DNA of 64,000 bases, taken from contig JAZQHJ010000173.1 of the NCBI GenBank assembly GCA_045540515.1, positions 6,347-70,346 on the forward strand, written 5' to 3'. A program made the translations under genes and the position numbers. The stretch is from Eubacteriales bacterium. GTDB lineage: Bacteria > Bacillota > Clostridia > Oscillospirales > CAG-272. The notes under the pieces were generated by a model. The model had not been told where the DNA came from. It made no database searches and saw nothing but the letters and a program-made list of their open reading frames with translations. Positions 1-64,000 of the stretch are shown in pieces; within the stretch, counting starts at the first letter, position 1, and the number at the start of each line of letters is the position of its first letter.

Positions 1-577
1 AGTTTGTAGCTAAATACATAACCACGCTTGTTCCTGTATTTTTCATAAACACACAGAAGAAGCACATAATTGTGCAAAGCGTTACATATACAAGAAGCTC
101 GAAAAGAATTGAAATTAGCAAATATCCAAGCTCGGATGCCGAGAAGGCAACATAAGAATACTCAAAAAGGATAAGTGAAATTCCAAAGGTTAAAAGTGCA
201 TATGAGAGCATAATGGAGCACATTACCACAATGCTAGTTATAAGCAGAGATAAAAAGATTGACACTCTGCTATGTCCTGCAATAATTTTGTTTCTTATTG
301 TGCCGTAGCTAAAATCCTTTGAAAGAGCAATTATAATTAGAACAGGAAGAATTAAGCCAAGGTCACCACCTGGTAAAAAGGCTTGGAAAAGCATACTTTT
401 TGCAGTTGGCATAGCTCCCATCATTGTAAGGAGCTCCTCATCAGCCCCCATAAATGCGAAAATTCCCTTGTAAAGAAGAGGACTTATAATTGCAAATGCT
501 CCTGCAATAATACAGGAAATCATAAAAAGCTTATCCTTGAAAACTCGGAGTAAATCTGATTTTAAAAGCCTAGTCAT
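1..577 (-). CDS. ABC-2 type transporter permease (partial; C-terminus lies beyond window start)
   Basis: Absent from the ORF track because it runs off the window. My minus-strand translation from ATG 577 reads MTRLLKSDLLRVFKDKLFMISCIIAGAFAIISPLLYKG... and stays hydrophobic. The ATG overlaps the stop of the upstream ATPase gene (ATGACTAG), indicating translational coupling. Confidence 0.6.
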   Translation of the reverse strand, partial: MTRLLKSDLLRVFKDKLFMISCIIAGAFAIISPLLYKGIFAFMGADEELLTMMGAMPTAKSMLFQAFLPGGDLGLILPVLIIIALSKDFSYGTIRNKIIAGHSRVSIFLSLLITSIVVMCSIMLSYALLTFGISLILFEYSYVAFSASELGYLLISILFELLVYVTLCTIMCFFCVFMKNTGTSVVMYLATN

Positions 578-1493
578 TTTGTCCACCCCCTATTGTTCTT
601 AAATAGTAGTCCTCAATGCTTGACTTTGTGGTATTGATTGCAGTAATATTAACTCCTGCATTAACAAGCCTTGGAACAATATAGTTAAGGTCAACATCGC
701 CATAAACCTTAGCGCCATTTACAACTGGCTCAATGTCGTCCGCCTCAAAGCATTCAGCAAGAGCCATAACAAGAGCACCACGATTGTCGCTTTCAAAAAG
801 AGTAAAGTGCCTACATTCGCTTTGTAATTGCTCCGAGGTAATTTCCTTTATAATTCTGCCCTTTGATATAATGCCGTAATTAGTTGCAACAAGAGAAAGC
901 TCTGTAAGAATATGGGATGAAATAATAAAGGTAATGCCCCTTTCCTTGTTGAGCTTTAAAATGAGCTCACGAATTTCGACAATTCCCGCAGGGTCAAGTC
1001 CGTTCATAGGCTCATCAAGAATAAGCAATTCAACGTCGCCAATAAGAGCCATAGCAATGCCAAGCCTTTGACGCATACCGAGGGAGAAATTACCCGCCTT
1101 CTTTGTGTCATTATATAGATATGAAAGACCAACAAGGTCAAGTGCCCTTGCAATTTTGCTCTCATCATTTATTCCAAGAATACTGCATTGCATTTTTAAG
1201 TTCTCGTAGGCACTCATATTAAGATAGATTGACGGAGCCTCAACAATTGCTCCGATTTTGGACCTTGCCTTTAAAATGTCGGGGGACGTGTGCGAAATTC
1301 CAAAAAGCTCAAAGCTACCCTCGTCTTGAAAAATAAGGCCAGTGATAACTCTTATAATGGTTGTTTTTCCACTTCCGTTTTCACCAACAAAGCCGTATAT
1401 ATCGCCCCTTGCAACATTCATAGATACGCCATTTAATGCCTTGTGTGCCTTGAATTTTTTGCAAAGACCGTTGGTTTTTACAATGTATTCCAT
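570..1493 (-). CDS. ABC transporter ATP-binding protein (ABC-2/bacitracin-lantibiotic exporter type)
   Basis: Walker A GENGSGKTT, signature FSLGMRQR and Walker B LLILDEP are present, followed by a C-terminal accessory domain. Confidence 0.9.
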   Translation of the reverse strand: MEYIVKTNGLCKKFKAHKALNGVSMNVARGDIYGFVGENGSGKTTIIRVITGLIFQDEGSFELFGISHTSPDILKARSKIGAIVEAPSIYLNMSAYENLKMQCSILGINDESKIARALDLVGLSYLYNDTKKAGNFSLGMRQRLGIAMALIGDVELLILDEPMNGLDPAGIVEIRELILKLNKERGITFIISSHILTELSLVATNYGIISKGRIIKEITSEQLQSECRHFTLFESDNRGALVMALAECFEADDIEPVVNGAKVYGDVDLNYIVPRLVNAGVNITAINTTKSSIEDYYLRTIGGGQND

Positions 1494-1638
1494 AAGTAAC
1501 TCCCTTTCTTTTATTATTATAAAAATATAATAGCATACAAAAAAAGAAAAAACAACATATATATTATGAAATTTTCTTGAAATAAAGGAAAAGATATGCT
1601 ATACTTTTATCTAGATAATTTTAACCTTGGAGATAAAA

Positions 1639-2232
1639 ATGAAAAGCAAAACACAATTTATAGAGCAGGATGAGGTTTTGGAAAGTGAGCTTTATCTTAG
1701 CGAAACATATGTTTGCAAGACACAAAAAAGACTATATGTATCAAAGCACACCAAGCGAAGAAAATCCGAAAAGATTGTAAACCTAAATACAGTACAAAGC
1801 GTTAGCATTGAGGAGGGCAGAGAGAAAAGAAGCTCTGGAACTCTTATAACGGGCTTACTCTTTGCAGCAACATCTGCATTCTTTGCATTTAAGGAAAGCT
1901 TAAAGCCTGTATTTTTGTCACTCTTGTTTATAGGAATAGCTCTTACCATTATAGGTATTATTCTTAAATTGCCAAGATATTATTCAAAGCTAATCATATC
2001 TAGCTATGGTCATCCTATTGAGCTCAGCTTTGAAAAGGTTACAGGCTCACAGGAGGAGCAATTAAAGAAAATGGTTTATTCCACCCTTATTTATACCACT
2101 AAGAGGGAAGAATCCGAGCCTACTTATGATGCCTCATATGAGGAAAATTTTACACAAATTCCAGTAATTGAGCCAGTAGCACAGCCACAGGAGCAAGAGC
2201 AGGAGCAAACCACAGAGGGAGCAATAATATGA
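1639..2232 (+). CDS. hypothetical membrane protein with acidic/Q-rich C-terminal tail
   Basis: ATG at 1639 follows the RBS GGAGA (the track's TTG at 1627 is less likely). Two hydrophobic helices are visible (LITGLLFAATSAFFAF and VFLSLLFIGIALTIIGIIL). The tail reads PQEQEQEQ. Confidence 0.5.
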   Translation: MKSKTQFIEQDEVLESELYLSETYVCKTQKRLYVSKHTKRRKSEKIVNLNTVQSVSIEEGREKRSSGTLITGLLFAATSAFFAFKESLKPVFLSLLFIGIALTIIGIILKLPRYYSKLIISSYGHPIELSFEKVTGSQEEQLKKMVYSTLIYTTKREESEPTYDASYEENFTQIPVIEPVAQPQEQEQEQTTEGAII

Positions 2233-2238
2233 TAAAGA

Positions 2239-2262
2239 AGGGGCGATGATATCGCTCCTTTT
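2239..2262 (+). terminator. rho-independent terminator
   Basis: A 9-bp stem AGGGGCGAT/ATCGCTCCT (one G-U pair) with a 3-nt loop is followed by a T-run. Confidence 0.6.
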
Positions 2263-2266
2263 ATTG

Positions 2267-2295
2267 TTGACAAGGGCAAGAATTTTTGGTATAAT
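2267..2295 (+). promoter_or_regulatory. SigA-type promoter, TTGACA-N17-TATAAT
   Basis: TTGACA at 2267-2272, an exact 17-nt spacer and TATAAT at 2290-2295. The promoter lies 35 nt upstream of the ATG of paralog 1. Confidence 0.75.
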
Positions 2296-2329
2296 TATTA
2301 TAGCAAAACATTTTAAGGAGATTTTAAAC

Positions 2330-2935
2330 ATGGCATCTATCGACAAGAATGCACTTATCACCGCTGCTCAACAGGCGTATGACGAGTGCGAAAAGTTCAT
2401 CGTAGGAACAGCAGAGGTTCTTGCAAGAAATGCGGATACAAAGGACGCAGAATTACTTCCAAAAGTTTTAATGGAAACATTTGACATCATTCTTCAAGCT
2501 TGCTTGCTCAATTCAGCAGTTAGCGATGGTCAGCTAGAGGAAGAGGAAATTGAGTTTATCAGAAAGGTTACAAAGCACGCAGATCTTCTTGAAAGCGAGG
2601 TATATGGCTTCCAAATCAAGGGCAAAAGGTTCACTTGGGAGGACTACGCAAGGCTTACAACCGAGGAGCAACAGCAAGTAGGTCTTGAAATCACAGCAGT
2701 TCTTAAAGAGGCTGTTACAGCATTCGTTAAGCTATTTGCTACTGTTGACAAGGTGCTTACAGAGGTTGACTTCCTTGAGCTTCTTCTTGAAAGAGCAATA
2801 TTCATTTTCCTTGCCCTTGCAGGAGTTGACGGCGATGACTATGAGTCAGAAATCGTTAAGGCAGAGACCGCTTGGGCTGGCGCAACATTCAAGGTTCTTC
2901 TTATGGACACTTGGAGAGAGGTTACAGGCGAATAA
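2330..2935 (+). CDS. TerB-like two-motif helical protein, tandem paralog 1 of 4
   Basis: ATG at 2330 follows AAGGAG. Motifs are LLNSAVSDGQLEEEEIEFI and LALAGVDGDDYESEIVKAE (DG-x5-E twice, as in TerB/DjlA-N type domains). The protein ends WREVTGE. The family assignment is motif-based only. Confidence 0.45.
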   Translation: MASIDKNALITAAQQAYDECEKFIVGTAEVLARNADTKDAELLPKVLMETFDIILQACLLNSAVSDGQLEEEEIEFIRKVTKHADLLESEVYGFQIKGKRFTWEDYARLTTEEQQQVGLEITAVLKEAVTAFVKLFATVDKVLTEVDFLELLLERAIFIFLALAGVDGDDYESEIVKAETAWAGATFKVLLMDTWREVTGE

Positions 2936-2950
2936 TTTTTGCTTACATAA

Positions 2951-2976
2951 AGGAGTCGGCATTGCCGACTCTTTTT
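2951..2976 (+). terminator. rho-independent terminator
   Basis: Stem GGAGTCGGC/GCCGACTCT with loop ATT, followed by TTTTT. Confidence 0.75.
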
Positions 2977-2979
2977 ATA

Positions 2980-3008
2980 TTGACATATTTTTTATTATTT
3001 GATATAAT
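2980..3008 (+). promoter_or_regulatory. SigA-type promoter, TTGACA-N17-TATAAT
   Basis: TTGACA at 2980-2985 and TATAAT at 3003-3008. The downstream leader (TATAATTATGGTATAAAATCATTTTAAGGAGAT) closely resembles the leader of paralog 1. Confidence 0.75.
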
Positions 3009-3042
3009 TATGGTATAAAATCATTTTAAGGAGATACTAAAA

Positions 3043-3645
3043 ATGGCATACTCAAAGGAACAGCTAATTCAAATAGCCAAGGTAAAATATGAGGAGTGTG
3101 AGCAGCTTATAACAATGGTTGCAGATGCACTAAAAAAGAACGTGGATGCTGATTTTGAATCAACCACAGCAATGATTTGCTTTGATATTATTATGCAATC
3201 CTGCTTGCTTAATGGTGCGGTTCATGACGGTCAGCTAGAAAGAACAGAAATAGAGCTTATCAAGAGCATTACAAAATATGCAGACTTACTACCATTTGTA
3301 AATGCAGAAATGGTTAAGGAGGACCCACAGTGGCCAAGCATCGGTTGGAATGATATTGCAACCCTTGAATCAGAGGCACAGCAATCAATTGCACTCATTT
3401 CAGCAGCAGTTGTTGTTGACTATGCAGATATGTTTGTAAAGATTTTTGCAACAGTTGATAAGATTTTGACGGACACTGACCTGCTTGGACTTATCAACGA
3501 AAGAGTATATGCGCTATTTGTTGCACTTGCAGCCGTTGACGGAGACGACATAAAGACCGATATTGCAAAAAAGGAAACGGTGCGTTCTGTAATTATTTAT
3601 AATACACTTGTTGCTGATAAGTGGAAGGAAATCACAGGCGAATAA
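3043..3645 (+). CDS. TerB-like two-motif helical protein, tandem paralog 2 of 4
   Basis: Motifs LLNGAVHDGQLERTEIELI and LAAVDGDDIKTDIAKKE. The protein ends WKEITGE. By eye it is roughly 40 percent identical to paralog 1. Confidence 0.45.
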   Translation: MAYSKEQLIQIAKVKYEECEQLITMVADALKKNVDADFESTTAMICFDIIMQSCLLNGAVHDGQLERTEIELIKSITKYADLLPFVNAEMVKEDPQWPSIGWNDIATLESEAQQSIALISAAVVVDYADMFVKIFATVDKILTDTDLLGLINERVYALFVALAAVDGDDIKTDIAKKETVRSVIIYNTLVADKWKEITGE

Positions 3646-3678
3646 TGCTTTAAAAAGCGAGTTAAAAGGAGCTTGATT

Positions 3679-4284
3679 ATGTCAATATATTCAAGGGAAA
3701 CTCTTGAAAGGGTAGCAAACGAAAGATACGCAGAGTGCGAGGCAATAATTATTGAAATGTCAGACATTGTAAAAACAGTAAGACCTGACTTTTCAACCGA
3801 TATTGCTCTTGGTCAATACGACCTTATTTTACAAGCATGCTTGCTTAATGCTGCCGTAAGCGATGGAGAATTTTTACCAGAGGAAAAGAGCTTTATAATT
3901 GAAATTGCCAAGCACGCAGATATTGTACCACTTTTGAACAATGCATTAAAATCGCAAAGAAAAGAGCCTATTGACTGGAATACAATTGATGACCTTGATA
4001 AGGACTCTATGAAAAATCTTGCAATGGTGGCAGGAGTTGTTGTTAAGAGCTACGCAAGGGAGTTTGTTGAAATCTTTGCAGTGGTTGACAAGGTTGTTGA
4101 GGAAAAGAGCTATTTTGATTTAATTTACAAGGCAACGGGACTCATTTTAGTTTGTGTAATGGGCATAGACGGCGATGATTTAAAGGGAGAAAATGCACTT
4201 TCTGAGGCAACGGCGGGACTAAAAATGTTTAATACCCTCGTAAAAAACAGGTGGGAAGAAATTTTAAATGAAAAGAAAAAATAA
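3679..4284 (+). CDS. TerB-like two-motif helical protein, tandem paralog 3 of 4
   Basis: ATG at 3679 follows AAAGGAG. Motifs LLNAAVSDGEFLPEEKSFI and VMGIDGDDLKGENALSE. It has no promoter of its own, so it is probably co-transcribed with paralog 2. Confidence 0.45.
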   Translation: MSIYSRETLERVANERYAECEAIIIEMSDIVKTVRPDFSTDIALGQYDLILQACLLNAAVSDGEFLPEEKSFIIEIAKHADIVPLLNNALKSQRKEPIDWNTIDDLDKDSMKNLAMVAGVVVKSYAREFVEIFAVVDKVVEEKSYFDLIYKATGLILVCVMGIDGDDLKGENALSEATAGLKMFNTLVKNRWEEILNEKKK

Positions 4285-4285
4285 A

Positions 4286-4309
4286 AGAACGGCTTAACCG
4301 TTCTTTTTT
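4286..4309 (+). terminator. rho-independent terminator
   Basis: Stem AGAACGG/CCGTTCT with loop CTTAA, followed by TTTTTT. Confidence 0.7.
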
Positions 4310-4320
4310 ACTCAAATTCG

Positions 4321-4350
4321 TTGACAAGCAAAGGGAGCTGGTGCTATACT
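4321..4350 (+). promoter_or_regulatory. SigA-type promoter with TGnTATACT extended -10
   Basis: TTGACA at 4321-4326 and TGCTATACT at 4342-4350, with an 18-nt spacer. Confidence 0.6.
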
Positions 4351-4387
4351 GAATTTGTTAGTATATTTTAATATAAAGGAGAAAATT

Positions 4388-4993
4388 ATGGAATATTCTG
4401 CAATGGACCATTTGACAAATACAGGCAAGGCATATTATGAGTTAAAGGCTCTTGTAATGGATATGGTAAAGGAAATAGGGGACAAAAATCCAAGCTTTAC
4501 TTATCCTGTTGCAATGGGAGAGCTGGACATTGTTTTGCAGACAGTGCTATTTTATTCTGCGATTGAGGATGACAAAATCGTTAAGGCTGAAAAGCTCATT
4601 ATAAAGGAGCTAACAAGCTATGAGGACCTTTTAAGCATAATCAATCAGGAGCAGCTCGACCTTGACCCGAATTGGCAGGAGCTTGATTGGACTATGGTTG
4701 CATCAATGACCAAGGATGAGCAAAAGGAAATTGCATCACTTGCACTTGAAATTGCATCAAGCTATGCAAAGGAGCTTGTAACAGCTCTTGCTAGGGCAGA
4801 TGAGGAAAACAAAAGGGTTAATTATCTTGAAAAAATAAACAAGGCAGTAATTGAAATTATAATAGCCTTTTGTGGAATAGACGGTGACAATGTTGAAAGC
4901 ATAAATGCGGGAAGCGAGTCATACGTTGGACTTGTAATTTATAATGAGCTTGTGAATAAAAGGTGGCTTGAAATTACAGGTGAGGAACAATAA
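4388..4993 (+). CDS. TerB-like two-motif helical protein, tandem paralog 4 of 4
   Basis: ATG at 4388 follows AAGGAGA. Motifs FYSAIEDDKIVKAEKLII (DG degraded to DD) and FCGIDGDNVESINAGSE. The protein ends WLEITGEEQ. Confidence 0.4.
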   Translation: MEYSAMDHLTNTGKAYYELKALVMDMVKEIGDKNPSFTYPVAMGELDIVLQTVLFYSAIEDDKIVKAEKLIIKELTSYEDLLSIINQEQLDLDPNWQELDWTMVASMTKDEQKEIASLALEIASSYAKELVTALARADEENKRVNYLEKINKAVIEIIIAFCGIDGDNVESINAGSESYVGLVIYNELVNKRWLEITGEEQ

Positions 4994-5007
4994 GGGGAAC
5001 AGCGAAA

Positions 5008-5174
5008 ATGGAAGAAAAGCACTACCAAGTGTCTAAAATTGAGGGTGAATATGCCTATATTACCAACCTCGAAACAGGGGAAGAGGTATTTATCGCAATG
5101 GCTCTTTTGCCCGAGGGCATAGACATTGGCACTAAGCTGAAATTTGAAATGTTTTCGTATGAAATAGAGGAATA
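5008..5174 (+). CDS. small DUF3006-like protein (55 aa)
   Basis: Absent from the ORF track because it is under 60 aa. My translation is MEEKHYQVSKIEGEYAYITNLETGEEVFIAMALLPEGIDIGTKLKFEMFSYEIEE. The IEG...A......F...LLPEG..G pattern matches my memory of DUF3006. Its stop lies 3 nt before the next gene. Confidence 0.4.
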
Positions 5175-5177
5175 AAA

Positions 5178-6041
5178 ATGAAGAAAATAGCAGTATTTAT
5201 GCTCTTTGGACAGTCCAACGCAACAGGACACGCAATGCCAATGGAGGAAAAGGACATAATCAAGGAGCCACTTAAAAACGTTTTTGGACTTAACAGAGAG
5301 CCAAACCAAAGCTTTGATACCGAAAAGCTAAAATTCACGGGATATACAAGCTACGGAATGAACCTTGCAGAAAATCAGGACAACACCTATTCGGTTGCAA
5401 ACTGTCTTGCAAAAAGATGGCAGAGTGATATTGATAACGGTGCAGAGCTACCCGACCTTTATATAATTCATATTTCAATTGGCGCACAGGGAATTTATGG
5501 AATGTGGAATCCCGACAGACCGAAAAAGCTAATCCCGGGCAGACTTGGAGATTGCGATATTTCAATGTATCCGCTTGCAATTCACGTTTTAACTCTGTTT
5601 AAGAAATTTATGGACGAAAACGAAATGGAGCCTGACTACGTCGGTGTTCATTGGAGAGGTGGAGAGCAAGAATTTTGGCAGGGAATACCTCAGCTACAAG
5701 ATAGACTAAAACCACTTTACGTAAGACTTATTAACGGCATAAGAGGCGCTGTTTGCGCAGAGGCGCCGTTCGTATTTCACCGTATGCCATTTGTGCAGGT
5801 TACAAAAAATGCCGACCCAACAGGAAAGTGCTTTGACTCAATGAACTACATAAATGGAGTATTTGAGGAGCTTTCAAACGAAATTCCAAGCGTTAGCGTT
5901 TTTGACGTTAGAAGATGCCCGTTCTATGATGAAAATGCATGGGACTTTGGTATTTTCTGTGGGGATTTAATCCACTATCTTGGCAAAACGAACGACTGGG
6001 TTGCACAGGATATTTTAGAGGAATACAAGAGCAGAAAATAA
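5178..6041 (+). CDS. sialate O-acetylesterase-like carbohydrate esterase (SASA/DUF303 family)
   Basis: The N-terminal GQSNATGHA block matches the GQSNMxG motif of this esterase family. Confidence 0.6.
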   Translation: MKKIAVFMLFGQSNATGHAMPMEEKDIIKEPLKNVFGLNREPNQSFDTEKLKFTGYTSYGMNLAENQDNTYSVANCLAKRWQSDIDNGAELPDLYIIHISIGAQGIYGMWNPDRPKKLIPGRLGDCDISMYPLAIHVLTLFKKFMDENEMEPDYVGVHWRGGEQEFWQGIPQLQDRLKPLYVRLINGIRGAVCAEAPFVFHRMPFVQVTKNADPTGKCFDSMNYINGVFEELSNEIPSVSVFDVRRCPFYDENAWDFGIFCGDLIHYLGKTNDWVAQDILEEYKSRK

Positions 6042-6045
6042 GAAA

Positions 6046-6070
6046 AGCGGGCACTACGTGTCCGCTTTTT
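6046..6070 (+). terminator. rho-independent terminator
   Basis: Stem AGCGGGCAC/GTGTCCGCT with loop TAC, followed by TTTTT. Confidence 0.7.
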
Positions 6071-6170
6071 ATGTTTTTAATCTGTGCCGACGTTTCGGTT
6101 TACGGCATGATTAAGTGCTTTACAGATTATTCTGCGCTTTCAACGGTTTTGCTTGAGCTTTCGCACTTAT

Positions 6171-6205
6171 AAAAAGAAAAAGCCGACCACGTGGTCGGCT
6201 TTTTG
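6171..6205. terminator. bidirectional terminator (perfect 20-nt palindrome)
   Basis: AGCCGACCACGTGGTCGGCT at 6181-6200 is flanked by an A-run upstream and a T-run downstream. It sits directly 3' of the minus-strand gene ending at 6206. Confidence 0.75.
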
Positions 6206-7357
6206 TTATTCAATGATTTGGTTTACAAAGTTTTTAATCTTGTTGTGTGTGCAATCGTGCTGTGGGTTGAGCATTTGCTGACCATAAACAATTGCAATAT
6301 TTTTTTCTGGGTCAACCGAGCAAAGGAAGCCTGCTGCGCCGTCCCAACCAAATTCGCCAATGGAGCAAAGGTTTCCACCTCTACCAACGCCGATTTTAGT
6401 TCTTACGCCAAAGCCATAGCCATATTCTGCATTACTCATCCAGCTACTAAAATCCTCATACATTTGAGAGCCAACAGGAAGCGTATTCGTACGCATAAGA
6501 TTTACACTTGCCTTAGAAAGAATTCTTGCGCCATTTAAGCCAAGGCCATAATTTGCAAGAGCTGTTGCAAATTTAACGTAGTCATCAACCGTAGTAACAA
6601 CGCCAGCTCCACCAGAATCGTATTCTTCGCCAAATATGTAATCGTTCTTCTTTTCAACTCTTTCTGGTAGGTTAGTAGAGTAGTTAAAGCGATATTGAGC
6701 ACACATATTGTCAAGCTGGTCCTTTGTTGCGTGATAGGTTGAGCTAGTCATTCCGAGAGGGTCAAAGATAACTCTTTTTACATAGTCTGCAAAGCGTTCC
6801 CCTGTTGCGACCTCAACAAGACGGGCAAGCACGTCGTGGCAAAGGCTGTACTGCCACCTTGTATTAGGCTCAAAGTCAAGACCACGGGAGGCAATAGCCC
6901 TTACAATTTCTGCCGTTGGAGCCTTTGGATTTTTAGCAACAGCCTCCTTAATTTCAGGCATGGAGCAATCATAGTTGAGCCCTGCCGTCATATTAAACAG
7001 GTCGTGTATTCTTATTTCACGAGTGGCATCCTTATATTCAACCGTGCCGTCTGGCTTGATTGATTTGATTTTGACATTTCTAAATTCTCCAAGATACCAC
7101 CAAAGTGGGTGAGTCATTAAGAACTTTCCTTCCTCAAATGCGTGAAGTGCAGCTGCACAGCAAATAGGCTTTGAGGCAGAATATATATAGTAGTGCTCAG
7201 TTCCCTTCATTTTAATGCCGTTTTCCTTGTCGGAATAGCCTGTTTGGTAAGAAAAAACCTCTTTTCCCTTATGCCAAACACGTAGGTCAAGTCCTGGCAC
7301 CTTTTCTCTTACTAAAATTGTTTCAAGATATTTTTCAAGTGAAGCAAAGGTGTACAT
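6206..7357 (-). CDS. serine hydrolase, beta-lactamase (class C/esterase EstB-like) family
   Basis: SxxK motif in YSASKPICC. Length and overall layout are typical of the family. Confidence 0.75.
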   Translation of the reverse strand: MYTFASLEKYLETILVREKVPGLDLRVWHKGKEVFSYQTGYSDKENGIKMKGTEHYYIYSASKPICCAAALHAFEEGKFLMTHPLWWYLGEFRNVKIKSIKPDGTVEYKDATREIRIHDLFNMTAGLNYDCSMPEIKEAVAKNPKAPTAEIVRAIASRGLDFEPNTRWQYSLCHDVLARLVEVATGERFADYVKRVIFDPLGMTSSTYHATKDQLDNMCAQYRFNYSTNLPERVEKKNDYIFGEEYDSGGAGVVTTVDDYVKFATALANYGLGLNGARILSKASVNLMRTNTLPVGSQMYEDFSSWMSNAEYGYGFGVRTKIGVGRGGNLCSIGEFGWDGAAGFLCSVDPEKNIAIVYGQQMLNPQHDCTHNKIKNFVNQIIE

Positions 7358-7492
7358 TGTAAAAGCTCCTTATCGGTTTTTGTATTTTAGACAAATAAAG
7401 TATAGCATATGAAAAAATTAAAATCAACCTTTTGTTGACTATTTTGGACAAGTATGATAAAATAACACTATCTTGGAACAATAGAGGACAAT

Positions 7493-8326
7493 ATGGATTT
7501 TATAGAAAACAAATCATTTGATGAGGAAAGAGCATTATACGGCTCACAAAATTTACAAATAGTAAATTGCTCCTTTGACGGAGAGGCTGACGGAGAAAGT
7601 GCCTTAAAGGAAAGCTCAAACATTCTTGTGCAAAATTGTTATTTCAATTTAAGATACCCATTTTGGCACATTGATTTTTTGTCCGTTGTTGATAGTGAGC
7701 TTACAGAAAATGCAAGAGCTCCATTTTGGTACACAAATGAGCTTGAAATTGATAATTGTGTCATAAAATCGCCAAAATCCCTAAGGGAGTGTACGAAAAT
7801 AAGAATAAGCGACTCACAAATCAGCTCTGATGAGCTGTGTTGGAGCTGTGAAAGCATTAAGGTTAAGAATAGCACCATAAGCGGTGAATATTTTATGCTA
7901 AGGTCAAGGGATATAGAATTTTACGAAAATACCTTTTTCGGTAAGTATTCCTTCCAGTACATAGAGAATGCAACAATTGAAAATTGCAAGCTGAATACTA
8001 AGGACGCACTTTGGCACGCAAAAAACGTAATCGTGCGAAATTCCGTCATCAAGGGCGAGTATCTTGGCTGGTATAGTGAGAATTTAACATTTGATAATTG
8101 CGTAATTATCGGCACTCAGCCGCTTTGCTACTGCAAGGGGCTTACACTTATAAATTGTGAAATGCGTGAGGCGGACCTTGCATTTGAAAAGAGTGAGGTT
8201 GAGGCAAGCCTAACTTGTCCGATTATAAGCATAAAAAATCCAAAAAGTGGACATATCAGAGTTCCACTTTATGATGAGCTTATAATGACGGAGCAATCAA
8301 GTGTTGTAATTGATACAGAGGTTTAA
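7493..8326 (+). CDS. DUF3737-like beta-helix repeat protein
   Basis: The N-terminus reads FDEERALYGSQNLQIVNCSFDGEADGESALKES, and repeated N/C-rich beta-helix-like units follow. The family name is from memory. Confidence 0.45.
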   Translation: MDFIENKSFDEERALYGSQNLQIVNCSFDGEADGESALKESSNILVQNCYFNLRYPFWHIDFLSVVDSELTENARAPFWYTNELEIDNCVIKSPKSLRECTKIRISDSQISSDELCWSCESIKVKNSTISGEYFMLRSRDIEFYENTFFGKYSFQYIENATIENCKLNTKDALWHAKNVIVRNSVIKGEYLGWYSENLTFDNCVIIGTQPLCYCKGLTLINCEMREADLAFEKSEVEASLTCPIISIKNPKSGHIRVPLYDELIMTEQSSVVIDTEV

Positions 8327-8330
8327 GTCA

Positions 8331-8363
8331 AAAGAGAGTTTTAAAACTCTCTTTTCTTTTTTT
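8331..8363 (+). terminator. rho-independent terminator
   Basis: Stem AGAGAGTT/AACTCTCT with loop TTAA, followed by a long T-run. Confidence 0.7.
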
Positions 8364-8371
8364 GTAGCATA

Positions 8372-8400
8372 TTGACAAATTATATTAAAAATAGTACAAT
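8372..8400 (+). promoter_or_regulatory. SigA-type promoter TTGACA-N17-TACAAT for the 8440-16307 operon
   Basis: TTGACA at 8372-8377, a 17-nt spacer and TACAAT at 8395-8400. Confidence 0.6.
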
Positions 8401-8439
8401 TATATATAATATTATATTTTAACCTACAAGGAGAGAAAG

Positions 8440-11400
8440 ATGAAAAGAGTTTTAGAGTGGCTAAAATCAAAGACGTGGATATATGTCTATGGCGCACTTG
8501 CGTGTATTTGCATACTTTTTGTAAATATTGCACAGGGGCTTGGCTTGAACACGTATATCACGTGGACAATTGTGTCACTTGCAGTGCTTTTAATAACCGT
8601 GGTCTCGGCTATACTTACTGCAAAAAGGCAGAAAAAGCTAGCTATTAAGGAGAAAAGAACAAGAGCACAAAACAAAAAGGACGAAAAATCCAAGAAGGAG
8701 GATAACGATAGCATTGCAGAAAAAATGCTTGAGGGCTTAAAAAATCAGCTTTCAAAATCCTTTGCAAGTCCTTTCTATATTTTGCTTGGTGGCTTTGCAA
8801 TTTCACTTTGCTTCTACCTTGGACCTATTATCTTTTTAAGTAAGGATTATGCTGACGTTGATAGCTTTTCCAAGGCACTTGCAACGCTACATCATACAAT
8901 AAAGCTATTTGTAGTTGACTCTGACTTTTCCATGATTATATCAAACGAGATAGTAATTGAGTCAAGCGGACTTAAAACTCTATTTACAATAGTTGGCGGA
9001 TTTTATTTTATTGCTGCGCCAACCTTCACCCTTACAACCCTTTTGTCTTTTGTAAAGGACTTATTCTCGATGATAAAAATCAGACTCCTTTTCAAAAGAC
9101 CTGTTTACATATTTTCCGAGCTTAACGATATGTCAATTGCAATCGCTAAGGACATTGTTAAAAAGGATATTAAGGGCAAAAAGCTACTTATTTTCACAGA
9201 CGTATATAACACTGAGGACGAGGCAAAGAGAGAGCTTGTTGTAACAGCGCAAAGGCTTGGTGCAATTTGTCTTAGCAGAGATATTCTTGAGCTTAAAACA
9301 AGGTGGTTTAAGTTCAACAAGATTAAGAAATATTACTGCATCGGTACCGACCAGGACGAAAATATGAAGCAGGCGCTAAAAATAATTGACTCCTACGGCT
9401 ACCAGTATTCAAAGCTTAGCGAAAGAAAAGAGGATGCTCTTGTAAATAGCCTAATTTGTGAAATAGAGGGCGTATCAAGGGGCGAATACGATAAGGACCG
9501 TATAGGCGCATGTCAACAGGAGCTTGAAATCCTTTATCGCTTTAAGGAAAAGGAAACTCTTGGTCAAAAGAAGGCGTACCAAAGGAAGGAAATGGCTACT
9601 CTTACTCCAACACAAAGGGAGCTAAAGGACAAGAAAAGAGAGCTTTCCTTTAAGACAATAAGAATTCTTTTGAACGCACAAAGAGTAAAAAGCCTAGACG
9701 CAAGTGAAATGGCAAGACAAAACGAGGCAGAGCTTAATGGTATAATAGCTCAAAGGGAGCAAGACCTTAAAGCACTTGAAAACGAGCACGAGGAAACATT
9801 AAAGAACCTTAAGCTTGAAAGAATGTATGAGCTTGATAGCAGCAGGGCTCAAGAAATAACTAATAAAATTGAACAAGAAATCATAAGCTATGAGAGCAAA
9901 AAGGAAAAAATTGCAAATGATGCCGAGCAAAAAGGTGCACTTGCAGAGCAAAAGCACAAGATTGAAGCGGTTCTTGATGAGCTAATATTTGAGCTTGAAA
10001 GAAATAATGAGCTAAAAGAAAGAATTGCGCCACTTGACAAGAAAAACCAAGAGCTTGACGAGCTTTTAAGAAAAGCAAATAACGAGCCAGAGCCAAGCAA
10101 GGAAAATACAAGCTTCGAGCCAAGGGAGCTCACCGAGCAGGAAAAAGCGGAACAGCAAAAGGAGACGGAGCTCAAAGAAAGGGCTAGTCGTGGCAAGGAC
10201 GCCCTTCTTGAATATGTATATAGCGAGGATAATCTCAAAGCAGAGGAGCTTGATGAGGCTAAGGCACTTCTTAATAAGACAAGGAGTGAAAATAAGGCTC
10301 TTATTAAGAGATACAACAAGGGTAAATCTGCAATAAGGAAAAAGCAAAGAGACCTTGATGTTGCAAAGCAAAGACAAGCAGAGCTTGAAAATGAAAAAAC
10401 CGACAAGGGTAAGCAGGCATTACTTGCAAAATACAAGCAACAGGACGTTGAATACGAGCTTGAACAGGTAAAGAATGAGCTTGAAATTGTAAATAGTGAG
10501 CTTAAAAAGCAAATAAACGAGCTAACAAGCAACGCACAGGGCGAAAGAGCCGAGCAAATTAAGAAAATTCTTTCAAGTCAGGCAAGTGAGGAAAAGCTCT
10601 TTGAAAGAAGCGAAAGGAAAACAAACGGACTTGCTTGTGGCAAGAAGGAGCTTAATGACAGACCAGAGATTTACGTATATGCAGCAAATGCAGAGAGTGA
10701 AACACTTCTTGATAATGTAAGCAAGGAGCTTTTACACGTACGTAGAATCAATGAAAACAGAAACCTTGTTTTTGAAACAATGAATAGCAATTCAATATTT
10801 GACGATGTTGATAATGCAACAGGAAGCGATATAAATGGCGATAAGCAAATGAATGTTGCAATAATCGGTCTTGGTGGCTATGGTATGGAGCTTTTAAAAA
10901 CTCTATCCTGGCTAGGACAGGCAAAGGGCTATTACCTAAATGCATTTGTCTTTGACGGAGAAAATGGTACTGAAAAGCTAAAAGCCGTTGCTCCTGATAT
11001 GATAAAATACAACTATCTTGACATTTACAAGGAAGGCAACGAAAAGAAAAACGAGGTAGGAGAGGGAGACTTCATAACGGGCCTTGAGGACACCGAGGCA
11101 AGCGAAAGAACACGTGCCGATATTCCAAAGGACCCAGTGGAAACAAGCTATTCAATTACCTTCTACAACAATGTAGATGTAAAAACCACAAAATTCCTTG
11201 AAATGATTGAAAAAATAGATGCAAGACGTCCGCTAACAAGCATATATGTAACACTAGGTAATGATAGCCTAAACGTTCAAACAGCAATGAATATAAGACG
11301 TACGCTTGCAAGAATTACAAGCAATCAAAAAGCGCCAAAAATTTATGCCGTTGTATTTAATACAATAAAAACAGACGTGCTTCAAAAGGGTGCGGGTAAT

Positions 11401-11862
11401 GACTACAATATTACCTACATAGGAAACATTGAAAAGGCATTCTCACAGCAAACAATTGAGCAACAGGAAATTGAAAGAACTGGCTTTATTTACCACAGTC
11501 GTTGGTCGGATGTATCAAATCCATACGAGGCAAGACAGGAGCAGGGAAAATATGAAAAGACAGAGTATTTCAGAAGGTCCTCAATGGCACAGGCATTGTT
11601 CTACAAGCTTACATATGATAAGGTTTGGTATGACAACATTGAGGAGCTATCCAAATATGAGCACAATCGTTGGAGTGCTTTTATGAGGGCTGACGGCTTT
11701 GTTGCTTGTGATGATTCTAGCAAAAAGGACACTGCTGTTAAGAAAACGCACCATAACCTTGTGCCATTTAATGAGCTAAGTGATAGCGATAAGGATAAGG
11801 ACTTCGCTTTCTATACAGCTGATAAACGAGCAAGAGTTAAGGACAACAAAACAGGGAGATAA
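8440..11862 (+). CDS. multi-pass membrane protein with degenerate and intact Rossmann (KTN/TrkA-N-like) domains, ~400-aa coiled-coil insert and C-terminal RyR-like domain
   Basis: Four N-terminal hydrophobic helices. A K/E-rich heptad-like segment spans about aa 320-740. GxGxxG in VAIIGLGGYG is followed by an FVFD acidic residue. The C-terminus YEHNRWSAFMRADGF...KKTHHNLVPFNELSDSDKDKD matches the RyR-domain pattern (HE.W...GW...hP.LvPy.eL...K..D). Confidence 0.55.
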   Translation: MKRVLEWLKSKTWIYVYGALACICILFVNIAQGLGLNTYITWTIVSLAVLLITVVSAILTAKRQKKLAIKEKRTRAQNKKDEKSKKEDNDSIAEKMLEGLKNQLSKSFASPFYILLGGFAISLCFYLGPIIFLSKDYADVDSFSKALATLHHTIKLFVVDSDFSMIISNEIVIESSGLKTLFTIVGGFYFIAAPTFTLTTLLSFVKDLFSMIKIRLLFKRPVYIFSELNDMSIAIAKDIVKKDIKGKKLLIFTDVYNTEDEAKRELVVTAQRLGAICLSRDILELKTRWFKFNKIKKYYCIGTDQDENMKQALKIIDSYGYQYSKLSERKEDALVNSLICEIEGVSRGEYDKDRIGACQQELEILYRFKEKETLGQKKAYQRKEMATLTPTQRELKDKKRELSFKTIRILLNAQRVKSLDASEMARQNEAELNGIIAQREQDLKALENEHEETLKNLKLERMYELDSSRAQEITNKIEQEIISYESKKEKIANDAEQKGALAEQKHKIEAVLDELIFELERNNELKERIAPLDKKNQELDELLRKANNEPEPSKENTSFEPRELTEQEKAEQQKETELKERASRGKDALLEYVYSEDNLKAEELDEAKALLNKTRSENKALIKRYNKGKSAIRKKQRDLDVAKQRQAELENEKTDKGKQALLAKYKQQDVEYELEQVKNELEIVNSELKKQINELTSNAQGERAEQIKKILSSQASEEKLFERSERKTNGLACGKKELNDRPEIYVYAANAESETLLDNVSKELLHVRRINENRNLVFETMNSNSIFDDVDNATGSDINGDKQMNVAIIGLGGYGMELLKTLSWLGQAKGYYLNAFVFDGENGTEKLKAVAPDMIKYNYLDIYKEGNEKKNEVGEGDFITGLEDTEASERTRADIPKDPVETSYSITFYNNVDVKTTKFLEMIEKIDARRPLTSIYVTLGNDSLNVQTAMNIRRTLARITSNQKAPKIYAVVFNTIKTDVLQKGAGNDYNITYIGNIEKAFSQQTIEQQEIERTGFIYHSRWSDVSNPYEARQEQGKYEKTEYFRRSSMAQALFYKLTYDKVWYDNIEELSKYEHNRWSAFMRADGFVACDDSSKKDTAVKKTHHNLVPFNELSDSDKDKDFAFYTADKRARVKDNKTGR

Positions 11863-11864
11863 CA

Positions 11865-13946
11865 ATGAAAAAAATATGCATAATTTCGCTTAATGAGTGG
11901 TGGGTTTTTGAAAATAAGAACGCAACCATACTGCCAGTGGAAGCAATAAAGGGAGCATTAAAGGCAGAGCTTGGAATTACAAGCTATGAATATAGTAGCT
12001 TTACGGAGCTTGTGATTGAAATTGAGGAAAATCAGCTTTCACAGGTAAAAGGCGTCGTGGAAAAATGCTTAAAGGACAGCTATGCCTGTGATACCGATAA
12101 GGTAGTAAAAATATATTTACATAAGGAAGCTCCAAAATCGAGCTTTGAGGATAATACAACAACTAGCAAGGAAGGTAATTCAGATATGAGTACAGATTTA
12201 GAAAAAGCATTAAGTAGCACCTTTGGAACAGGTGCAAAGACAAGCACACCAAAGGAGGCACCAGCTCCACAGCCAGAGGAGGAAAAGGTTGACCCTGTAA
12301 AGGCAGTTCTTGAAGAAATTGATAATTTAGTTGGCGCAAGAGAGTTCAAGGCGCTTTGCCACGAGCTTGCAAGCGTAGCACCACAAATTCGTAAGAGCAA
12401 TATGCTTGATTCATTTATACACAATAGTTACGTTTTTGCAATCAATGACGGTGCAGGATGTACAACATTCTTGAACCTTTTTGCAAGGCTACTTTGTGCT
12501 CTTGAGCTAAGAAGCGAGGGCAGAGGCGGTGTAAATGTATTTGAGCTTGGCTATATGACTGCCGACACTGCAAAATTTTTCCAGGAATATGAGGAATACA
12601 AGGCAAAGCTAAAAAGCGGAAAGCCAGTTATTTGCATTGATATTAGCGATATGATGACAAAGGTAAACACCTCTGCATTTAAGCACTTTGTAACAGCTCT
12701 TGAAAAGGACGGACTTGCAACAAAGACTACATTTATATTCAAGGTTCCTTTTGTTAAAAAGGAGGTTCTTGACGAGGTTACATATGCTCTTAACGACGTT
12801 ATAAATGTAAAGGCTGTTTGCTTCCCACCGCTTAGCACAAAGGAAATTTGTGAATACGCCTCAAAGGAAACAGAACGCTACGGCTTTAAGTTTGATGATG
12901 AGGCTTGGCCAAGCTTTCAGGAAAGAATTTGCGAGGAAAAGGCTGACGGTAAATTCTACGACCTTAAAACAGTCAATAAGATTGTAAGAGAGCTTATTTA
13001 TAACAAGCATCTTGATAATGCAATAAATAACAAGGACGATGTAAAAATCAACGCATCTGACACAGAAAAGCTTTGCGTATATAAGCCACTTGACGACGCA
13101 AGCGTTGATGAGCTGTTTGATGCTCTTGTTTGTGGTGAGACCTTTAAAAAGAAGATTAATGAAATTGTATCACAGGTGCTCGTTGCAAGAAAGACCTCTG
13201 GCGCAAAGGCTCCTTGTATTCATATGCGCTTTGTTGGTAACCCAGGTACTGGAAAAACAACTCTTGCAAGAATTGTTGGTAAGGTATTAAAGGAAAAGGG
13301 AATTTTAAGAATAGGCGCATTCCACGAATGCTCGGGCCGTGACCTTGTTGGTAGATTTGTTGGTGAAACTGCACCAAAAACAGCAAGCATTTGTAGAGAT
13401 GCATACGGCTCTGTATTGTTTATTGATGAGGCGTACTCACTATACAGAGGAAGAAGCGACTCAAACGACTTTGGTAGAGAGGCAATTGATACCCTTATTG
13501 CAGAAATGGAAAACCACAGAGATGATCTTGTTGTAATTATGGCGGGCTACACTGATGAAATGAATACAATGATTGATGGAAACGCAGGTCTTGCATCACG
13601 TATTCCATATACAATTGAGTTCCCTAACTTCACAAGAGAGCAATTAAATACAATCTTTGTATCAATGCTTAAATCCACCGAGATTAAATATGAGAAGGAC
13701 GTTTTGAAGGCTGCAAAGGAATACTTTGATTCAATTCCAGATGCAACAATCAATTCAAAGAAGTTCAGCAATGGTAGATTTGTTCGTAACCTTTACGAAA
13801 GAACCTTTGCAAAGGCTTGTACAAGAACTCAAATCAATGGTGAGGACGTAATTGTAATAAAGAAAGAGGACTTTATTTCAGCACAGTCAGATGCAGAGTT
13901 CCTAATTACAGAAAAGAAGCAAAGCTCAGCAAGAATCGGCTTCTAA
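11865..13946 (+). CDS. tandem AAA+ ATPase of the SpoVK/CbbX clade (N-terminal module degenerate, C-terminal module intact)
   Basis: The intact module has Walker A GNPGTGKTT, Walker B VLFIDEAYSL and VVIMAGY. The upstream module has a decayed P-loop (NDGAGCTTF) and VICIDISD. The start codon lies 2 nt after the stop of the upstream gene. Confidence 0.8.
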   Translation: MKKICIISLNEWWVFENKNATILPVEAIKGALKAELGITSYEYSSFTELVIEIEENQLSQVKGVVEKCLKDSYACDTDKVVKIYLHKEAPKSSFEDNTTTSKEGNSDMSTDLEKALSSTFGTGAKTSTPKEAPAPQPEEEKVDPVKAVLEEIDNLVGAREFKALCHELASVAPQIRKSNMLDSFIHNSYVFAINDGAGCTTFLNLFARLLCALELRSEGRGGVNVFELGYMTADTAKFFQEYEEYKAKLKSGKPVICIDISDMMTKVNTSAFKHFVTALEKDGLATKTTFIFKVPFVKKEVLDEVTYALNDVINVKAVCFPPLSTKEICEYASKETERYGFKFDDEAWPSFQERICEEKADGKFYDLKTVNKIVRELIYNKHLDNAINNKDDVKINASDTEKLCVYKPLDDASVDELFDALVCGETFKKKINEIVSQVLVARKTSGAKAPCIHMRFVGNPGTGKTTLARIVGKVLKEKGILRIGAFHECSGRDLVGRFVGETAPKTASICRDAYGSVLFIDEAYSLYRGRSDSNDFGREAIDTLIAEMENHRDDLVVIMAGYTDEMNTMIDGNAGLASRIPYTIEFPNFTREQLNTIFVSMLKSTEIKYEKDVLKAAKEYFDSIPDATINSKKFSNGRFVRNLYERTFAKACTRTQINGEDVIVIKKEDFISAQSDAEFLITEKKQSSARIGF

Positions 13947-13982
13947 TTCCTTGCAAATCCTTTATCAACGAAAGGAATAAAA

Positions 13983-16307
13983 ATGTCAGCTTTAAATGTA
14001 ACTATTACGCTTTTCTGTCTGGTGGCATTTTTCTTAGAGGTAATCGGATTTTTCTTTTACTATATATTAAAAAAACGACCTGACAGAATAAGCTTTATAA
14101 AGAATTATAAAAAAGGTAAATGCGCAATAATTTATCTTATTGCAATTCCTATGTTTTGGATTGGAATTATGTACACCAAGACAAGCAAGGGGATTCCATT
14201 TACCCCTGTAAATGAGGTGTTTACGTCAATTCATAAGGTTATCAACCTTGTGGTTTTAAAGTACGAGGTTTCAGAAATTGAAGCGCTTATGAATGACTTT
14301 ACCCTTTATGCTGTTTGTGTATATGTTTGCTTTGGACTTGTTCTTATCAATGCAGGACTATTTATGGTGTCTTTTGTTGGTCAGTACCTTTGGTCAGTTA
14401 AGGGCAAGCTTCAAAGACGACTTTTATACAAGGAAAACCTTGTGATTTTTGGCTACAATAATGAGTGCGTTGAGATTTATAATAGCGATAAATCAAGAGC
14501 AAAAATCATTGTTGCCCCTCTTGAAAAGGAAAAGCAGGAGGAGCTATACATTGCAAATATTCATTATGCCGAGGCAAAGACCTACGAGTCGTTTGTTGAT
14601 CGCTTCCTTGCTATTGCAAAAAACGAAAAGAAAAGACATATTGCAATAATAAACACAGGCAGTGATGAGACAAATATCGCTGTTTGCAGAGCCTTTGTAA
14701 ATGCTCTTTCAGGATATGAGGGAGATAAGGAAAAGCTATTTTTACGTGTAAAGATTTACGTCTTTGGAGACCCAAAATATCAAACCCTTTATGATGATAT
14801 TGTATCTGACGGCTATGGCTGTATCAGCTATGTAAACAAGTACCAAAAAATTGCAATGGATTTTATAAACAGCTATCCGTTTGCACTCTTTATGGACGAA
14901 AAACAGCTTGACTACAAGACCTCGCTTGTAAAAAAGGATGTAAATATCAATGCTATAATGATTGGCTTTGGAAAAACAGCACAGCAAATTTTTGCAACCT
15001 CGGTTGCTAATAACCAGTTTTTAAGATATGCTCTTAAAGAGGAGAATGGTGAGCTAGTTGAGGATAAGGACAGGGAGCCAGAGCTAAAAAGAGTCAATTA
15101 TCATATCTTTGACAAAACCGAGGCAAAGAACAATAAAAATCTCAACCACAGCTATTATCGCTACAAGAACGAGTGCCTGCTTAACTGCCTTGCAAAGGAC
15201 AGTGATGAATTTGAGCACGGCTTAAACGAGAGGGCAAGGGAGTATTTGCCACTTCCAAAGGTTCCTGCAAGGGAGCACTTTAATAAGCTTGATATAAACG
15301 ATAGAGATTTTTATAACAATATTTATAAAATAATAACCGCAGGCAAAAACGATAAGAACTTTATTATAATTGCCTTCGGTAAGGACCTTGAGAATATTGA
15401 TATGGCTCAAAAGCTTATCGAAAAGCGCAGAGAATGGGGGCTTTCCGACCTGATTATTTTTGTAAGGTCAAGGGATTTCCACAAGTGCGACACTCTTGTA
15501 AATGACGAGAACTGCTACTTCTTTGGATATGAAAGCGAGGTAGTTTACGACATTGAAAGAATTCTTGAGGACGACATTTACAAAATGGCAAGGATGCGTA
15601 ACGAGATTTACGACATTGAATACTATATTTCAAACGAAAATCCAAGCCCAACACAGGATGAAATAAGTCAGGTTAAGGCTAGCGCTGAAATTAAATGGCA
15701 CAAAAAGCTTTCTCCTATGCTACGTGAAAGCAGTCTTTATGCCTGCCTTAGCATAAGGTCAAAGCTCAATCTTATAGGGCTTGACTATGTAAGATGCGAC
15801 CAAAAGCCAAATCAAAGGGCGCTTACCTATGATGAATATATAAGCGTATATTCACACGACGGCGACGTTCCAATCGTAAGAGGGGACCTTATGGCAGGGG
15901 ACAAGGCTGTTTGCAAATATGACCTTGATTTCAAGCCACACTCTATGCGTACATATCTTGGAATCCACGAGCATCAAAGGTGGAATTCGTTTATGGTAAG
16001 CAAGGGAATAATTCCTTCAACCCTTGACCAAATTTACAACGAAAGACTACCAAACGGCAAGTATTCAAATGGTAAGAGATACGATGCAAGACGTCACGGC
16101 AATCTAACAACCTTTGGTGGACTTGTAGGATTTAGACGCTTGCTTGCATACAGGGCAAGTGGCAAGGAATTTACAGATTATGAAAGCATTATGAGCACAC
16201 CACAGGCAGGTGAGGCTGAATATGATGTAATCAAGTACGACTATCAATTGCTTGATGACGCATACTGGCTACTTACCAAAAATGGCTTTAAAATAATCAA
16301 AAAATAA
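13983..16307 (+). CDS. multi-pass membrane protein with Rossmann-like domains and C-terminal RyR-like domain (short paralog of 8440-11862)
   Basis: N-terminal TM helices. Rossmann-like strands LVIFGYNNEC and AIMIGFGKTAQQI, then HIFD. The C-terminus reads HEHQRWNSFMVSKG...RRHGNLTTFGGL. The domain order matches the 1140-aa protein minus its coiled coil. Confidence 0.5.
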   Translation: MSALNVTITLFCLVAFFLEVIGFFFYYILKKRPDRISFIKNYKKGKCAIIYLIAIPMFWIGIMYTKTSKGIPFTPVNEVFTSIHKVINLVVLKYEVSEIEALMNDFTLYAVCVYVCFGLVLINAGLFMVSFVGQYLWSVKGKLQRRLLYKENLVIFGYNNECVEIYNSDKSRAKIIVAPLEKEKQEELYIANIHYAEAKTYESFVDRFLAIAKNEKKRHIAIINTGSDETNIAVCRAFVNALSGYEGDKEKLFLRVKIYVFGDPKYQTLYDDIVSDGYGCISYVNKYQKIAMDFINSYPFALFMDEKQLDYKTSLVKKDVNINAIMIGFGKTAQQIFATSVANNQFLRYALKEENGELVEDKDREPELKRVNYHIFDKTEAKNNKNLNHSYYRYKNECLLNCLAKDSDEFEHGLNERAREYLPLPKVPAREHFNKLDINDRDFYNNIYKIITAGKNDKNFIIIAFGKDLENIDMAQKLIEKRREWGLSDLIIFVRSRDFHKCDTLVNDENCYFFGYESEVVYDIERILEDDIYKMARMRNEIYDIEYYISNENPSPTQDEISQVKASAEIKWHKKLSPMLRESSLYACLSIRSKLNLIGLDYVRCDQKPNQRALTYDEYISVYSHDGDVPIVRGDLMAGDKAVCKYDLDFKPHSMRTYLGIHEHQRWNSFMVSKGIIPSTLDQIYNERLPNGKYSNGKRYDARRHGNLTTFGGLVGFRRLLAYRASGKEFTDYESIMSTPQAGEAEYDVIKYDYQLLDDAYWLLTKNGFKIIKK

Positions 16308-16317
16308 GCCTTAAAGG

Positions 16318-16347
16318 CAAAAGAGCGAGATTCCTCGCTCTTTTTTG
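16318..16347 (+). terminator. rho-independent terminator of the 8440-16307 operon
   Basis: Stem AGAGCGAG/CTCGCTCT with loop ATTC, followed by TTTTTT. Confidence 0.8.
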
Positions 16348-16371
16348 TATTTTTAAATAAAAAAGGACTCA

Positions 16372-17112
16372 TTATGAGTCCCTTTTCATATTGTCTAAAA
16401 TAATTTTAAGTGCAGTATCGGCTTGCTCCTTGGTCGCCTGTGGGGTGTCCTTTAATGGATAATCAATGCCGAGGCTCTCATACTTGCTAACGCCCATTGT
16501 GTGATAGGGCAAAACCTCGATTTTTTCAATGTTATCAAAATCTGAAAGGAATTTACCAAGCGTTGCCAAATGCTCCTTTTTATCGGTCAAATTTGGCACC
16601 AGCACGTAGCGAATACGCATTTTTTTGCCCTTGCTATTTAGGTGCTTTGCAAATTCAAGAACGCTTTTGTTTGATGCTCCGGTTAGCTTAATATGCTCAC
16701 TCTCGTTAATATGCTTTATGTCAAGCATTACAAGGTCGCACACATCAAGCAAGGCGTTTATTTCTGCCATTCTTTTGGCATTTTCCTTATCAAAAGCAAT
16801 TCCTGAGGTATCAATACAGGTGTGAATACCCTTTTCCTTGGCAAGTGAAAAAAGCTCCTTTACAAATTCAAGCTGTAAAAGTGGCTCTCCGCCCGTAACA
16901 GTAATACCACCCGTTTTATAAAAGGTGATATTTCTTGTCATTTTTTCAAGCACCGCACTTGCCGTATATTCCGTGCCACCCGACATACACCAGGTGTCTG
17001 GATTGTGACAGTATAGACAACGCAGAGCACAGCCCTGTAAGAATACTACAAAGCGAACGCCAGGACCGTCAACCGTGCCAAAGCTCTCAAATGAATGTAT
17101 TTTACCAAGCAT
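16372..17112 (-). CDS. pflA: pyruvate formate-lyase activating enzyme (radical SAM)
   Basis: CxxxCxxC cluster in GCALRCLYCHNPDTW. The gene lies immediately downstream of pflB. Confidence 0.9.
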   Translation of the reverse strand: MLGKIHSFESFGTVDGPGVRFVVFLQGCALRCLYCHNPDTWCMSGGTEYTASAVLEKMTRNITFYKTGGITVTGGEPLLQLEFVKELFSLAKEKGIHTCIDTSGIAFDKENAKRMAEINALLDVCDLVMLDIKHINESEHIKLTGASNKSVLEFAKHLNSKGKKMRIRYVLVPNLTDKKEHLATLGKFLSDFDNIEKIEVLPYHTMGVSKYESLGIDYPLKDTPQATKEQADTALKIILDNMKRDS

Positions 17113-17113
17113 A

Positions 17114-19342
17114 TTAGATACAGCAGTGGAAGGTTCTTGAAATAACCTCGTCCTGTTGCTCCTTGGTTAGCTTAATGAAGTTTACAGCATAGCCAGAAAC
17201 TCTGATAGTGAGCTGTGGGTATTTTTCAGGATGCTTTTGAGCATCAAGAAGTAGCTCTCTGTCAAATACGTTTACATTTAAGTGGAAGCCACCCTTTTGT
17301 GAATAGCCATCAAGCAGAGCAACGAGGTTGTCTGTTTGCTCCTCTGGAGTTTTTCCAAGAGCACTTGGAACAATTGTAAAGGTATTTGAAATGCCGTCCT
17401 GTGAATCCATAAATGGAATCTTTGCAACTGATGCCATTGATGCAACAGCACCATTTGTATCTCTGCCGTGCATAGGGTTAGCACCTGGTGCAAATGGCTC
17501 GCCCTGCTTTCTGCCGTCAGGAGTTGAGCCTGTATTCTTACCATATGCCACGTTTGAGGTAATTGTAAGGATTGAGGTTGTGTGAATACCGTCTCTGTAT
17601 GTGTGGTTCTGACGAAGGTAGTCAATGAAGGTGTGTAGAACCTCCTTTGCAATTGAGTCAACCCTGTCATCATCATTACCGTATTTAGGGAAGTCTCCCT
17701 CAGTAATATAGTCAGTAACTATGCCACGTTCGTTTCTTACAACCTTAACCTTTGCGTACTTAATTGCCGAAAGTGAGTCAGCAACAACGCTAAATCCTGC
17801 AATACCAGTTGCGAACCATCTCTTTACATTCTTGTCGTGAAGAGCCATTTGAAGTCTTTCGTAGCTGTACTTGTCGTGCATATAGTGAATGATATTAAGC
17901 GCATTTACATAAACCTGTGCAAGCCAGCGCATCATATCCTTATATTTTTCCATAACATCGTCATAGTCAAGGTAATCTCCCTCAACACCACGATATTCAG
18001 GACCAACCTGCTCACCTGTTATTTCATCAACGCCACCGTTGATAGCATAGAGTAGGCATTTTGCAAGATTTGCTCTTGCACCGAAGAACTGCATTTCCTT
18101 GCCGATTTTCATAGAGGAAACACAGCACGCAATACCATAGTCATCACCATGTAAGGGACGCATAAGGTCATCATTTTCGTACTGAACGGCATGGTGCTTA
18201 ATTGAAATTTCAGCACAGTATTTCTTGAATTCCTCTGGTAGGTTACAGGACCAAAGCACAGTAAGGTTTGGCTCTGGTGCAGCACCGATATTGTTAAGAG
18301 TATTTAGGAAACGGAAGGAGTTCTTTGTAACAAGAGGACGTCCGTCCGTGCTCATTCCACCAATTGATTCGGTTACCCATGTTGGGTCGCCTGCAAATAA
18401 AGCATTGTACTCAGGAGTTCTTGCAAAGCAAACAAGACGGAGCTTCATAACGAAGTGGTCAATAATTTCTTGAACCTCACTTTCTGTTATGATACCAGCC
18501 TTTAAATCTCTTTCTGCATAAATATCAAGGAAGGTAGAGGTTCTACCAAGTGACATTGCAGCACCATTTTGCTCCTTAACAGCAGCAAGATAGCCAAAGT
18601 AAACGGCTTGAACAGCCTCCTTAAAGGATGAAGCAGGCTTTGAAATATCACAGCCATAGGAAAGAGCCATTTTTTTGAGCATTTCAAGAGCTCTTATTTG
18701 CTCGGAAAGCTCCTCACGTTCACGAATAACGTCAGCGTACATTATGATACGGGTGCCTTCCTTTTTCTTTTGCTTGTCCTCGATTAGCTTATCAACGCCA
18801 TAGAGAGCAACTCTACGATAGTCACCTATAATTCTTCCACGGCCGTATGCGTCCGGAAGTCCTGTGATTATATGGCTTGAACGACATTTTCTCATCTCAG
18901 AGGTATAAACGTCAAAAACACCTGCATTGTGTGTTTTTCTGTGCTCAGTAAAGTATTCAACGACCTCAGGGTCAACCTCATAGCCGTTGTCCTTACAAGC
19001 CTTTGTAGCCATTCTTATACCACCATATGGTTGAAGAGCACGTTTAAGTGGCTTGTCAGTTTGCAAGCCTACAATTTGCTCCTTGTCCTTATCAATATAA
19101 GCGGCAGGGTGTGAGGTGATTGTTGAAATGATTTTGGTGTCCATATCAAGAACACCGCCCTTTTCAATCTCCTCCTTCTTTAATTGACTAACTCTTTCCC
19201 AAAGGTCAAGAGTGTTTTGAGTAGCACCGGTAAGGAAGCTACTATCACCATAATAAGGAGTATAGTTTCTTTGAATAAAGTCTCTTACGTTAATTTCTGT
19301 TTGCCAAGGGCCTTGTACAAAATTTTCCCATCCAATAGGCAT
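17114..19342 (-). CDS. pflB: formate C-acetyltransferase (pyruvate formate-lyase)
   Basis: Glycyl-radical motif RVSGYAVNF near the C-terminus, the catalytic Cys pair in GIACCVS, and a length of 742 aa. Confidence 0.95.
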
Positions 19343-19410
19343 AAAAAATCCTCCCTTAAAAAATTGCGATATCTAATATACTATTATATAAATTAGTATC
19401 TCTTGACAAT

Positions 19411-19439
19411 AATATAACATTATTTAATTTTAAAGTCAA
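19411..19439 (-). promoter_or_regulatory. candidate SigA promoter for pflBA (TTGACT-N17-TATATT on minus strand)
   Basis: The reverse complement reads TTGACT (19439-19434), a 17-nt spacer, then TATATT (19416-19411). It lies about 70 nt upstream of the pflB ATG. Confidence 0.5.
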
Positions 19440-19646
19440 GCAAAATTACGTCTTGTATGCTATTCTTTGTATAAATAGCTAAAAGCAAAATTTAAAATTC
19501 TAAAAACTAGTATAGTTTTTAGAATTTCATTCAAATTGAAAAAATATTCAGATTTTTGGGCAAAAAATAAAACGCACCCTGTAAAGAGTGCATTTTAGAT
19601 ATATCATTTTTGATATAACTGCTAACAAAATTTAGCATACCAAATT

Positions 19647-20576
19647 TTAGAAAAATGGAACAAGGAGTGACATTAAAGGAATGGTCAGCGCCGAAAGTGA
19701 GGTGCCAAGCAAAACAAGTGAGGACGCCGTTTTTTGTCCCTGTCCAAGCATTTCAGCAAAGTTTAGCACCACCGATGCAACAGGACAGGCAAGTATTATG
19801 TAAATTGACCCCTTCAAGGTTGCATCTATTGGAAGTGGGAGCAGAATTAAGAAGGTCACAAGTGGGAATAAAATTTGCTTGATTCCAATAATTAAGTAGT
19901 GCCAAGGATTTGAAAATACGTCCTTTATTGATGAGCAAGCAAGACGCATACCCATAATTAGCATACAAAGAGGGGTTGACATTTTTGCAAGCAGAGTAAT
20001 CATATCATTAAGTAGCGTTGGCAGAGTAATGTCAAATGCAAAGAATGGAATTGCAATCACAAGAGCTATTGTTGCAGGGTTTAAAAGTATCTTTTTTACG
20101 CTTACGTATTTTTTGTCCTGCGAGATAATAAATGAGGCAACGCTCCAACCAAGAATATTCATAGCAAGGGAGTACATTGCCGAAAAGGCGATAGCCTGTG
20201 GATGATTTGGGAACAAGGCCTCCAAAATCGGTACGCCCATAAATGCACCGTTTGCAAGGGTTGTGGCAATTGTGTAAATGCGATATTTTACGTCGGCTGA
20301 CCTTTTCTTAAAGGCAAAATAAAAGCCGAAGAGCCCAAGCAAAAGCAAGGTCAAAACGATTGCAAAGGCAAGGAGCATTTGATAGGTTAAATCCCACGAA
20401 AAATTATTTTTAGTAAGGGAATGGAAAACTAAGCATGGAGAGGAAACGTACATAAGCAATTTTGCAAAGGCAGAAATGCTATCGCCCTTAACAAGCTTGG
20501 TTTTGACAAGTAAAAAGCCTGGTAGGGCATAAAGGAGCATTATGGCGACAACGCCAAGTGCCGTAAAAAATAACAT
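19647..20576 (-). CDS. AEC (auxin efflux carrier) family membrane transporter
   Basis: About 10 hydrophobic segments. The start is set at MLFFTALGVV (ATG 20576), preceded by GGGAGGA. The track's upstream extension lacks an RBS. Confidence 0.6.
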   Translation of the reverse strand: MLFFTALGVVAIMLLYALPGFLLVKTKLVKGDSISAFAKLLMYVSSPCLVFHSLTKNNFSWDLTYQMLLAFAIVLTLLLLGLFGFYFAFKKRSADVKYRIYTIATTLANGAFMGVPILEALFPNHPQAIAFSAMYSLAMNILGWSVASFIISQDKKYVSVKKILLNPATIALVIAIPFFAFDITLPTLLNDMITLLAKMSTPLCMLIMGMRLACSSIKDVFSNPWHYLIIGIKQILFPLVTFLILLPLPIDATLKGSIYIILACPVASVVLNFAEMLGQGQKTASSLVLLGTSLSALTIPLMSLLVPFF

Positions 20577-20728
20577 ATTGTCCTCCCTAAATGATAATTC
20601 ACTATGCAAGTATATTATCACATTAAGTCAAAAAATTCAATAAAAAAATAAAAAAATCACCCCTTAATATTGCAATAAAAAAATCATTGTGCTACAATAA
20701 AACCATATTTTAGTATAAGAGGTGCAAA

Positions 20729-21712
20729 ATGATTAGAATAGGTATATTTGGCTATGGCAACCTTGGACGTGGAGTTGAATGTGCAATAAAGCAAAATGAT
20801 GATATGGAGCTTGTATGCGTTTTCACAAGACGTGACCCTGCCACAGTTAAGATTTTAACCGAGGGAGTGGCTGTTTTAAGGGCTGACGAGGCTTATAAAA
20901 TGGTTGATAAAATCGACGTTATGATACTTTGTGGTGGTAGTGCAACCGACCTACCAGAGCAAACACCATATCTTGCGGGATTGTTTAATGTAGTTGATAG
21001 CTTTGACACCCATGCAAGAATTCCAGAGCATTTTGCAAATGTTGATAAAAGAGCCAAGGAGAGTGGAAAAATCGGAATTATCTCAGTTGGCTGGGACCCA
21101 GGTATGTTTTCACTTAATCGCTTAATTGCAAAAGCAATTTTACCAAACGGTAAGGACTATACCTTCTGGGGTAAGGGCGTTAGCCAAGGACATAGCGATG
21201 CAATAAGAAGAGTTAAGGGCGTAAAGAACGGAAAGCAATACACAATTCCTGTAAAGGAGGCGCTTGATGCAGTAAGGGCTGGTACAAATCCAGAGCTTAC
21301 AACAAGACAAAAGCACAAAAGAGAGTGCTTTGTTGTGCCACAGGAGGGGGCAGACCTTGTGGCAATTGAAAAGGAAATTAAGGAAATGCCAAACTACTTT
21401 GCAGATTACGACACAACCGTGCATTTTATTACCGAGCAGGAGCTTTTGGAAAACCATAGCGGAATCCCACACGGTGGCTTTGTAATCCGTAGTGGAAAAA
21501 CAGGCTGGAATGAGGAAAATACACACATAATTGAGTACAGCCTAAAGCTTGACTCAAACCCAGAATTCACAGCGTCAGTAATTGTTGCATATGCAAGGGG
21601 CGCATATCGTCTAAGTAAGGAGGGACAAAGCGGTGCAAGAACTGTTTTTGATATTGCACCTGCATATATCTTGCCAATGAGCCCAGAGGAGCAAAGACGC
21701 ACAATGCTATAA
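20729..21712 (+). CDS. ddh: meso-diaminopimelate D-dehydrogenase
   Basis: N-terminal Rossmann segment IRIGIFGYGNLGRG, length of 327 aa and overall similarity to Ddh as I remember it. Confidence 0.8.
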   Translation: MIRIGIFGYGNLGRGVECAIKQNDDMELVCVFTRRDPATVKILTEGVAVLRADEAYKMVDKIDVMILCGGSATDLPEQTPYLAGLFNVVDSFDTHARIPEHFANVDKRAKESGKIGIISVGWDPGMFSLNRLIAKAILPNGKDYTFWGKGVSQGHSDAIRRVKGVKNGKQYTIPVKEALDAVRAGTNPELTTRQKHKRECFVVPQEGADLVAIEKEIKEMPNYFADYDTTVHFITEQELLENHSGIPHGGFVIRSGKTGWNEENTHIIEYSLKLDSNPEFTASVIVAYARGAYRLSKEGQSGARTVFDIAPAYILPMSPEEQRRTML

Positions 21713-21800
21713 ATCAAAGGGAGCAGATTTTCTGTTCCTTTTTTGATATTTCAATGCGATTGCAAATATGGTTATAAAGGAATACAGGGCTTTCTTTTTC

Positions 21801-21829
21801 TTGACATAATAATATATTTATGATATGAT
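21801..21829 (+). promoter_or_regulatory. SigA-type promoter TTGACA-N17-TATGAT
   Basis: TTGACA at 21801-21806 and TATGAT at 21824-21829, upstream of the M3 peptidase gene. Confidence 0.6.
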
Positions 21830-21862
21830 TTTCTTTGGAAATAACTAAAATGAGGTGATTTT

Positions 21863-23551
21863 ATGAGCTATGTAAAAATTAAGGATATGGAATATAAAAG
21901 AGTCTTGAAGGAGGACTCAATTGCACTTATAGAAAAATGTATTGCAAAAATTGAAAATGCAACAAGCGCACAGGATTTGCTTGATGCACGAAATGAGTAC
22001 AACAAGGACTCCGAGGTGCTAGGAACTATGGTTCGCCTAGCACACACAAGACTAAACCTAAATAGCCGTGATGAATTTTATGGGCAGGAGATGAACTATT
22101 ATAATAGCGCATTGCCAGAAATTCAAATGTATGACATTAAATTTTCAAAGGCATTCCTTGCATCCCCATATTTAGAGGAGGCAAAAAAGAGCCTTAATCC
22201 TCTCGTTGTTACAATGATGGAGCTTTCCTTAAAAACTACTGACGAACGAATTTTAGAGGAAATGCAACAGGAAAATATGCTAACAACCGAGTATGGAAAG
22301 TTCGTGTCCGAGCTTACCTATAATTTCAGAGGCGAGAGCCTTACTCTTGGTGCATTACGTAAATATATGCAGGACAAGGACAGAGAAACAAGAAAAGAGG
22401 CATACGAGGCACTGGGTAAAACCCTTAGCGAAAACGGTAGCTATATTGATGAGCTGTTTGATAAAATGGTTAAAAACCGTGACAAAATGGCAAAAAAGCT
22501 TGGCTATGAAAATTACGTTGAGCTAGGCTACAATATTATGCAAAGAACCTGCTACGATAAGGAAAAGGTTGCTGTATTCCGTGAAAACGTTCTTTCTGAC
22601 ATTGTTCCTGTTGTGACGGAATTAAAGAATGAAATTGCAAAAAAGCTTGGAATTGATGATTTTAAGCTCTATGATGATAACACCTATTCAGAAAACGACC
22701 CAGCACCAATCCTTGATGCACAGGGGATTTTGGAGGCAGGACGTGAAATGTATCACGAAATGAGCCCCGAAACTAGCGAGTTTATTGATATGATGTTTGA
22801 GTCAGATGCCTTTGACGTTTTGCCACGTCAGGGCAAGTGGACGGGTGGCTATATGACCTCGTTCCCACTTTACAAGCAACCATTTATCTTTGCAAACTTT
22901 AATGGCACAACTGCCGACGTTGACGTAATTACTCACGAGGCAGGACACGCATTTGCCTACTATGTTGGTGCAGACGATATGACTCCGGAGCTTCAGCTAG
23001 GAGGAATGGAAACTGCCGAAACTCACTCAATGAGTATGGAATTTTTTGCATGGAAGTATATGGACAAATTCTTTGGAGAAGGAGCTAGGGCGTACAAGTA
23101 TAAGCATTTATTCAGTGCTCTTGCATTTATTCCTTATGGAACAATAGTTGACTACTTCCAGCAAAGGGTTTATGAAAATCCAGAAATGACACCTGCGCAA
23201 AGGAATGAGCTATGGTGTGAGCTTGAAGCAAAATTCCGTCCTTGGATGAACGCAGACGGCATTGAATACCTAGAAAAGGGCACAAGGTGGCAATATCAAA
23301 ACCACATATTCCAAAGTCCATTTTACTATATTGATTACTGCCTTGCGCAAACAATCGCATTTGAGTTTTTAAAGCTCAGCCTTGAAGATTACGAGGGGGC
23401 ATTAAAGACCTATATTGCACACGCATCAAGAACAGGCAACTACGGAATTACCGACCTTGTAAAAATGGCAGGACTCAAATCACCATTTGACAAGGGAGCA
23501 CTTAGCGAGGTTGCATCCTTCTGCCGTGACCTTCTTAACAAGCTAGCATAA
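21863..23551 (+). CDS. M3 family oligoendopeptidase (PepF-like)
   Basis: Zinc motif HEAGHAF and a length of 562 aa. Confidence 0.8.
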   Translation: MSYVKIKDMEYKRVLKEDSIALIEKCIAKIENATSAQDLLDARNEYNKDSEVLGTMVRLAHTRLNLNSRDEFYGQEMNYYNSALPEIQMYDIKFSKAFLASPYLEEAKKSLNPLVVTMMELSLKTTDERILEEMQQENMLTTEYGKFVSELTYNFRGESLTLGALRKYMQDKDRETRKEAYEALGKTLSENGSYIDELFDKMVKNRDKMAKKLGYENYVELGYNIMQRTCYDKEKVAVFRENVLSDIVPVVTELKNEIAKKLGIDDFKLYDDNTYSENDPAPILDAQGILEAGREMYHEMSPETSEFIDMMFESDAFDVLPRQGKWTGGYMTSFPLYKQPFIFANFNGTTADVDVITHEAGHAFAYYVGADDMTPELQLGGMETAETHSMSMEFFAWKYMDKFFGEGARAYKYKHLFSALAFIPYGTIVDYFQQRVYENPEMTPAQRNELWCELEAKFRPWMNADGIEYLEKGTRWQYQNHIFQSPFYYIDYCLAQTIAFEFLKLSLEDYEGALKTYIAHASRTGNYGITDLVKMAGLKSPFDKGALSEVASFCRDLLNKLA

Positions 23552-23667
23552 AGACTAAATATAAAAAAGCAGTAGGACCAAAGCCTTACTGCTTTTTGTT
23601 TAAGACAAAGCCCTTTATCCCTTTTGTGAATAAAATACTGCTTTCATTTTAAATCTGCATAAATAAA

Positions 23668-23700
23668 ACAAAAAACCAACCCAGTCGGGTTGGTTTTCTT
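23668..23700 (-). terminator. rho-independent terminator of mscL
   Basis: Minus strand: stem AACCAACCC/GGGTTGGTT followed by TTTTTTGTTTT. Confidence 0.7.
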
Positions 23701-23706
23701 TTACTT

Positions 23707-24339
23707 TTATTTGCTTTCGATAGCAACAAGAATCTTTTTGAGTAAATCCTCAGCTGTTGGATTTGCCTCTCTTTCAGCCCTTGCAGCCTCCTCAGCTGCC
23801 TTTGCCTCTTCCTCTGCCTTCTTTGCTTGAATATCACGATATGTAGCAACATCAGCCTTGTCTCTTGGGTTAAGTCCCTGAGCCTTCATTTCAGCCTTTT
23901 GCTCCTTTGTGAGCTTTCCAGCCTTAGCCTTTTCGCCATTTTCCTTTAAGTTGTTAATTGTTCTAACAATAATAAAGAGAACAAGTGCGATTAGAAGGAA
24001 GTTGATGATTGCGTTAATGAGTGAGCCCCAGTCAATGTAGATTGAGTTTGCAAGGTCAATCTCTGTTGTGTAAACTGCGTTACCAAGAGAATCAACCACT
24101 GCGTTTCCGTCTGCATCAAGAGCAGGTAGGTAAGCAACCTTTAAGAAGGTAAAGAGCTCTGTAAGAGCATCCTTGCCAAGAATGAGGGCAAGAACCCAGT
24201 TAATGATTGGCTTTAAAACGAAATTGCTAAGTCCGTTTACAATTGCAGTAAACGCACCACCAACAATAACGCCGACAGCCATGTCAAGAACGTTGCCACG
24301 AGTGATAAATTTTTTGAATTCTGCAAAAAACTTTTTCAT
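23707..24339 (-). CDS. mscL: large-conductance mechanosensitive channel, long form with extended loop and K/E/A-rich C-terminal tail
   Basis: The N-terminus FAEFKKFITRGNVLDMAVGVIVGGAF is the MscL signature. At 210 aa it is longer than the canonical size of about 140 aa. Confidence 0.85.
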   Translation of the reverse strand: MKKFFAEFKKFITRGNVLDMAVGVIVGGAFTAIVNGLSNFVLKPIINWVLALILGKDALTELFTFLKVAYLPALDADGNAVVDSLGNAVYTTEIDLANSIYIDWGSLINAIINFLLIALVLFIIVRTINNLKENGEKAKAGKLTKEQKAEMKAQGLNPRDKADVATYRDIQAKKAEEEAKAAEEAARAEREANPTAEDLLKKILVAIESK

Positions 24340-24451
24340 TTTTGTCTCTCCTTGTTTTTGAATTTCCTTGATAAATACATTATATATTTATAAATTGGCT
24401 TTGTCAAGTATTAAGGACTATCAAAAGATAGCCCTTAGTTATTTTATTTAA

Positions 24452-24703
24452 TTAGTCCTTAAATACGCCTGTGAATTTTAGGATTGAGAAAACTATACCT
24501 GCTGTGCAGTAGAGACCAACAATAGTAGAAATAATCCACATAAGCACGTTGACAAGTTCAATGCCTAAAAGACCAAGAAGTGTAGAAGCGATGCTTAATA
24601 CAACACCAACAAGAACATAAATTACAAGCTGAATTACGAAAGGCTTAACAACCTTTTTCTCAAGCTTGAATGCGTTTGGCCAAAACTTCTTTAGAAAATC
24701 CAT
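24452..24703 (-). CDS. small two-helix membrane protein
   Basis: An 83-aa ORF with two long hydrophobic segments. No family was recognised. Confidence 0.4.
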   Translation of the reverse strand: MDFLKKFWPNAFKLEKKVVKPFVIQLVIYVLVGVVLSIASTLLGLLGIELVNVLMWIISTIVGLYCTAGIVFSILKFTGVFKD

Positions 24704-24839
24704 AATAGTTCTCCTTTCAAATATGTAAGAAGTTGAGCTTCCTCAACAAAACATATTGTAGCAAAAAATATGCAGTTTTTCAAGACTATATTACAAAAAA
24801 ATCAAATTTTAATAAAATATTTATAAAACATTCTTATAG

Positions 24840-24868
24840 TTGACTATTTTTTATATAAAGTGTATAAT
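24840..24868 (+). promoter_or_regulatory. SigA-type promoter TTGACT-N17-TATAAT
   Basis: TTGACT at 24840-24845 and TATAAT at 24863-24868. It would give a leader of about 115 nt before ATG 24989. Confidence 0.6.
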
Positions 24869-24988
24869 ATAAGAAAATCCTCTTAAATAAGGATAAAAAA
24901 CTACGAAAATTAAGGAATTTTGCTAGTGAACAACCACCGTAAGGGCGGAAAACCAAAGCAAAATCGCAATAAAAAGGGCAAGATAGTA

Positions 24989-26887
24989 ATGCTATATCAG
25001 ATTAAAAACGGAGCTGTTGAGCTCGGTGGAAAAACAATTTTAAGCCATATTGACTTTGAAATAAGGGACACGGAAAAAATTGCAGTTGTAGGTCGAAATG
25101 GCTGTGGAAAAACCACACTTTTAAGGCTTATAAACGGCGAATATGACCTAATCAAGGCTGAAAATACAATTTTTGCAAAAAACGGAAGGATAACTATTGG
25201 CTATCTTAGTCAAGGTGCATTTGATGACTATTCAATTACGGTTGATGAGGAAATGCAAAAATCCTTTGCTCATATTTTTGAAATGAGGGCAAAAATAGAC
25301 ACTCTTATTGCTAAAATTGAAGAAACGGGCGACGTTTGTGACATTGAACGTCTAACCCTTTTGCAAGAGGAATTTGAAAAAATCGGTGGCTATTACTACG
25401 AAAAGGACTACAATTTGCTTTTCTTCAAATTTGGATTTAAAAGGGAGGACAAGCAAAGACCCCTTTCGGAGTTTTCGGGTGGACAGCTTACAAAGCTTGC
25501 CTTTGTGAAGCTACTTTTACAAAAGCCCGATGTTTTGCTCCTCGATGAGCCAACAAACCACCTAGATATAGAAACAACCGAGTGGCTTGAGGGCTATTTA
25601 AGGGACTATCGTGGTGCAATTGTGCTAGTTTCGCACGACAGACGCTTTATTGATAGGATTTCTGACGTTGTATATGAGATTGAATATGGAAAAACCAAAA
25701 GATATGTTGGTAATTACACAAGCTTTGTAAAGCAAAAGGATGCCGATTATGACAGGCAAATGAAGGAATACAAGGCACAGCAGGCAGAGCTTGCAAGGCT
25801 GAATGCCTTAATTGAACGATTCAGAGATACGCCAACAAAGGTGGCAATGACGGACTCAAAGCTAAAGGCAATTGAGCATATGGAGATAATTGAGGAGCCA
25901 AGACGCTTTGACACGGCAAGCTTTAAGGCAGAATACACCCCAAAACGAGCCACAGGTAAGGACGTTTTAATGGTAAACAACCTAAAAATCGGTTATAGTG
26001 AGCCCCTTTGCACAGTGGATTTTAAGCTTTACAAAAACCAAAGAATAGGCATAATCGGACCAAACGGAATAGGAAAGTCCACTCTTGTAAAAACCCTAGT
26101 TGGCGAGCTTGCTCCCCTTGGTGGTAGCTTTATGCTTGGCTACAATGTTGACGTGGGCTACTATGACCAAAAAATGATGGTTATGGATAGCAAAAAGACG
26201 GTTCTTGATGAGCTTTGGGACGAATTTCCAAGCCTTACACAAACACAGGTAAGAAATGCACTTGGAGCCTTTATGTTTACAAAGGACGACGTTTTTAAAA
26301 CGGTTGATATGCTTTCAGGTGGTGAAAGGGTGCGTCTTGCGCTTTGCAAGATATTCCAAAAAAAGCCGAATTTTTTAATTCTTGATGAGCCGACAAACCA
26401 TATGGATATGATAGGAAAGCAGAGCCTTGAAAAAATGCTTTCTGCATTTGAGGGAAGTATTCTTTTTGTGTCACACGACAGATATTTTGTGAACGAAATT
26501 GCAACCTCACTCCTTGTTTTTGAAAGGGATAAGGCAACTCATTTTGACCTTACATATGATGAATATGTAGCTAAAAAAGCCGAGGGAGTGGCTGAAAACG
26601 AGCAAAAGCCACAAAGGGAAGAGCCAAAAAAAGAGCAAACAAAGGCTGAAAGGAGCTACATTCAGGGCAAGGAAAGGGCAAGAGCAACAAAAAGACTTGA
26701 AAAAATAAACGCAAGGCTTTTAGAGCTTGATGAGCAAATTGCCACAAAAAGGGCAGAGCTTTCCCACCCCGATACCGCTACAAATTACGTTCGACTTTGT
26801 GAGCTAAACGAGGAAATAGAGGTGCTTGAAAATGAGATGCTTGCTCTTATGGAGGAGGCAGAGGAGCTAGAAGGGCTTCTTGCCTAA
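24989..26887 (+). CDS. ABC-F family ATPase (two ABC domains, C-terminal coiled coil)
   Basis: Walker A GRNGCGKTT and GPNGIGKST, signatures LSGGQ and LSGGE, and no TM domain. The alternative in-frame TTG start at 24920 would add a basic 23-aa extension. Confidence 0.85.
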   Translation: MLYQIKNGAVELGGKTILSHIDFEIRDTEKIAVVGRNGCGKTTLLRLINGEYDLIKAENTIFAKNGRITIGYLSQGAFDDYSITVDEEMQKSFAHIFEMRAKIDTLIAKIEETGDVCDIERLTLLQEEFEKIGGYYYEKDYNLLFFKFGFKREDKQRPLSEFSGGQLTKLAFVKLLLQKPDVLLLDEPTNHLDIETTEWLEGYLRDYRGAIVLVSHDRRFIDRISDVVYEIEYGKTKRYVGNYTSFVKQKDADYDRQMKEYKAQQAELARLNALIERFRDTPTKVAMTDSKLKAIEHMEIIEEPRRFDTASFKAEYTPKRATGKDVLMVNNLKIGYSEPLCTVDFKLYKNQRIGIIGPNGIGKSTLVKTLVGELAPLGGSFMLGYNVDVGYYDQKMMVMDSKKTVLDELWDEFPSLTQTQVRNALGAFMFTKDDVFKTVDMLSGGERVRLALCKIFQKKPNFLILDEPTNHMDMIGKQSLEKMLSAFEGSILFVSHDRYFVNEIATSLLVFERDKATHFDLTYDEYVAKKAEGVAENEQKPQREEPKKEQTKAERSYIQGKERARATKRLEKINARLLELDEQIATKRAELSHPDTATNYVRLCELNEEIEVLENEMLALMEEAEELEGLLA

Positions 26888-26932
26888 TTAAAGCTGGTTC
26901 AAACACATTATATTTGTGATAATTTTAAAAGA

Positions 26933-26956
26933 AAGCAGACTTTGTCTGCTTTTTTG
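26933..26956 (+). terminator. rho-independent terminator
   Basis: Stem AAGCAGAC/GTCTGCTT with loop TTT, followed by a T-run. Confidence 0.75.
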
Positions 26957-26957
26957 T

Positions 26958-26986
26958 TTGACTTTGCTATTTTCGTATGCTATACT
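26958..26986 (+). promoter_or_regulatory. SigA-type promoter TTGACT-N17-TATACT for the GH95-GH31-GH92 block
   Basis: TTGACT at 26958-26963 and TATACT at 26981-26986. Confidence 0.6.
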
Positions 26987-27038
26987 GAAACTGTAATAAT
27001 TTAGCAAATATGATGCCATACAGGAATGAGGTACAAAA

Positions 27039-29351
27039 ATGGAAAAAAAGCTAATCAATTTATATCCAGCAAAGAGCTGGAACGAGGCAACCCCACTGGG
27101 TAACGGACAAATAGGCGCAAGCGTTTATGGCTGTCGCTATGATGAAAGAGTGCTTATAAATCACGAAATGCTCTTTAACTATGCAAAGGGCGCACCTTTT
27201 CCAAACGTGTCCCATGCCCTACCAATCGTAAGAGCCTTAATGGATGAGGGTAAATACGATGAGGCGGAGACCTACTACACAAACGAAATAAAAAAGCACG
27301 GCTTTAAGTCAGAAAAGGGAAAATACTACCCCGCCCTTGACATTCATATGATTTTTGAAGAGGAGGGCGACTTTGAAAATTACAAAAGAGAGCTCGACCT
27401 CGAAAGGGGCGTTTGCACGGTTTTCTACAAGGAAAATGGCGCACAGGCTATGCGTACATTTTTTGTTTCCTCTGTTGATAATTTAGTGGTGTGCAGAATA
27501 AAAAAGGAAGCACCCTTTGACCTTAAAATGACTCTTGAACGTCACGACCTTGCCGATTGCTTTGGTGGGTATTACAAGGACGAGATTACCTCATTTTCAA
27601 GGGATAATTACCTCTATACAAATCTTGAAACAGAGGGCAAGCTCCACTATTCAGGGCTTATTAAAATAATCTCAACCGACGGCGAGATAAAAAAGGGTGA
27701 CGACGTTCAAAAAAGACTTGATATGAGTGGTAATGTCGCACTCAAAAACTATCTTAAAATCGAAAACGCAACCGAAATTTGCTTTGCCTTGAGCTTTGAT
27801 TACATTGCCAAGAAATTTGAGCAAATGAGGGAGGAGCTTGATAGGATAAATTATAGCTATGATGAGCTTTTGGCACGACACGTGGCTAAGTTTAGTGAGC
27901 TTTTTAATCGCACAAGGCTTGAAATTTCACAGGGCGAGAATGTAAGCACCGAGGAGCTTATGCTAGGAGGCTATGCAGGAAGCATAGATACAAGACTGGT
28001 TGAAAAAATGGCGGACTTTGGCAGATATCTTTTAATCTCCTCATCCGTTGATTGTCAGTGCCCTGCCAACCTACAAGGGCTTTGGAATGGTGAATATTCT
28101 CCTGCGTGGTGCTCAACCTACTTTAATAACGAAAATATTCAAATGGCATACTGGCAAGCCTGCGGTGGTGGGCTTAGCGAGGCACTTTTGCCACTTTTTA
28201 ACCTCTATGAAAAATATATGGACGACTACCGCGAGAACGCAACAAATCTCTTTGGCTGTCGTGGTATTTTGCTACCTCTTTTTATGGATAACTCAAATGG
28301 TAAAAAGGACAATTTACAGCCACACGTGCTTTATTGGACGGGTAGCTCTGCGTGGATAAGTGCGATATATTATGACTACTATCTCTATACAAGGGACGAG
28401 GAATTTTTAAGACGAAGAGCATATCCATTTATGAAGGAGAGCATGCAATTTTATGAGGACTTTTTGGTAACCGACGAAAGCGGAATGCTAAAATCCTATC
28501 CCTCAGACTCACCAGAAAACAGACCAAATGGTACATTTAACGGCGCAGGGGAGCTTAGCGTGTGCATAAATCCAACAATGGATTTTGCACTTATTAAGGA
28601 GCTACTTACAAATCTTATTGCATCAGCAAGAGGATTAAATATTGATGCTGATAAGGTACAGGTATGGGAGGATATGCTTGCAAAAATCCCACCATATGAA
28701 ATAAACGAGGACGGTGCAATTAAGGAATGGCTACACCCAGACTTTAAGGACAATTATCATCACCGTCATCAATCCCATATTTACCCTCTTTTTCCAGGTA
28801 TGGAAATTGATAGCGACAGTGGAGAGCTATTTGAGGCAACAAAAATTGCAGTTGACAAAAGGCTTGTTATCGGCTTAAAGGCACAGACAGGCTGGTCACT
28901 TGCTCATATGGCAAACATATACGCAAGGCTAAACGACGGACAGAGCTCCTTGCACTGTCTTGATTTACTTCTTCGCTTTTGCACAGGTCCAAACCTTTAT
29001 ACCTATCACAACGACTGGCGAAATATGGGAGTAACGCTTAAATTCATTCACGGAGATAAGCCACCATTTCAAATTGATGCAAATATGGGCTTTGTCTCTG
29101 CGGTTTATGAAATGCTCATTTATTCAACTCCTGAAAAAATCACGCTGTTACCCGCCCTACCACAAAAATGGGGAAGCGGAAGCATTAAGGGAATTTGCAC
29201 TCGTGCAGGTGTAACAGCTGACATTAGCTGGAACAAAGAGGGCGTAAGCGCAACGCTTGTTGCAAATATTGATACTACCTTTAAGGTAAGAGTGAAAAAT
29301 GGTAAATATAAGCAGGTAACACTCAAAAAGGGAGAAAAATATGTCATTTAA
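27039..29351 (+). CDS. glycoside hydrolase family 95 (alpha-L-fucosidase-like)
   Basis: N-terminal W.EA.PLGNGQIGA and central NLQGLWN blocks are typical of GH95. Confidence 0.8.
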   Translation: MEKKLINLYPAKSWNEATPLGNGQIGASVYGCRYDERVLINHEMLFNYAKGAPFPNVSHALPIVRALMDEGKYDEAETYYTNEIKKHGFKSEKGKYYPALDIHMIFEEEGDFENYKRELDLERGVCTVFYKENGAQAMRTFFVSSVDNLVVCRIKKEAPFDLKMTLERHDLADCFGGYYKDEITSFSRDNYLYTNLETEGKLHYSGLIKIISTDGEIKKGDDVQKRLDMSGNVALKNYLKIENATEICFALSFDYIAKKFEQMREELDRINYSYDELLARHVAKFSELFNRTRLEISQGENVSTEELMLGGYAGSIDTRLVEKMADFGRYLLISSSVDCQCPANLQGLWNGEYSPAWCSTYFNNENIQMAYWQACGGGLSEALLPLFNLYEKYMDDYRENATNLFGCRGILLPLFMDNSNGKKDNLQPHVLYWTGSSAWISAIYYDYYLYTRDEEFLRRRAYPFMKESMQFYEDFLVTDESGMLKSYPSDSPENRPNGTFNGAGELSVCINPTMDFALIKELLTNLIASARGLNIDADKVQVWEDMLAKIPPYEINEDGAIKEWLHPDFKDNYHHRHQSHIYPLFPGMEIDSDSGELFEATKIAVDKRLVIGLKAQTGWSLAHMANIYARLNDGQSSLHCLDLLLRFCTGPNLYTYHNDWRNMGVTLKFIHGDKPPFQIDANMGFVSAVYEMLIYSTPEKITLLPALPQKWGSGSIKGICTRAGVTADISWNKEGVSATLVANIDTTFKVRVKNGKYKQVTLKKGEKYVI

Positions 29352-31326
29352 AATAGAAAACGGAGCACTCATTTACACCTATAATTCTGAGCTTGTAAAA
29401 ATTGAGCCATGGGGCAAGAATGCTTTAAGAGTTAGAGCAACACCCGATGCAAAATTAAGCCAAAAAAACAGAGCATTGCTTGAACAGGAGCCAACAACGG
29501 CAAAAATTGTAATAAATGAAAATGGTGCAAGCATACAAAACGGAAATGCTATTGCAGAAATAAACAAAGACGGAAAAATCACAATAAAAAACAGCAACAA
29601 AGAGGTCTTGCTTGATGAAAGATTAAGATTACAGCCTCTTAAAACCCCTGCAAGATTTTTCAAGCCAAGGCTATGCGGTAGCTACGAGCTAACTATGTCC
29701 TTTGATGCTGACCCAAATGAAAAAATATTTGGAATGGGACAGTATCAGCATCCATTTTTAAACTTAAAGGGCTGTACCCTTGAGCTTTCACACAGAAATT
29801 CACAGGCAAGCGTACCGTTTTACATTTCAAGCAAGGGCTATGGCTTTCTTTGGAATTTACCTGCAATTGGTGAGGTTAGCTTTTCAAAAAATTTAACGAA
29901 ATGGTATGCAAGTGCATCAAGTGAGCTTGATTATCTTGTAATTGTGGATAGCAGTCCTGCAAAAATCGAAAGCACATATATGGAGTGCGTTGGTCGTGCT
30001 CCTATGATGCCTGAGCTTGCAATGGGCTTTTGGCAATCAAAGCTTCGCTATCGTAGTCAAGAGGAGCTTCTTAATGTTGCAAGAAAATATAAGGAGCTAA
30101 AAATTCCTCTTTCCGTAATTGTTTGTGATTTCTTTCACTGGCCTCATCAGGGCGATTTTCGCTTTGATTATGATTATTTTCCAAGCCCAGAGCAAATGAC
30201 GAGGGAGTTAAAGGAAATGGGCACGGAGCTTATGGTATCAATTTGGCCAACAATTGAATTTGAAAGCGAAAGCTACAAGGAAATGCTAGAAAGAGGAATG
30301 CTCATTCGTAACGATAGAGGACCCTCAAATCATACAGAATGCTTCCGCCCAAGCGTGTACTACGATACAACCAACCCGGAGGCAAGAAAATATGTATGGG
30401 ATAAGGTAAAGAAAAATTATTACGATAAGGGAATTAAGCTGTTTTGGCTTGATGAGGCAGAGCCTGAGTACCTTATGTACGATTACGATAACCACCGCTA
30501 TTATGAGGGACTATGCTCGGAGGTGGGAAATATTTATCCTGTTGATTATGTAAAGGGCTTTTATGAGGGACTTAAAGAGGTTAATGAAAGGGATATTATA
30601 AGCCTTGTTCGCTGTGCATGGGCAGGTAGTGCAAAATATGGCGCACTTGTTTGGTCTGGCGATATTATGCCAACCTTTGAGGCATTAAGAGACCAAATTC
30701 AAGCAGGACTTAATATGGCAATTGCGGGTATTCCTTGGTGGACAACCGATATAGGAGGATTTGACTCGGGAGACCCTGCACAGGATGATTATAAGGAGCT
30801 TGTTGTGCGTTGGTTTGAGTATGCAACCTTCTGTCCTGTTTTAAGATTACACGGCTATCGTATGCCATACATTCCTGCAAAGGAGGGCGCAACGGGCGGA
30901 GGACTTTGCTACACAGGTGGCGACAATGAAATTTGGAGCTACGGAGAAAACGCATTTGAGATAATGAGGGAGCATATTTTCCTTCGTGAAAGAATGAAGC
31001 CATACATTAAGGAGCAAATGGAAATTGCGCATAAGGAGGGGCACCCACCTATGCGACCACTCTTTTATGATTTTGATGCCGATAGCAGAGCATGGGAGAT
31101 TGAGGACGAGTTTATGTTTGGTAAATCGCTACTCGTTTGTCCTATTTATGAGCTTGGCAAAAGAGAAAGAGAGGTATATTTACCATTGGGTGCTGAGTGG
31201 ACCGATGCTTACACGGGTGCAAAATATACTGGTGGTACAACCATAATAGCAAATGCACCAATTGAAAGAATACCTATTTTTATTAAGGAAGGCACAGGCT
31301 TTGATGCCGAGATATTTAAAAAATGA
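29341..31326 (+). CDS. glycoside hydrolase family 31 (alpha-xylosidase/alpha-glucosidase-like)
   Basis: FWLDEAEPE and VWSGDI...WWTTDIGGF blocks. The gene overlaps the upstream gene by 11 nt. Confidence 0.75.
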   Translation: MSFKIENGALIYTYNSELVKIEPWGKNALRVRATPDAKLSQKNRALLEQEPTTAKIVINENGASIQNGNAIAEINKDGKITIKNSNKEVLLDERLRLQPLKTPARFFKPRLCGSYELTMSFDADPNEKIFGMGQYQHPFLNLKGCTLELSHRNSQASVPFYISSKGYGFLWNLPAIGEVSFSKNLTKWYASASSELDYLVIVDSSPAKIESTYMECVGRAPMMPELAMGFWQSKLRYRSQEELLNVARKYKELKIPLSVIVCDFFHWPHQGDFRFDYDYFPSPEQMTRELKEMGTELMVSIWPTIEFESESYKEMLERGMLIRNDRGPSNHTECFRPSVYYDTTNPEARKYVWDKVKKNYYDKGIKLFWLDEAEPEYLMYDYDNHRYYEGLCSEVGNIYPVDYVKGFYEGLKEVNERDIISLVRCAWAGSAKYGALVWSGDIMPTFEALRDQIQAGLNMAIAGIPWWTTDIGGFDSGDPAQDDYKELVVRWFEYATFCPVLRLHGYRMPYIPAKEGATGGGLCYTGGDNEIWSYGENAFEIMREHIFLRERMKPYIKEQMEIAHKEGHPPMRPLFYDFDADSRAWEIEDEFMFGKSLLVCPIYELGKREREVYLPLGAEWTDAYTGAKYTGGTTIIANAPIERIPIFIKEGTGFDAEIFKK

Positions 31327-33233
31327 ACTATTTATCGTATGTAAATACAAAAATGGGCACGGAGTCCACACCTAGATTTTCAAGGGGAAATACTCTGCCA
31401 CTTACGGCACTTCCCTTTTCAATGGTGTCCTTTTGCCCTCAGACAGAAATTTTAAGTGAACGACCACAATGGTTCTTTGACCCAAGAAAGCCGTATCTTG
31501 ACGGAATTAGACTGACTCATCAGGCTAGCCCTTGGATTGGCGATTATGGAACTGTTTTAATAACACCGCAAAGCGATTTTATTGCAAATAGCTATAAAAA
31601 TGCAGGCTCATCCTACGATACTAATAAGGCAGAGCTTACTCCAAGCTATTTAAAGGCATATTTTAATCGTGCAAGGTGTGGCTTTGAGCTTACACCAACC
31701 GAAAGAGGCTGTGCAATAAGGCTCGGCTTTGACACGGAGCACAAGAAATGCATCTCTATCCTTGGAGTCCATGGAAATACCACCTTTAAGCTAAGAAAAA
31801 ATATGCTTTATGTCACAAATGACTATCATCAGCAGGGCGACATTAAGGACTTTAAATGCTACATTGTAATAAAGGTGCTAAACGGACTTGATAAAAATGC
31901 CTCGAAAGAGGTTGAAAACGGCTTTCACCTTGCCTTGAATGAGCAAAAAGTGGAGCTACGTGTCGGAATTTCGTACATAAGCCACGAAATGGCGCTTGAA
32001 ACGATAGGGCTTGAATGTGGTAAAAAATCCTTTGATACAATAAAGAAAAACGGCACAAAAATTTGGAATAGCTACCTTGGTAGGCTCACCCCCGAAATAA
32101 GGAGCAAGGAGCAAAAAGGAATATTTTATTCGTGCTTGTATAGGGCATTTTTATTCCCACGCAAGGCATATGAGATAAAAAGGAATGGAGCAAGGCTATA
32201 CTATGCACCATATCAGGGCATGGTAAAGGAGGGAGTGCGCTACACCGACCACGGTGCTTGGGACACTTACAGGACCACATTCCCATTATTTTCACTTGTT
32301 GCAAGAGAGGAATATGAGGAAATTTTAAGAGGAATGATAAGCGACTACAAGGATTGTGGCTATCTTCCACGATGGTCCTCATTTGGTGAGGTTGGCTGTA
32401 TGCCTAGCACACTTGTTGATGCAATCATTGCACAGGCAGTGGCATCTGACATAGGAGATAAGGAGCTACACTCAGACCTGCTTGAAGCAATGCTACACCA
32501 CGCAAATTGTGAAAGTAAGGATAAAAGATACGGGCGAAACGGAATAGAGGCATACCTCAAATTTGGATACGTCCCTGCCGATTTTGAAAAGGAAAGTGTA
32601 AATCTAACACTCGACTTTGCCTATGGCGACTGGTGTATTGCACAGGTGGCTAAGACTCTTGGAAAAAATGAAATAGCAAGCGAATACTTAAAGCGAGGTC
32701 AAAGCTACAAGGCTCTATTCGATAAGGAAACGGGTTATTTTAGACCAAAGGACTCACAGGGCAATTTTGTAAAGGACTTTGACCCAAGCATGTGGGGAGG
32801 GGGATATACCGAAAGTGGAGCATATCAATGCCTATTTGGAGCACCTCATGCGCTTGATGAAATTGCAAATATGCTAGGTGGCAGGGAAGAGGCACTAAAA
32901 AGGCTTGATGAATTTTTAAGCACCGAGCCAACCAAATTCAGAGTTAAAAATTATGGTGGCGAAATACACGAAATGAGTGAAATGGCTCTTTCCGACCTTG
33001 GTCAGTGCGCAATTTCAAATCAACCGTCGTTCAGTATGCCATTCCTACCTGCATACCTTGGAAATAAGAAAAAAACAATTGACTTGGTTGAAAAAATCTG
33101 CAAGGACTATTTTACGATTGACTCCTACCCAGGCGATGAGGATACTGGTTCAATGTCCTCATGGTACATATTTGCCACGCTTGGCAAATTCCCAATTTGC
33201 CCTGGCAAAAGGGATTTTTTCAAATTCAAATAA
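31323..33233 (+). CDS. glycoside hydrolase family 92-like (alpha-mannosidase family), apparently short at the C-terminus
   Basis: N-terminal YVNTKMGT...GNTLPLTALPFSM, plus NQPSFSMPF and GDEDTGSMSSWY blocks. The ORF ends about 20 aa after the last block. It has an ATGA overlap with the upstream gene. Confidence 0.6.
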   Translation: MNYLSYVNTKMGTESTPRFSRGNTLPLTALPFSMVSFCPQTEILSERPQWFFDPRKPYLDGIRLTHQASPWIGDYGTVLITPQSDFIANSYKNAGSSYDTNKAELTPSYLKAYFNRARCGFELTPTERGCAIRLGFDTEHKKCISILGVHGNTTFKLRKNMLYVTNDYHQQGDIKDFKCYIVIKVLNGLDKNASKEVENGFHLALNEQKVELRVGISYISHEMALETIGLECGKKSFDTIKKNGTKIWNSYLGRLTPEIRSKEQKGIFYSCLYRAFLFPRKAYEIKRNGARLYYAPYQGMVKEGVRYTDHGAWDTYRTTFPLFSLVAREEYEEILRGMISDYKDCGYLPRWSSFGEVGCMPSTLVDAIIAQAVASDIGDKELHSDLLEAMLHHANCESKDKRYGRNGIEAYLKFGYVPADFEKESVNLTLDFAYGDWCIAQVAKTLGKNEIASEYLKRGQSYKALFDKETGYFRPKDSQGNFVKDFDPSMWGGGYTESGAYQCLFGAPHALDEIANMLGGREEALKRLDEFLSTEPTKFRVKNYGGEIHEMSEMALSDLGQCAISNQPSFSMPFLPAYLGNKKKTIDLVEKICKDYFTIDSYPGDEDTGSMSSWYIFATLGKFPICPGKRDFFKFK

Positions 33234-33237
33234 TACA

Positions 33238-33262
33238 AGGCACCATTTGGTGCCTTTTTTCT
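33238..33262 (+). terminator. rho-independent terminator
   Basis: Stem AGGCACC/GGTGCCT with loop ATTT, followed by TTTTTT. Confidence 0.8.
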
Positions 33263-33288
33263 TATTTAAATTTAAAATTATTTTTCTG

Positions 33289-33316
33289 TTGAACATTACT
33301 TAAAAGTGCATATACT
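33289..33316 (+). promoter_or_regulatory. SigA-type promoter TTGAAC-N16-TATACT
   Basis: TTGAAC at 33289-33294 and TATACT at 33311-33316, upstream of glmM. Confidence 0.5.
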
Positions 33317-33352
33317 ATTAAAGGTCAAAATCTTTATTAAAAAGGAGAAAAT

Positions 33353-34687
33353 ATGGCAAAATATTTTGGAACTGACGGATTTAGGGCTGAGGCAAACAAT
33401 GGGCTTTGTGCCTTACAGGCATATAAAATCGGAAGATTTCTTGGCTGGCATTATGGTCCTTGCTCCGTGCTTATAGGAAAGGACACAAGAAAAAGTGGCT
33501 ATATGCTTGAATATGCTCTTGCAAGTGGACTTTGTAGCAGTGGTGCAAATGCCTATCTGCTTCACGTTACCACAACACCAAGCGTTTCATATCTTGTTAA
33601 GGAGCAGGGCTTTGACCTCGGTATTATGATAACAGCATCACACAACCCCTACACGGATAACGGAATAAAAATTCTTGATAAAAATGGAGAAAAGCTAAGC
33701 GAGAATGTGCTTTTACAAATCGAGGAATACATTGACAGACAAATGGATGATTTACCACTTGCCACAGGGGACAAAATAGGAGTCGTGCACGATTATGCAA
33801 GGGGCAGAGAGAAATATATAAATCAGTTAGCTTCGTACGGAAAAGCACTAAACGGTTATAAAATAGGACTTGATATGGCAAATGGTGCAGGGTACGATAT
33901 TGCAAAAAGGGCTTTTTCGAGTCTTGGTGCTACAATATTTGAAATAGGAGGAGAGCCAAACGGACTTAATATAAACAAGGGCTGTGGCTCAACTCATATA
34001 GAGTCACTATGCTCCCTTGTAAGGGAAAAGAAGCTTGATTTTGGCTTTGCCTTTGACGGAGATGCTGACAGGTGCATTGCGGTTGATGAAAACGGAAATG
34101 CTGTTGACGGAGATAAGCTTATATACATTTTAGCAAAAGCATTAAAGGAGAAAAACGAGCTTAGCCAAAGCACTGTTGTGCTTACCGTGATGTCAAATAG
34201 TGGCATAATAAAATCCCTTAACGAAATAGGAATAAATACCATAATAACCCCTGTTGGAGATAAATATGTTAGCGAAAAAATGAACGAGCTCTCTCTTTCT
34301 CTTGGTGGAGAGCAATCGGGACATATAATTGTTAAAAAATACAGTAATACAGGCGACGGAATCTTAAGCGCAATCCTTATTGCAAGTGAAATAAAAAGAC
34401 AAAAATTAAAGCTCTCCGAGCTTTGTAAGGATGCTTATGCATATCCGCAAAAAACAAAAAGCGTAAGAGTGAAAAGCAAGGAAAAAATCCTTGAAAACAG
34501 ACACGTCAAGGAGGCTGTTTCAAAAATCGAGTCAGAAATTGACGGTATGGGCAGAGTGCTTTTACGTGCAAGCGGAACTGAAAACGTAATACGAATAATG
34601 GTCGAGTGCAAGAGCACTAAAAAATGTAATGAGTATATAGAGCACCTAGAAGGAATAGTTAGTGAGGTGGATAATGAAAAAAATTAA
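33353..34687 (+). CDS. glmM: phosphoglucosamine mutase
   Basis: Active-site block TASHNPYTDNGIK, the FDGDADR metal loop and a length of 444 aa. Confidence 0.9.
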   Translation: MAKYFGTDGFRAEANNGLCALQAYKIGRFLGWHYGPCSVLIGKDTRKSGYMLEYALASGLCSSGANAYLLHVTTTPSVSYLVKEQGFDLGIMITASHNPYTDNGIKILDKNGEKLSENVLLQIEEYIDRQMDDLPLATGDKIGVVHDYARGREKYINQLASYGKALNGYKIGLDMANGAGYDIAKRAFSSLGATIFEIGGEPNGLNINKGCGSTHIESLCSLVREKKLDFGFAFDGDADRCIAVDENGNAVDGDKLIYILAKALKEKNELSQSTVVLTVMSNSGIIKSLNEIGINTIITPVGDKYVSEKMNELSLSLGGEQSGHIIVKKYSNTGDGILSAILIASEIKRQKLKLSELCKDAYAYPQKTKSVRVKSKEKILENRHVKEAVSKIESEIDGMGRVLLRASGTENVIRIMVECKSTKKCNEYIEHLEGIVSEVDNEKN

Positions 34688-35333
34688 AATAAGCGACCTT
34701 TTTTCAGTTGATACACCATATATTAAGCCTCTTTTTGAGGAATGCACCTACCCATGGGAGCTACTTCCAAAAATCAACGCATACATTCTTACACTGCTAG
34801 AAAATCCACCAGATGAGCTAACACTGCTTGATAATGGAATTTTAGTAGGAAGGGATGTTGAAATAAGTAAGAGTGCAACAATAATTGCTCCTGCAATAAT
34901 TGGCAGTGGAACAAAAATACGTACAGGAGCATATTTAAGAGGTAATGTAATTACAGGAAGAAATTGTGTAATAGGAAATTCAAGCGAGGTGAAAAATTCA
35001 ATTCTTCTTGAAAACGCATCCCTACCCCACTACAATTATGCAGGAGATAGTATTATTGGAAATTATGCGCATATGGGTGCAGGTTCTATATTATCTAACT
35101 TGAAATTAGGTGGCAAATGTGTTATAATACATGCAGATGCTGATTATGAAACAAATTTAAGAAAGGTGGGGGCATTCCTTGGCGATTATGCCGATATTGG
35201 ATGCTCAAGCGTTTTGAACCCTGGAACGATAATTGGTAAGGGCTCTTGCGTCTATCCCTTAACCTCGGTAAGAGGTGTAATTCCAGAAAATTCAATAGCA
35301 AAATCAGCAAATAATATAGTTACAAAGAGGTAA
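34674..35333 (+). CDS. left-handed beta-helix (hexapeptide repeat) protein resembling the GlmU C-terminal acetyltransferase region
   Basis: Start at MKKIK (ATG 34674). Repeated [LIV]G-x4 hexapeptide units are visible (IIGSGTKIRTGAYLRGNVITGRNCVIGNSSEV...). No nucleotidyltransferase N-domain was recognised. Confidence 0.55.
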   Translation: MKKIKISDLFSVDTPYIKPLFEECTYPWELLPKINAYILTLLENPPDELTLLDNGILVGRDVEISKSATIIAPAIIGSGTKIRTGAYLRGNVITGRNCVIGNSSEVKNSILLENASLPHYNYAGDSIIGNYAHMGAGSILSNLKLGGKCVIIHADADYETNLRKVGAFLGDYADIGCSSVLNPGTIIGKGSCVYPLTSVRGVIPENSIAKSANNIVTKR

Positions 35334-35337
35334 GAAA

Positions 35338-36048
35338 ATGAATTTTATTAAGGTAAAGACCTATGAGGAGCTAAGTAGGCTCACAGGGGAGCAAATCGAG
35401 AAGCTTGTAAGAAGCAAGCCAAATTGCGTTTTAGGACTTGCAACAGGCTCATCACCACTTGGCACCTATGCCTACCTTGCAGATAAATGCAAAAATGACG
35501 GACTTGATTTTTCAAGCGTAACATCTGTAAACCTTGATGAATACGTAGGGCTTGACGGCACAAACGACCAAAGCTACCGTTATTTTATGAATGAAAATCT
35601 ATTTAATAAAATCAATATCAAAATTGAAAACACATATGTTCCAAATGGCTGTGCATCCGACCTTGTGAGGGAGGGAAATGAGTACGATGAGCTTATTTGT
35701 CGCCTTGGCGGAATTGATTTACAGCTTCTTGGAATCGGTCTTGACGGACATATTGGCTTTAATGAGCCTGATGAGTTTTTCACAGCAGAAACCCACCCTG
35801 TTTCTCTTGACGAATCAACAATTGAGGCAAATGCAAGATTCTTTGCAAGCAAGAGTGACGTACCAACTAAGGCAATAACAATGGGAATGAGGTCAATTAT
35901 GCAGGCAAAGAGCATTGTGCTTATTGCAAATGGTGCAAAGAAGTGGGATATTTTACAAAAATCACTCTTTGGCAAAATCACACCACTTGTTCCTGCATCA
36001 ATCTTACAGCTTCATCCAAGCCTAACCGTAATATACAGCGAAAGCTAA
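35338..36048 (+). CDS. nagB: glucosamine-6-phosphate deaminase
   Basis: GLATGSSPLGTY and LLGIGLDGHIGFNEP blocks. Confidence 0.9.
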   Translation: MNFIKVKTYEELSRLTGEQIEKLVRSKPNCVLGLATGSSPLGTYAYLADKCKNDGLDFSSVTSVNLDEYVGLDGTNDQSYRYFMNENLFNKINIKIENTYVPNGCASDLVREGNEYDELICRLGGIDLQLLGIGLDGHIGFNEPDEFFTAETHPVSLDESTIEANARFFASKSDVPTKAITMGMRSIMQAKSIVLIANGAKKWDILQKSLFGKITPLVPASILQLHPSLTVIYSES

Positions 36049-36052
36049 AAAA

Positions 36053-36076
36053 ATCCGACCCACGTGGTCGGATTTT
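36053..36076 (+). terminator. rho-independent terminator
   Basis: Stem ATCCGACC/GGTCGGAT with loop CACGT, followed by TTTT. Confidence 0.7.
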
Positions 36077-36094
36077 AAAATAAAGGACATTAAA

Positions 36095-36118
36095 AAGGAG
36101 CGAATTTTCGCTCCTTTT
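36095..36118 (-). terminator. rho-independent terminator of the RNA-repair operon
   Basis: Stem GGAGCGAA/TTCGCTCC flanked by A- and T-runs, directly 3' of the minus-strand gene ending at 36119. Confidence 0.7.
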
Positions 36119-37297
36119 CTAGTTTATAATCCAGCTAACATCGAACGCCTCGTATGGCATAGGTGGCTCTAAACGGCTTAGCATTCTTACAATAACCTCA
36201 TTTGGCACAACGGCACCTCTGCCCTTGTTGCGTTTTAAATTTTCGTTCCACTCGGCTTCTAGAAAAATTATCTTAACCCTTGCGCCATATTCCTCAAAAA
36301 GCGAGATTTTAGAGGCTCTTTGTAATGCGTCAATGCTTGTTGAATTCCAAACAAAGGGCTGTTTTTTTCTTAAATATTCTCTTGAAAGCTCGGTTGCTCT
36401 TGCAAGAACTCTGCCTTGATTTTTTGTTGGTAAAATGCCAAGCTCGATTCTGATGTCATCAAGCGAGACAACGGGCAGATGCGAAAAATTTTTTGAAATA
36501 AAGGTGTCCTTGCCCGTTCCAGGTAAGCCACAGAGCATAATAACATCACCAAAGGACGAATCATAAAGCTCGTCGTTTAAATAGCTTGTTTTACCTTGAA
36601 AATATGCTCTTTGTGAATATTTGTCCTTGAAATTGTATGGAGCATCAAGACAGCCAAGCTCCCTTGCCATTTCGACACAAAGTGCAACTCTTTCAAGATA
36701 ATCGTCCCTGCCTGAGCCTATGCGACCAAGCACGTCGGCTCGTTCAAGTAAGCAAAGCTTATTTATTGAAAACGAGGGCACAGTCTGAGCAATTGATGCA
36801 ATTTTTACAAGCTTTTCTGTGGCATTTTTGTCGCTAAAAGCAAATGGTGGGTAGGAGTGATACCTTATAAGGCTACAAATACATTCCCTCATTTCCTGCT
36901 TTTTGCTTGTGCCACAAAGCCCAAGCTCACGCCACAAAAGCTCCCTTGTCATGCTTGCTCCAACAATTGAATGTCTTGGAGATATGTAGTTGCCATTTTC
37001 ATCGAGCCTTGTGCATTTCGTCTTGCCTATATCGTGCAGAAGTGAGGCAAGAAAGAGAATGGCTTTGTCAAAATCGGAGGCAGACCTATATTCCTCTTGA
37101 CGCACAAGCGCCTCGCAAACAAGCCTTGTATGCTCAAAAGCATCACCCTCGGCGTGGTAAAGCGGGTATTGTGGTGTGCCCTTCATAGCATCAAAAATAG
37201 GACCTAGCGAGGTGGAGTAAAGCCCATTCCAATCAATATGCTCATTTTTTGGCACATAGCCAAGAATCAAGTCAAGCTTAATATCCGCCATAGGCAC
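36119..37297 (-). CDS. HD-domain phosphohydrolase fused to P-loop polynucleotide-kinase-like domain
   Basis: N-terminal HD motif LLHDIGK with an upstream His (YHAEGDAFEH). C-terminal Walker A in MLCGLPGTGKDTF. The gene overlaps the ligase gene by 20 nt. Confidence 0.7.
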   Translation of the reverse strand: MPMADIKLDLILGYVPKNEHIDWNGLYSTSLGPIFDAMKGTPQYPLYHAEGDAFEHTRLVCEALVRQEEYRSASDFDKAILFLASLLHDIGKTKCTRLDENGNYISPRHSIVGASMTRELLWRELGLCGTSKKQEMRECICSLIRYHSYPPFAFSDKNATEKLVKIASIAQTVPSFSINKLCLLERADVLGRIGSGRDDYLERVALCVEMARELGCLDAPYNFKDKYSQRAYFQGKTSYLNDELYDSSFGDVIMLCGLPGTGKDTFISKNFSHLPVVSLDDIRIELGILPTKNQGRVLARATELSREYLRKKQPFVWNSTSIDALQRASKISLFEEYGARVKIIFLEAEWNENLKRNKGRGAVVPNEVIVRMLSRLEPPMPYEAFDVSWIIN

Positions 37298-38072
37298 TAC
37301 CGTCCTTTAATAAATTTGGAACAATGGGCCTTGATTGCCAATGAGAGCCAGATTCCATAACTGCTTGAATGAAGCCCTTGCGAACATATTTAAGTCGGTC
37401 AACGGTGAGTCCGTTTTCCTCAACCTTAATATATAGCCCCTCCATAAGCCTTGAAGGGTCCGTCTCACGCACCTGTCTTTCAACATCAAGGTCAAGCCTT
37501 TTGGCAAGTGCTCTTAAATTATCAATATGATTTTCAGTAATGTAATTTGAATTGCCAATGAGGGATAAAATTTCCTCCTTGCTAGAAAAAACACCACTTG
37601 CCAAAACGGGAACACTTGATATGATTCCCATTTTATCAGTTAGCATTTTTCTTGACGGAGTGTCTAAAAACACCCCATTTTCCCTGTCGTAAATATCAAA
37701 TTCCATAAAGTAGCTTGGCAAGGCATCGTAGAAAATAGTGTGCTTTGCATACATCCATTCGCCATACATTATATATTTAACCCCAAGAGTGTCAAAAAGA
37801 ATGTCCTGATTTGTGCTTGCCCATTGCTTTAATAGGTTATAGTGCCTTTCTCTGTATCCACCGTCAAGATAGTGTCCTCTGCTTTGCAAAAGTAAGTTGC
37901 CATTTTCATCAAAGGAGATTGCAGAGTTAGCACCGTCAATCTTTTCCTCTATAACAATATTTTTTCCAAGAATTTCGCTAAATGGCGCTTGTGAAAGGTC
38001 CTCATCACCAGGACCAAGACGTGAGCCCCTTAAATGCCTTGTTCTTGGATATTTTACTATATTAAAATCCAT
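37278..38072 (-). CDS. ATP-dependent RNA ligase family protein (PF09414-like)
   Basis: The nucleotidyltransferase motif I (KxDG) appears in EEKIDGAN, preceded by YPRTRHL. ATG at 38072 follows GGGAGAA; the track's TTG at 38084 is less likely. Confidence 0.7.
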   Translation of the reverse strand: MDFNIVKYPRTRHLRGSRLGPGDEDLSQAPFSEILGKNIVIEEKIDGANSAISFDENGNLLLQSRGHYLDGGYRERHYNLLKQWASTNQDILFDTLGVKYIMYGEWMYAKHTIFYDALPSYFMEFDIYDRENGVFLDTPSRKMLTDKMGIISSVPVLASGVFSSKEEILSLIGNSNYITENHIDNLRALAKRLDLDVERQVRETDPSRLMEGLYIKVEENGLTVDRLKYVRKGFIQAVMESGSHWQSRPIVPNLLKDGSAYGGY

Positions 38073-38087
38073 AATTTCTCCCAAAAA

Positions 38088-38780
38088 TTAGTTATCAATT
38101 TTTGCAATCATAAATAAATGTCCCGAAACGCCGTCAAAGGACAGCCTTGTTACGCCACAGGCATTAAAGTATTTTGTAAGCCTTTCCTTTGTGAGCAGGT
38201 GAATATGCTCGGGATTGTCATCCTCCTTGGAGGGAACGGTTACAACGATGAATTTTTTTGCAAGACTAACAGCGTTCTTAATAGCCCCCTCAACATCGGG
38301 AATATGCTCCAAGACCTCAAGCATAGTGACCACGTCAAAGCTTTTTTTAGGCAGGGACGTGTCGCAAATTGACTCGTTTACAACTGTTAGGTTGTTTGCT
38401 CCGCCGTTTGCGATATCATTAAGCAGAGTAACCCTTTTGTCAAGAATTTCAAGGCTTGTAACCCTAATATGGGGCATTTGCTCCATAAAGGGTAGAAGAA
38501 ACACCCCTCTGCCACTGCCAACATCTAACAGATTTTCAAAATAGATGCTTTTTAAAAAGCCAAGCACCTTAACAACCCTTGGTAGTGTTCTGTCACTTTT
38601 CTTAAAATAGTATAGCTTGATTTTGTGCTCGGAGGCAAAGTCAAAAAGAGCATTGCACTCGTCCTCGGTAAGGTCATCAAGGCTTTTTTCTAAAACTTGT
38701 GTATCAAATGGTAGCCCAAGCCTTTTAATCTGTCCTCTGATTACAGCAAGAGCATATTTGGAATAAAATCTTTCATTCAT
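38088..38780 (-). CDS. class I SAM-dependent methyltransferase
   Basis: Motif I LLDVGSGRGVF and post-I/II blocks (VTSLEILD, FDVVTMLEVLEHI). It is the first gene of the three-gene minus-strand operon. Confidence 0.75.
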   Translation of the reverse strand: MNERFYSKYALAVIRGQIKRLGLPFDTQVLEKSLDDLTEDECNALFDFASEHKIKLYYFKKSDRTLPRVVKVLGFLKSIYFENLLDVGSGRGVFLLPFMEQMPHIRVTSLEILDKRVTLLNDIANGGANNLTVVNESICDTSLPKKSFDVVTMLEVLEHIPDVEGAIKNAVSLAKKFIVVTVPSKEDDNPEHIHLLTKERLTKYFNACGVTRLSFDGVSGHLFMIAKIDN

Positions 38781-38809
38781 AATGGGCTCCCTTCATAAAA
38801 TTTGTTAAA

Positions 38810-39907
38810 TTATTTTTGTGCTTCTGCAAATTCCTTATCCGCAAGGGCACAGAATCGTGTAATCAGCTCTGTCTCCTTAGGGTCATAAGGGCGATGGCTT
38901 GGTCTATACAGGTCGTGGAACCATTTTGTAAAATCAATATCGGCATGCTTGTCGTCATTATACCATTGCCAGTGCCCCTCATATGGTTCATAGGTTTGAT
39001 ATTTTCCTGCAACAAAGCCCCAGTTATAGCATCCAATATTTTCAAGATAGAAAAGAGGGAAGTTATCAAAAACAGTATTATCAGTGCACCTTGCAAGCCA
39101 CTCGGTATTTATAATAGGTCTGCCAAGGCTTTTTAGATATTTTATAACCTGAATATGCTCCTCGTATCTTCCGTAGCAATGGTATGTAATAATGTCGGAG
39201 CATTCGAGTGCAAATTGGTCTATTTCATTATCAAAGCGCTTGCTATCTCCACACCACCATGCGCCAACTGTAAGAGGCTGGGACGGATTTATTTCCCTTA
39301 CCTCGTTGAACATTCTTTGAAGAATTGGCATGGTAAGACCTCTGCGATTGCTGTTTCCTGGCTCATTGAATAAATCCCACATAAGAATCCTTGCATCATC
39401 CTTGTAAAGGCTTACAATCTCACGCACCATTTCAAAATATTTTTCACGGCTCTTTTCGTTATCAAAATAATAATGAGGCGCAGGACCATAGTGTCTGCCG
39501 TGCTGTGAGTGCTTTCTACCACCGTGATAGCCAATATCATAGTGTTGCTCACCAATATCGGGCATTTTCCAAAGCTCTGTTTTTGGAGGCATACAGTCAT
39601 TTGCTAAAACAATCATACAGGATATGCCACAGCTGTGGCAAAGAGAAATATACCTTTCAAAATTCTTTAAAAATACGTCGTGCTCCTTTTCCCACACAAC
39701 ATATTCAAGAATTAAGCGAACAGAGTTGTAGCCAAGCTCCCTCATCAATTTAAGCTCGGACTCTGTTTCCTTTAAATACTCATCAAAATGTAGGCTCTGC
39801 CACTGGTCAACCCTGTTTGCACAGGATGCACTCATATAGTTACATCCTCTTATCCAAGGTCGCTTGCTGTACCATTCCCATGCCTTTTCATTACTCCATT
39901 TTTTCAT
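38810..39907 (-). CDS. clan GH-A glycoside hydrolase (GH5-like)
   Basis: DLFNEPGN is the acid/base NEP motif and INTEW is a candidate nucleophile. No signal peptide is present. Confidence 0.55.
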   Translation of the reverse strand: MKKWSNEKAWEWYSKRPWIRGCNYMSASCANRVDQWQSLHFDEYLKETESELKLMRELGYNSVRLILEYVVWEKEHDVFLKNFERYISLCHSCGISCMIVLANDCMPPKTELWKMPDIGEQHYDIGYHGGRKHSQHGRHYGPAPHYYFDNEKSREKYFEMVREIVSLYKDDARILMWDLFNEPGNSNRRGLTMPILQRMFNEVREINPSQPLTVGAWWCGDSKRFDNEIDQFALECSDIITYHCYGRYEEHIQVIKYLKSLGRPIINTEWLARCTDNTVFDNFPLFYLENIGCYNWGFVAGKYQTYEPYEGHWQWYNDDKHADIDFTKWFHDLYRPSHRPYDPKETELITRFCALADKEFAEAQK

Positions 39908-40072
39908 AAAACACCTCTAAAAATAGCCTCACAAGACTATTATATCTCACAAAAAATATTTTTTCAATAGAGTACACCTTGATATTCTGTCAATCTATAC
40001 AAATTTATGTTTTTAAATATGTCAATTTTGTACAAAATGCTTTTTAATTGTGTCTAAATTTTGACATATATA

Positions 40073-40100
40073 TTGAAATTACGACAAAACGTGCTATAAT
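40073..40100 (+). promoter_or_regulatory. candidate SigA promoter with extended -10 (TTGAAA-N13-TGCTATAAT) for the island
   Basis: TTGAAA at 40073-40078 and TGCTATAAT at 40092-40100, 42 nt upstream of the first island gene. Confidence 0.5.
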
Positions 40101-40141
40101 AATATTATATAAATTATACAAAATCATCAAGGAGGGTAGCT

Positions 40142-41008
40142 TTGGGCTGGAAGGACGACAGAAAAAAATATTTTGTTCTTAATGAGCAGGTATTGCAGTA
40201 TGCAAAAAAGGCTACCGCTGCTACAAGCACAAACGAGCTTGCAAAAATATGTCAAAGAATGTATATTGCGGATTATATAAACCTTGAAGGCATAGATTTG
40301 TATCTTGCAAAGCATGCGCTGACGGCAGTTTACAGAGTTTTGAAGCAATATCCTGCTTTAAGGGGCGAAATTCATTATTTTGGTACGTTAAGGGGCTTTG
40401 CTGAGAAGAAGGATGCACTTTATGAGTTTTTATATAAGGATGTACCGTTAGATTTAAAGCAAGGTGTAAAGAGAGAAAGTGACAAGCTGGTAAGTGATAT
40501 AAAATACACTCTTGACAATGCAGGTCTTGCCGTTGCCTTTTTAATACCGGCAGATAAATATAGGTTTTCAGGAATTATAATTGATGAAAACGATTTTGAC
40601 CACAAAAGCATTCTTTTGAATTTGGAGGAGGCGGTAAGACAGGGCTTTAATCCTGTTGGATGCTCAACCGTAAAGTCCGTCGTTGACCACGAGCTAGGAC
40701 ATTTACTCGATTATTGGTTAAACGTAAGTAATGATGCGGATTTCAAATCAAACTTTGATAAGGCAGGTCCATTTTACATAGAAAAGCACCTTTCGCAGTA
40801 CCCTGTATGCAGTGGAAGAACAAACTACGCAGAGGCACTTGCTGAGGGATTTGCAGAGGCACAAAACAATAGCAGCCCACGAAAAATTGCATGCTATGTA
40901 AAAAGAAAAATAGACGAAGCCTATGCTCAAAAAATAATTGAGCTAGACAACAAGGACAAGCATCAAAAAAGCTTTGCAGACAAAATCAAAAACTTACTTA
41001 AATTATAA
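40142..41008 (+). CDS. putative zincin-like metallopeptidase (HExxH)
   Basis: TTG start follows AAGGAGGG. HELGHLLD is followed about 50 aa later by EALAEGFAE, a candidate third ligand or helix. No signal peptide or TM segment is present. Confidence 0.45.
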   Translation: MGWKDDRKKYFVLNEQVLQYAKKATAATSTNELAKICQRMYIADYINLEGIDLYLAKHALTAVYRVLKQYPALRGEIHYFGTLRGFAEKKDALYEFLYKDVPLDLKQGVKRESDKLVSDIKYTLDNAGLAVAFLIPADKYRFSGIIIDENDFDHKSILLNLEEAVRQGFNPVGCSTVKSVVDHELGHLLDYWLNVSNDADFKSNFDKAGPFYIEKHLSQYPVCSGRTNYAEALAEGFAEAQNNSSPRKIACYVKRKIDEAYAQKIIELDNKDKHQKSFADKIKNLLKL

Positions 41009-41022
41009 AAAGGAGATACAAA

Positions 41023-42207
41023 ATGAAACAGGAATACACGTTAAGAGAGCTACTTGAGCTAGGAGCTGCTGAATCATATTATAGTGCAACTGTTGAAAGA
41101 TTCTCGCTAGCAAGATATTTCATGAATTTTATGAGAAATTATATTGATAGCAGAGAGGAAAACAAAACCAAGGCAAGTATAAATATGAATTTGGACACGC
41201 TTTGTGTAAAAATTGAAAGGAACGACCTTGGTGAAAATCAATACATCTTTTCTTTAAAAAACAAGCCAGTTGATGAGAATAACCCATTTGACAATTTTGC
41301 TTACGTAGGAAACAAGCTACTACAAGCAGTTGCTGAAAAGGGGCTTACATATTCAAAGCACGTTCCCTCAAAAAAGGATAAAATACAAGCAGTAGCAATC
41401 ATTTTATTTGAAATATTGTTCGCTTGCCATCCATACAAGGGAAATACATATTTTACAAGCGCTGTGGAAAGCCCAGAGAAGGAGCTAGAATTCTTTACAA
41501 ATAGCAAGCTTTTCATATTTGATGACGCAGTAGGAAAGAAAATTAGAATTAACGGCTACCACGATGTTCCATTTGCTCTTTGGGAAATGCTTTCCGAGGG
41601 ACAAAAGAGCTTCCTTAAAAAGGGCATTAGTGGAGCAGTTAAAAAGGAGGATTTTGCTTCCTTTTATGATGAATGGTATGTAAAATTCAAGTACAAGAGG
41701 ATAAATTATTTAACTCAATGCGGTCAAGAGATTTTCGGACTTGAATTTGAAAAGGATGATTTCGTTTTATTTGCAACTGATATTTTCTATGGAAAAAATG
41801 AGATAATTTGCTATTCCGCTGACCAAAGCAATTACAGAACCTGTGCAAAATGTACCTTTGCAGAGCAAAAGGTTAAGGCTGTTTCATATAAGGCAAGGGT
41901 AACACTTACTAACGCTGGCCTTGGAAGAAAAGCAACAGAGAGCACAGAAAAGGAAATTTCCATAAAGGTTGGTATGGAGATAACTGGACGAGACCTTGAT
42001 AAGAAAAATGGTGGGGACGAGGTTGTATTTACTGTAATTCCGAGCAAGAAAATAAATACAATAGGACTCCATTATACAGGTGACCAGGTTGTTACAGCCG
42101 TTTATCCAAACAAGGACGTTTATATGCATGAAAATGATGCGAAATTCGTAATTGCCCCTGGTACAGCTATTTATCTTGCAGGCAATTTGAAAATAGAAAT
42201 CTTATAA
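41023..42207 (+). CDS. pseudokinase-like protein (kinase C-lobe-like region without Gly-loop/Lys) with C-terminal beta-rich domain shared with the adjacent kinase
   Basis: KIQAVAIILFEILFACHPYKG aligns with DRYSLAIMLFMLLTNGHPLEG of the next gene. INMNLDTLCV occupies the catalytic-loop position. There is no GxGxxG or VAxK. The C-terminal segment resembles the kinase's C-terminal segment. Confidence 0.45.
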   Translation: MKQEYTLRELLELGAAESYYSATVERFSLARYFMNFMRNYIDSREENKTKASINMNLDTLCVKIERNDLGENQYIFSLKNKPVDENNPFDNFAYVGNKLLQAVAEKGLTYSKHVPSKKDKIQAVAIILFEILFACHPYKGNTYFTSAVESPEKELEFFTNSKLFIFDDAVGKKIRINGYHDVPFALWEMLSEGQKSFLKKGISGAVKKEDFASFYDEWYVKFKYKRINYLTQCGQEIFGLEFEKDDFVLFATDIFYGKNEIICYSADQSNYRTCAKCTFAEQKVKAVSYKARVTLTNAGLGRKATESTEKEISIKVGMEITGRDLDKKNGGDEVVFTVIPSKKINTIGLHYTGDQVVTAVYPNKDVYMHENDAKFVIAPGTAIYLAGNLKIEIL

Positions 42208-42226
42208 AGTATTAGGAGAATAAAAA

Positions 42227-43648
42227 ATGCCAAAGAAAATAATAGTAACCTCAACGGTTAATCAAACATACGAGGTCGTTTTTGACCCAACAAATCCAAC
42301 AGGATATAAAACACTTGGAAGTGGAGGACAGGGAACTGTTTATGTTGCAAAAAGGCAAAGTGACGGAAAGCAATTTGCATTAAAGCTATTTCACAAAAAA
42401 ACCCCACCAAAATTTAACGAAAATATTAAAGAATTGGTTCAAACACCATGTCCACACCCAGCTTTTGTATGGCCACTAGAATTTATTGCCTCAGCCCCAA
42501 ATGGTGGAATTGGCTACATAATGGAAATTTACGATAGCGCCTTTCGCAAATTTGACGACTTTGTAGTTCACGGCACAGCCAAGGTGAAGTCAAGAAGGGT
42601 TCAGTTAAATGCATTAATTGAGCTATACAGTGCTTTTGCAAAGCTACACGCAATTGGTCGTTGCTTTCAGGATATAAATAACGGAGCAATCGTAATTGAC
42701 CCTGAAAAGGGAAGAGTTCGCATTTGCGATTGCGAAAACGTAATTCCAAACGGAGAAAAAATGCCTGTTATGTACGATGACAATGGAAGAGAACAGTATA
42801 TGAAGGGCGTTTCAAGATTTATTGCACCAGAAATAGAGCTAGGTGTAAAAAATCCAGATGTTTATACCGATAGATATTCACTTGCAATTATGTTATTTAT
42901 GCTTCTTACAAATGGACATCCACTCGAAGGATCAAAAAGATTTAAATACAACAAAGAGCAAATTGTAACAGCTGACGTTGAGCATGATATATTTGGAAGA
43001 AATCCAATATTTATATTTAGCTCAGCCAATAAAACAAACCCACCAGATCCAGAAGCTGACAGAGGTCCAATAGCAGCGTGGCCAATGATTCCTGAAACAG
43101 TTAAGGTGTTGTTTGAAAAGACCTTTTCTGCCGGCGCTCCTATAAACGGCTCAACAAGCAATTTGAATAACAGAGAGCAAAGGCCAACAGAAGACCAGTG
43201 GAAAAAGGAGCTTGAGAAATGGGCAGATATGCTAGTTCCTTGCTCTGGCTGTAAAAAATCCTTTGTTGCAAAAATCAATGCAAAGGAGAAAAGGGCGGAT
43301 ACTGTTTGCCCAATATGCAAGAAGGATAACAAGTATAATTTCCCACTTATGGGAGTTTTCAATGGGGGAATTCAAACAAGAATAGTATTGCTTTCACCAA
43401 ATAAGAAGGTGCCATCAGAAACTATTTTTGCTGATAGCTCCCTTGAACCAGTTATGCATATTATTCCATCTAAAAAGGAGCCAGGAACCTATGGAGCTGT
43501 AAATCTATCAAATAATGAATGGATGTGCACAGTAGGCCAACAAGGTACAAGGGTTTCTCCTGGCAAGGTAATAAAGCTAATAGATGGTATGACAATCGAA
43601 ATAGATTATGAAACAAAATGTAAGATTTTAGTCCCTAAAAAGGGTTAA
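42227..43648 (+). CDS. Ser/Thr protein kinase (atypical catalytic loop) with Zn-ribbon and C-terminal beta-rich domain
   Basis: Gly-loop LGSGGQGTVY, Lys in FALKLF, catalytic Asp in CFQDINNGAIVID, DFG-equivalent ICDCEN, APE in FIAPEI, and a CxxC...CxxC ribbon (CSGCKKSF...CPICKKDN). Confidence 0.8.
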   Translation: MPKKIIVTSTVNQTYEVVFDPTNPTGYKTLGSGGQGTVYVAKRQSDGKQFALKLFHKKTPPKFNENIKELVQTPCPHPAFVWPLEFIASAPNGGIGYIMEIYDSAFRKFDDFVVHGTAKVKSRRVQLNALIELYSAFAKLHAIGRCFQDINNGAIVIDPEKGRVRICDCENVIPNGEKMPVMYDDNGREQYMKGVSRFIAPEIELGVKNPDVYTDRYSLAIMLFMLLTNGHPLEGSKRFKYNKEQIVTADVEHDIFGRNPIFIFSSANKTNPPDPEADRGPIAAWPMIPETVKVLFEKTFSAGAPINGSTSNLNNREQRPTEDQWKKELEKWADMLVPCSGCKKSFVAKINAKEKRADTVCPICKKDNKYNFPLMGVFNGGIQTRIVLLSPNKKVPSETIFADSSLEPVMHIIPSKKEPGTYGAVNLSNNEWMCTVGQQGTRVSPGKVIKLIDGMTIEIDYETKCKILVPKKG

Positions 43649-43688
43649 AATAAAAAATTAAAATTCATTATAATGGAGGAAAAAGAAA

Positions 43689-44468
43689 ATGGATGAAAAC
43701 ATGGAATTATTCGGAGAAGAGGGCTTTGACGACATTGGCGAAATTCCAGTAGGAGCGCAAAAGGAAATTCTTGTAGTGCCAATTATCGACGCATCAGGAA
43801 GTATGAGTGACTATGGCAACATTACAAAGGTTAATGAGGCAATGGCAACTGTACCAGCACAGCTCAAGCAAATTGAACAAAAAGAGCATGTTAAGGTTGT
43901 ACTAGCACCACTTGCGTTCAGCAACGAGGCAAAATGGCTCGGCTTACAAGGTGGCTCACCTGTTTACGTGGATCAATTCGTATGGAGAGACCTTTCTGCA
44001 TCTGGCGGAACAAACCTTGGAGATGCTTACACAAAGCTATGGGAAAAGCTCACAACAAAGGAGCAAGGCGGTTGGATGGACGGCAGAAAGGGCTTAAAGC
44101 CAATTCTACTTCTCATTTCTGACGGAGCTCCAAATCCAGGCTGGGAAAGACCTTTTGAAAAATTAAAGGAAAGAGGCTGGTTCAGCACATCAATCAGATA
44201 TGCAATCAAGGTTGAAAGTGCAAGAGAGGACGTTCTTTTGGCATTTACAGAAAACAAAGAGGCTATCTATGATATTTCAACCCTAAGAGACAAGCTTTCT
44301 TCTTTAATTGTAAAAATTATTATGAAGGTAACCGAGGCTGTAAGTAAGGGTGGCGGAGTTAAGGCAAACATCGGTGGTTCAAATCAAAGCATGGACCAAC
44401 AAGCAAACAAAGAGATAATTGCTGGCGCTAACGAAGAAATTAAGGCAGACGACCCAACCCTATTCTAA
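43689..44468 (+). CDS. TerY-like von Willebrand factor A domain protein (intact MIDAS)
   Basis: MIDAS DxSxS in PIIDASGSMS, Thr in SGGTNLG and Asp in LLLISDGAPN. Confidence 0.8.
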   Translation: MDENMELFGEEGFDDIGEIPVGAQKEILVVPIIDASGSMSDYGNITKVNEAMATVPAQLKQIEQKEHVKVVLAPLAFSNEAKWLGLQGGSPVYVDQFVWRDLSASGGTNLGDAYTKLWEKLTTKEQGGWMDGRKGLKPILLLISDGAPNPGWERPFEKLKERGWFSTSIRYAIKVESAREDVLLAFTENKEAIYDISTLRDKLSSLIVKIIMKVTEAVSKGGGVKANIGGSNQSMDQQANKEIIAGANEEIKADDPTLF

Positions 44469-44490
44469 TTAAAATAACGCAAATCAGACC

Positions 44491-44516
44491 TGTCCGCCGT
44501 CGTAGGACGGTGGACA
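44491..44516 (+). other. strong intra-operon RNA hairpin (11-bp stem, GTAG loop), no T-run
   Basis: TGTCCGCCGTC gtag GACGGTGGACA (one G-U pair), located 23 nt after the vWA stop codon. Confidence 0.5.
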
Positions 44517-44635
44517 AGCTCTGGTTACAAAAAACAAATGACCTTAAAAGTCCAAGCACGGCTTGGCAAAAAAGAAATAAATTTGAAAACAGCTTGGCAT
44601 ATGCCAATAACATAAAATTAGGAAAAGGAGCTAAA

Positions 44636-45358
44636 ATGGCAAAATTACAAGAATCCTCAAAACAAAAACAAATGGAACTGCTAGTAGTTCCAATTATAAA
44701 TGTATCAAAGAGTATGAAGGGCGAAAAAATTTCTTCAGTCAATGAGGCTATGAGCAACTTTGCTTCCCAGCTTCTTGCGATTGAAGAAAACGAGATAAAT
44801 GTGTTGATTGCTCCACTTGTTTTTTCAAGCAAGGCACAATGGATAAAATTAAATGATAATAACCCAGTAAGACCAGCAGATTTTATCTGGGAGGACATAA
44901 GCGCAGATGATGAAGAGGCAAATCTTGGTAGCGCTTACGAATTACTATATGAAAAGCTTCAAACAAAGGAAAACGGCGGTTGGATGCAATATAAAGATAA
45001 GGGGCTATGTCCAATTATTTTGCTTATTTCTGATAATTCTGTTAGCCATAGTGCAAATTGGCAGAAGTCATATGAACACATAAGCGGGCTTTTTTGGTTT
45101 CAATGGGCATTAAGGTTTGTAATAAAGATTGAATCAAATGACGCTCTTGAAAGCTTTGTTAAATGTAGAGAAAATATTTACGATGTTCATCATTTAAGGC
45201 ATGATGTTGGATGCTTTGTTCATCCAATTGTGTGTAGCTATGATAGGTATTGCGACGACGAACCACATTATGAAAATGAGCCCGTTACTCCTCAAAGCAA
45301 CGAGGATGACACAAAGCCAATAGAGCCAATAGATTTCGAAGACCTTTTTCTAGAATAA
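44636..45358 (+). CDS. vWA domain protein with degenerate MIDAS
   Basis: ATG at 44636 follows AAAGGAG. The MIDAS positions read NVSKS (D to N), DDEEANLG (T to A) and LLISDNS (DG to DN). The C-terminus is acidic. Confidence 0.65.
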   Translation: MAKLQESSKQKQMELLVVPIINVSKSMKGEKISSVNEAMSNFASQLLAIEENEINVLIAPLVFSSKAQWIKLNDNNPVRPADFIWEDISADDEEANLGSAYELLYEKLQTKENGGWMQYKDKGLCPIILLISDNSVSHSANWQKSYEHISGLFWFQWALRFVIKIESNDALESFVKCRENIYDVHHLRHDVGCFVHPIVCSYDRYCDDEPHYENEPVTPQSNEDDTKPIEPIDFEDLFLE

Positions 45359-45403
45359 TTTTTAGTAGCATTAAATTAAATACATATACAGCAAGGAGAC
45401 AAA

Positions 45404-46108
45404 ATGGCAAAAAAATACCCATTTGATGAGCTAGAAGAAGGAGTTCCAATTCCACAGTGCTTCGTAGCTCCAATTATTGACACATCTGGAAGCATGTATA
45501 ACATTTTACCTCTAATAAACGAAGCTATAAGTGAGCTTTTACCAATATTAAAGGAAATAGAATTAGACGAGTGCATTGATATAAGCTTTATGCCAATAGG
45601 CTTTGCAAATCAAGCAAGGTGGTTAAGAGCACCAAATGATGATGGCTGTGAATGGGATAAGGAAAAGCTAGTAGCAAGCGGAGGAAGCAATTTAGAGAGT
45701 GCATTTAATTTGCTTTACGATAAGCTAAAAAGTGAAAAAGAAGGCGGATGGTTAAGGAGAGAAGCAACACGACCGGTTCTTGTTCTTATAACAGACGGAT
45801 ATCCAGAGCAAGGCTGGGAGAGGGCGTTAGAGGAGCTAAACAAGGTAAATGCCTTCAAGAACGCTATAAGATATGCAATTGAGCTAAACGATGTAGATGA
45901 AAGGGTTCTTTTAAAATTTGCAGACGAGGATGCAGTTATTCGTGTTTGGAAGAACACAGATATTAAGGAGCTTTTTATGGAATTGATTGTTTTGGCAATA
46001 CAAGAAGCAAGGTGTACTGATAGCCTTTTATTGAATGACGGCATATCCAAGGAAAAAATCATTAGAAGAATAAATGAAGCAATCTTCTATAAAGAGGAAG
46101 AGCTTTAA
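45404..46108 (+). CDS. TerY-like vWA domain protein (intact MIDAS)
   Basis: PIIDTSGSMYN, SGGSNLESAF and VLITDGYPEQGWE. Confidence 0.8.
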   Translation: MAKKYPFDELEEGVPIPQCFVAPIIDTSGSMYNILPLINEAISELLPILKEIELDECIDISFMPIGFANQARWLRAPNDDGCEWDKEKLVASGGSNLESAFNLLYDKLKSEKEGGWLRREATRPVLVLITDGYPEQGWERALEELNKVNAFKNAIRYAIELNDVDERVLLKFADEDAVIRVWKNTDIKELFMELIVLAIQEARCTDSLLLNDGISKEKIIRRINEAIFYKEEEL

Positions 46109-46140
46109 ACAGAAAGAAAATATATAAGGAGAAAATAAAT

Positions 46141-47244
46141 ATGGAAAAGGGATTTTTTATATCAAGAAGAGGTGGCTCTCACGCAAGCTCAGGAACACCA
46201 ATGCAGGATTATTCATCAGCGGTAAGATGCGATGATTATAGCATTGCAATAGTTTGTGATGGACACGGATCAGCCAAGCATTTCAGAAGTCATATCGGCT
46301 CACGTCTTGCAACCGAGGTAATACAGGAAAATCTAATAGATTTTGTAAATGCGTATCCAAATTATGAAAGCGCGAGTAAGGATTTTGGCAAAAAGGCTGA
46401 AAGATTAAAGCTAAATATTTTAAATACATGGATTTCCAAAATTGATGAGGATATAGACAAAACTCCTTTTACCGAGGAAGAGCTTAAAAAGGGTGTAGGC
46501 AACAAGGGTGTTGATTATTTAAGCTACTATACCAAGGTTACACCATATGGAACAACTGCTCTTGCGGTGCTTTTGACCAAGGATTATTATGTAGCGCTTA
46601 TGCTAGGTGATGGACTTATTGCAAAAATGGCTCCTTATACTGAAGCGACCGAGGAAACCTTTGAGGGAAAGCGTGAAATTAAAAGAGGCGACCCGATTGA
46701 CTCTATGTGCAACGAGGATGCGGCATATAAAATGCACGTAAAGTGCGTTCCTGTATCAGAGGACGAAAAGGGACTTGCATTTGCAATTTCCTCTGACGGA
46801 TATTGTGAAGCAGGCGTTTTTCCAACCTGGAAAATGCTAAATTGGCCAAAGAAATACATAGTAAGATATGCAGTTAGAGGTATTGACGAGGCAATAGAAG
46901 CAATTACACCTCAATTTGACGAGATTTCAGCAAAAAGCGAAGCAGAGGACGACATTTCAATGGCGATTGCTTGCAATGAACCAGAGTTATATATAGAATG
47001 GGCAAAGGCGGAGAGAGAAAAGGCTCTTAAAGCAAAGGCAGAGGCAGAGAGAAAAGCCGAGGAAGAGAAAAAGGCAGAGGCTGAAAAGGAAGCAACGGCG
47101 AAAGCAGAGACAGAAGCAAAGGAAGAAGAAAAGGCTCAAAGCACAGAGCAAGAAAGCGCCCAAGCACCTGATGAAAAGCCAGAGCAGGAAAATAAAGAAA
47201 CCGAGCAGACCCCTGAAAAGGAAGAGGATGCTCCAAAGGAATAA
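46141..47244 (+). CDS. PP2C-family Ser/Thr phosphatase with E/K/A-rich low-complexity tail
   Basis: MQDY...AIVCDGHGSAKH, LMLGDGLI and AISSDGYCE blocks. The last ~90 aa are KAEAERKAEEEKKAEAEKE... Confidence 0.75.
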   Translation: MEKGFFISRRGGSHASSGTPMQDYSSAVRCDDYSIAIVCDGHGSAKHFRSHIGSRLATEVIQENLIDFVNAYPNYESASKDFGKKAERLKLNILNTWISKIDEDIDKTPFTEEELKKGVGNKGVDYLSYYTKVTPYGTTALAVLLTKDYYVALMLGDGLIAKMAPYTEATEETFEGKREIKRGDPIDSMCNEDAAYKMHVKCVPVSEDEKGLAFAISSDGYCEAGVFPTWKMLNWPKKYIVRYAVRGIDEAIEAITPQFDEISAKSEAEDDISMAIACNEPELYIEWAKAEREKALKAKAEAERKAEEEKKAEAEKEATAKAETEAKEEEKAQSTEQESAQAPDEKPEQENKETEQTPEKEEDAPKE

Positions 47245-47279
47245 TAATGGAGAAATAAGCCAAGAGCTTAATTAGAAAT

Positions 47280-47801
47280 ATGGAGCATTTATTCATTTTA
47301 GTTGACACCTCGGGAAGCGTTGTGCTTGAAGGGATTCAAAAGATTGGACAAATTAACGATTTTTTAAGAGATGTGATAATTGCAACAATAGACCATCTTA
47401 AATCAATTCATGTTATTTTGTATTCTGATTTGCCAAGGGTTTATTTTAGAAAATCCGACGGAAGGGGATTCGGAGAAATCAAGGACTATGAATTTACAGG
47501 ACGCTCTAATCTTGGAAAGGCATATGCATTAACTAAAAAAATAATGGATGAGCAATCAGTTGATTGCTCAAATTCCATTATTGCCATAATATCGGACGGA
47601 GAGGCAACCGATAATTACAAAAAGGAGCTTATGCTCCTTGACCCAGACCAGAAATCAAAGAGGATTGCAGTGGGCTTGGGTGCAGAGCAAGATACACTTG
47701 AAGACCATATAAACGAAACAGGTGTAATTATATCCGATATAACAAGCGATAATGCAAAACGAGAGTTTATAGGCAACACAATCAATACAATTACTATATA
47801 A
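47280..47801 (+). CDS. short vWA domain protein (intact MIDAS)
   Basis: FILVDTSGSV, GRSNLGKAY and AIISDGEATDN. The protein is 173 aa. Confidence 0.7.
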   Translation: MEHLFILVDTSGSVVLEGIQKIGQINDFLRDVIIATIDHLKSIHVILYSDLPRVYFRKSDGRGFGEIKDYEFTGRSNLGKAYALTKKIMDEQSVDCSNSIIAIISDGEATDNYKKELMLLDPDQKSKRIAVGLGAEQDTLEDHINETGVIISDITSDNAKREFIGNTINTITI

Positions 47802-47813
47802 AAGAGGATAAAA

Positions 47814-50800
47814 ATGAACATATCAGCAAAAGATCTGGCAAAATTTTTACAGAATTCCGTTTCCTTTGATTTTTCAAAGGAAACAATTTTGTCGTACAAT
47901 AAAATACGCAGAAGATATGATGATTTTTATGCCTTGGAGAATAAAAGAGCATTTATTGCCTTGCTTAATGATATAATCGGTGATGACAATCAGTTGGTTG
48001 ATATTTTTGCTGACCTTCAAGCAGCCGATAGAGGATTCAGATTTTTTGCAAACGAGGAAAATAGGCAGTCAAGAAGCGTATTAAACGCAATCGGCTATTT
48101 TTTAAGCGACAGACGATTTGATTATCACAAAAACGATATTGCAAAGGTATATTTTGCAATAAACACATGGCTCTGCTTCTACGGTGCAAATGAGGTTTCA
48201 CTTCACTGGACCGTTTGTCCTCTATGCACAAAAAAGATTGTATTTGGACAATGCAGTAATTTAAGCTGTAAGAAGAAGGAAGAGGAATTTATTCCTATAA
48301 TGCTTGAGCTTCAAGCAATTTTAAAGGCAGAAAACGAAGGCAAGGAAATGCCTTTGCCAAAATATTTTAAAACGATTGAGCCAAATGCCGAGTTTGGCTT
48401 TTACAAAACAAGCATTGAGCAAAAAAGGAACGAAAGAAAGGCGCAACAGGAGCAACAGGAGCAGAAGGACAAAAAGAAAGCAATTGAGCTTGCAGAAAAG
48501 GAGCTTGTAAAGATTTCTGAAAAGGCAAGGCTCGAATCCGAAAAGGAAGTTCCTGATTTTGATTCAATTTTTAAGGAGCTTACAACAAATCCTATAATCC
48601 TTGAAGCACTAAAATACAAGGACAAGAGCTTTGAGAAAAAGCTCAATGCCTTAAAGGAGCAAATTCAAGGCTATAAGGACAGCGTTTATTCAAAAAAGGA
48701 GCAAGAAAGACAAAAGGCAATAGCTATAAATGACTTTAAAGCTTTTTCTCTCCTAAAAGCAAAGCTGGATGCAGAGCTTGCAAACAAGGGAATTGAGCTC
48801 CCTCTTGAAGAGGTTAGAGAGCTTTTGGCAAAGGCAGATGAGGCATTTAATAAGGTTGACACTGCAAATACAAGATACCCAAGCCTGTATTCAAAGTCCG
48901 AGAAGGAAGTCATTAAGGACTACAAGGAAAGCACCAAGCCAAAAACCGAAAAGAGAATCGAGGAAAGAGTCGAGGAGGAACGCCTTGACGACGCCAAGGA
49001 CAAGCTTGTAATAGCTATTGGTGAAATTGAAAAGGAATACGAAAGATGCAAGAATCTCAAGGACGGCGCAAGTGAGCTTTGGGAAAAATTTATAAACGAG
49101 ATTGAGAAAAACGAGGAATATATTGACTGTCGTGAGGTTCCAGCGTGGGATGCTGTTTATTTGGAAATAACAGGACCAATAAAGCAGAAGCTTTCAAATT
49201 TGCTTACAGAGGAAACCGAACAAAAGAAAAAGCACTTTATGTCAGCAGTTGTTCCTTTAAAGGATAAGGTAAGCAAGGCAAAGCCAGCGGACAAGTCTGC
49301 AAATGCTTTATCTAACGAGCTTAAAGCAATAAAAGCTAACAAATACTATTCGAGCATAAAGCAAAGTGCTGAATACAAGAAGGAAATTGCTTGGCTTGAA
49401 AACAAAATAAACGACCTACAAGCAAAGGAAAGGGCATATTTCAAGAGAAGAAAGACAGCCGTTTCAGCAACATCTATAACTATTTTGAGCCTTGCTATAA
49501 TTTTGTACTCACTGCTTGCGTACATTATTCCAATTTCAAGGGTTCAAATCAAATCAACAAAAGCCTCGACTAATAATTATTCAGTTGAAAGCTTAAAGGA
49601 CAACGAAACTGAATTTTTGATAATAGACGAGTATTTACCACATTTCTTTTTACAAAAAAGTAAAAGGGTTTCAAGCATTTCAAGCGAAGCCTTTAAGAAT
49701 AATGAATATCTTAAAAAATGCACACTTCCTGCTTCAATTGAAAGAATAGGAGAGGGAGCATTTGATGGATGCACAAGCCTTGGTCTAGTAGTGCTACAAT
49801 CCAATGAGCCACCAAAAATTGAGAGTAGCTCGTTTGATAATTGTAACACAATTTTTGTCGTGCCAGAGGAAAGCTACTCTGCGTATATGCAAAGCGAGGA
49901 CTGGGCAAGACACAGAACAAAAATTTTCCCAAATTACAACAACCAAGACGGCTTTGGCACTGTTATGTTCGATTCAAATGGTGGAAGCAGTGTTGAAACA
50001 ATGAAAACAATTCAGCTAAATGCACAGGTAAGCACACTTCCAACCCCAACCAAGGAGGGCTACGCCTTTGCAGGCTGGTATTACATTGATGCAGAGGGCA
50101 AGCAAGCCGTAATGAGCAATGATGATGCAGTGTTTTCAACAAGCACAAAGCTTGTTGCCAAGTGGAAGCAGGGCGTATATTCAGTAAGCTTTGAGCAAAA
50201 CGATGGCACAGGAAAAGCAACAAGCGCTGACTATACATATGGTGAAAGATGGGAGTCATTCCCACAGCCTACAAGGGATGGATATACCTTTGAGGGCTGG
50301 TATATAAATGACAAGAAGCTATTAGAGACATCACTTGTTAGCATTACAGGAAATGCAACTGCAATAGCAAAATGGACTGCAAACGAATACAGTGTTAGCT
50401 TTGATTATGCAGGCGGAGAGTCTTCAACAGAGCAGACAACGGTAATTTTTGATGGAAAATACGGAGAGCTTCCACAATCAACAAAAGTGGGCTATACCTT
50501 TGGTGGTTGGAGCTATGAAAATGAAAGCATTAGTTCAAGCACAGTAGTTAAAGCACCAAAAAATCATACGCTTGTTGCAAAATGGATTCCAAACACCTAC
50601 ACAATCCGTTATGAGGCTATGGGTGGAATAATAAGCGAAGAGACTATAATCTGCGAGTACGATAAGCCAGTGACACTCAGCGCTCCGCAAAGAGCTGGTT
50701 ATACCTTTGTTAACTGGGAGTGCGACGGAGTAACCTATCTTGCAGGAGACGAGGTTCTCAATCTTGCAAGCACAAGTGCTGAGTTTGTTTTTGAGGCTAA

Positions 50801-53800
50801 TTGGAAAGCAAACACCTATAAAATTAAATACGATTCAGACGGAGGAAATGTAAACAAGCAGGAGCAGGATTGCATATATGATGTAGATGTCGTGCTTGAA
50901 ACACCGACAAGAAATGGCTATAAGTTCCTTTACTGGTCATATGGCTCTTACAAGCTGTATGGTGGAGAGGTTGCAAGCAATCTTTCATCCACACAAGGGG
51001 ATGAAATACAGTTAAAGGCAATATGGAGAGCAATTACATATACAATTGAATATGATGCAAATGGTGGAGAGCAGGTAAACAATAGCGTTCTATGTACATA
51101 TGATGTTCCTACAATACTAGAAACTCCAACAAGAGATGGCTACACCTTCAAGCATTGGACACACCAAGGGACAATTTATGAGGCTGGACAAAGCATTGTA
51201 AATCTTACAAGCGACGATGAAGGAAAAATCAAGCTTGTTGCCGTTTGGGTCGCTAAGGAAAATGTTATCACCTTTAATCCAAATGGTGGTACAGGAGAAA
51301 TGACCGACGTTAATATACTTTCCGATGGTAGTGTACAATTACCACTTAATGCATATGCAAAAAATGGCTATACCTTTATAGGTTGGAGCACACAGAAAAA
51401 TGGTAGCGTTGAATATAAAGACGGAGATACCTTTGAGGCAGGAACAGAGTCAAGCTATACTCTTTATGCCGTTTGGGAGGCAAATGAAAACAAGCTAATT
51501 CTTTATGCAAATAACGGTACACAGGAGAGCATTGAGCTAACTGTTAAAACAGCACAGACAATAACAATACCTAAAAACACCTTCACACGTGCAGGATATA
51601 CCTTTACAGGCTGGGAGCTGGCAGATGGAACAGGTGCATCCTACAAGGATGAGGCAGAGATAGTAATGCCTGCAAGTGAGGAATCATACCTTGTTGCAAT
51701 ATGGACGGCAAATGATAACACCATTATTTTTGATGCCAATGGAGGAAGTGGAGAAGCAGTTGAACAGCATATCAAGACTGATGAAAATAAGCCACTTATT
51801 GCTTGTAGCTATACAAGAAAGGGTTATAAATTTATAGGCTGGTCAAGGACTAAGGACGGAGGAGTAAACTATTTAGATGGCGCAGGCTATCAAATGGATG
51901 CAAGCGCAACAACAACTCTTTATGCGGTTTGGGAAATCGTAAATTACGATATTACCTATGAGCTAAGCGGAGCAGAAAATTCAAGCTCAAATCCAACAAG
52001 CTATAACATAAGCTCAGGCACAATTGTACTTGAAGCTCCAAGCAAGGCTGGTTATACCTTTGATGGATGGTTCCTTGATGAATTAGCAACTCAACCAATT
52101 ACTCAAATTGATTCAACAAGGCTTGAAGCAATTACTCTTTATGCTAAATTCACAGTAAATACAAATAAGCTTCACTTTAATCCTATGGGAGCAAGTGGAG
52201 AAATGGCAACTCTTGATGTTCAAACGGGCAAGATAGTTACCTTGCCAAGCTGTACATTTACAAAGCCGGGTTACTATTTTGTAGGTTGGAGCACAGAAAA
52301 TGGCGGAGACGTGTCGTATTTTGCTTCCTCATCGTACGAAATGGGAACAGAGGCTGAATATACTCTTTATGCCGTTTGGGATAAGGCTGTATATACCATA
52401 AGCTATGAAACAAACGGTGGAACAAATTCAACCTTAAATCCATCCGAGTACCACATAGAAAGTGCAGAAATTATTTTGAAATCACCTACAAAGGCAGGCT
52501 ATACCTTTGGAGGCTGGTATTCAGAATCAACAATGACAACTGATAAGGTGGAAAAAATATCAGCAGGAAGCACGGGCAATATAACCCTATATGCAAGGTG
52601 GATTGCAAATACAAATACACTCCACTTTAACGCAAACGGCGGAACGGGAGCAATGAATGACGTTAAGCTTCAAACTGGCGAGGAAATGAAAGCATTGCCA
52701 AGCGCTACCTTTGAAAAGGTCGGCTACAACTTTGCAGGTTGGGCACTAACACCTAATGGAAGCTCAATTTATGCAAACGGAGCAAGCTTTGAAATGGGCA
52801 CCGATGCTGAAATGACACTCTATGCAGTATGGACAGACTTTTCATATACTATCTCATATAATTTGGACGGAGGAATAAACAATCAACAAAACCCAAGTGG
52901 CTATGGTGTGGAAACCAACACAATAACACTTGCATCTCCAACCAAGGCAGGCTACACCTTTATGGGATGGTATTCTGAGGATTCCCTTGAAAACAAGATA
53001 ACACAAATTCCAAAGGGAAGCACAGGAAATATTGTGCTTTATGCAAGCTGGGAAGCAAACGAAAATACAATAATATTCAATCCAAATGGCGCAACTGGCT
53101 CAATGAGTAGCATTAAGCTGAAAACAGGCGAGTCGATAAAGCTACCAAGAAATACCTTTAAGAAGGAGGGCCATACCTTTAAGGGCTGGGCAACCACTGC
53201 AAATGGAGCAGTTGCTTATGCTGATGGCTCTGCTTATGTAATGGGTACTGGCTCAACCTATACGCTATATGCAGTATGGCAGGCGAATTCATATGTTGTA
53301 ACATATGCAGACCATTCAAAGACAGTTATCTATGGTCAGTCATACGGAACGCTTTCAAAGCCAAGCACAGAGCCAACAGGATATAAGTTCTCACATTGGA
53401 CATACAATGGAGCAACAATAAGTGCTGGAACAACTGTAACAACTGCGTCAAGCCATACCCTAACACCAGTATGGGTAGCACGTACATATACAGTTTATTA
53501 CGGACCATATTCAAAGACAGTAACATACGATCAGCCATATGGAGAATTTAACACAGTATCAAAGACAGGATATACATTCAATAATTGGAGCTATAATGGA
53601 GCAACAATAACCTCAAATACAATTGTTAAAACGGCATCAGACCATACCTTAAAGGACAACTGGGTAGTAAACTATTACACGATTTCAATTTCTGAAAGCG
53701 GAGCATGGGCAACAGTTGAGGTTAATGGAGTTACATATTCCTCTGAAACTACAATTTCAGCTCCATACAATGCAAGCATAAAGGTTACATTTGGTGCAAA

Positions 53801-54608
53801 TAGCAATTATCAAAATCCTACATGCTCGTACAATGGAACTGCAATATCAAGTGGCTATACAACAACTATGCCAGCAGGCAACGTAAGCATAAGTGCAAGC
53901 GCAACAGAAATTCCATCAGGTGGTAGTTGCTTTGCAAGAGGAACACTGATTGCACTAGGAAATGGCAGAGTGGTTAAGGTCGAGGACCTAAATGTTGGAG
54001 ATGAAATCTTATCATTTGACCACGCAACAGGAAAATTTGTAGCTCAAAGGGTTGGATTTATCTTTAAGGCATTTGAAAGTGTTGAAATAAACGAGCTATT
54101 CTTTGAAAATGGTAGCTCAATTACCTTAACTAACTATGGCGGACACGGTATGTATGATGCTACTCTTGGAGAATATGTACTAATAACACCAGAAAACGTA
54201 AATCAATTTATCGGGCACGAGTTTGCAGTAATGAATGGTGAAAAAATAGGTACAACAAGGCTTGAAGCATATGATTACAGAATTGCATATGTTGAGCGAT
54301 ATGACGTTGTAACCCACAACACCCTTAACTGCATAGCGAATGGATTTATTACATGCTCTGACGTGCTTGTAAGCATTTGCAATGTATTTGAATTTACAAG
54401 CAATTTTACGTATGACCTTGAAAAAATGGAAAACGATATTAACACCTACGGCTTATACACCTATGAGGAGTGGAGTGAATATCTAACCGAGGAGGAATTT
54501 AATTCCTTTGGAGGTGCATACTTCAAGGTAGCTGTTGGCAAGGGCTTAATTACAAGGGATGAAATATTACAGCTCCTTTGGTTCTTGCACAGCTGGAACA
54601 ACATTTAA
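47814..54608 (+). CDS. 2264-aa single-pass membrane protein: cytoplasmic Zn-ribbon + coiled coil, TM helix, BspA-type LRR, 17 Listeria/Bacteroides (Flg_new-type) repeats, beta-rich spacer, C-terminal Hint domain
   Basis: CPLCTKK...CSNLSC ribbon (48215-48269). K/E-rich coiled coil at about aa 170-540. TM helix AVSATSITILSLAIILYSLLAYIIPI (49458-49535). LRR IERIGEGAFDGCTSL. GY(T/K)FxGW occurs 17 times. CFARGTLIALGNG...THNTLNCIANGFITCS is the Hint domain. Confidence 0.8.
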   Translation: MNISAKDLAKFLQNSVSFDFSKETILSYNKIRRRYDDFYALENKRAFIALLNDIIGDDNQLVDIFADLQAADRGFRFFANEENRQSRSVLNAIGYFLSDRRFDYHKNDIAKVYFAINTWLCFYGANEVSLHWTVCPLCTKKIVFGQCSNLSCKKKEEEFIPIMLELQAILKAENEGKEMPLPKYFKTIEPNAEFGFYKTSIEQKRNERKAQQEQQEQKDKKKAIELAEKELVKISEKARLESEKEVPDFDSIFKELTTNPIILEALKYKDKSFEKKLNALKEQIQGYKDSVYSKKEQERQKAIAINDFKAFSLLKAKLDAELANKGIELPLEEVRELLAKADEAFNKVDTANTRYPSLYSKSEKEVIKDYKESTKPKTEKRIEERVEEERLDDAKDKLVIAIGEIEKEYERCKNLKDGASELWEKFINEIEKNEEYIDCREVPAWDAVYLEITGPIKQKLSNLLTEETEQKKKHFMSAVVPLKDKVSKAKPADKSANALSNELKAIKANKYYSSIKQSAEYKKEIAWLENKINDLQAKERAYFKRRKTAVSATSITILSLAIILYSLLAYIIPISRVQIKSTKASTNNYSVESLKDNETEFLIIDEYLPHFFLQKSKRVSSISSEAFKNNEYLKKCTLPASIERIGEGAFDGCTSLGLVVLQSNEPPKIESSSFDNCNTIFVVPEESYSAYMQSEDWARHRTKIFPNYNNQDGFGTVMFDSNGGSSVETMKTIQLNAQVSTLPTPTKEGYAFAGWYYIDAEGKQAVMSNDDAVFSTSTKLVAKWKQGVYSVSFEQNDGTGKATSADYTYGERWESFPQPTRDGYTFEGWYINDKKLLETSLVSITGNATAIAKWTANEYSVSFDYAGGESSTEQTTVIFDGKYGELPQSTKVGYTFGGWSYENESISSSTVVKAPKNHTLVAKWIPNTYTIRYEAMGGIISEETIICEYDKPVTLSAPQRAGYTFVNWECDGVTYLAGDEVLNLASTSAEFVFEANWKANTYKIKYDSDGGNVNKQEQDCIYDVDVVLETPTRNGYKFLYWSYGSYKLYGGEVASNLSSTQGDEIQLKAIWRAITYTIEYDANGGEQVNNSVLCTYDVPTILETPTRDGYTFKHWTHQGTIYEAGQSIVNLTSDDEGKIKLVAVWVAKENVITFNPNGGTGEMTDVNILSDGSVQLPLNAYAKNGYTFIGWSTQKNGSVEYKDGDTFEAGTESSYTLYAVWEANENKLILYANNGTQESIELTVKTAQTITIPKNTFTRAGYTFTGWELADGTGASYKDEAEIVMPASEESYLVAIWTANDNTIIFDANGGSGEAVEQHIKTDENKPLIACSYTRKGYKFIGWSRTKDGGVNYLDGAGYQMDASATTTLYAVWEIVNYDITYELSGAENSSSNPTSYNISSGTIVLEAPSKAGYTFDGWFLDELATQPITQIDSTRLEAITLYAKFTVNTNKLHFNPMGASGEMATLDVQTGKIVTLPSCTFTKPGYYFVGWSTENGGDVSYFASSSYEMGTEAEYTLYAVWDKAVYTISYETNGGTNSTLNPSEYHIESAEIILKSPTKAGYTFGGWYSESTMTTDKVEKISAGSTGNITLYARWIANTNTLHFNANGGTGAMNDVKLQTGEEMKALPSATFEKVGYNFAGWALTPNGSSIYANGASFEMGTDAEMTLYAVWTDFSYTISYNLDGGINNQQNPSGYGVETNTITLASPTKAGYTFMGWYSEDSLENKITQIPKGSTGNIVLYASWEANENTIIFNPNGATGSMSSIKLKTGESIKLPRNTFKKEGHTFKGWATTANGAVAYADGSAYVMGTGSTYTLYAVWQANSYVVTYADHSKTVIYGQSYGTLSKPSTEPTGYKFSHWTYNGATISAGTTVTTASSHTLTPVWVARTYTVYYGPYSKTVTYDQPYGEFNTVSKTGYTFNNWSYNGATITSNTIVKTASDHTLKDNWVVNYYTISISESGAWATVEVNGVTYSSETTISAPYNASIKVTFGANSNYQNPTCSYNGTAISSGYTTTMPAGNVSISASATEIPSGGSCFARGTLIALGNGRVVKVEDLNVGDEILSFDHATGKFVAQRVGFIFKAFESVEINELFFENGSSITLTNYGGHGMYDATLGEYVLITPENVNQFIGHEFAVMNGEKIGTTRLEAYDYRIAYVERYDVVTHNTLNCIANGFITCSDVLVSICNVFEFTSNFTYDLEKMENDINTYGLYTYEEWSEYLTEEEFNSFGGAYFKVAVGKGLITRDEILQLLWFLHSWNNI
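49956..53666 (+). repeat. in-frame tandem protein-repeat array (17 units of ~63-75 aa, four subtypes)
   Basis: The repeats fall into four subtypes, which I label A-D. Reading along the gene, the order is D x6 (aa 715-1146), A x3 (1150-1375), alternating B-A x3 (1376-1822) and C x2 (1826-1951). Each unit carries a GY(T/K/N/Y)F.(G/N/H/Y)W core. Confidence 0.8.
53928..54356 (+). other. Hint (Hedgehog/intein-like, BIL-type) domain
   Basis: It starts at Cys2039 (CFARGTLI, the intein block A pattern) and contains VVTHNTLNCIANGF (block F-like). It ends ITCS instead of the canonical terminal HN. An 83-aa tail follows. Confidence 0.7.
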
Positions 54609-54615
54609 AAGAAAG

Positions 54616-54645
54616 GTAAGTGGCAGAATAAGCTCTGCCACTTAC
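54616..54645 (+). other. perfect 12-bp stem hairpin between the giant gene and the ATPase gene (possible attenuator/stabiliser)
   Basis: GTAAGTGGCAGA ataagc TCTGCCACTTAC, followed by TAAAATT, which is only a weak T-tract. Confidence 0.5.
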
Positions 54646-54667
54646 TAAAATTGCAAGAGGGGAAAAT

Positions 54668-57600
54668 ATGCTAATAAATGAATTTATTAAGGCAGGAGAG
54701 GTATGGGATGCGTATAAGCAATCATATCGTTCTCAAAAAGAAAGCTACAAAAAAAGCTACGAGACTCAAAAAGCGCAAAAGATAAACGAGCAAGGTACAC
54801 TTTATAAAAAGATTAATGACCTTAAATTAAAAATCAATCAAAATGAAGAAAGCCTTCGTGCGCTTGTTTCAGAAACCTTTGAAAGCGTTGCATTTGAAAG
54901 GATAAAAAGGTCAGTGAGCGCTTTTGGCATCACCTCAAGCAAAAGGGACAGAAGCATTGATATTGAAAACGTCAAGAGTGAGTTAAAAAGGGCACTGCTA
55001 GAAAAGAAGGCTTGCGAGGCAAGAGTCCCAAAAATTCAAGATGAAATAAACGAGCTTGACAAGGCATATCAAGAAAAAGATGCTAAGCTTGATAATGACT
55101 ATCAAAGCAAAAAGCAAGAAACAGAGAAAAAGGTTATTGCAAAATATGATGCCGAGACAAAAAGATGCGTTCGTAAATATAGCTCTAAAACAACAGTTCC
55201 AGAGCCACCAAGCCTACCACCTAAAAAGGTTATTCTTGGAACTCAAAGAGCGGTGGTTTCAACGCTTAACGATGTTTTACCAGGTCCAATATATATGCCA
55301 TATGAGGTGGATGTAAAGGACAATGGAAGCTTTGCAATAAACGTAAGCCAAAATGCACTAAATAGTAGAATCACAGAAAGCATAATGGTAGGAATGCTTC
55401 TTAAATACATAGATTCATTTCCTGCAAAAAAGCTTCATATAGGTGTATTTAGTCCAACACTTGCATCCTTTAACCATTTGAATGCTCTTTACAACGCAAT
55501 GAAGAGTGAGGGCTGTACAGTGCTTCCAGAGGGCATTAGCTCGGCAAATAGAATAGATGAGCTGTTTAATGCAATTGATGTAAAGGCAAAGGGAATAAGG
55601 GATGATAAAATTTTACGCTCGGGACTTAGCAACATTTTTGACTTATATGATGCAGGTCAGACAACCGAGACCTTTACTGTCGTTGTTTTACATAATGCTC
55701 TATCAAGCCTAAATGATGAGGAAATAAACAAGCTTTCCAGCTTCATAAAGGGCTATCACAGATGTGGAGTTAGATTTATAATAGTAGAGGATTTTTCATC
55801 TATAAATACAAGAAGCTCAATAAATTATGCAAGAGCACTTGATGAAATAAAGCAGAGCTGTACAAGAATTGATATAAATGAAAAAGGAATAGCAAGGGTT
55901 GATGGTATAGAAACCTCTATGATGTCCTTAATGCCTGATTTTGATGAAATTAAGGTTTATAACTACTGTATTGATTATCTTAAAAAGGAGAAAAAATCAG
56001 CATACGTCACCTACGAAAGCATTGGCTTTGGCAAGGAGACACCTGACGCTGATGAATATACAAGAATACTAATACCAGTTGCAACAACTGGCTCTGGGGC
56101 TTGGCATATGAAGTTTGCTTGCGAAATCAACGAATCAAAGCTGGCTCCGATTGCAAATCTTATACTTGGAGAGTCTGGCTCGGGAAAATCCTGCTTGATT
56201 GAATCAATGATATATAATGCTTCAATGAAATATTCTCCTGATGATTTAATTTTCCATTTTCTTGATTTTAAACAGAATTCAACAGCGGGCTTATATCTTA
56301 ATGAAACATACAAAATTCCCCATATAAAGGTGCTAACGGCAGATAGCAAGCCAGAAGAGGCAAGCTTTATTCTTGATAATATATTAGAAGAAAACATAAA
56401 AAGAATAAAGACATTTTCCGATCTTGGAGAAAAGTACAAAACAGCAATAAAAAATATAGCACAATATAATAAGTTTATTGTAACTAACGGCGTACAGATT
56501 TCAAAAATGCCACGACTTATTATAATAGTGGACGAGTGCCAATATCTTTTTGCATCTGACGCACTTGTAGATAAGCTGACTTCAATAGTAAGACTAGGAA
56601 GAAGCCAAGGTATTCACATAGTTCTAGCGACACAAACACTAAACTCAACCATGAGAAGCTGGGTATCTAAATTTGTTAATGGATTATATGTTTATTCATC
56701 TCCACAAGAGGATATAGAGGCAATTTTGGATAAGCAATATCATAAGCGTGTTAACACCGAGGCTCCTGTGGGATCGTTTCAATGCTTTGCTTCGGATAAT
56801 GGAGGAAGCTTGTGTACAAAGATAACCCCTGCCTTCTATGGAGATCCACCAGAGCCTATAAGCTATTCAAACGCAATAAGAAGCAAATGGAGTAGCTATC
56901 CATGCGACACTGTTGTAATAGGCGAAAAGAGAGATCTTTATATAAATAACGAGGATTATCAAAAAATCCTTGGCAAGCTTGATAATTATAAAATTGCCTT
57001 TGGAGAAAATTATCAAAACAGAGAGCCATTTTATTTTGAGTTGAAGCAAAAAATAGGACAAGGTGTTGATAAAATAGGTTCAGTTGTCCTTATTGGAGAC
57101 AATGATGTTATTGCATCAAGTCTTTGTACGTCTGTTTTGTTAAGTGCAAAAAGAAACAAAACAAAGGTATATGCAATAGATATGTCAAGGTCACAAACAC
57201 TTGCAACAATAAAAAGCAAATGCTTTGATTCTGATTCATCAATCTTTGTAGGAAAGGGCGCTGATTATAACTCTACCATTGCAAAGGTTTATATGGAATA
57301 TGAAGCAAGATGCGCTGAGTTCAACAATGACCCGTCTGCAAAATTTGAGCCCATTATTTTAATGATAAATTCTGCTGACCGTATAAATGATTATAATAAC
57401 AATACATTGTATGAAATTAAGGCCGAGCAAAAGGAGAAAAAATCCAGCGCTGATTCAAATAATCCGTGCATAGGCATTCCTGGATATGCTCCGCTTGATG
57501 ATTATATAAGTGATGAGGAAAGCGATACAAATAATGAGTATTCTGCAAAGATAAAGGTAAGGGACGCTCTTTACGAAATTCTTAAAAAAGGTGCAGATTA

Positions 57601-57871
57601 TGGAATAGTTGTGTGCCTGTGGGCAAACGACAATGAAGAAATTAAAGCAAAGCAAACGGGCTTTATCAAGCTAGCGTTTAACGCAATCCCTTCAAACATC
57701 TCATCATATTTTGATAATTCGTTCTATGAAAGAATGACTGATGGTATGAGTCAGACCATGGCATTTGTTAACCATTACGATGCTACTGTGGGAAGATTGA
57801 ACAAGCGTATCAGGGTATATCAATATGATTTGGATGACGAGGATTTAATTAAATTTATTAGAACATTATAA
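54668..57871 (+). CDS. FtsK/SpoIIIE-family ATPase, three P-loop-like modules (only the middle one intact), N-terminal coiled coil, no TM or FHA domain
   Basis: Walker A GESGSGKS (aa 501-508), Walker B IIIVDECQ (aa ~618-625) and LGRSQGIHIVLATQ. The flanking modules are degenerate (FTVVVLHN...GVRFIIVED and SVVLIGDND...PIILMINSADR). Confidence 0.8.
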   Translation: MLINEFIKAGEVWDAYKQSYRSQKESYKKSYETQKAQKINEQGTLYKKINDLKLKINQNEESLRALVSETFESVAFERIKRSVSAFGITSSKRDRSIDIENVKSELKRALLEKKACEARVPKIQDEINELDKAYQEKDAKLDNDYQSKKQETEKKVIAKYDAETKRCVRKYSSKTTVPEPPSLPPKKVILGTQRAVVSTLNDVLPGPIYMPYEVDVKDNGSFAINVSQNALNSRITESIMVGMLLKYIDSFPAKKLHIGVFSPTLASFNHLNALYNAMKSEGCTVLPEGISSANRIDELFNAIDVKAKGIRDDKILRSGLSNIFDLYDAGQTTETFTVVVLHNALSSLNDEEINKLSSFIKGYHRCGVRFIIVEDFSSINTRSSINYARALDEIKQSCTRIDINEKGIARVDGIETSMMSLMPDFDEIKVYNYCIDYLKKEKKSAYVTYESIGFGKETPDADEYTRILIPVATTGSGAWHMKFACEINESKLAPIANLILGESGSGKSCLIESMIYNASMKYSPDDLIFHFLDFKQNSTAGLYLNETYKIPHIKVLTADSKPEEASFILDNILEENIKRIKTFSDLGEKYKTAIKNIAQYNKFIVTNGVQISKMPRLIIIVDECQYLFASDALVDKLTSIVRLGRSQGIHIVLATQTLNSTMRSWVSKFVNGLYVYSSPQEDIEAILDKQYHKRVNTEAPVGSFQCFASDNGGSLCTKITPAFYGDPPEPISYSNAIRSKWSSYPCDTVVIGEKRDLYINNEDYQKILGKLDNYKIAFGENYQNREPFYFELKQKIGQGVDKIGSVVLIGDNDVIASSLCTSVLLSAKRNKTKVYAIDMSRSQTLATIKSKCFDSDSSIFVGKGADYNSTIAKVYMEYEARCAEFNNDPSAKFEPIILMINSADRINDYNNNTLYEIKAEQKEKKSSADSNNPCIGIPGYAPLDDYISDEESDTNNEYSAKIKVRDALYEILKKGADYGIVVCLWANDNEEIKAKQTGFIKLAFNAIPSNISSYFDNSFYERMTDGMSQTMAFVNHYDATVGRLNKRIRVYQYDLDDEDLIKFIRTL

Positions 57872-57883
57872 AGGAGAACTTTT

Positions 57884-58171
57884 ATGAAGCTTCCAGAAAG
57901 AATAGAAGAAATAAATATGGATCCCGAAGCTGTAAGGGAGCAAATCAAAAAAATATCTGGAGAATTTGAAAAAATAGGCGAAATTAGCGAAAGAACGAAA
58001 AACAATCTAGTTGCGCTTGAGGGTAACTTTAAAAGTGGAAACTATATAAGAGCAGCAGAGGCAATAGGATCTGTAAGAGCTAAAATGACAAAAGCAGAGG
58101 TGGAATTTGATGAGCTTATTCGCTCTTGCGACTCCCTTGTAAAGAAAGTTGAAGAAATAACAAAAAGATAA
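57884..58171 (+). CDS. WXG100-like small helical protein (FKSGN variant), paralog of 58454-58741
   Basis: 95 aa and predicted all-helical. The central turn LEGNFKSGNYIRAAEAIGS sits where WXG100 proteins carry W-x-G. The gene lies immediately downstream of the FtsK-like ATPase. Confidence 0.5.
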   Translation: MKLPERIEEINMDPEAVREQIKKISGEFEKIGEISERTKNNLVALEGNFKSGNYIRAAEAIGSVRAKMTKAEVEFDELIRSCDSLVKKVEEITKR

Positions 58172-58182
58172 GGAGGCTAATT

Positions 58183-58440
58183 ATGGCACAGGGACAAATC
58201 ATAGAAACAAAGGGCATATTGCTTCAAGTTATAAAGGATTTAACAAAATATAAGGATGAAGTTGATAAAATAATGAAATCAATTCTTCAAAAGACCAATG
58301 AGCTAAATAACGATTGGAAGGATGCTCAATACACCAAGTTTCAGGCTTATATTGAGGATATTAAAAAAGGGATCGATAATGATTTGAAAGAGCTTGATGA
58401 ATGTGTTGCAGTATTAAAGAAAAGAGCGGAGCTCTATTAA
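58183..58440 (+). CDS. WXG100-like small helical protein (WKD variant)
   Basis: 85 aa. The central NNDWKDAQYTKFQAYIEDI resembles the W-x-G-x-A-x-x-F core with Gly replaced by Asp. Confidence 0.5.
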   Translation: MAQGQIIETKGILLQVIKDLTKYKDEVDKIMKSILQKTNELNNDWKDAQYTKFQAYIEDIKKGIDNDLKELDECVAVLKKRAELY

Positions 58441-58453
58441 TTAAGGACTAAAA

Positions 58454-58741
58454 ATGGGAAATATGGATGCATATGTAGATACCAACGCATTGAGAGATGG
58501 TGGTTCAAGTCTTGTGCAAAAAGCAGAAGGAATGCTTGAAATAACAAATCAACTCAAAAATAATCTTAACGCAATTTCTAATTATTTTAAAAGTGGAAAT
58601 CAAGAGCGTGCAGCAGAGGCAGTTGGAAATTCAGCCGTCGTTGTAAAAGACGTAGCTGATAAGCTGGAAATGCTTAACAAAAAGATGAATGAGCTTGCAT
58701 GCTGTATTGACGAATACGAGGAATGCACCTATGGCAAGTAA
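58454..58741 (+). CDS. WXG100-like small helical protein (FKSGN variant)
   Basis: 95 aa. The central ISNYFKSGNQERAAEAVGNS is paralogous to 57884-58171. The tail reads CCIDEYEECTYGK. Confidence 0.5.
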   Translation: MGNMDAYVDTNALRDGGSSLVQKAEGMLEITNQLKNNLNAISNYFKSGNQERAAEAVGNSAVVVKDVADKLEMLNKKMNELACCIDEYEECTYGK

Positions 58742-58759
58742 TAATAAGAGGTGAATCTT

Positions 58760-59320
58760 ATGGATATACAAAACCAAAATTTTATAAGCTTTATAAACCT
58801 AGCAGAGCAGAAATTTGAGGCAAAGTATAAGGAATATATTGAAAAGAAAAGAAACGACGAAGCAGAGGCAAACCGTAAGCTAGGCGAAATATCCAATTTG
58901 CTAAATCAGCTATCAAATCACAAAAGCATGATAAAAAATCCTATCCTTGCCCAAAGATTTCTTGATATTTTGAATAGAATTAGCCAAACAAATATCAGCG
59001 GAACCCCAAGCTATGCAAAGCTTGTATATTATTTAAATCGCTTAAATGATATTAAGCATGATGAATTTGCTTTAAAGAACAATCCTAGCTATTGCAATAC
59101 TGTTTTGACAAAAATAGCACAGCAATATATACTCATATACAGAAAGCTTGAAAGCGACAAAAAATCAATTGAAGTGCAATTTAAGGCTGAGTCTGATAGG
59201 CTTTTTAATGAATACAAGAATGCTATGCAAGAAAACGCCTATGCTGTTGTTAAAAGAGCAAGACAATATGCAGGAGTCGAGGCAGATGCATTAATAAAGC
59301 AAATTGAAGATAGCATATGA
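58760..59320 (+). CDS. hypothetical helical protein (186 aa)
   Basis: ATG at 58760 follows AGAGGTG. The protein is K/E/N-rich and helical, with no recognised family. Confidence 0.4.
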   Translation: MDIQNQNFISFINLAEQKFEAKYKEYIEKKRNDEAEANRKLGEISNLLNQLSNHKSMIKNPILAQRFLDILNRISQTNISGTPSYAKLVYYLNRLNDIKHDEFALKNNPSYCNTVLTKIAQQYILIYRKLESDKKSIEVQFKAESDRLFNEYKNAMQENAYAVVKRARQYAGVEADALIKQIEDSI

Positions 59321-59328
59321 GGTGAAAA

Positions 59329-59601
59329 ATGGCTAAAAATAAAGTAAAAAGCACGGTTCAAAACGCGAGCCGACGTGTTGATTATGATGCCAACACACAG
59401 GTCGCACTTGCAAGCTATTTTGGCGCACCAAGCATGGTGGATGAAGCAACTGTAAAGGAATTTGAAAAGGATTTTAATGCTGATAACAAATATACAAGGG
59501 GAACACATTTCAAGGAATTTATTTCAAGAAATCGCAGACCAATTACAATATCTGCAATAGTGGTTGCCGTAGTGTCTGTTCTTCTTGTGATTATATTCTA
59601 G
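59329..59601 (+). CDS. tail-anchored small membrane protein
   Basis: 90 aa with a single C-terminal TM segment ITISAIVVAVVSVLLVIIF. RBS is GAGGTG. Confidence 0.45.
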   Translation: MAKNKVKSTVQNASRRVDYDANTQVALASYFGAPSMVDEATVKEFEKDFNADNKYTRGTHFKEFISRNRRPITISAIVVAVVSVLLVIIF

Positions 59602-59602
59602 T

Positions 59603-59971
59603 ATGTGGAACAGGAACAAAATGGAACAAATAAACCCAAAAAGTCAAGGCAAGAGAACGGCAATGATAACGCTTATATGCGTTGTGCTAATGCTTATAAT
59701 GTCAGCCCTTGCATATATTCTTGGCATAAAGGCACAGGAGCTTATTCGCTTCGGGAAAAGCCCCACAGCCTTTGCAATAGCAACAGTGGTTGTAGCAATT
59801 TTGGCATTTATTTTAGTGGCACTGGCACTTTTCTTTGGCATAAAAATGCTAAGAATGTTAAATGGCAGAGAAATGGGCTATTATATAATTATCAGCATAT
59901 ATTTGATTTTTATTGCATTTATGCTATTGCTTTCAATAAGTGGCATAATGATTGCAATTCCGCTAATATAA
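59603..59971 (+). CDS. small polytopic membrane protein (3-4 TM)
   Basis: Hydrophobic segments MITLICVVLMLIMSALAYILGI, AFAIATVVVAILAFILVALALFFGI and YYIIISIYLIFIAFMLLLSISGIMIAIPLI. The true start may be ATG 59621. Confidence 0.45.
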   Translation: MWNRNKMEQINPKSQGKRTAMITLICVVLMLIMSALAYILGIKAQELIRFGKSPTAFAIATVVVAILAFILVALALFFGIKMLRMLNGREMGYYIIISIYLIFIAFMLLLSISGIMIAIPLI

Positions 59972-59979
59972 AAGCAAAA

Positions 59980-60012
59980 GGAACAGACGGTAGGTCTGTT
60001 CCTTTTTATATT
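59980..60012. terminator. bidirectional terminator closing the island
   Basis: Stem GGAACAGAC/GTCTGTTCC with loop GGTAG, an A-run upstream and TTTTTATATTTT downstream. It is shared with the convergent minus-strand gene. Confidence 0.75.
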
Positions 60013-60459
60013 TTATCGCTTGTATAAGCTGTGACCGTTATAGCTACAGGAAATTTTGTCCTCTCTTACAGTTACAGTCATAGTGTTCCAATCTGGTGCG
60101 TTTTTGTCCTTAACAATGTATTCAAGGTTTAAATGATATTCTATATATTCATCATCCTCATATACCCTGTCAATTGTATAGTAGCCATATGAAACATAAT
60201 AGCTCTGCTTGTCTGGTACACCGTCCTTGTAGCTACTAGCTGTATATCTTATTACAAAGGTTTTTGTTGCGTCGTTGATTTTTTCATCGTAAAGCTCAAG
60301 CCCCCAAGAGGAGTGAGAATACATTGAACCTCCACCGAAAGTATAATATCCATTTATGTCGCTATCTCTCCAAGCGTCTGAATTTTTACAGGAGACGCAA
60401 AGAAAAGCACAAGGGATAAGGGTGATAAGAATTAAAAATGTTGAAATTAGTCTTTTCAT
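60013..60459 (-). CDS. putative secreted/lipoprotein of unknown function
   Basis: Start at MKRLISTFLILITLIPCAFLCVSCKN (ATG 60459 after GGAGA), giving a signal peptide with Cys candidates. The mature part is Y/D-rich. Confidence 0.5.
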   Translation of the reverse strand: MKRLISTFLILITLIPCAFLCVSCKNSDAWRDSDINGYYTFGGGSMYSHSSWGLELYDEKINDATKTFVIRYTASSYKDGVPDKQSYYVSYGYYTIDRVYEDDEYIEYHLNLEYIVKDKNAPDWNTMTVTVREDKISCSYNGHSLYKR

Positions 60460-60475
60460 TTTGCTTTCTCCGAGC

Positions 60476-62005
60476 TTAAAGTGTCTTTGATGCAAGGTCC
60501 TCAAGCGCAAGACCTGCCTTGTATGCCTTCATAAAGCTAGCAAACTTAGCCTTTTCCTTGCTTGAGGCAATGGTTGTTTCCTTCTTTGCACCACTAAATA
60601 GCTTGTCAAGGAAGCTACCCAAGGAAGCCTCATTTTCTGTGCAGAAAAGAGCAAGTAGAGCAATTCCCCAAGCACCGCCCTCACCTGCATTTTTCATAAC
60701 AGTAATGGGCGCACCAAGTGCAGCACTCATTGCGTTTGCACCGATGAAAGGAGTTTTAAAGAAGCCACCATGACCACAAATTTCGTCAATTTGAACGTTT
60801 TCCTTTTCAAGCACCTCCATACCAACACTCATAGCACCAAGCGCAGAGTATAGCTGCATTTGCATAAAGTTTGCAAGAGTTAGCTTGCCAGCTGGATTTC
60901 TTGCAATAAGAGGAATACCTCTTTGAATATCAACAATTGGCTCACCGGATAAGAAGTTGTAGCCTACAAGACCACCAACCTCATCATCACTGCTTGCACT
61001 AACCTCATATAGCATATCAAAAAGCTTACCCTTATTCATTGATAGCCCTGCAAGTGTAAGTAGCTCATCAAACAAGGATGCCCATGCGTTAATTTCAGAT
61101 GTAAAGTTGTTTGCGTGTACCATTGCAACAGTATCACCACAAGGTGTTGCAACAACGTCAATTGAGGTGTTAACTGTGGAAAGTGGCTTTTCAAGAACTA
61201 CCATAGCAAAGGCAGAGGTTCCTGCTGAAACATTACCTGTTCTTGGCTTGATTGCATTTGTAGCCACCATGCCAGTGCCTGCATCACCCTCAGGAGGACA
61301 AAGCTTAGCGCCAGCCTTAAGCTTACCACTTACGTCAAGAAGTCTAGCACCCTCTTCTGTAAGAGCACCCGCATCCTCACCTGCTAGAAGTGGTGTAGGT
61401 AGCAAGGACTCAAATGGTGTATCTATGCCGTGAGTCTTTAAAAGCTTATTGAATTTTGCAAGTCTTTCCTTGTCGTAGTCGTCTGCTATGGTTGGGAACA
61501 TTCCTGCTGCATCACCAATTCCAAGCACCCTTTTGCCTGTTAACAAATAATGCACATAGCCTGCAAGGGTTGTAAGGAATGTAATGCTTGGAACGTGCTC
61601 CTCATTATCCAAAACAGCCTGATAGTAGTGTGAGGTTGACCAACGCTGTGGCATATTAAAGTCAAGCTCCCTTGTTAAAATTTCGGCAGCCTTGGCAGTT
61701 GTAGTGTTTCTCCACGTTCTAAATGGAACAAGAAGGTTGTCGTCCTTGTCAAAGGCAAGATAGCCGTGCATCATAGCAGAAATTCCAATGCCGTCAAGCT
61801 CAGTAATTTCGCCATAGCTTTTAACAAGAGATGCGTATGAATCCTGTAAGCCAGAGATAACGGCATCAAGAGAATATGTCCAATAGCCGTTTTCAAGCTG
61901 ATTTTCCCATTCGTGTGAGCCCTGTGCAAGCACAGCACCGCTTTCGTTTATAAGAACAGATTTGATTCTAGTTGAGCCAAGCTCAATTCCAAGTATTTTT
62001 TTCAT
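60476..62005 (-). CDS. FGGY-family carbohydrate kinase
   Basis: The N-terminus ILGIELGSTRIKSVLI is the actin-fold phosphate-1 motif. The protein is 509 aa. Substrate was not assignable. Confidence 0.7.
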   Translation of the reverse strand: MKKILGIELGSTRIKSVLINESGAVLAQGSHEWENQLENGYWTYSLDAVISGLQDSYASLVKSYGEITELDGIGISAMMHGYLAFDKDDNLLVPFRTWRNTTTAKAAEILTRELDFNMPQRWSTSHYYQAVLDNEEHVPSITFLTTLAGYVHYLLTGKRVLGIGDAAGMFPTIADDYDKERLAKFNKLLKTHGIDTPFESLLPTPLLAGEDAGALTEEGARLLDVSGKLKAGAKLCPPEGDAGTGMVATNAIKPRTGNVSAGTSAFAMVVLEKPLSTVNTSIDVVATPCGDTVAMVHANNFTSEINAWASLFDELLTLAGLSMNKGKLFDMLYEVSASSDDEVGGLVGYNFLSGEPIVDIQRGIPLIARNPAGKLTLANFMQMQLYSALGAMSVGMEVLEKENVQIDEICGHGGFFKTPFIGANAMSAALGAPITVMKNAGEGGAWGIALLALFCTENEASLGSFLDKLFSGAKKETTIASSKEKAKFASFMKAYKAGLALEDLASKTL

Positions 62006-62136
62006 AAAAATGCTCCTTTAAGTATATTACAAGGTAATTGTATCATATTTATTAGAATAAAACAAGCAAAAATATTGACAAGATTAAAACAAATATGTTA
62101 AAATCTAACTGTATTAAATTTAAAAGGAGAAATATT

Positions 62137-62550
62137 ATGAACGTACAATCAGTTATCAATTATTGCTCAGGTCTTTCATACCGTCAGCTTGAAAACTTCG
62201 CAGGTGAAAACTATCTTGAGGTTTACAACTATATGAAGGCAAACTATGACGGAGAAAAGGTAAACACACTTCTTATCGGCTCAATCTTTACATGCGTTGC
62301 AGCTGACGGAAAGTTTAATGATGCAGAATGGCAATTCATTTCAAGCTTCATTGGTGGTTACAGCTATGATGAAGCATATGCAGTTGCAGGTGAGTTTTAT
62401 AATGATGAGGCTCAGGACATCGTTGCTCAGCTTGCTAGCCTATTCCCAAGCCACATAAGAGATGCTTTCATCAGCCTTTGTCTTGCAGTTCTTTGTGTTG
62501 ACGGCAGAGTTGCAGATTACGAAAGATACTTCCTTAACAAGATTTTATAA
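62137..62550 (+). CDS. TerB-like domain protein (137 aa)
   Basis: ATG at 62137 follows AAAGGAGA. It carries paired motifs VAADGKFNDAEWQFI and LCVDGRVADYERYFL (DG-x5-E twice). Confidence 0.6.
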   Translation: MNVQSVINYCSGLSYRQLENFAGENYLEVYNYMKANYDGEKVNTLLIGSIFTCVAADGKFNDAEWQFISSFIGGYSYDEAYAVAGEFYNDEAQDIVAQLASLFPSHIRDAFISLCLAVLCVDGRVADYERYFLNKIL

Positions 62551-62557
62551 TAAAAAC

Positions 62558-62581
62558 GGACACCTTATTGGTGTCCTTTTT
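62558..62581 (+). terminator. rho-independent terminator
   Basis: Stem GGACACC/GGTGTCC with loop TTATT, followed by TTTTT. Confidence 0.8.
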
Positions 62582-62594
62582 ACAAGGTGAGAAA

Positions 62595-64000
62595 ATGTTT
62601 AAAAATTCAAGTTGGATAATTCATCCCGAAAACAAGCTATATGAGCCTGCTTGCTTTTTAAGGACCTTTGATGTAAATAGCGATATAAAAAGAGCAACAC
62701 TGCATATAACAAGTCTTGGATGCTACTATGCAGAGCTCAATGGCAAAAGAGTAGGTGACTTTATTCTTGCCCCAGGCTTTACCTCACGAAAAAGAGTACA
62801 GTACCAAAGCTACGATATTACGAGTATGCTAAGGGCAGAAAATCAAATAAAGGTGCTCGTGTCCGACGGCTGGTATAAGGGAAAAATCAATTTTGGCACT
62901 GACGAGGGCGGTCCTGAAAAGAAAAAGGCGCTGATTGCTACTATTATAATTCAATATAAAAACGGTGCCGAGCAAAGAATAGTAACAGATAGTAGCTGGG
63001 TGGCAAAAAAGGACACTCTTCGCTTTGCAGAGCTTTACGACGGGGAAAGCGTTGATATGACCTACTCTGATAGCTCCCCCTGTAAAGCACAGATATTAGA
63101 GCACGATAAGGGACTTATAGTAAAGCAACAGGGTGTATATGTAAAGGAGCAGGAAAGAATAGCTCCAAAAAGAATATTCAAGGCACCAAACGGCGATACA
63201 ATTATCGACTTTGGTCAAAATCTTACCGGCTATTTTGAAATTGACCTTTTTGCAAAAAAGGGCGATATAGTTGCACTTAGCGTTTGTGAGGAGCTTGACA
63301 AATACGGTAATTTTTATAACGAAAATTACAGGGATGCCCTTGCTCGCTTTGACTATATATGCAAGGACGGTTATAACAAATATAAGCCAAGACTTGCATT
63401 TTGGGGATTTAGATACATAAGGGTAGAGGAGTTCCCAGCTGAGCTTAAAAAAGAGAGCATAACTGCAATTGTGGTGCACTCCGACATTCAAAGAACGGGC
63501 TACCTACATAGCTCAAATAAGGACTTAAATCAGCTATTTAGCAATATAATTTGGGGACAAAGGGGCAATTTCCTTGATGTGCCAACCGATTGCCCACAAA
63601 GGGACGAAAGACAGGGCTGGACGGGTGATGCAACCGTATTTTGTAAAACCGCAGCCTACAACTTTGACGTTGAAAAATTCTTTTTAAAATGGCTCACCGA
63701 TTTACGTCTTGACCAAGGCAAGCGAGGAAATATTCCAAACATAATTCCTCAAACCATATGCTGGGACTGGTCAACCACGGAAAATACGGGTGCCGTATGG
63801 GGAGACTCTGCTACAATAATTCCATATCAAATGTATAAAACCTATGGAAATATTGATTTCTTAAAAAATCAATACTCCTCAATGCTAAAATACCTAAAAT
63901 ACATAGAAAATAGCACAAGCACCAAGGACCTTTGGACGGGCTGTGACCAATTTGGTGACTGGCTTGGGCTTGATGCTCCACAGGGTAGCTATCGTGGCTC
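62595..64000 (+). CDS. alpha-L-rhamnosidase, GH78 (partial; continues beyond window end)
   Basis: Absent from the ORF track because there is no stop in the window. My translation reads MFKNSSWIIHPENKLYEPACFLRTFDV...YAELNGKRVGDFILAPGFTS, and later DCPQRDERQGWTGDA. Confidence 0.75.
   Translation, partial: MFKNSSWIIHPENKLYEPACFLRTFDVNSDIKRATLHITSLGCYYAELNGKRVGDFILAPGFTSRKRVQYQSYDITSMLRAENQIKVLVSDGWYKGKINFGTDEGGPEKKKALIATIIIQYKNGAEQRIVTDSSWVAKKDTLRFAELYDGESVDMTYSDSSPCKAQILEHDKGLIVKQQGVYVKEQERIAPKRIFKAPNGDTIIDFGQNLTGYFEIDLFAKKGDIVALSVCEELDKYGNFYNENYRDALARFDYICKDGYNKYKPRLAFWGFRYIRVEEFPAELKKESITAIVVHSDIQRTGYLHSSNKDLNQLFSNIIWGQRGNFLDVPTDCPQRDERQGWTGDATVFCKTAAYNFDVEKFFLKWLTDLRLDQGKRGNIPNIIPQTICWDWSTTENTGAVWGDSATIIPYQMYKTYGNIDFLKNQYSSMLKYLKYIENSTSTKDLWTGCDQFGDWLGLDAPQGSYRG

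Follow-up and report, generated by a model that had tools for sequence, protein, structure and literature searches.

Three small genes behind an EssC/EccC-like ATPase encode a WXG100 protein and two paralogous hairpin-type proteins of a separate family

Results

Gene arrangement at the locus

The window, that is, the whole stretch of 64,000 nucleotides that was analysed, contains an operon in which three small genes (ORF1, ORF2 and ORF3; Table 1) lie directly 3' of the gene for a 1067-aa FtsK-like ATPase on the same strand. The gaps ATPase-ORF1, ORF1-ORF2 and ORF2-ORF3 are 12, 11 and 13 nt, and the ribosome-binding sites are AGGAG, AAGGAGG and AAGGA, respectively. The preliminary description of this DNA had reported the ORF sizes, strong ribosome-binding sites, spacing of 11-13 nt and several peptides, all of which are present in the window DNA. 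We detected the same order, ATPase followed by proteins of 95-98, 84-87 and 92-96 aa, in at least nine other loci (L002-L009, L010 and L012), and ORF1 orthologs were found in nine loci; L013, a short contig, carries the later part of the ATPase-hairpin set only. The proteins of L002-L009 are only 22-37% identical to those of the window, and the recurrence of the order across loci at such low identity places it beyond chance. ORF1, ORF2 and ORF3 are real genes.

Table 1. Features of the operon, in coordinates of the window.
Feature	Position	Strand	Description
First two genes of the island	40142..42207	+	288-aa HExxH protein and 394-aa protein (the latter 41023-42207)
Ser/Thr protein kinase	42227..43648	+	Pfam Pkinase; CxxC...CxxC zinc ribbon (CSGC...CPIC) after the kinase domain
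Four vWA-domain proteins	43689-44468, 44510-45358, 45404-46108, 47280-47801	+	
PP2C phosphatase	46141-47244	+	
2264-aa protein	47814..54608	+	LRR_5 domain, 16 Flg_new repeats, C-terminal Hint domain
ATPase, 1067 aa	54668..57871	+	EssC/EccC-like by motifs and profiles, FtsK family; Pfam FtsK_SpoIIIE at 497-658
ORF1, 95 aa	57884..58171	+	F-x-S-x-N family, predicted helical hairpin; position 1 of the hairpin set
ORF2, 85 aa	58183..58440	+	WXG100 family by profile, W-K-D replacing W-x-G; position 2
ORF3, 95 aa	58454..58741	+	ORF1 paralog; position 3 of the hairpin set
Conserved soluble protein, 186-189 aa	58760..59320	+	Likely start ATG 58760, not GTG 58751
Conserved 90-aa protein	59329..59601	+	Single C-terminal membrane helix, 72-90
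122-aa protein	59603..59971	+	Three predicted membrane helices; present in L002 too
Terminator-like hairpin	59976..60006	.	Bidirectional, 13-bp stem; closes the operon

The ATPase gave partial matches to the TIGR EccCa/EssC models, and its best PDB matches are EccC, EccC5 and YukB, ahead of FtsK. The top Foldseek matches of its structural model, which is of low confidence (pLDDT 60), are EccC/EssC, with 978 columns aligned to the three-domain EccC (4nh0). A single intact Walker A motif (501 GESGSGKS) and Walker B motif (618 IIIVDE) were detected, both in the central domain; the pair is conserved in seven relatives, and the flanking domains are degenerate. The N-terminal part is a coiled coil of about 165 aa (helices 3-86 and 96-164), and no hydrophobic segment, membrane helix or FHA match was detected in the protein. 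By these motifs and profile matches, the ATPase is EssC/EccC-like and membrane-less, with one active site as judged by motif. The predicted location of the small genes beside a type VII-type (EssC/EccC-like) ATPase was borne out, and the linkage is kept in all related loci. A scan of the genome contigs with the ATPase turned up a single FtsK-like gene, of 767 aa and from a Deltaproteobacteria MAG, which is unrelated and was set aside.

Canonical T7SSb includes the membrane-anchored EssC with FHA domains, together with EsaA, EssA and EssB. Homologs of EssA, EssB, EsaA and EsaB/YukD were not detected among the operon proteins. Since the ATPase lacks both membrane helix and FHA domain, matches of the EssA/EssB/EsaA type are missing and the surrounding cassette is of the TerY-P-like vWA-PP2C-kinase kind, the small genes do not stand in a canonical T7SS; export is uncertain because of the missing membrane anchor of the ATPase and the missing EssA, EssB, EsaA and YukD homologs.

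The 288-aa HExxH protein at the beginning of the island was identified by tblastn (E 1e-17) as a homolog of the L002 effector's toxin domain, and for the adjacent 394-aa protein no family and no PDB sequence relative were detected. The 2264-aa protein has a cytoplasmic coiled-coil N-terminal part and one membrane helix (554-572), and most related loci have it at this point of the operon. The 186-189-aa soluble protein, for which the family search gave no match, is also found after the hairpin/toxin region of L002, L004, L005 and L008. In PADLOC, the four vWA proteins and the PP2C phosphatase matched neither the TerY-P models nor any other defence model, and the kinase matched generic kinase models only. 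A CoCoNuT/McrBC core upstream of the island was considered and rejected, because the upstream genes encode carbohydrate-metabolism enzymes.

ORF2 is a WXG100 protein with W-x-D at the turn

ORF2 passes the Pfam WXG100 model (PF06013) with a score of 28.2 (cut-off 27.3), and PF06013 is precomputed for the database protein identical to ORF2; the TIGR03930 score of 25.1 is under the cut-off of that model. The ORF2 family profile matched the solved WXG100 proteins HP0062, T. curvata EsxA/B, S. aureus EsxA and SAG1039 (HP0062 E 3e-4, 4lws 9e-4, EsxA 2e-3), and reversed-sequence controls of ORF2 gave zero WXG100 matches. The W-x-G turn motif is absent from ORF2, which has W-K-D instead; in the alignments to the solved WXG100 proteins the W-x-D of the family is in register with the W-x-G turn, and the family invariant is W-x-D-x-Q-Y-x-x-F, including the D of the turn. 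A word-indexed homolog search with ORF2 returned ORF2 itself as the sole match. On this profile evidence ORF2 truly belongs to the WXG100 family, its turn reading W-x-D, and we infer its hairpin fold from the full-length alignment to the solved WXG100 proteins. The expectation that standard annotation would label all three proteins hypothetical does not hold for ORF2, which would not escape annotation because Pfam flags it already.

The best solved match of the ORF2 profile is H. pylori HP0062 (PDB 2gts, 3fx7), a WXG100-like protein whose gene lies near that of the FtsK-like HP0066 and which is called a paralog of the TerY-P-linked WxG gene (PMC4978471). HP0062 is of the same length and has the same W-x-D-A turn (SWRDARRDKF versus DWKDAQYTKF); the identity of the two proteins is low, HP0062 belongs to another phylum, and no F-x-S-x-N partner is reported for it.

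ORF1 and ORF3 belong to a separate hairpin family

The paralogy of ORF1 and ORF3, noticed in the preliminary description, was confirmed by BLASTP (42% identity over 52 aa, E 6e-11) and by hhalign of the two family profiles (probability 99.4%, E 7e-22). Their turn reads F-K-S, with no W-x-G. Alignment of 31 F-x-S-x-N members gave the turn motif F-x-[ST]-x-N-[YF], in which F and N are invariant (F49 and N53 in ORF1) and the G of FKSGN is a variable position, so that the aromatic-x(1-2)-G/D rule proposed for all three proteins misfits this family. The C-terminal tail of ORF3, (I/V)-(E/D)-E-Y-x4-Y, is typical of the position-3 proteins. The family is small and uniform: 1.84 billion proteins include 21 representatives, which are 90-97 aa long, and its genes follow the same ATPase type in every locus read. 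F-x-S-x-N is a rare, previously unnamed family.

The AlphaFold (AF2) model of ORF1, for which the input alignment consisted of ORF1 and ORF3 only, has a pLDDT of 84 and two helices (14-50 and 54-93), with the turn S51-G52-N53 right after F49. ORF1 is accordingly modelled, and predicted, as a helix-turn-helix protein with the motif at the turn, and we infer the hairpin fold of ORF3 from its paralogy to ORF1. The proposed size class of about 90-aa helical proteins agrees with the 95, 85 and 95 aa of the three proteins, near the WXG100 length of about 100 residues.

The Pfam WXG100 scores of ORF1 (17.2 bits) and ORF3 (15.6 bits) are both under the cut-off. Sub-threshold Pfam WXG100 matches were obtained for 14 of the 31 F-x-S-x-N members and for the same number of their reversed sequences, and we rejected the frequency of such matches as support for ORF1 and ORF3. 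The hhalign match of the F-x-S-x-N and W-x-D families (probability 62-79%) was likewise rejected as evidence of homology, its score of 30.9 being equalled by the reversed sequence (29.5). The best solved match of the F-x-S-x-N profile is S. agalactiae SAG1039/gbs1074, a sagEsxA-like WXG100 protein (PDB 3gvm, 3o9o), with E 6e-5 for SAG1039 and 1.2e-4 for gbs1074 versus 0.25 for the reversed profile; the alignment with SAG1039 is full-length and places F on the W and S on the G of the W-x-G turn. SAG1039 scores 26.4 bits and the best reversed WXG100 match 20.9 bits, and because this margin is only about 5 bits, homology of the family to SAG1039 is not established. Foldseek with the ORF1 hairpin model returned generic hairpins only, none at E <= 0.001, and cannot tell hairpin types apart; a search with the concatenated four-hairpin profile gave no scoring match.

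Since reversed sequences reproduce the weak matches, homology of ORF1 and ORF3 to WXG100 proteins is unproven, and their likeness to that family is one of shape, size and position only. The WXG100 hairpin layout without a literal W-x-G, which had been suggested for all three proteins, stands through the family membership of ORF2 and the hairpin model of ORF1, but not as homology for ORF1 and ORF3, for which reversed sequences score alike. More generally, sub-threshold WXG100 matches to helical hairpins should not count as evidence of homology, because reversed sequences reproduce them.

Alternating hairpin sets and effectors in related loci

In the complete loci the hairpin genes alternate in the order F-x-S-x-N, W-x-D, F-x-S-x-N, W-x-D, the W-x-D type taking positions 2 and 4; the related loci thus carry a fourth hairpin, of the W-x-D type, that the window copy does not have. 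Neither of the C-terminal export signals YxxxD/E and HxxxD/ExxhxxxH is conserved in any of the four hairpin families. Comparison with small-protein families of T7SS, recommended in the preliminary description, gave no match to TIGR04197/DUF3130 (none of the small proteins at E <= 1), YwqH-like or Lap families; the YwqH-like match among the three was that of ORF2 only, at E 0.02 and under the cut-off.

The effectors of the related loci share a helical N-terminal domain of about 200 aa ("PNPEY") and have variable tips, which in several loci are an LHH nuclease, a C39-like peptidase or an HExxH domain. The LHH scores of the L004 and L008 effectors are 41.8 and 38.1 bits versus the cut-off of 23.3, and YwqH-like matches in the relatives' effectors are sub-threshold only. 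Each PNPEY effector is followed by small candidate immunity genes, and the effectors stand in tandem arrays. In the window, tblastn detected no hairpin 4, no PNPEY-domain protein and no associated nuclease or coiled-coil effector. With the fourth hairpin and the toxin lost, we read the window copy as a reduced, perhaps partly disabled cassette, and it is a less informative family member for the same reason.

Discussion

Small hairpins that lack W-x-G and escape the WXG100 model are partners of true WXG100 proteins in S. aureus (EsxC/EsxD type), a precedent for a motif-less partner. In T7SSb, the small hairpins Lap1 and Lap2 bind the helical N-terminal domain of the LXG toxin, enabling its recognition by the EssC ATPase, and toxin-immunity cassettes lie downstream. 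The sets of F-x-S-x-N and W-x-D proteins likewise mix hairpins without W-x-G and true WXG100 proteins, as do S. aureus EsxA/EsxC and EsxB/EsxD and the LXG-Lap1/Lap2 sets, but the window and its relatives differ from LXG/T7SSb loci in having no LXG, DUF3130/TIGR04197 or DUF3958 match.

Cassettes of a WXG100 protein and an EssC-like ATPase were described previously (Anantharaman, Iyer & Aravind 2012, as cited in PMC4978471; Bell et al. 2024, section 10, PMC11090510). Bell et al. 2024 named the partner a "WXG100 without the motif" and suggested "a different mechanism" from T7SS (PMC11090510), and the TerY-P-type triad is linked to DNA-processing and anti-phage systems (PMC4978471, PMC11090510). 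In the published passages that describe it, this cassette has in common with the window an ATPase with a long N-terminal coiled coil in place of FHA domains and membrane helices, three ATPase-like domains with Walker motifs in the central one only, one W-x-G-type hairpin and another without the motif but of similar predicted shape, and vWA genes, PP2C and a kinase-zinc ribbon protein alongside (kinase architecture as in PMC11090510); with the complete relatives it shares a nearby nuclease effector (LHH or REase-like). The differences from the cassette as described there are the absence of a McrBC/CoCoNuT core or helicase near the window operon, the four hairpins of the family (three in the window) versus two, the relatives' effectors built as polymorphic toxins on the PNPEY helical domain, the 2264-aa LRR/Flg_new/Hint surface protein within the operon, and the low GC content (about 36-42%) with glycoside hydrolases as neighbours. 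As far as these passages describe it, the window carries a reduced copy of an already described cassette type, the two being likened by description.

We consider it reasonably probable that the three genes belong to the hairpin set of a rare cassette in which ORF2, a WXG100 protein, and ORF1 and ORF3, of a separate family, act as paired adaptors or co-substrates for a membrane-less EssC/EccC-type ATPase. Each F-x-S-x-N hairpin would lie alongside a W-x-D partner, the pair forming a four-helix bundle, for which ESAT-6/CFP-10 and S. aureus EsxA/EsxC are the models. The bundles would dock on the degenerate C-terminal domain of the ATPase and may serve there as co-substrates or targeting adaptors for the PNPEY-domain protein, toxin-tipped in several loci. 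Gating of the activity probably falls to the operon's vWA, PP2C and kinase genes, and the hairpins or toxins may be exported.

A bolder version of the paired-adaptor reading, which we regard as unlikely as it stands, is that the F-x-S-x-N and W-x-D proteins form a two-pair adaptor that loads PNPEY toxins on a soluble, single-site EssC-like motor switched by the vWA/PP2C/kinase proteins, with export through an unrecognised route, for which the candidates are the conserved membrane proteins of 90 and 122 aa, or else the cytoplasmic tail of the 2264-aa Flg_new/Hint surface protein. The same protein identities could also serve without secretion, in an intracellular defence or abortive-infection module where the coiled coils hold a soluble ATPase hexamer, the hairpins are its regulators or adaptors, and the nuclease is unfolded, activated or released once the vWA/PP2C/kinase switch has detected an infection or stress. 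We judge this rather unlikely, with these arguments on its side: an ATPase without membrane helix or FHA domain, hairpins without a canonical export motif, TIR and transglutaminase-kinase genes adjoining L004, a triad of the type tied to DNA-processing and anti-phage systems (PMC4978471, PMC11090510), and the preference of Bell et al. for a mechanism unlike T7SS (PMC11090510). However, the relatives' effectors resemble polymorphic toxins (shared N-terminal domain, swappable tips, tandem arrays, small downstream genes), an organization usual for toxins that are exported against other bacteria. Also against it, the operon encodes conserved small membrane proteins together with a large surface protein, and the vWA and PP2C proteins gave no match to the TerY-P or other defence models of PADLOC.

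It is very improbable, in our estimate, that ORF1 and ORF3 have no link to WXG100 biology and are generic coiled-coil hairpins, for instance structural or regulatory subunits of the ATPase, with the likeness expected of any 90-aa helical hairpin. The reversed controls, which reproduce both the sub-threshold WXG100 matches and the hhalign score, and the generic Foldseek hairpins are consistent with such a view; against it stand the strict alternation with W-x-D genes directly after the EccC/EssC-type ATPase in every locus examined, the full-length match of the forward profile to SAG1039/gbs1074 at E-values far below that of the reversed one, and an exact precedent, both in S. aureus EsxC/EsxD and in the partner without the WXG100 motif that Bell et al. 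describe (PMC11090510).

Taken together, comparative genomics has twice drawn attention to cassettes of a WXG100 protein and a membrane-less EssC-like ATPase with vWA/PP2C/kinase triads, and the analysis of the window and its relatives adds new handles: the alternating four-hairpin set, the F-x-S-x-N motif of the non-WXG partner, the PNPEY polymorphic toxins and the candidate membrane components. With these four handles together, the choice between secretion and intracellular defence becomes directly testable. If the toxin-loading version of the paired-adaptor reading is true, the cassette would be a type VII-like system of its own for toxin delivery in low-GC anaerobes, gated by phosphorylation.

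The three small genes and their relatives

We detected three small genes (ORF1, ORF2 and ORF3) directly after the gene of an FtsK-like (EssC/EccC-like) ATPase, with gaps of 12, 11 and 13 nt (ATPase-ORF1, ORF1-ORF2 and ORF2-ORF3) and with AGGAG, AAGGAGG and AAGGA, respectively, upstream of their starts. The sizes, positions and peptide strings of the preliminary description were all found in the window sequence, and the proposed paralogy of ORF1 and ORF3 was borne out by BLASTP (42% identity over 52 aa, E 6e-11) and by comparison of their family profiles (99.4% match). Pairwise similarity between ORF1 and ORF2 was not found. Each protein is a singleton at 90% identity in a collection of 15 billion proteins, and a single NCBI contig of 70.9 kb carries all three.

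Features of the island and its surroundings (window positions)
Feature	Position	Strand	Description
GH5 cellulase gene	38810-39907		Flank of the island
Island	40142-59971
HELGH protein	40142-41008		288 aa
394-aa protein	41023-42207
Giant protein	47814-54608		2264 aa; one membrane helix (554-572), LRR_5, 16 Flg_new repeats, C-terminal Hint domain
Hairpin	54616-54645		13-bp stem
ATPase	54668-57871	+	1067 aa
ORF1	57884-58171	+	95 aa
ORF2	58183-58440	+	85 aa
ORF3	58454-58741	+	95 aa
Terminator-like hairpin	59976-60006		13-bp stem, 3' of the 122-aa protein gene
FGGY sugar kinase gene	60476-62005		Flank of the island
TerB-domain ORF	62095-62550		Beyond the island

Only six full-length relatives of the ATPase were detected in the word-indexed database (39-45% identity). 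The gene order is identical across the contigs of the relatives (loci L002-L009 in other genomes): the ATPase gene is followed by genes for proteins of 95, 84-87, 92-93 and 84-91 aa (hairpin positions 1-4; ORF1-ORF3 are positions 1-3), at least one protein of 389-478 aa, small ORFs, and proteins of 186-189 and 90-95 aa. The 84-87-aa protein is flagged as Pfam WXG100 in most of these loci, and kinase, vWA, PP2C and usually giant Flg_new repeat protein genes lie 5' of the ATPase gene. When 1.84 billion representatives were scanned in full by HMMER with the ORF1+ORF3 profile, no more than 21 proteins reached E <= 0.001, and their lengths were 90-97 aa. Three more distant profile matches were traced to loci L010 and L012, where four small ORFs come after the gene of an ATPase of about 1030-1060 aa, and to L013, a 1.6-kb fragment carrying the later small ORFs only.

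Since the same gene order recurs in related loci, ORF1-ORF3 are real genes under selection. The conserved unit has four hairpins and the window copy three; tblastn found no trace of the position-4 hairpin in the window. Located 3' of the cassette in L004 (18646-23180), the genes for a 692-aa TIR_2 protein and a transglutaminase-kinase fusion suggest a conflict-system neighbourhood.

WXG100 assignment of the hairpin proteins

ORF2 is, by sequence, a WXG100 protein. Its Pfam WXG100 score (28.2) exceeds the gathering score of 27.3 and is below the stricter TIGR03930 cut-off, and PF06013 is already assigned to it in the database. The best biological matches of its family profile are solved WXG100 structures: H. 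pylori HP0062 (E 3e-4), which has the same W-x-D-A turn as ORF2, T. curvata EsxA/B (4lws, E 9e-4), S. aureus EsxA (E 2e-3) and SAG1039 (E 0.025). When the seven family sequences were reversed, their profile matched no WXG100 structure at E <= 1 and WXG100 was absent among the Pfam matches listed, so the assignment is direction-specific and genuine.

The helix-turn-helix layout expected for ORF1 was recovered in an AlphaFold2 model with ORF3 as the sole other alignment row (mean pLDDT 84; helices 14-50 and 54-93, turn S51-G52-N53 right after F49), and the modelled layout is that of WXG100 proteins. Foldseek against PDB returned generic helical hairpins only, none at E <= 0.001, so this fold comparison does not discriminate.

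The sequence evidence for the ORF1/ORF3 family looked encouraging at first, and the reversed-sequence control was then also applied to it. Sub-threshold Pfam WXG100 matches were obtained for 14 of 31 forward sequences (best E 2.4e-4) versus 14 of 31 reversed ones (best E 2.7e-5). Comparison with the W-x-D family by hhalign reached 79% and a score of 30.9 forward, where F aligned on W, versus a score of 29.5 reversed. In the PDB profile search the best WXG100 structure was SAG1039 forward (26.4 bits, E 6e-5; E 0.25 reversed) versus S. aureus EsxA reversed (20.9 bits, E 2.8e-3); the forward search also matched gbs1074 (1.2e-4) and EsxA (8e-4) over the full length, F being aligned to W and S to G. 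Thus ORF1 and ORF3 resemble WXG100 proteins in their size and shape and in where the turn and the genes lie, and common ancestry is plausible but unproven, because a margin of only about 5 bits survives the reversed control. The observations of the preliminary description stand, and its WXG100 reading of all three proteins is partly supported: it holds for ORF2 and is plausible but unproven for the other two. No TIGR04197/DUF3130 match was found for ORF1-ORF3 and no YwqH-like match for ORF1 and ORF3. A conserved YxxxD/E or HxxxD/ExxhxxxH export motif is absent from all four hairpin families.

The turn motif at positions 1 and 3 is F-x-[ST]-x-N-[YF]-x-[RK], with F and N invariant; the FKSGN turn noted earlier is present, and its glycine is a variable position in the family. 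Positions 2 and 4 share W-x-D-x-x-Y-x-x-F (hhalign 88%), and the F-x-S-x-N and W-x-D types alternate in this order, twice, in every locus. Over 22 aa around the F-x-S-x-N turn, positions 1 and 3 are more alike within a locus than between loci (mean identity 0.61 versus 0.40; window and L002-L012 orthologs), the identities between orthologs being 0.46 and 0.39. The window pair has 0.64 identity in this region, with identical codons at 10 of 14 identical residues. Gene conversion may account for this likeness, or the two positions may have co-adapted to a partner that they share.

The ATPase

The ATPase has a single Pfam FtsK_SpoIIIE domain (497-658), partial NCBIfam matches to EccCa, EssC and EccCb, and one Walker A (501 GESGSGKS) and one Walker B (618 IIIVDE) motif, both kept in all seven relatives. 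Its N- and C-terminal P-loop-like domains are degenerate and no hydrophobic segment was found. The sequence profile placed T. curvata EccC (3e-17), EccC5 and B. subtilis YukB ahead of FtsK (7.5e-6). The AlphaFold2 model is poor overall (pLDDT 60), yet contains a confident N-terminal coiled-coil hairpin (3-164), and Foldseek on this model ranked EccC and EssC first. Between the gene of the giant surface protein and that of the ATPase, which are 59 nt apart, lies a hairpin scored as terminator-like on the - strand; on the + strand it could serve in mRNA processing or attenuation.

The island and its effectors

The island starts with the 288-aa HExxH protein, the 394-aa protein and a Ser/Thr kinase with a CxxC...CxxC zinc ribbon, followed by three vWA proteins, a PP2C phosphatase, a fourth vWA protein and the giant protein. 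After the ATPase and the three hairpins it ends with a soluble protein of 189 aa, a tail-anchored one of 90 aa and one of 122 aa that has three membrane helices. About 550 aa at the N-terminus of the giant protein form a coiled-coil region that is cytoplasmic and has a CPLC...C...C cluster. The protein lies at the same position in L005 and L007, in L004 as two parts, and probably also in L006, L008 and L009; L002 lacks it. No match to the 394-aa protein, whose L002 counterpart has 448 aa, was obtained from Pfam, PADLOC or PDB sequences; the protein's stretch AIILFEILFACHPYKG is reminiscent of a kinase C-lobe, and it has a CAKC motif.

The same genes flank the island in L002, which indicates a shared insertion site, despite only 33-46% identity of the island proteins. 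Glycoside hydrolase and sugar enzyme genes lie 5' of the island, where no McrBC/CoCoNuT core was found. The TerB-domain ORF (Pfam TerB 27.9, cut-off 24.4), which follows the convergent FGGY kinase gene, also occurs in L002 (19046-19459); this may be fortuitous or may connect the locus with the Ter/TerY theme.

The 389-478-aa proteins of the relatives show a polymorphic-toxin pattern: they start with a common helical domain (about 200 aa, PNPEY motif), which a Gly/Ser linker connects to C-terminal domains that vary. Among these tips, an LHH nuclease occurs in L004 and L008 (41.8 and 38.1 bits, cut-off 23.3) and an HExxH domain in L002; L004 and L005 have a tip resembling Peptidase_C39_2, with a score below the cut-off. 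Small ORFs 3' of each effector could be immunity genes. In L010 (6915-7514), L012 (4423-5010) and L013 (763-1356), the PNPEY domain stands alone (about 195-199 aa) 3' of hairpin 4, which argues that this domain, and not the toxin, is the conserved fifth component. By tblastn, no PNPEY-domain effector was found in the window. The HELGH protein is homologous (30% identity, E 1e-17) to the putative toxin domain at the C-terminus of the 478-aa L002 effector (14366-15802), thus a stand-alone effector-tip copy heads the window operon.

Discussion

Taken jointly, we consider it fairly probable that F-x-S-x-N and W-x-D hairpins would pair into heterodimeric four-helix bundles, which would dock on the ATPase at its degenerate C-terminal domain and serve PNPEY-domain toxins as co-substrates or adaptors, while the vWA, PP2C and kinase genes would control the hairpin-ATPase-toxin system. 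We infer pairing, docking, export and regulation from gene order, toxin architecture and precedent; ESAT-6/CFP-10, S. aureus EsxA/C with EsxB/D, and LXG-Lap are such hairpin precedents. In the main alternative, which appears rather doubtful to us, the proteins are the same but would act within the cell, as a defence module. That ORF1 and ORF3 are generic coiled coils is very improbable, since genes of their type alternate strictly with true WXG100 genes.

Similar cassettes are known. A 2016 paper (PMC4978471, citing Anantharaman, Iyer & Aravind 2012) lists 'WxG, FtsK ... LHH nuclease' in TerY-P triad clusters (vWA TerY, PP2C, kinase); WxG and FtsK form a minimal type VII set and HP0062/HP0066 are paralogs (PMC4978471). 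The vWA-flanked EssC homologs have three ATPase domains, the central one alone being active, an N-terminal coiled coil in place of FHA domains and membrane helices, and a nuclease among their features (Bell et al. 2024, PMC11090510). The window family differs from these published cassettes (Bell et al. 2024) in hairpin number, and has a polymorphic-toxin domain and a giant surface protein without the CoCoNuT core. PADLOC models did not recognise the window vWA and PP2C proteins. This kind of cassette has thus already been described computationally, and the window copy, which is reduced, is a degenerate new form of it.
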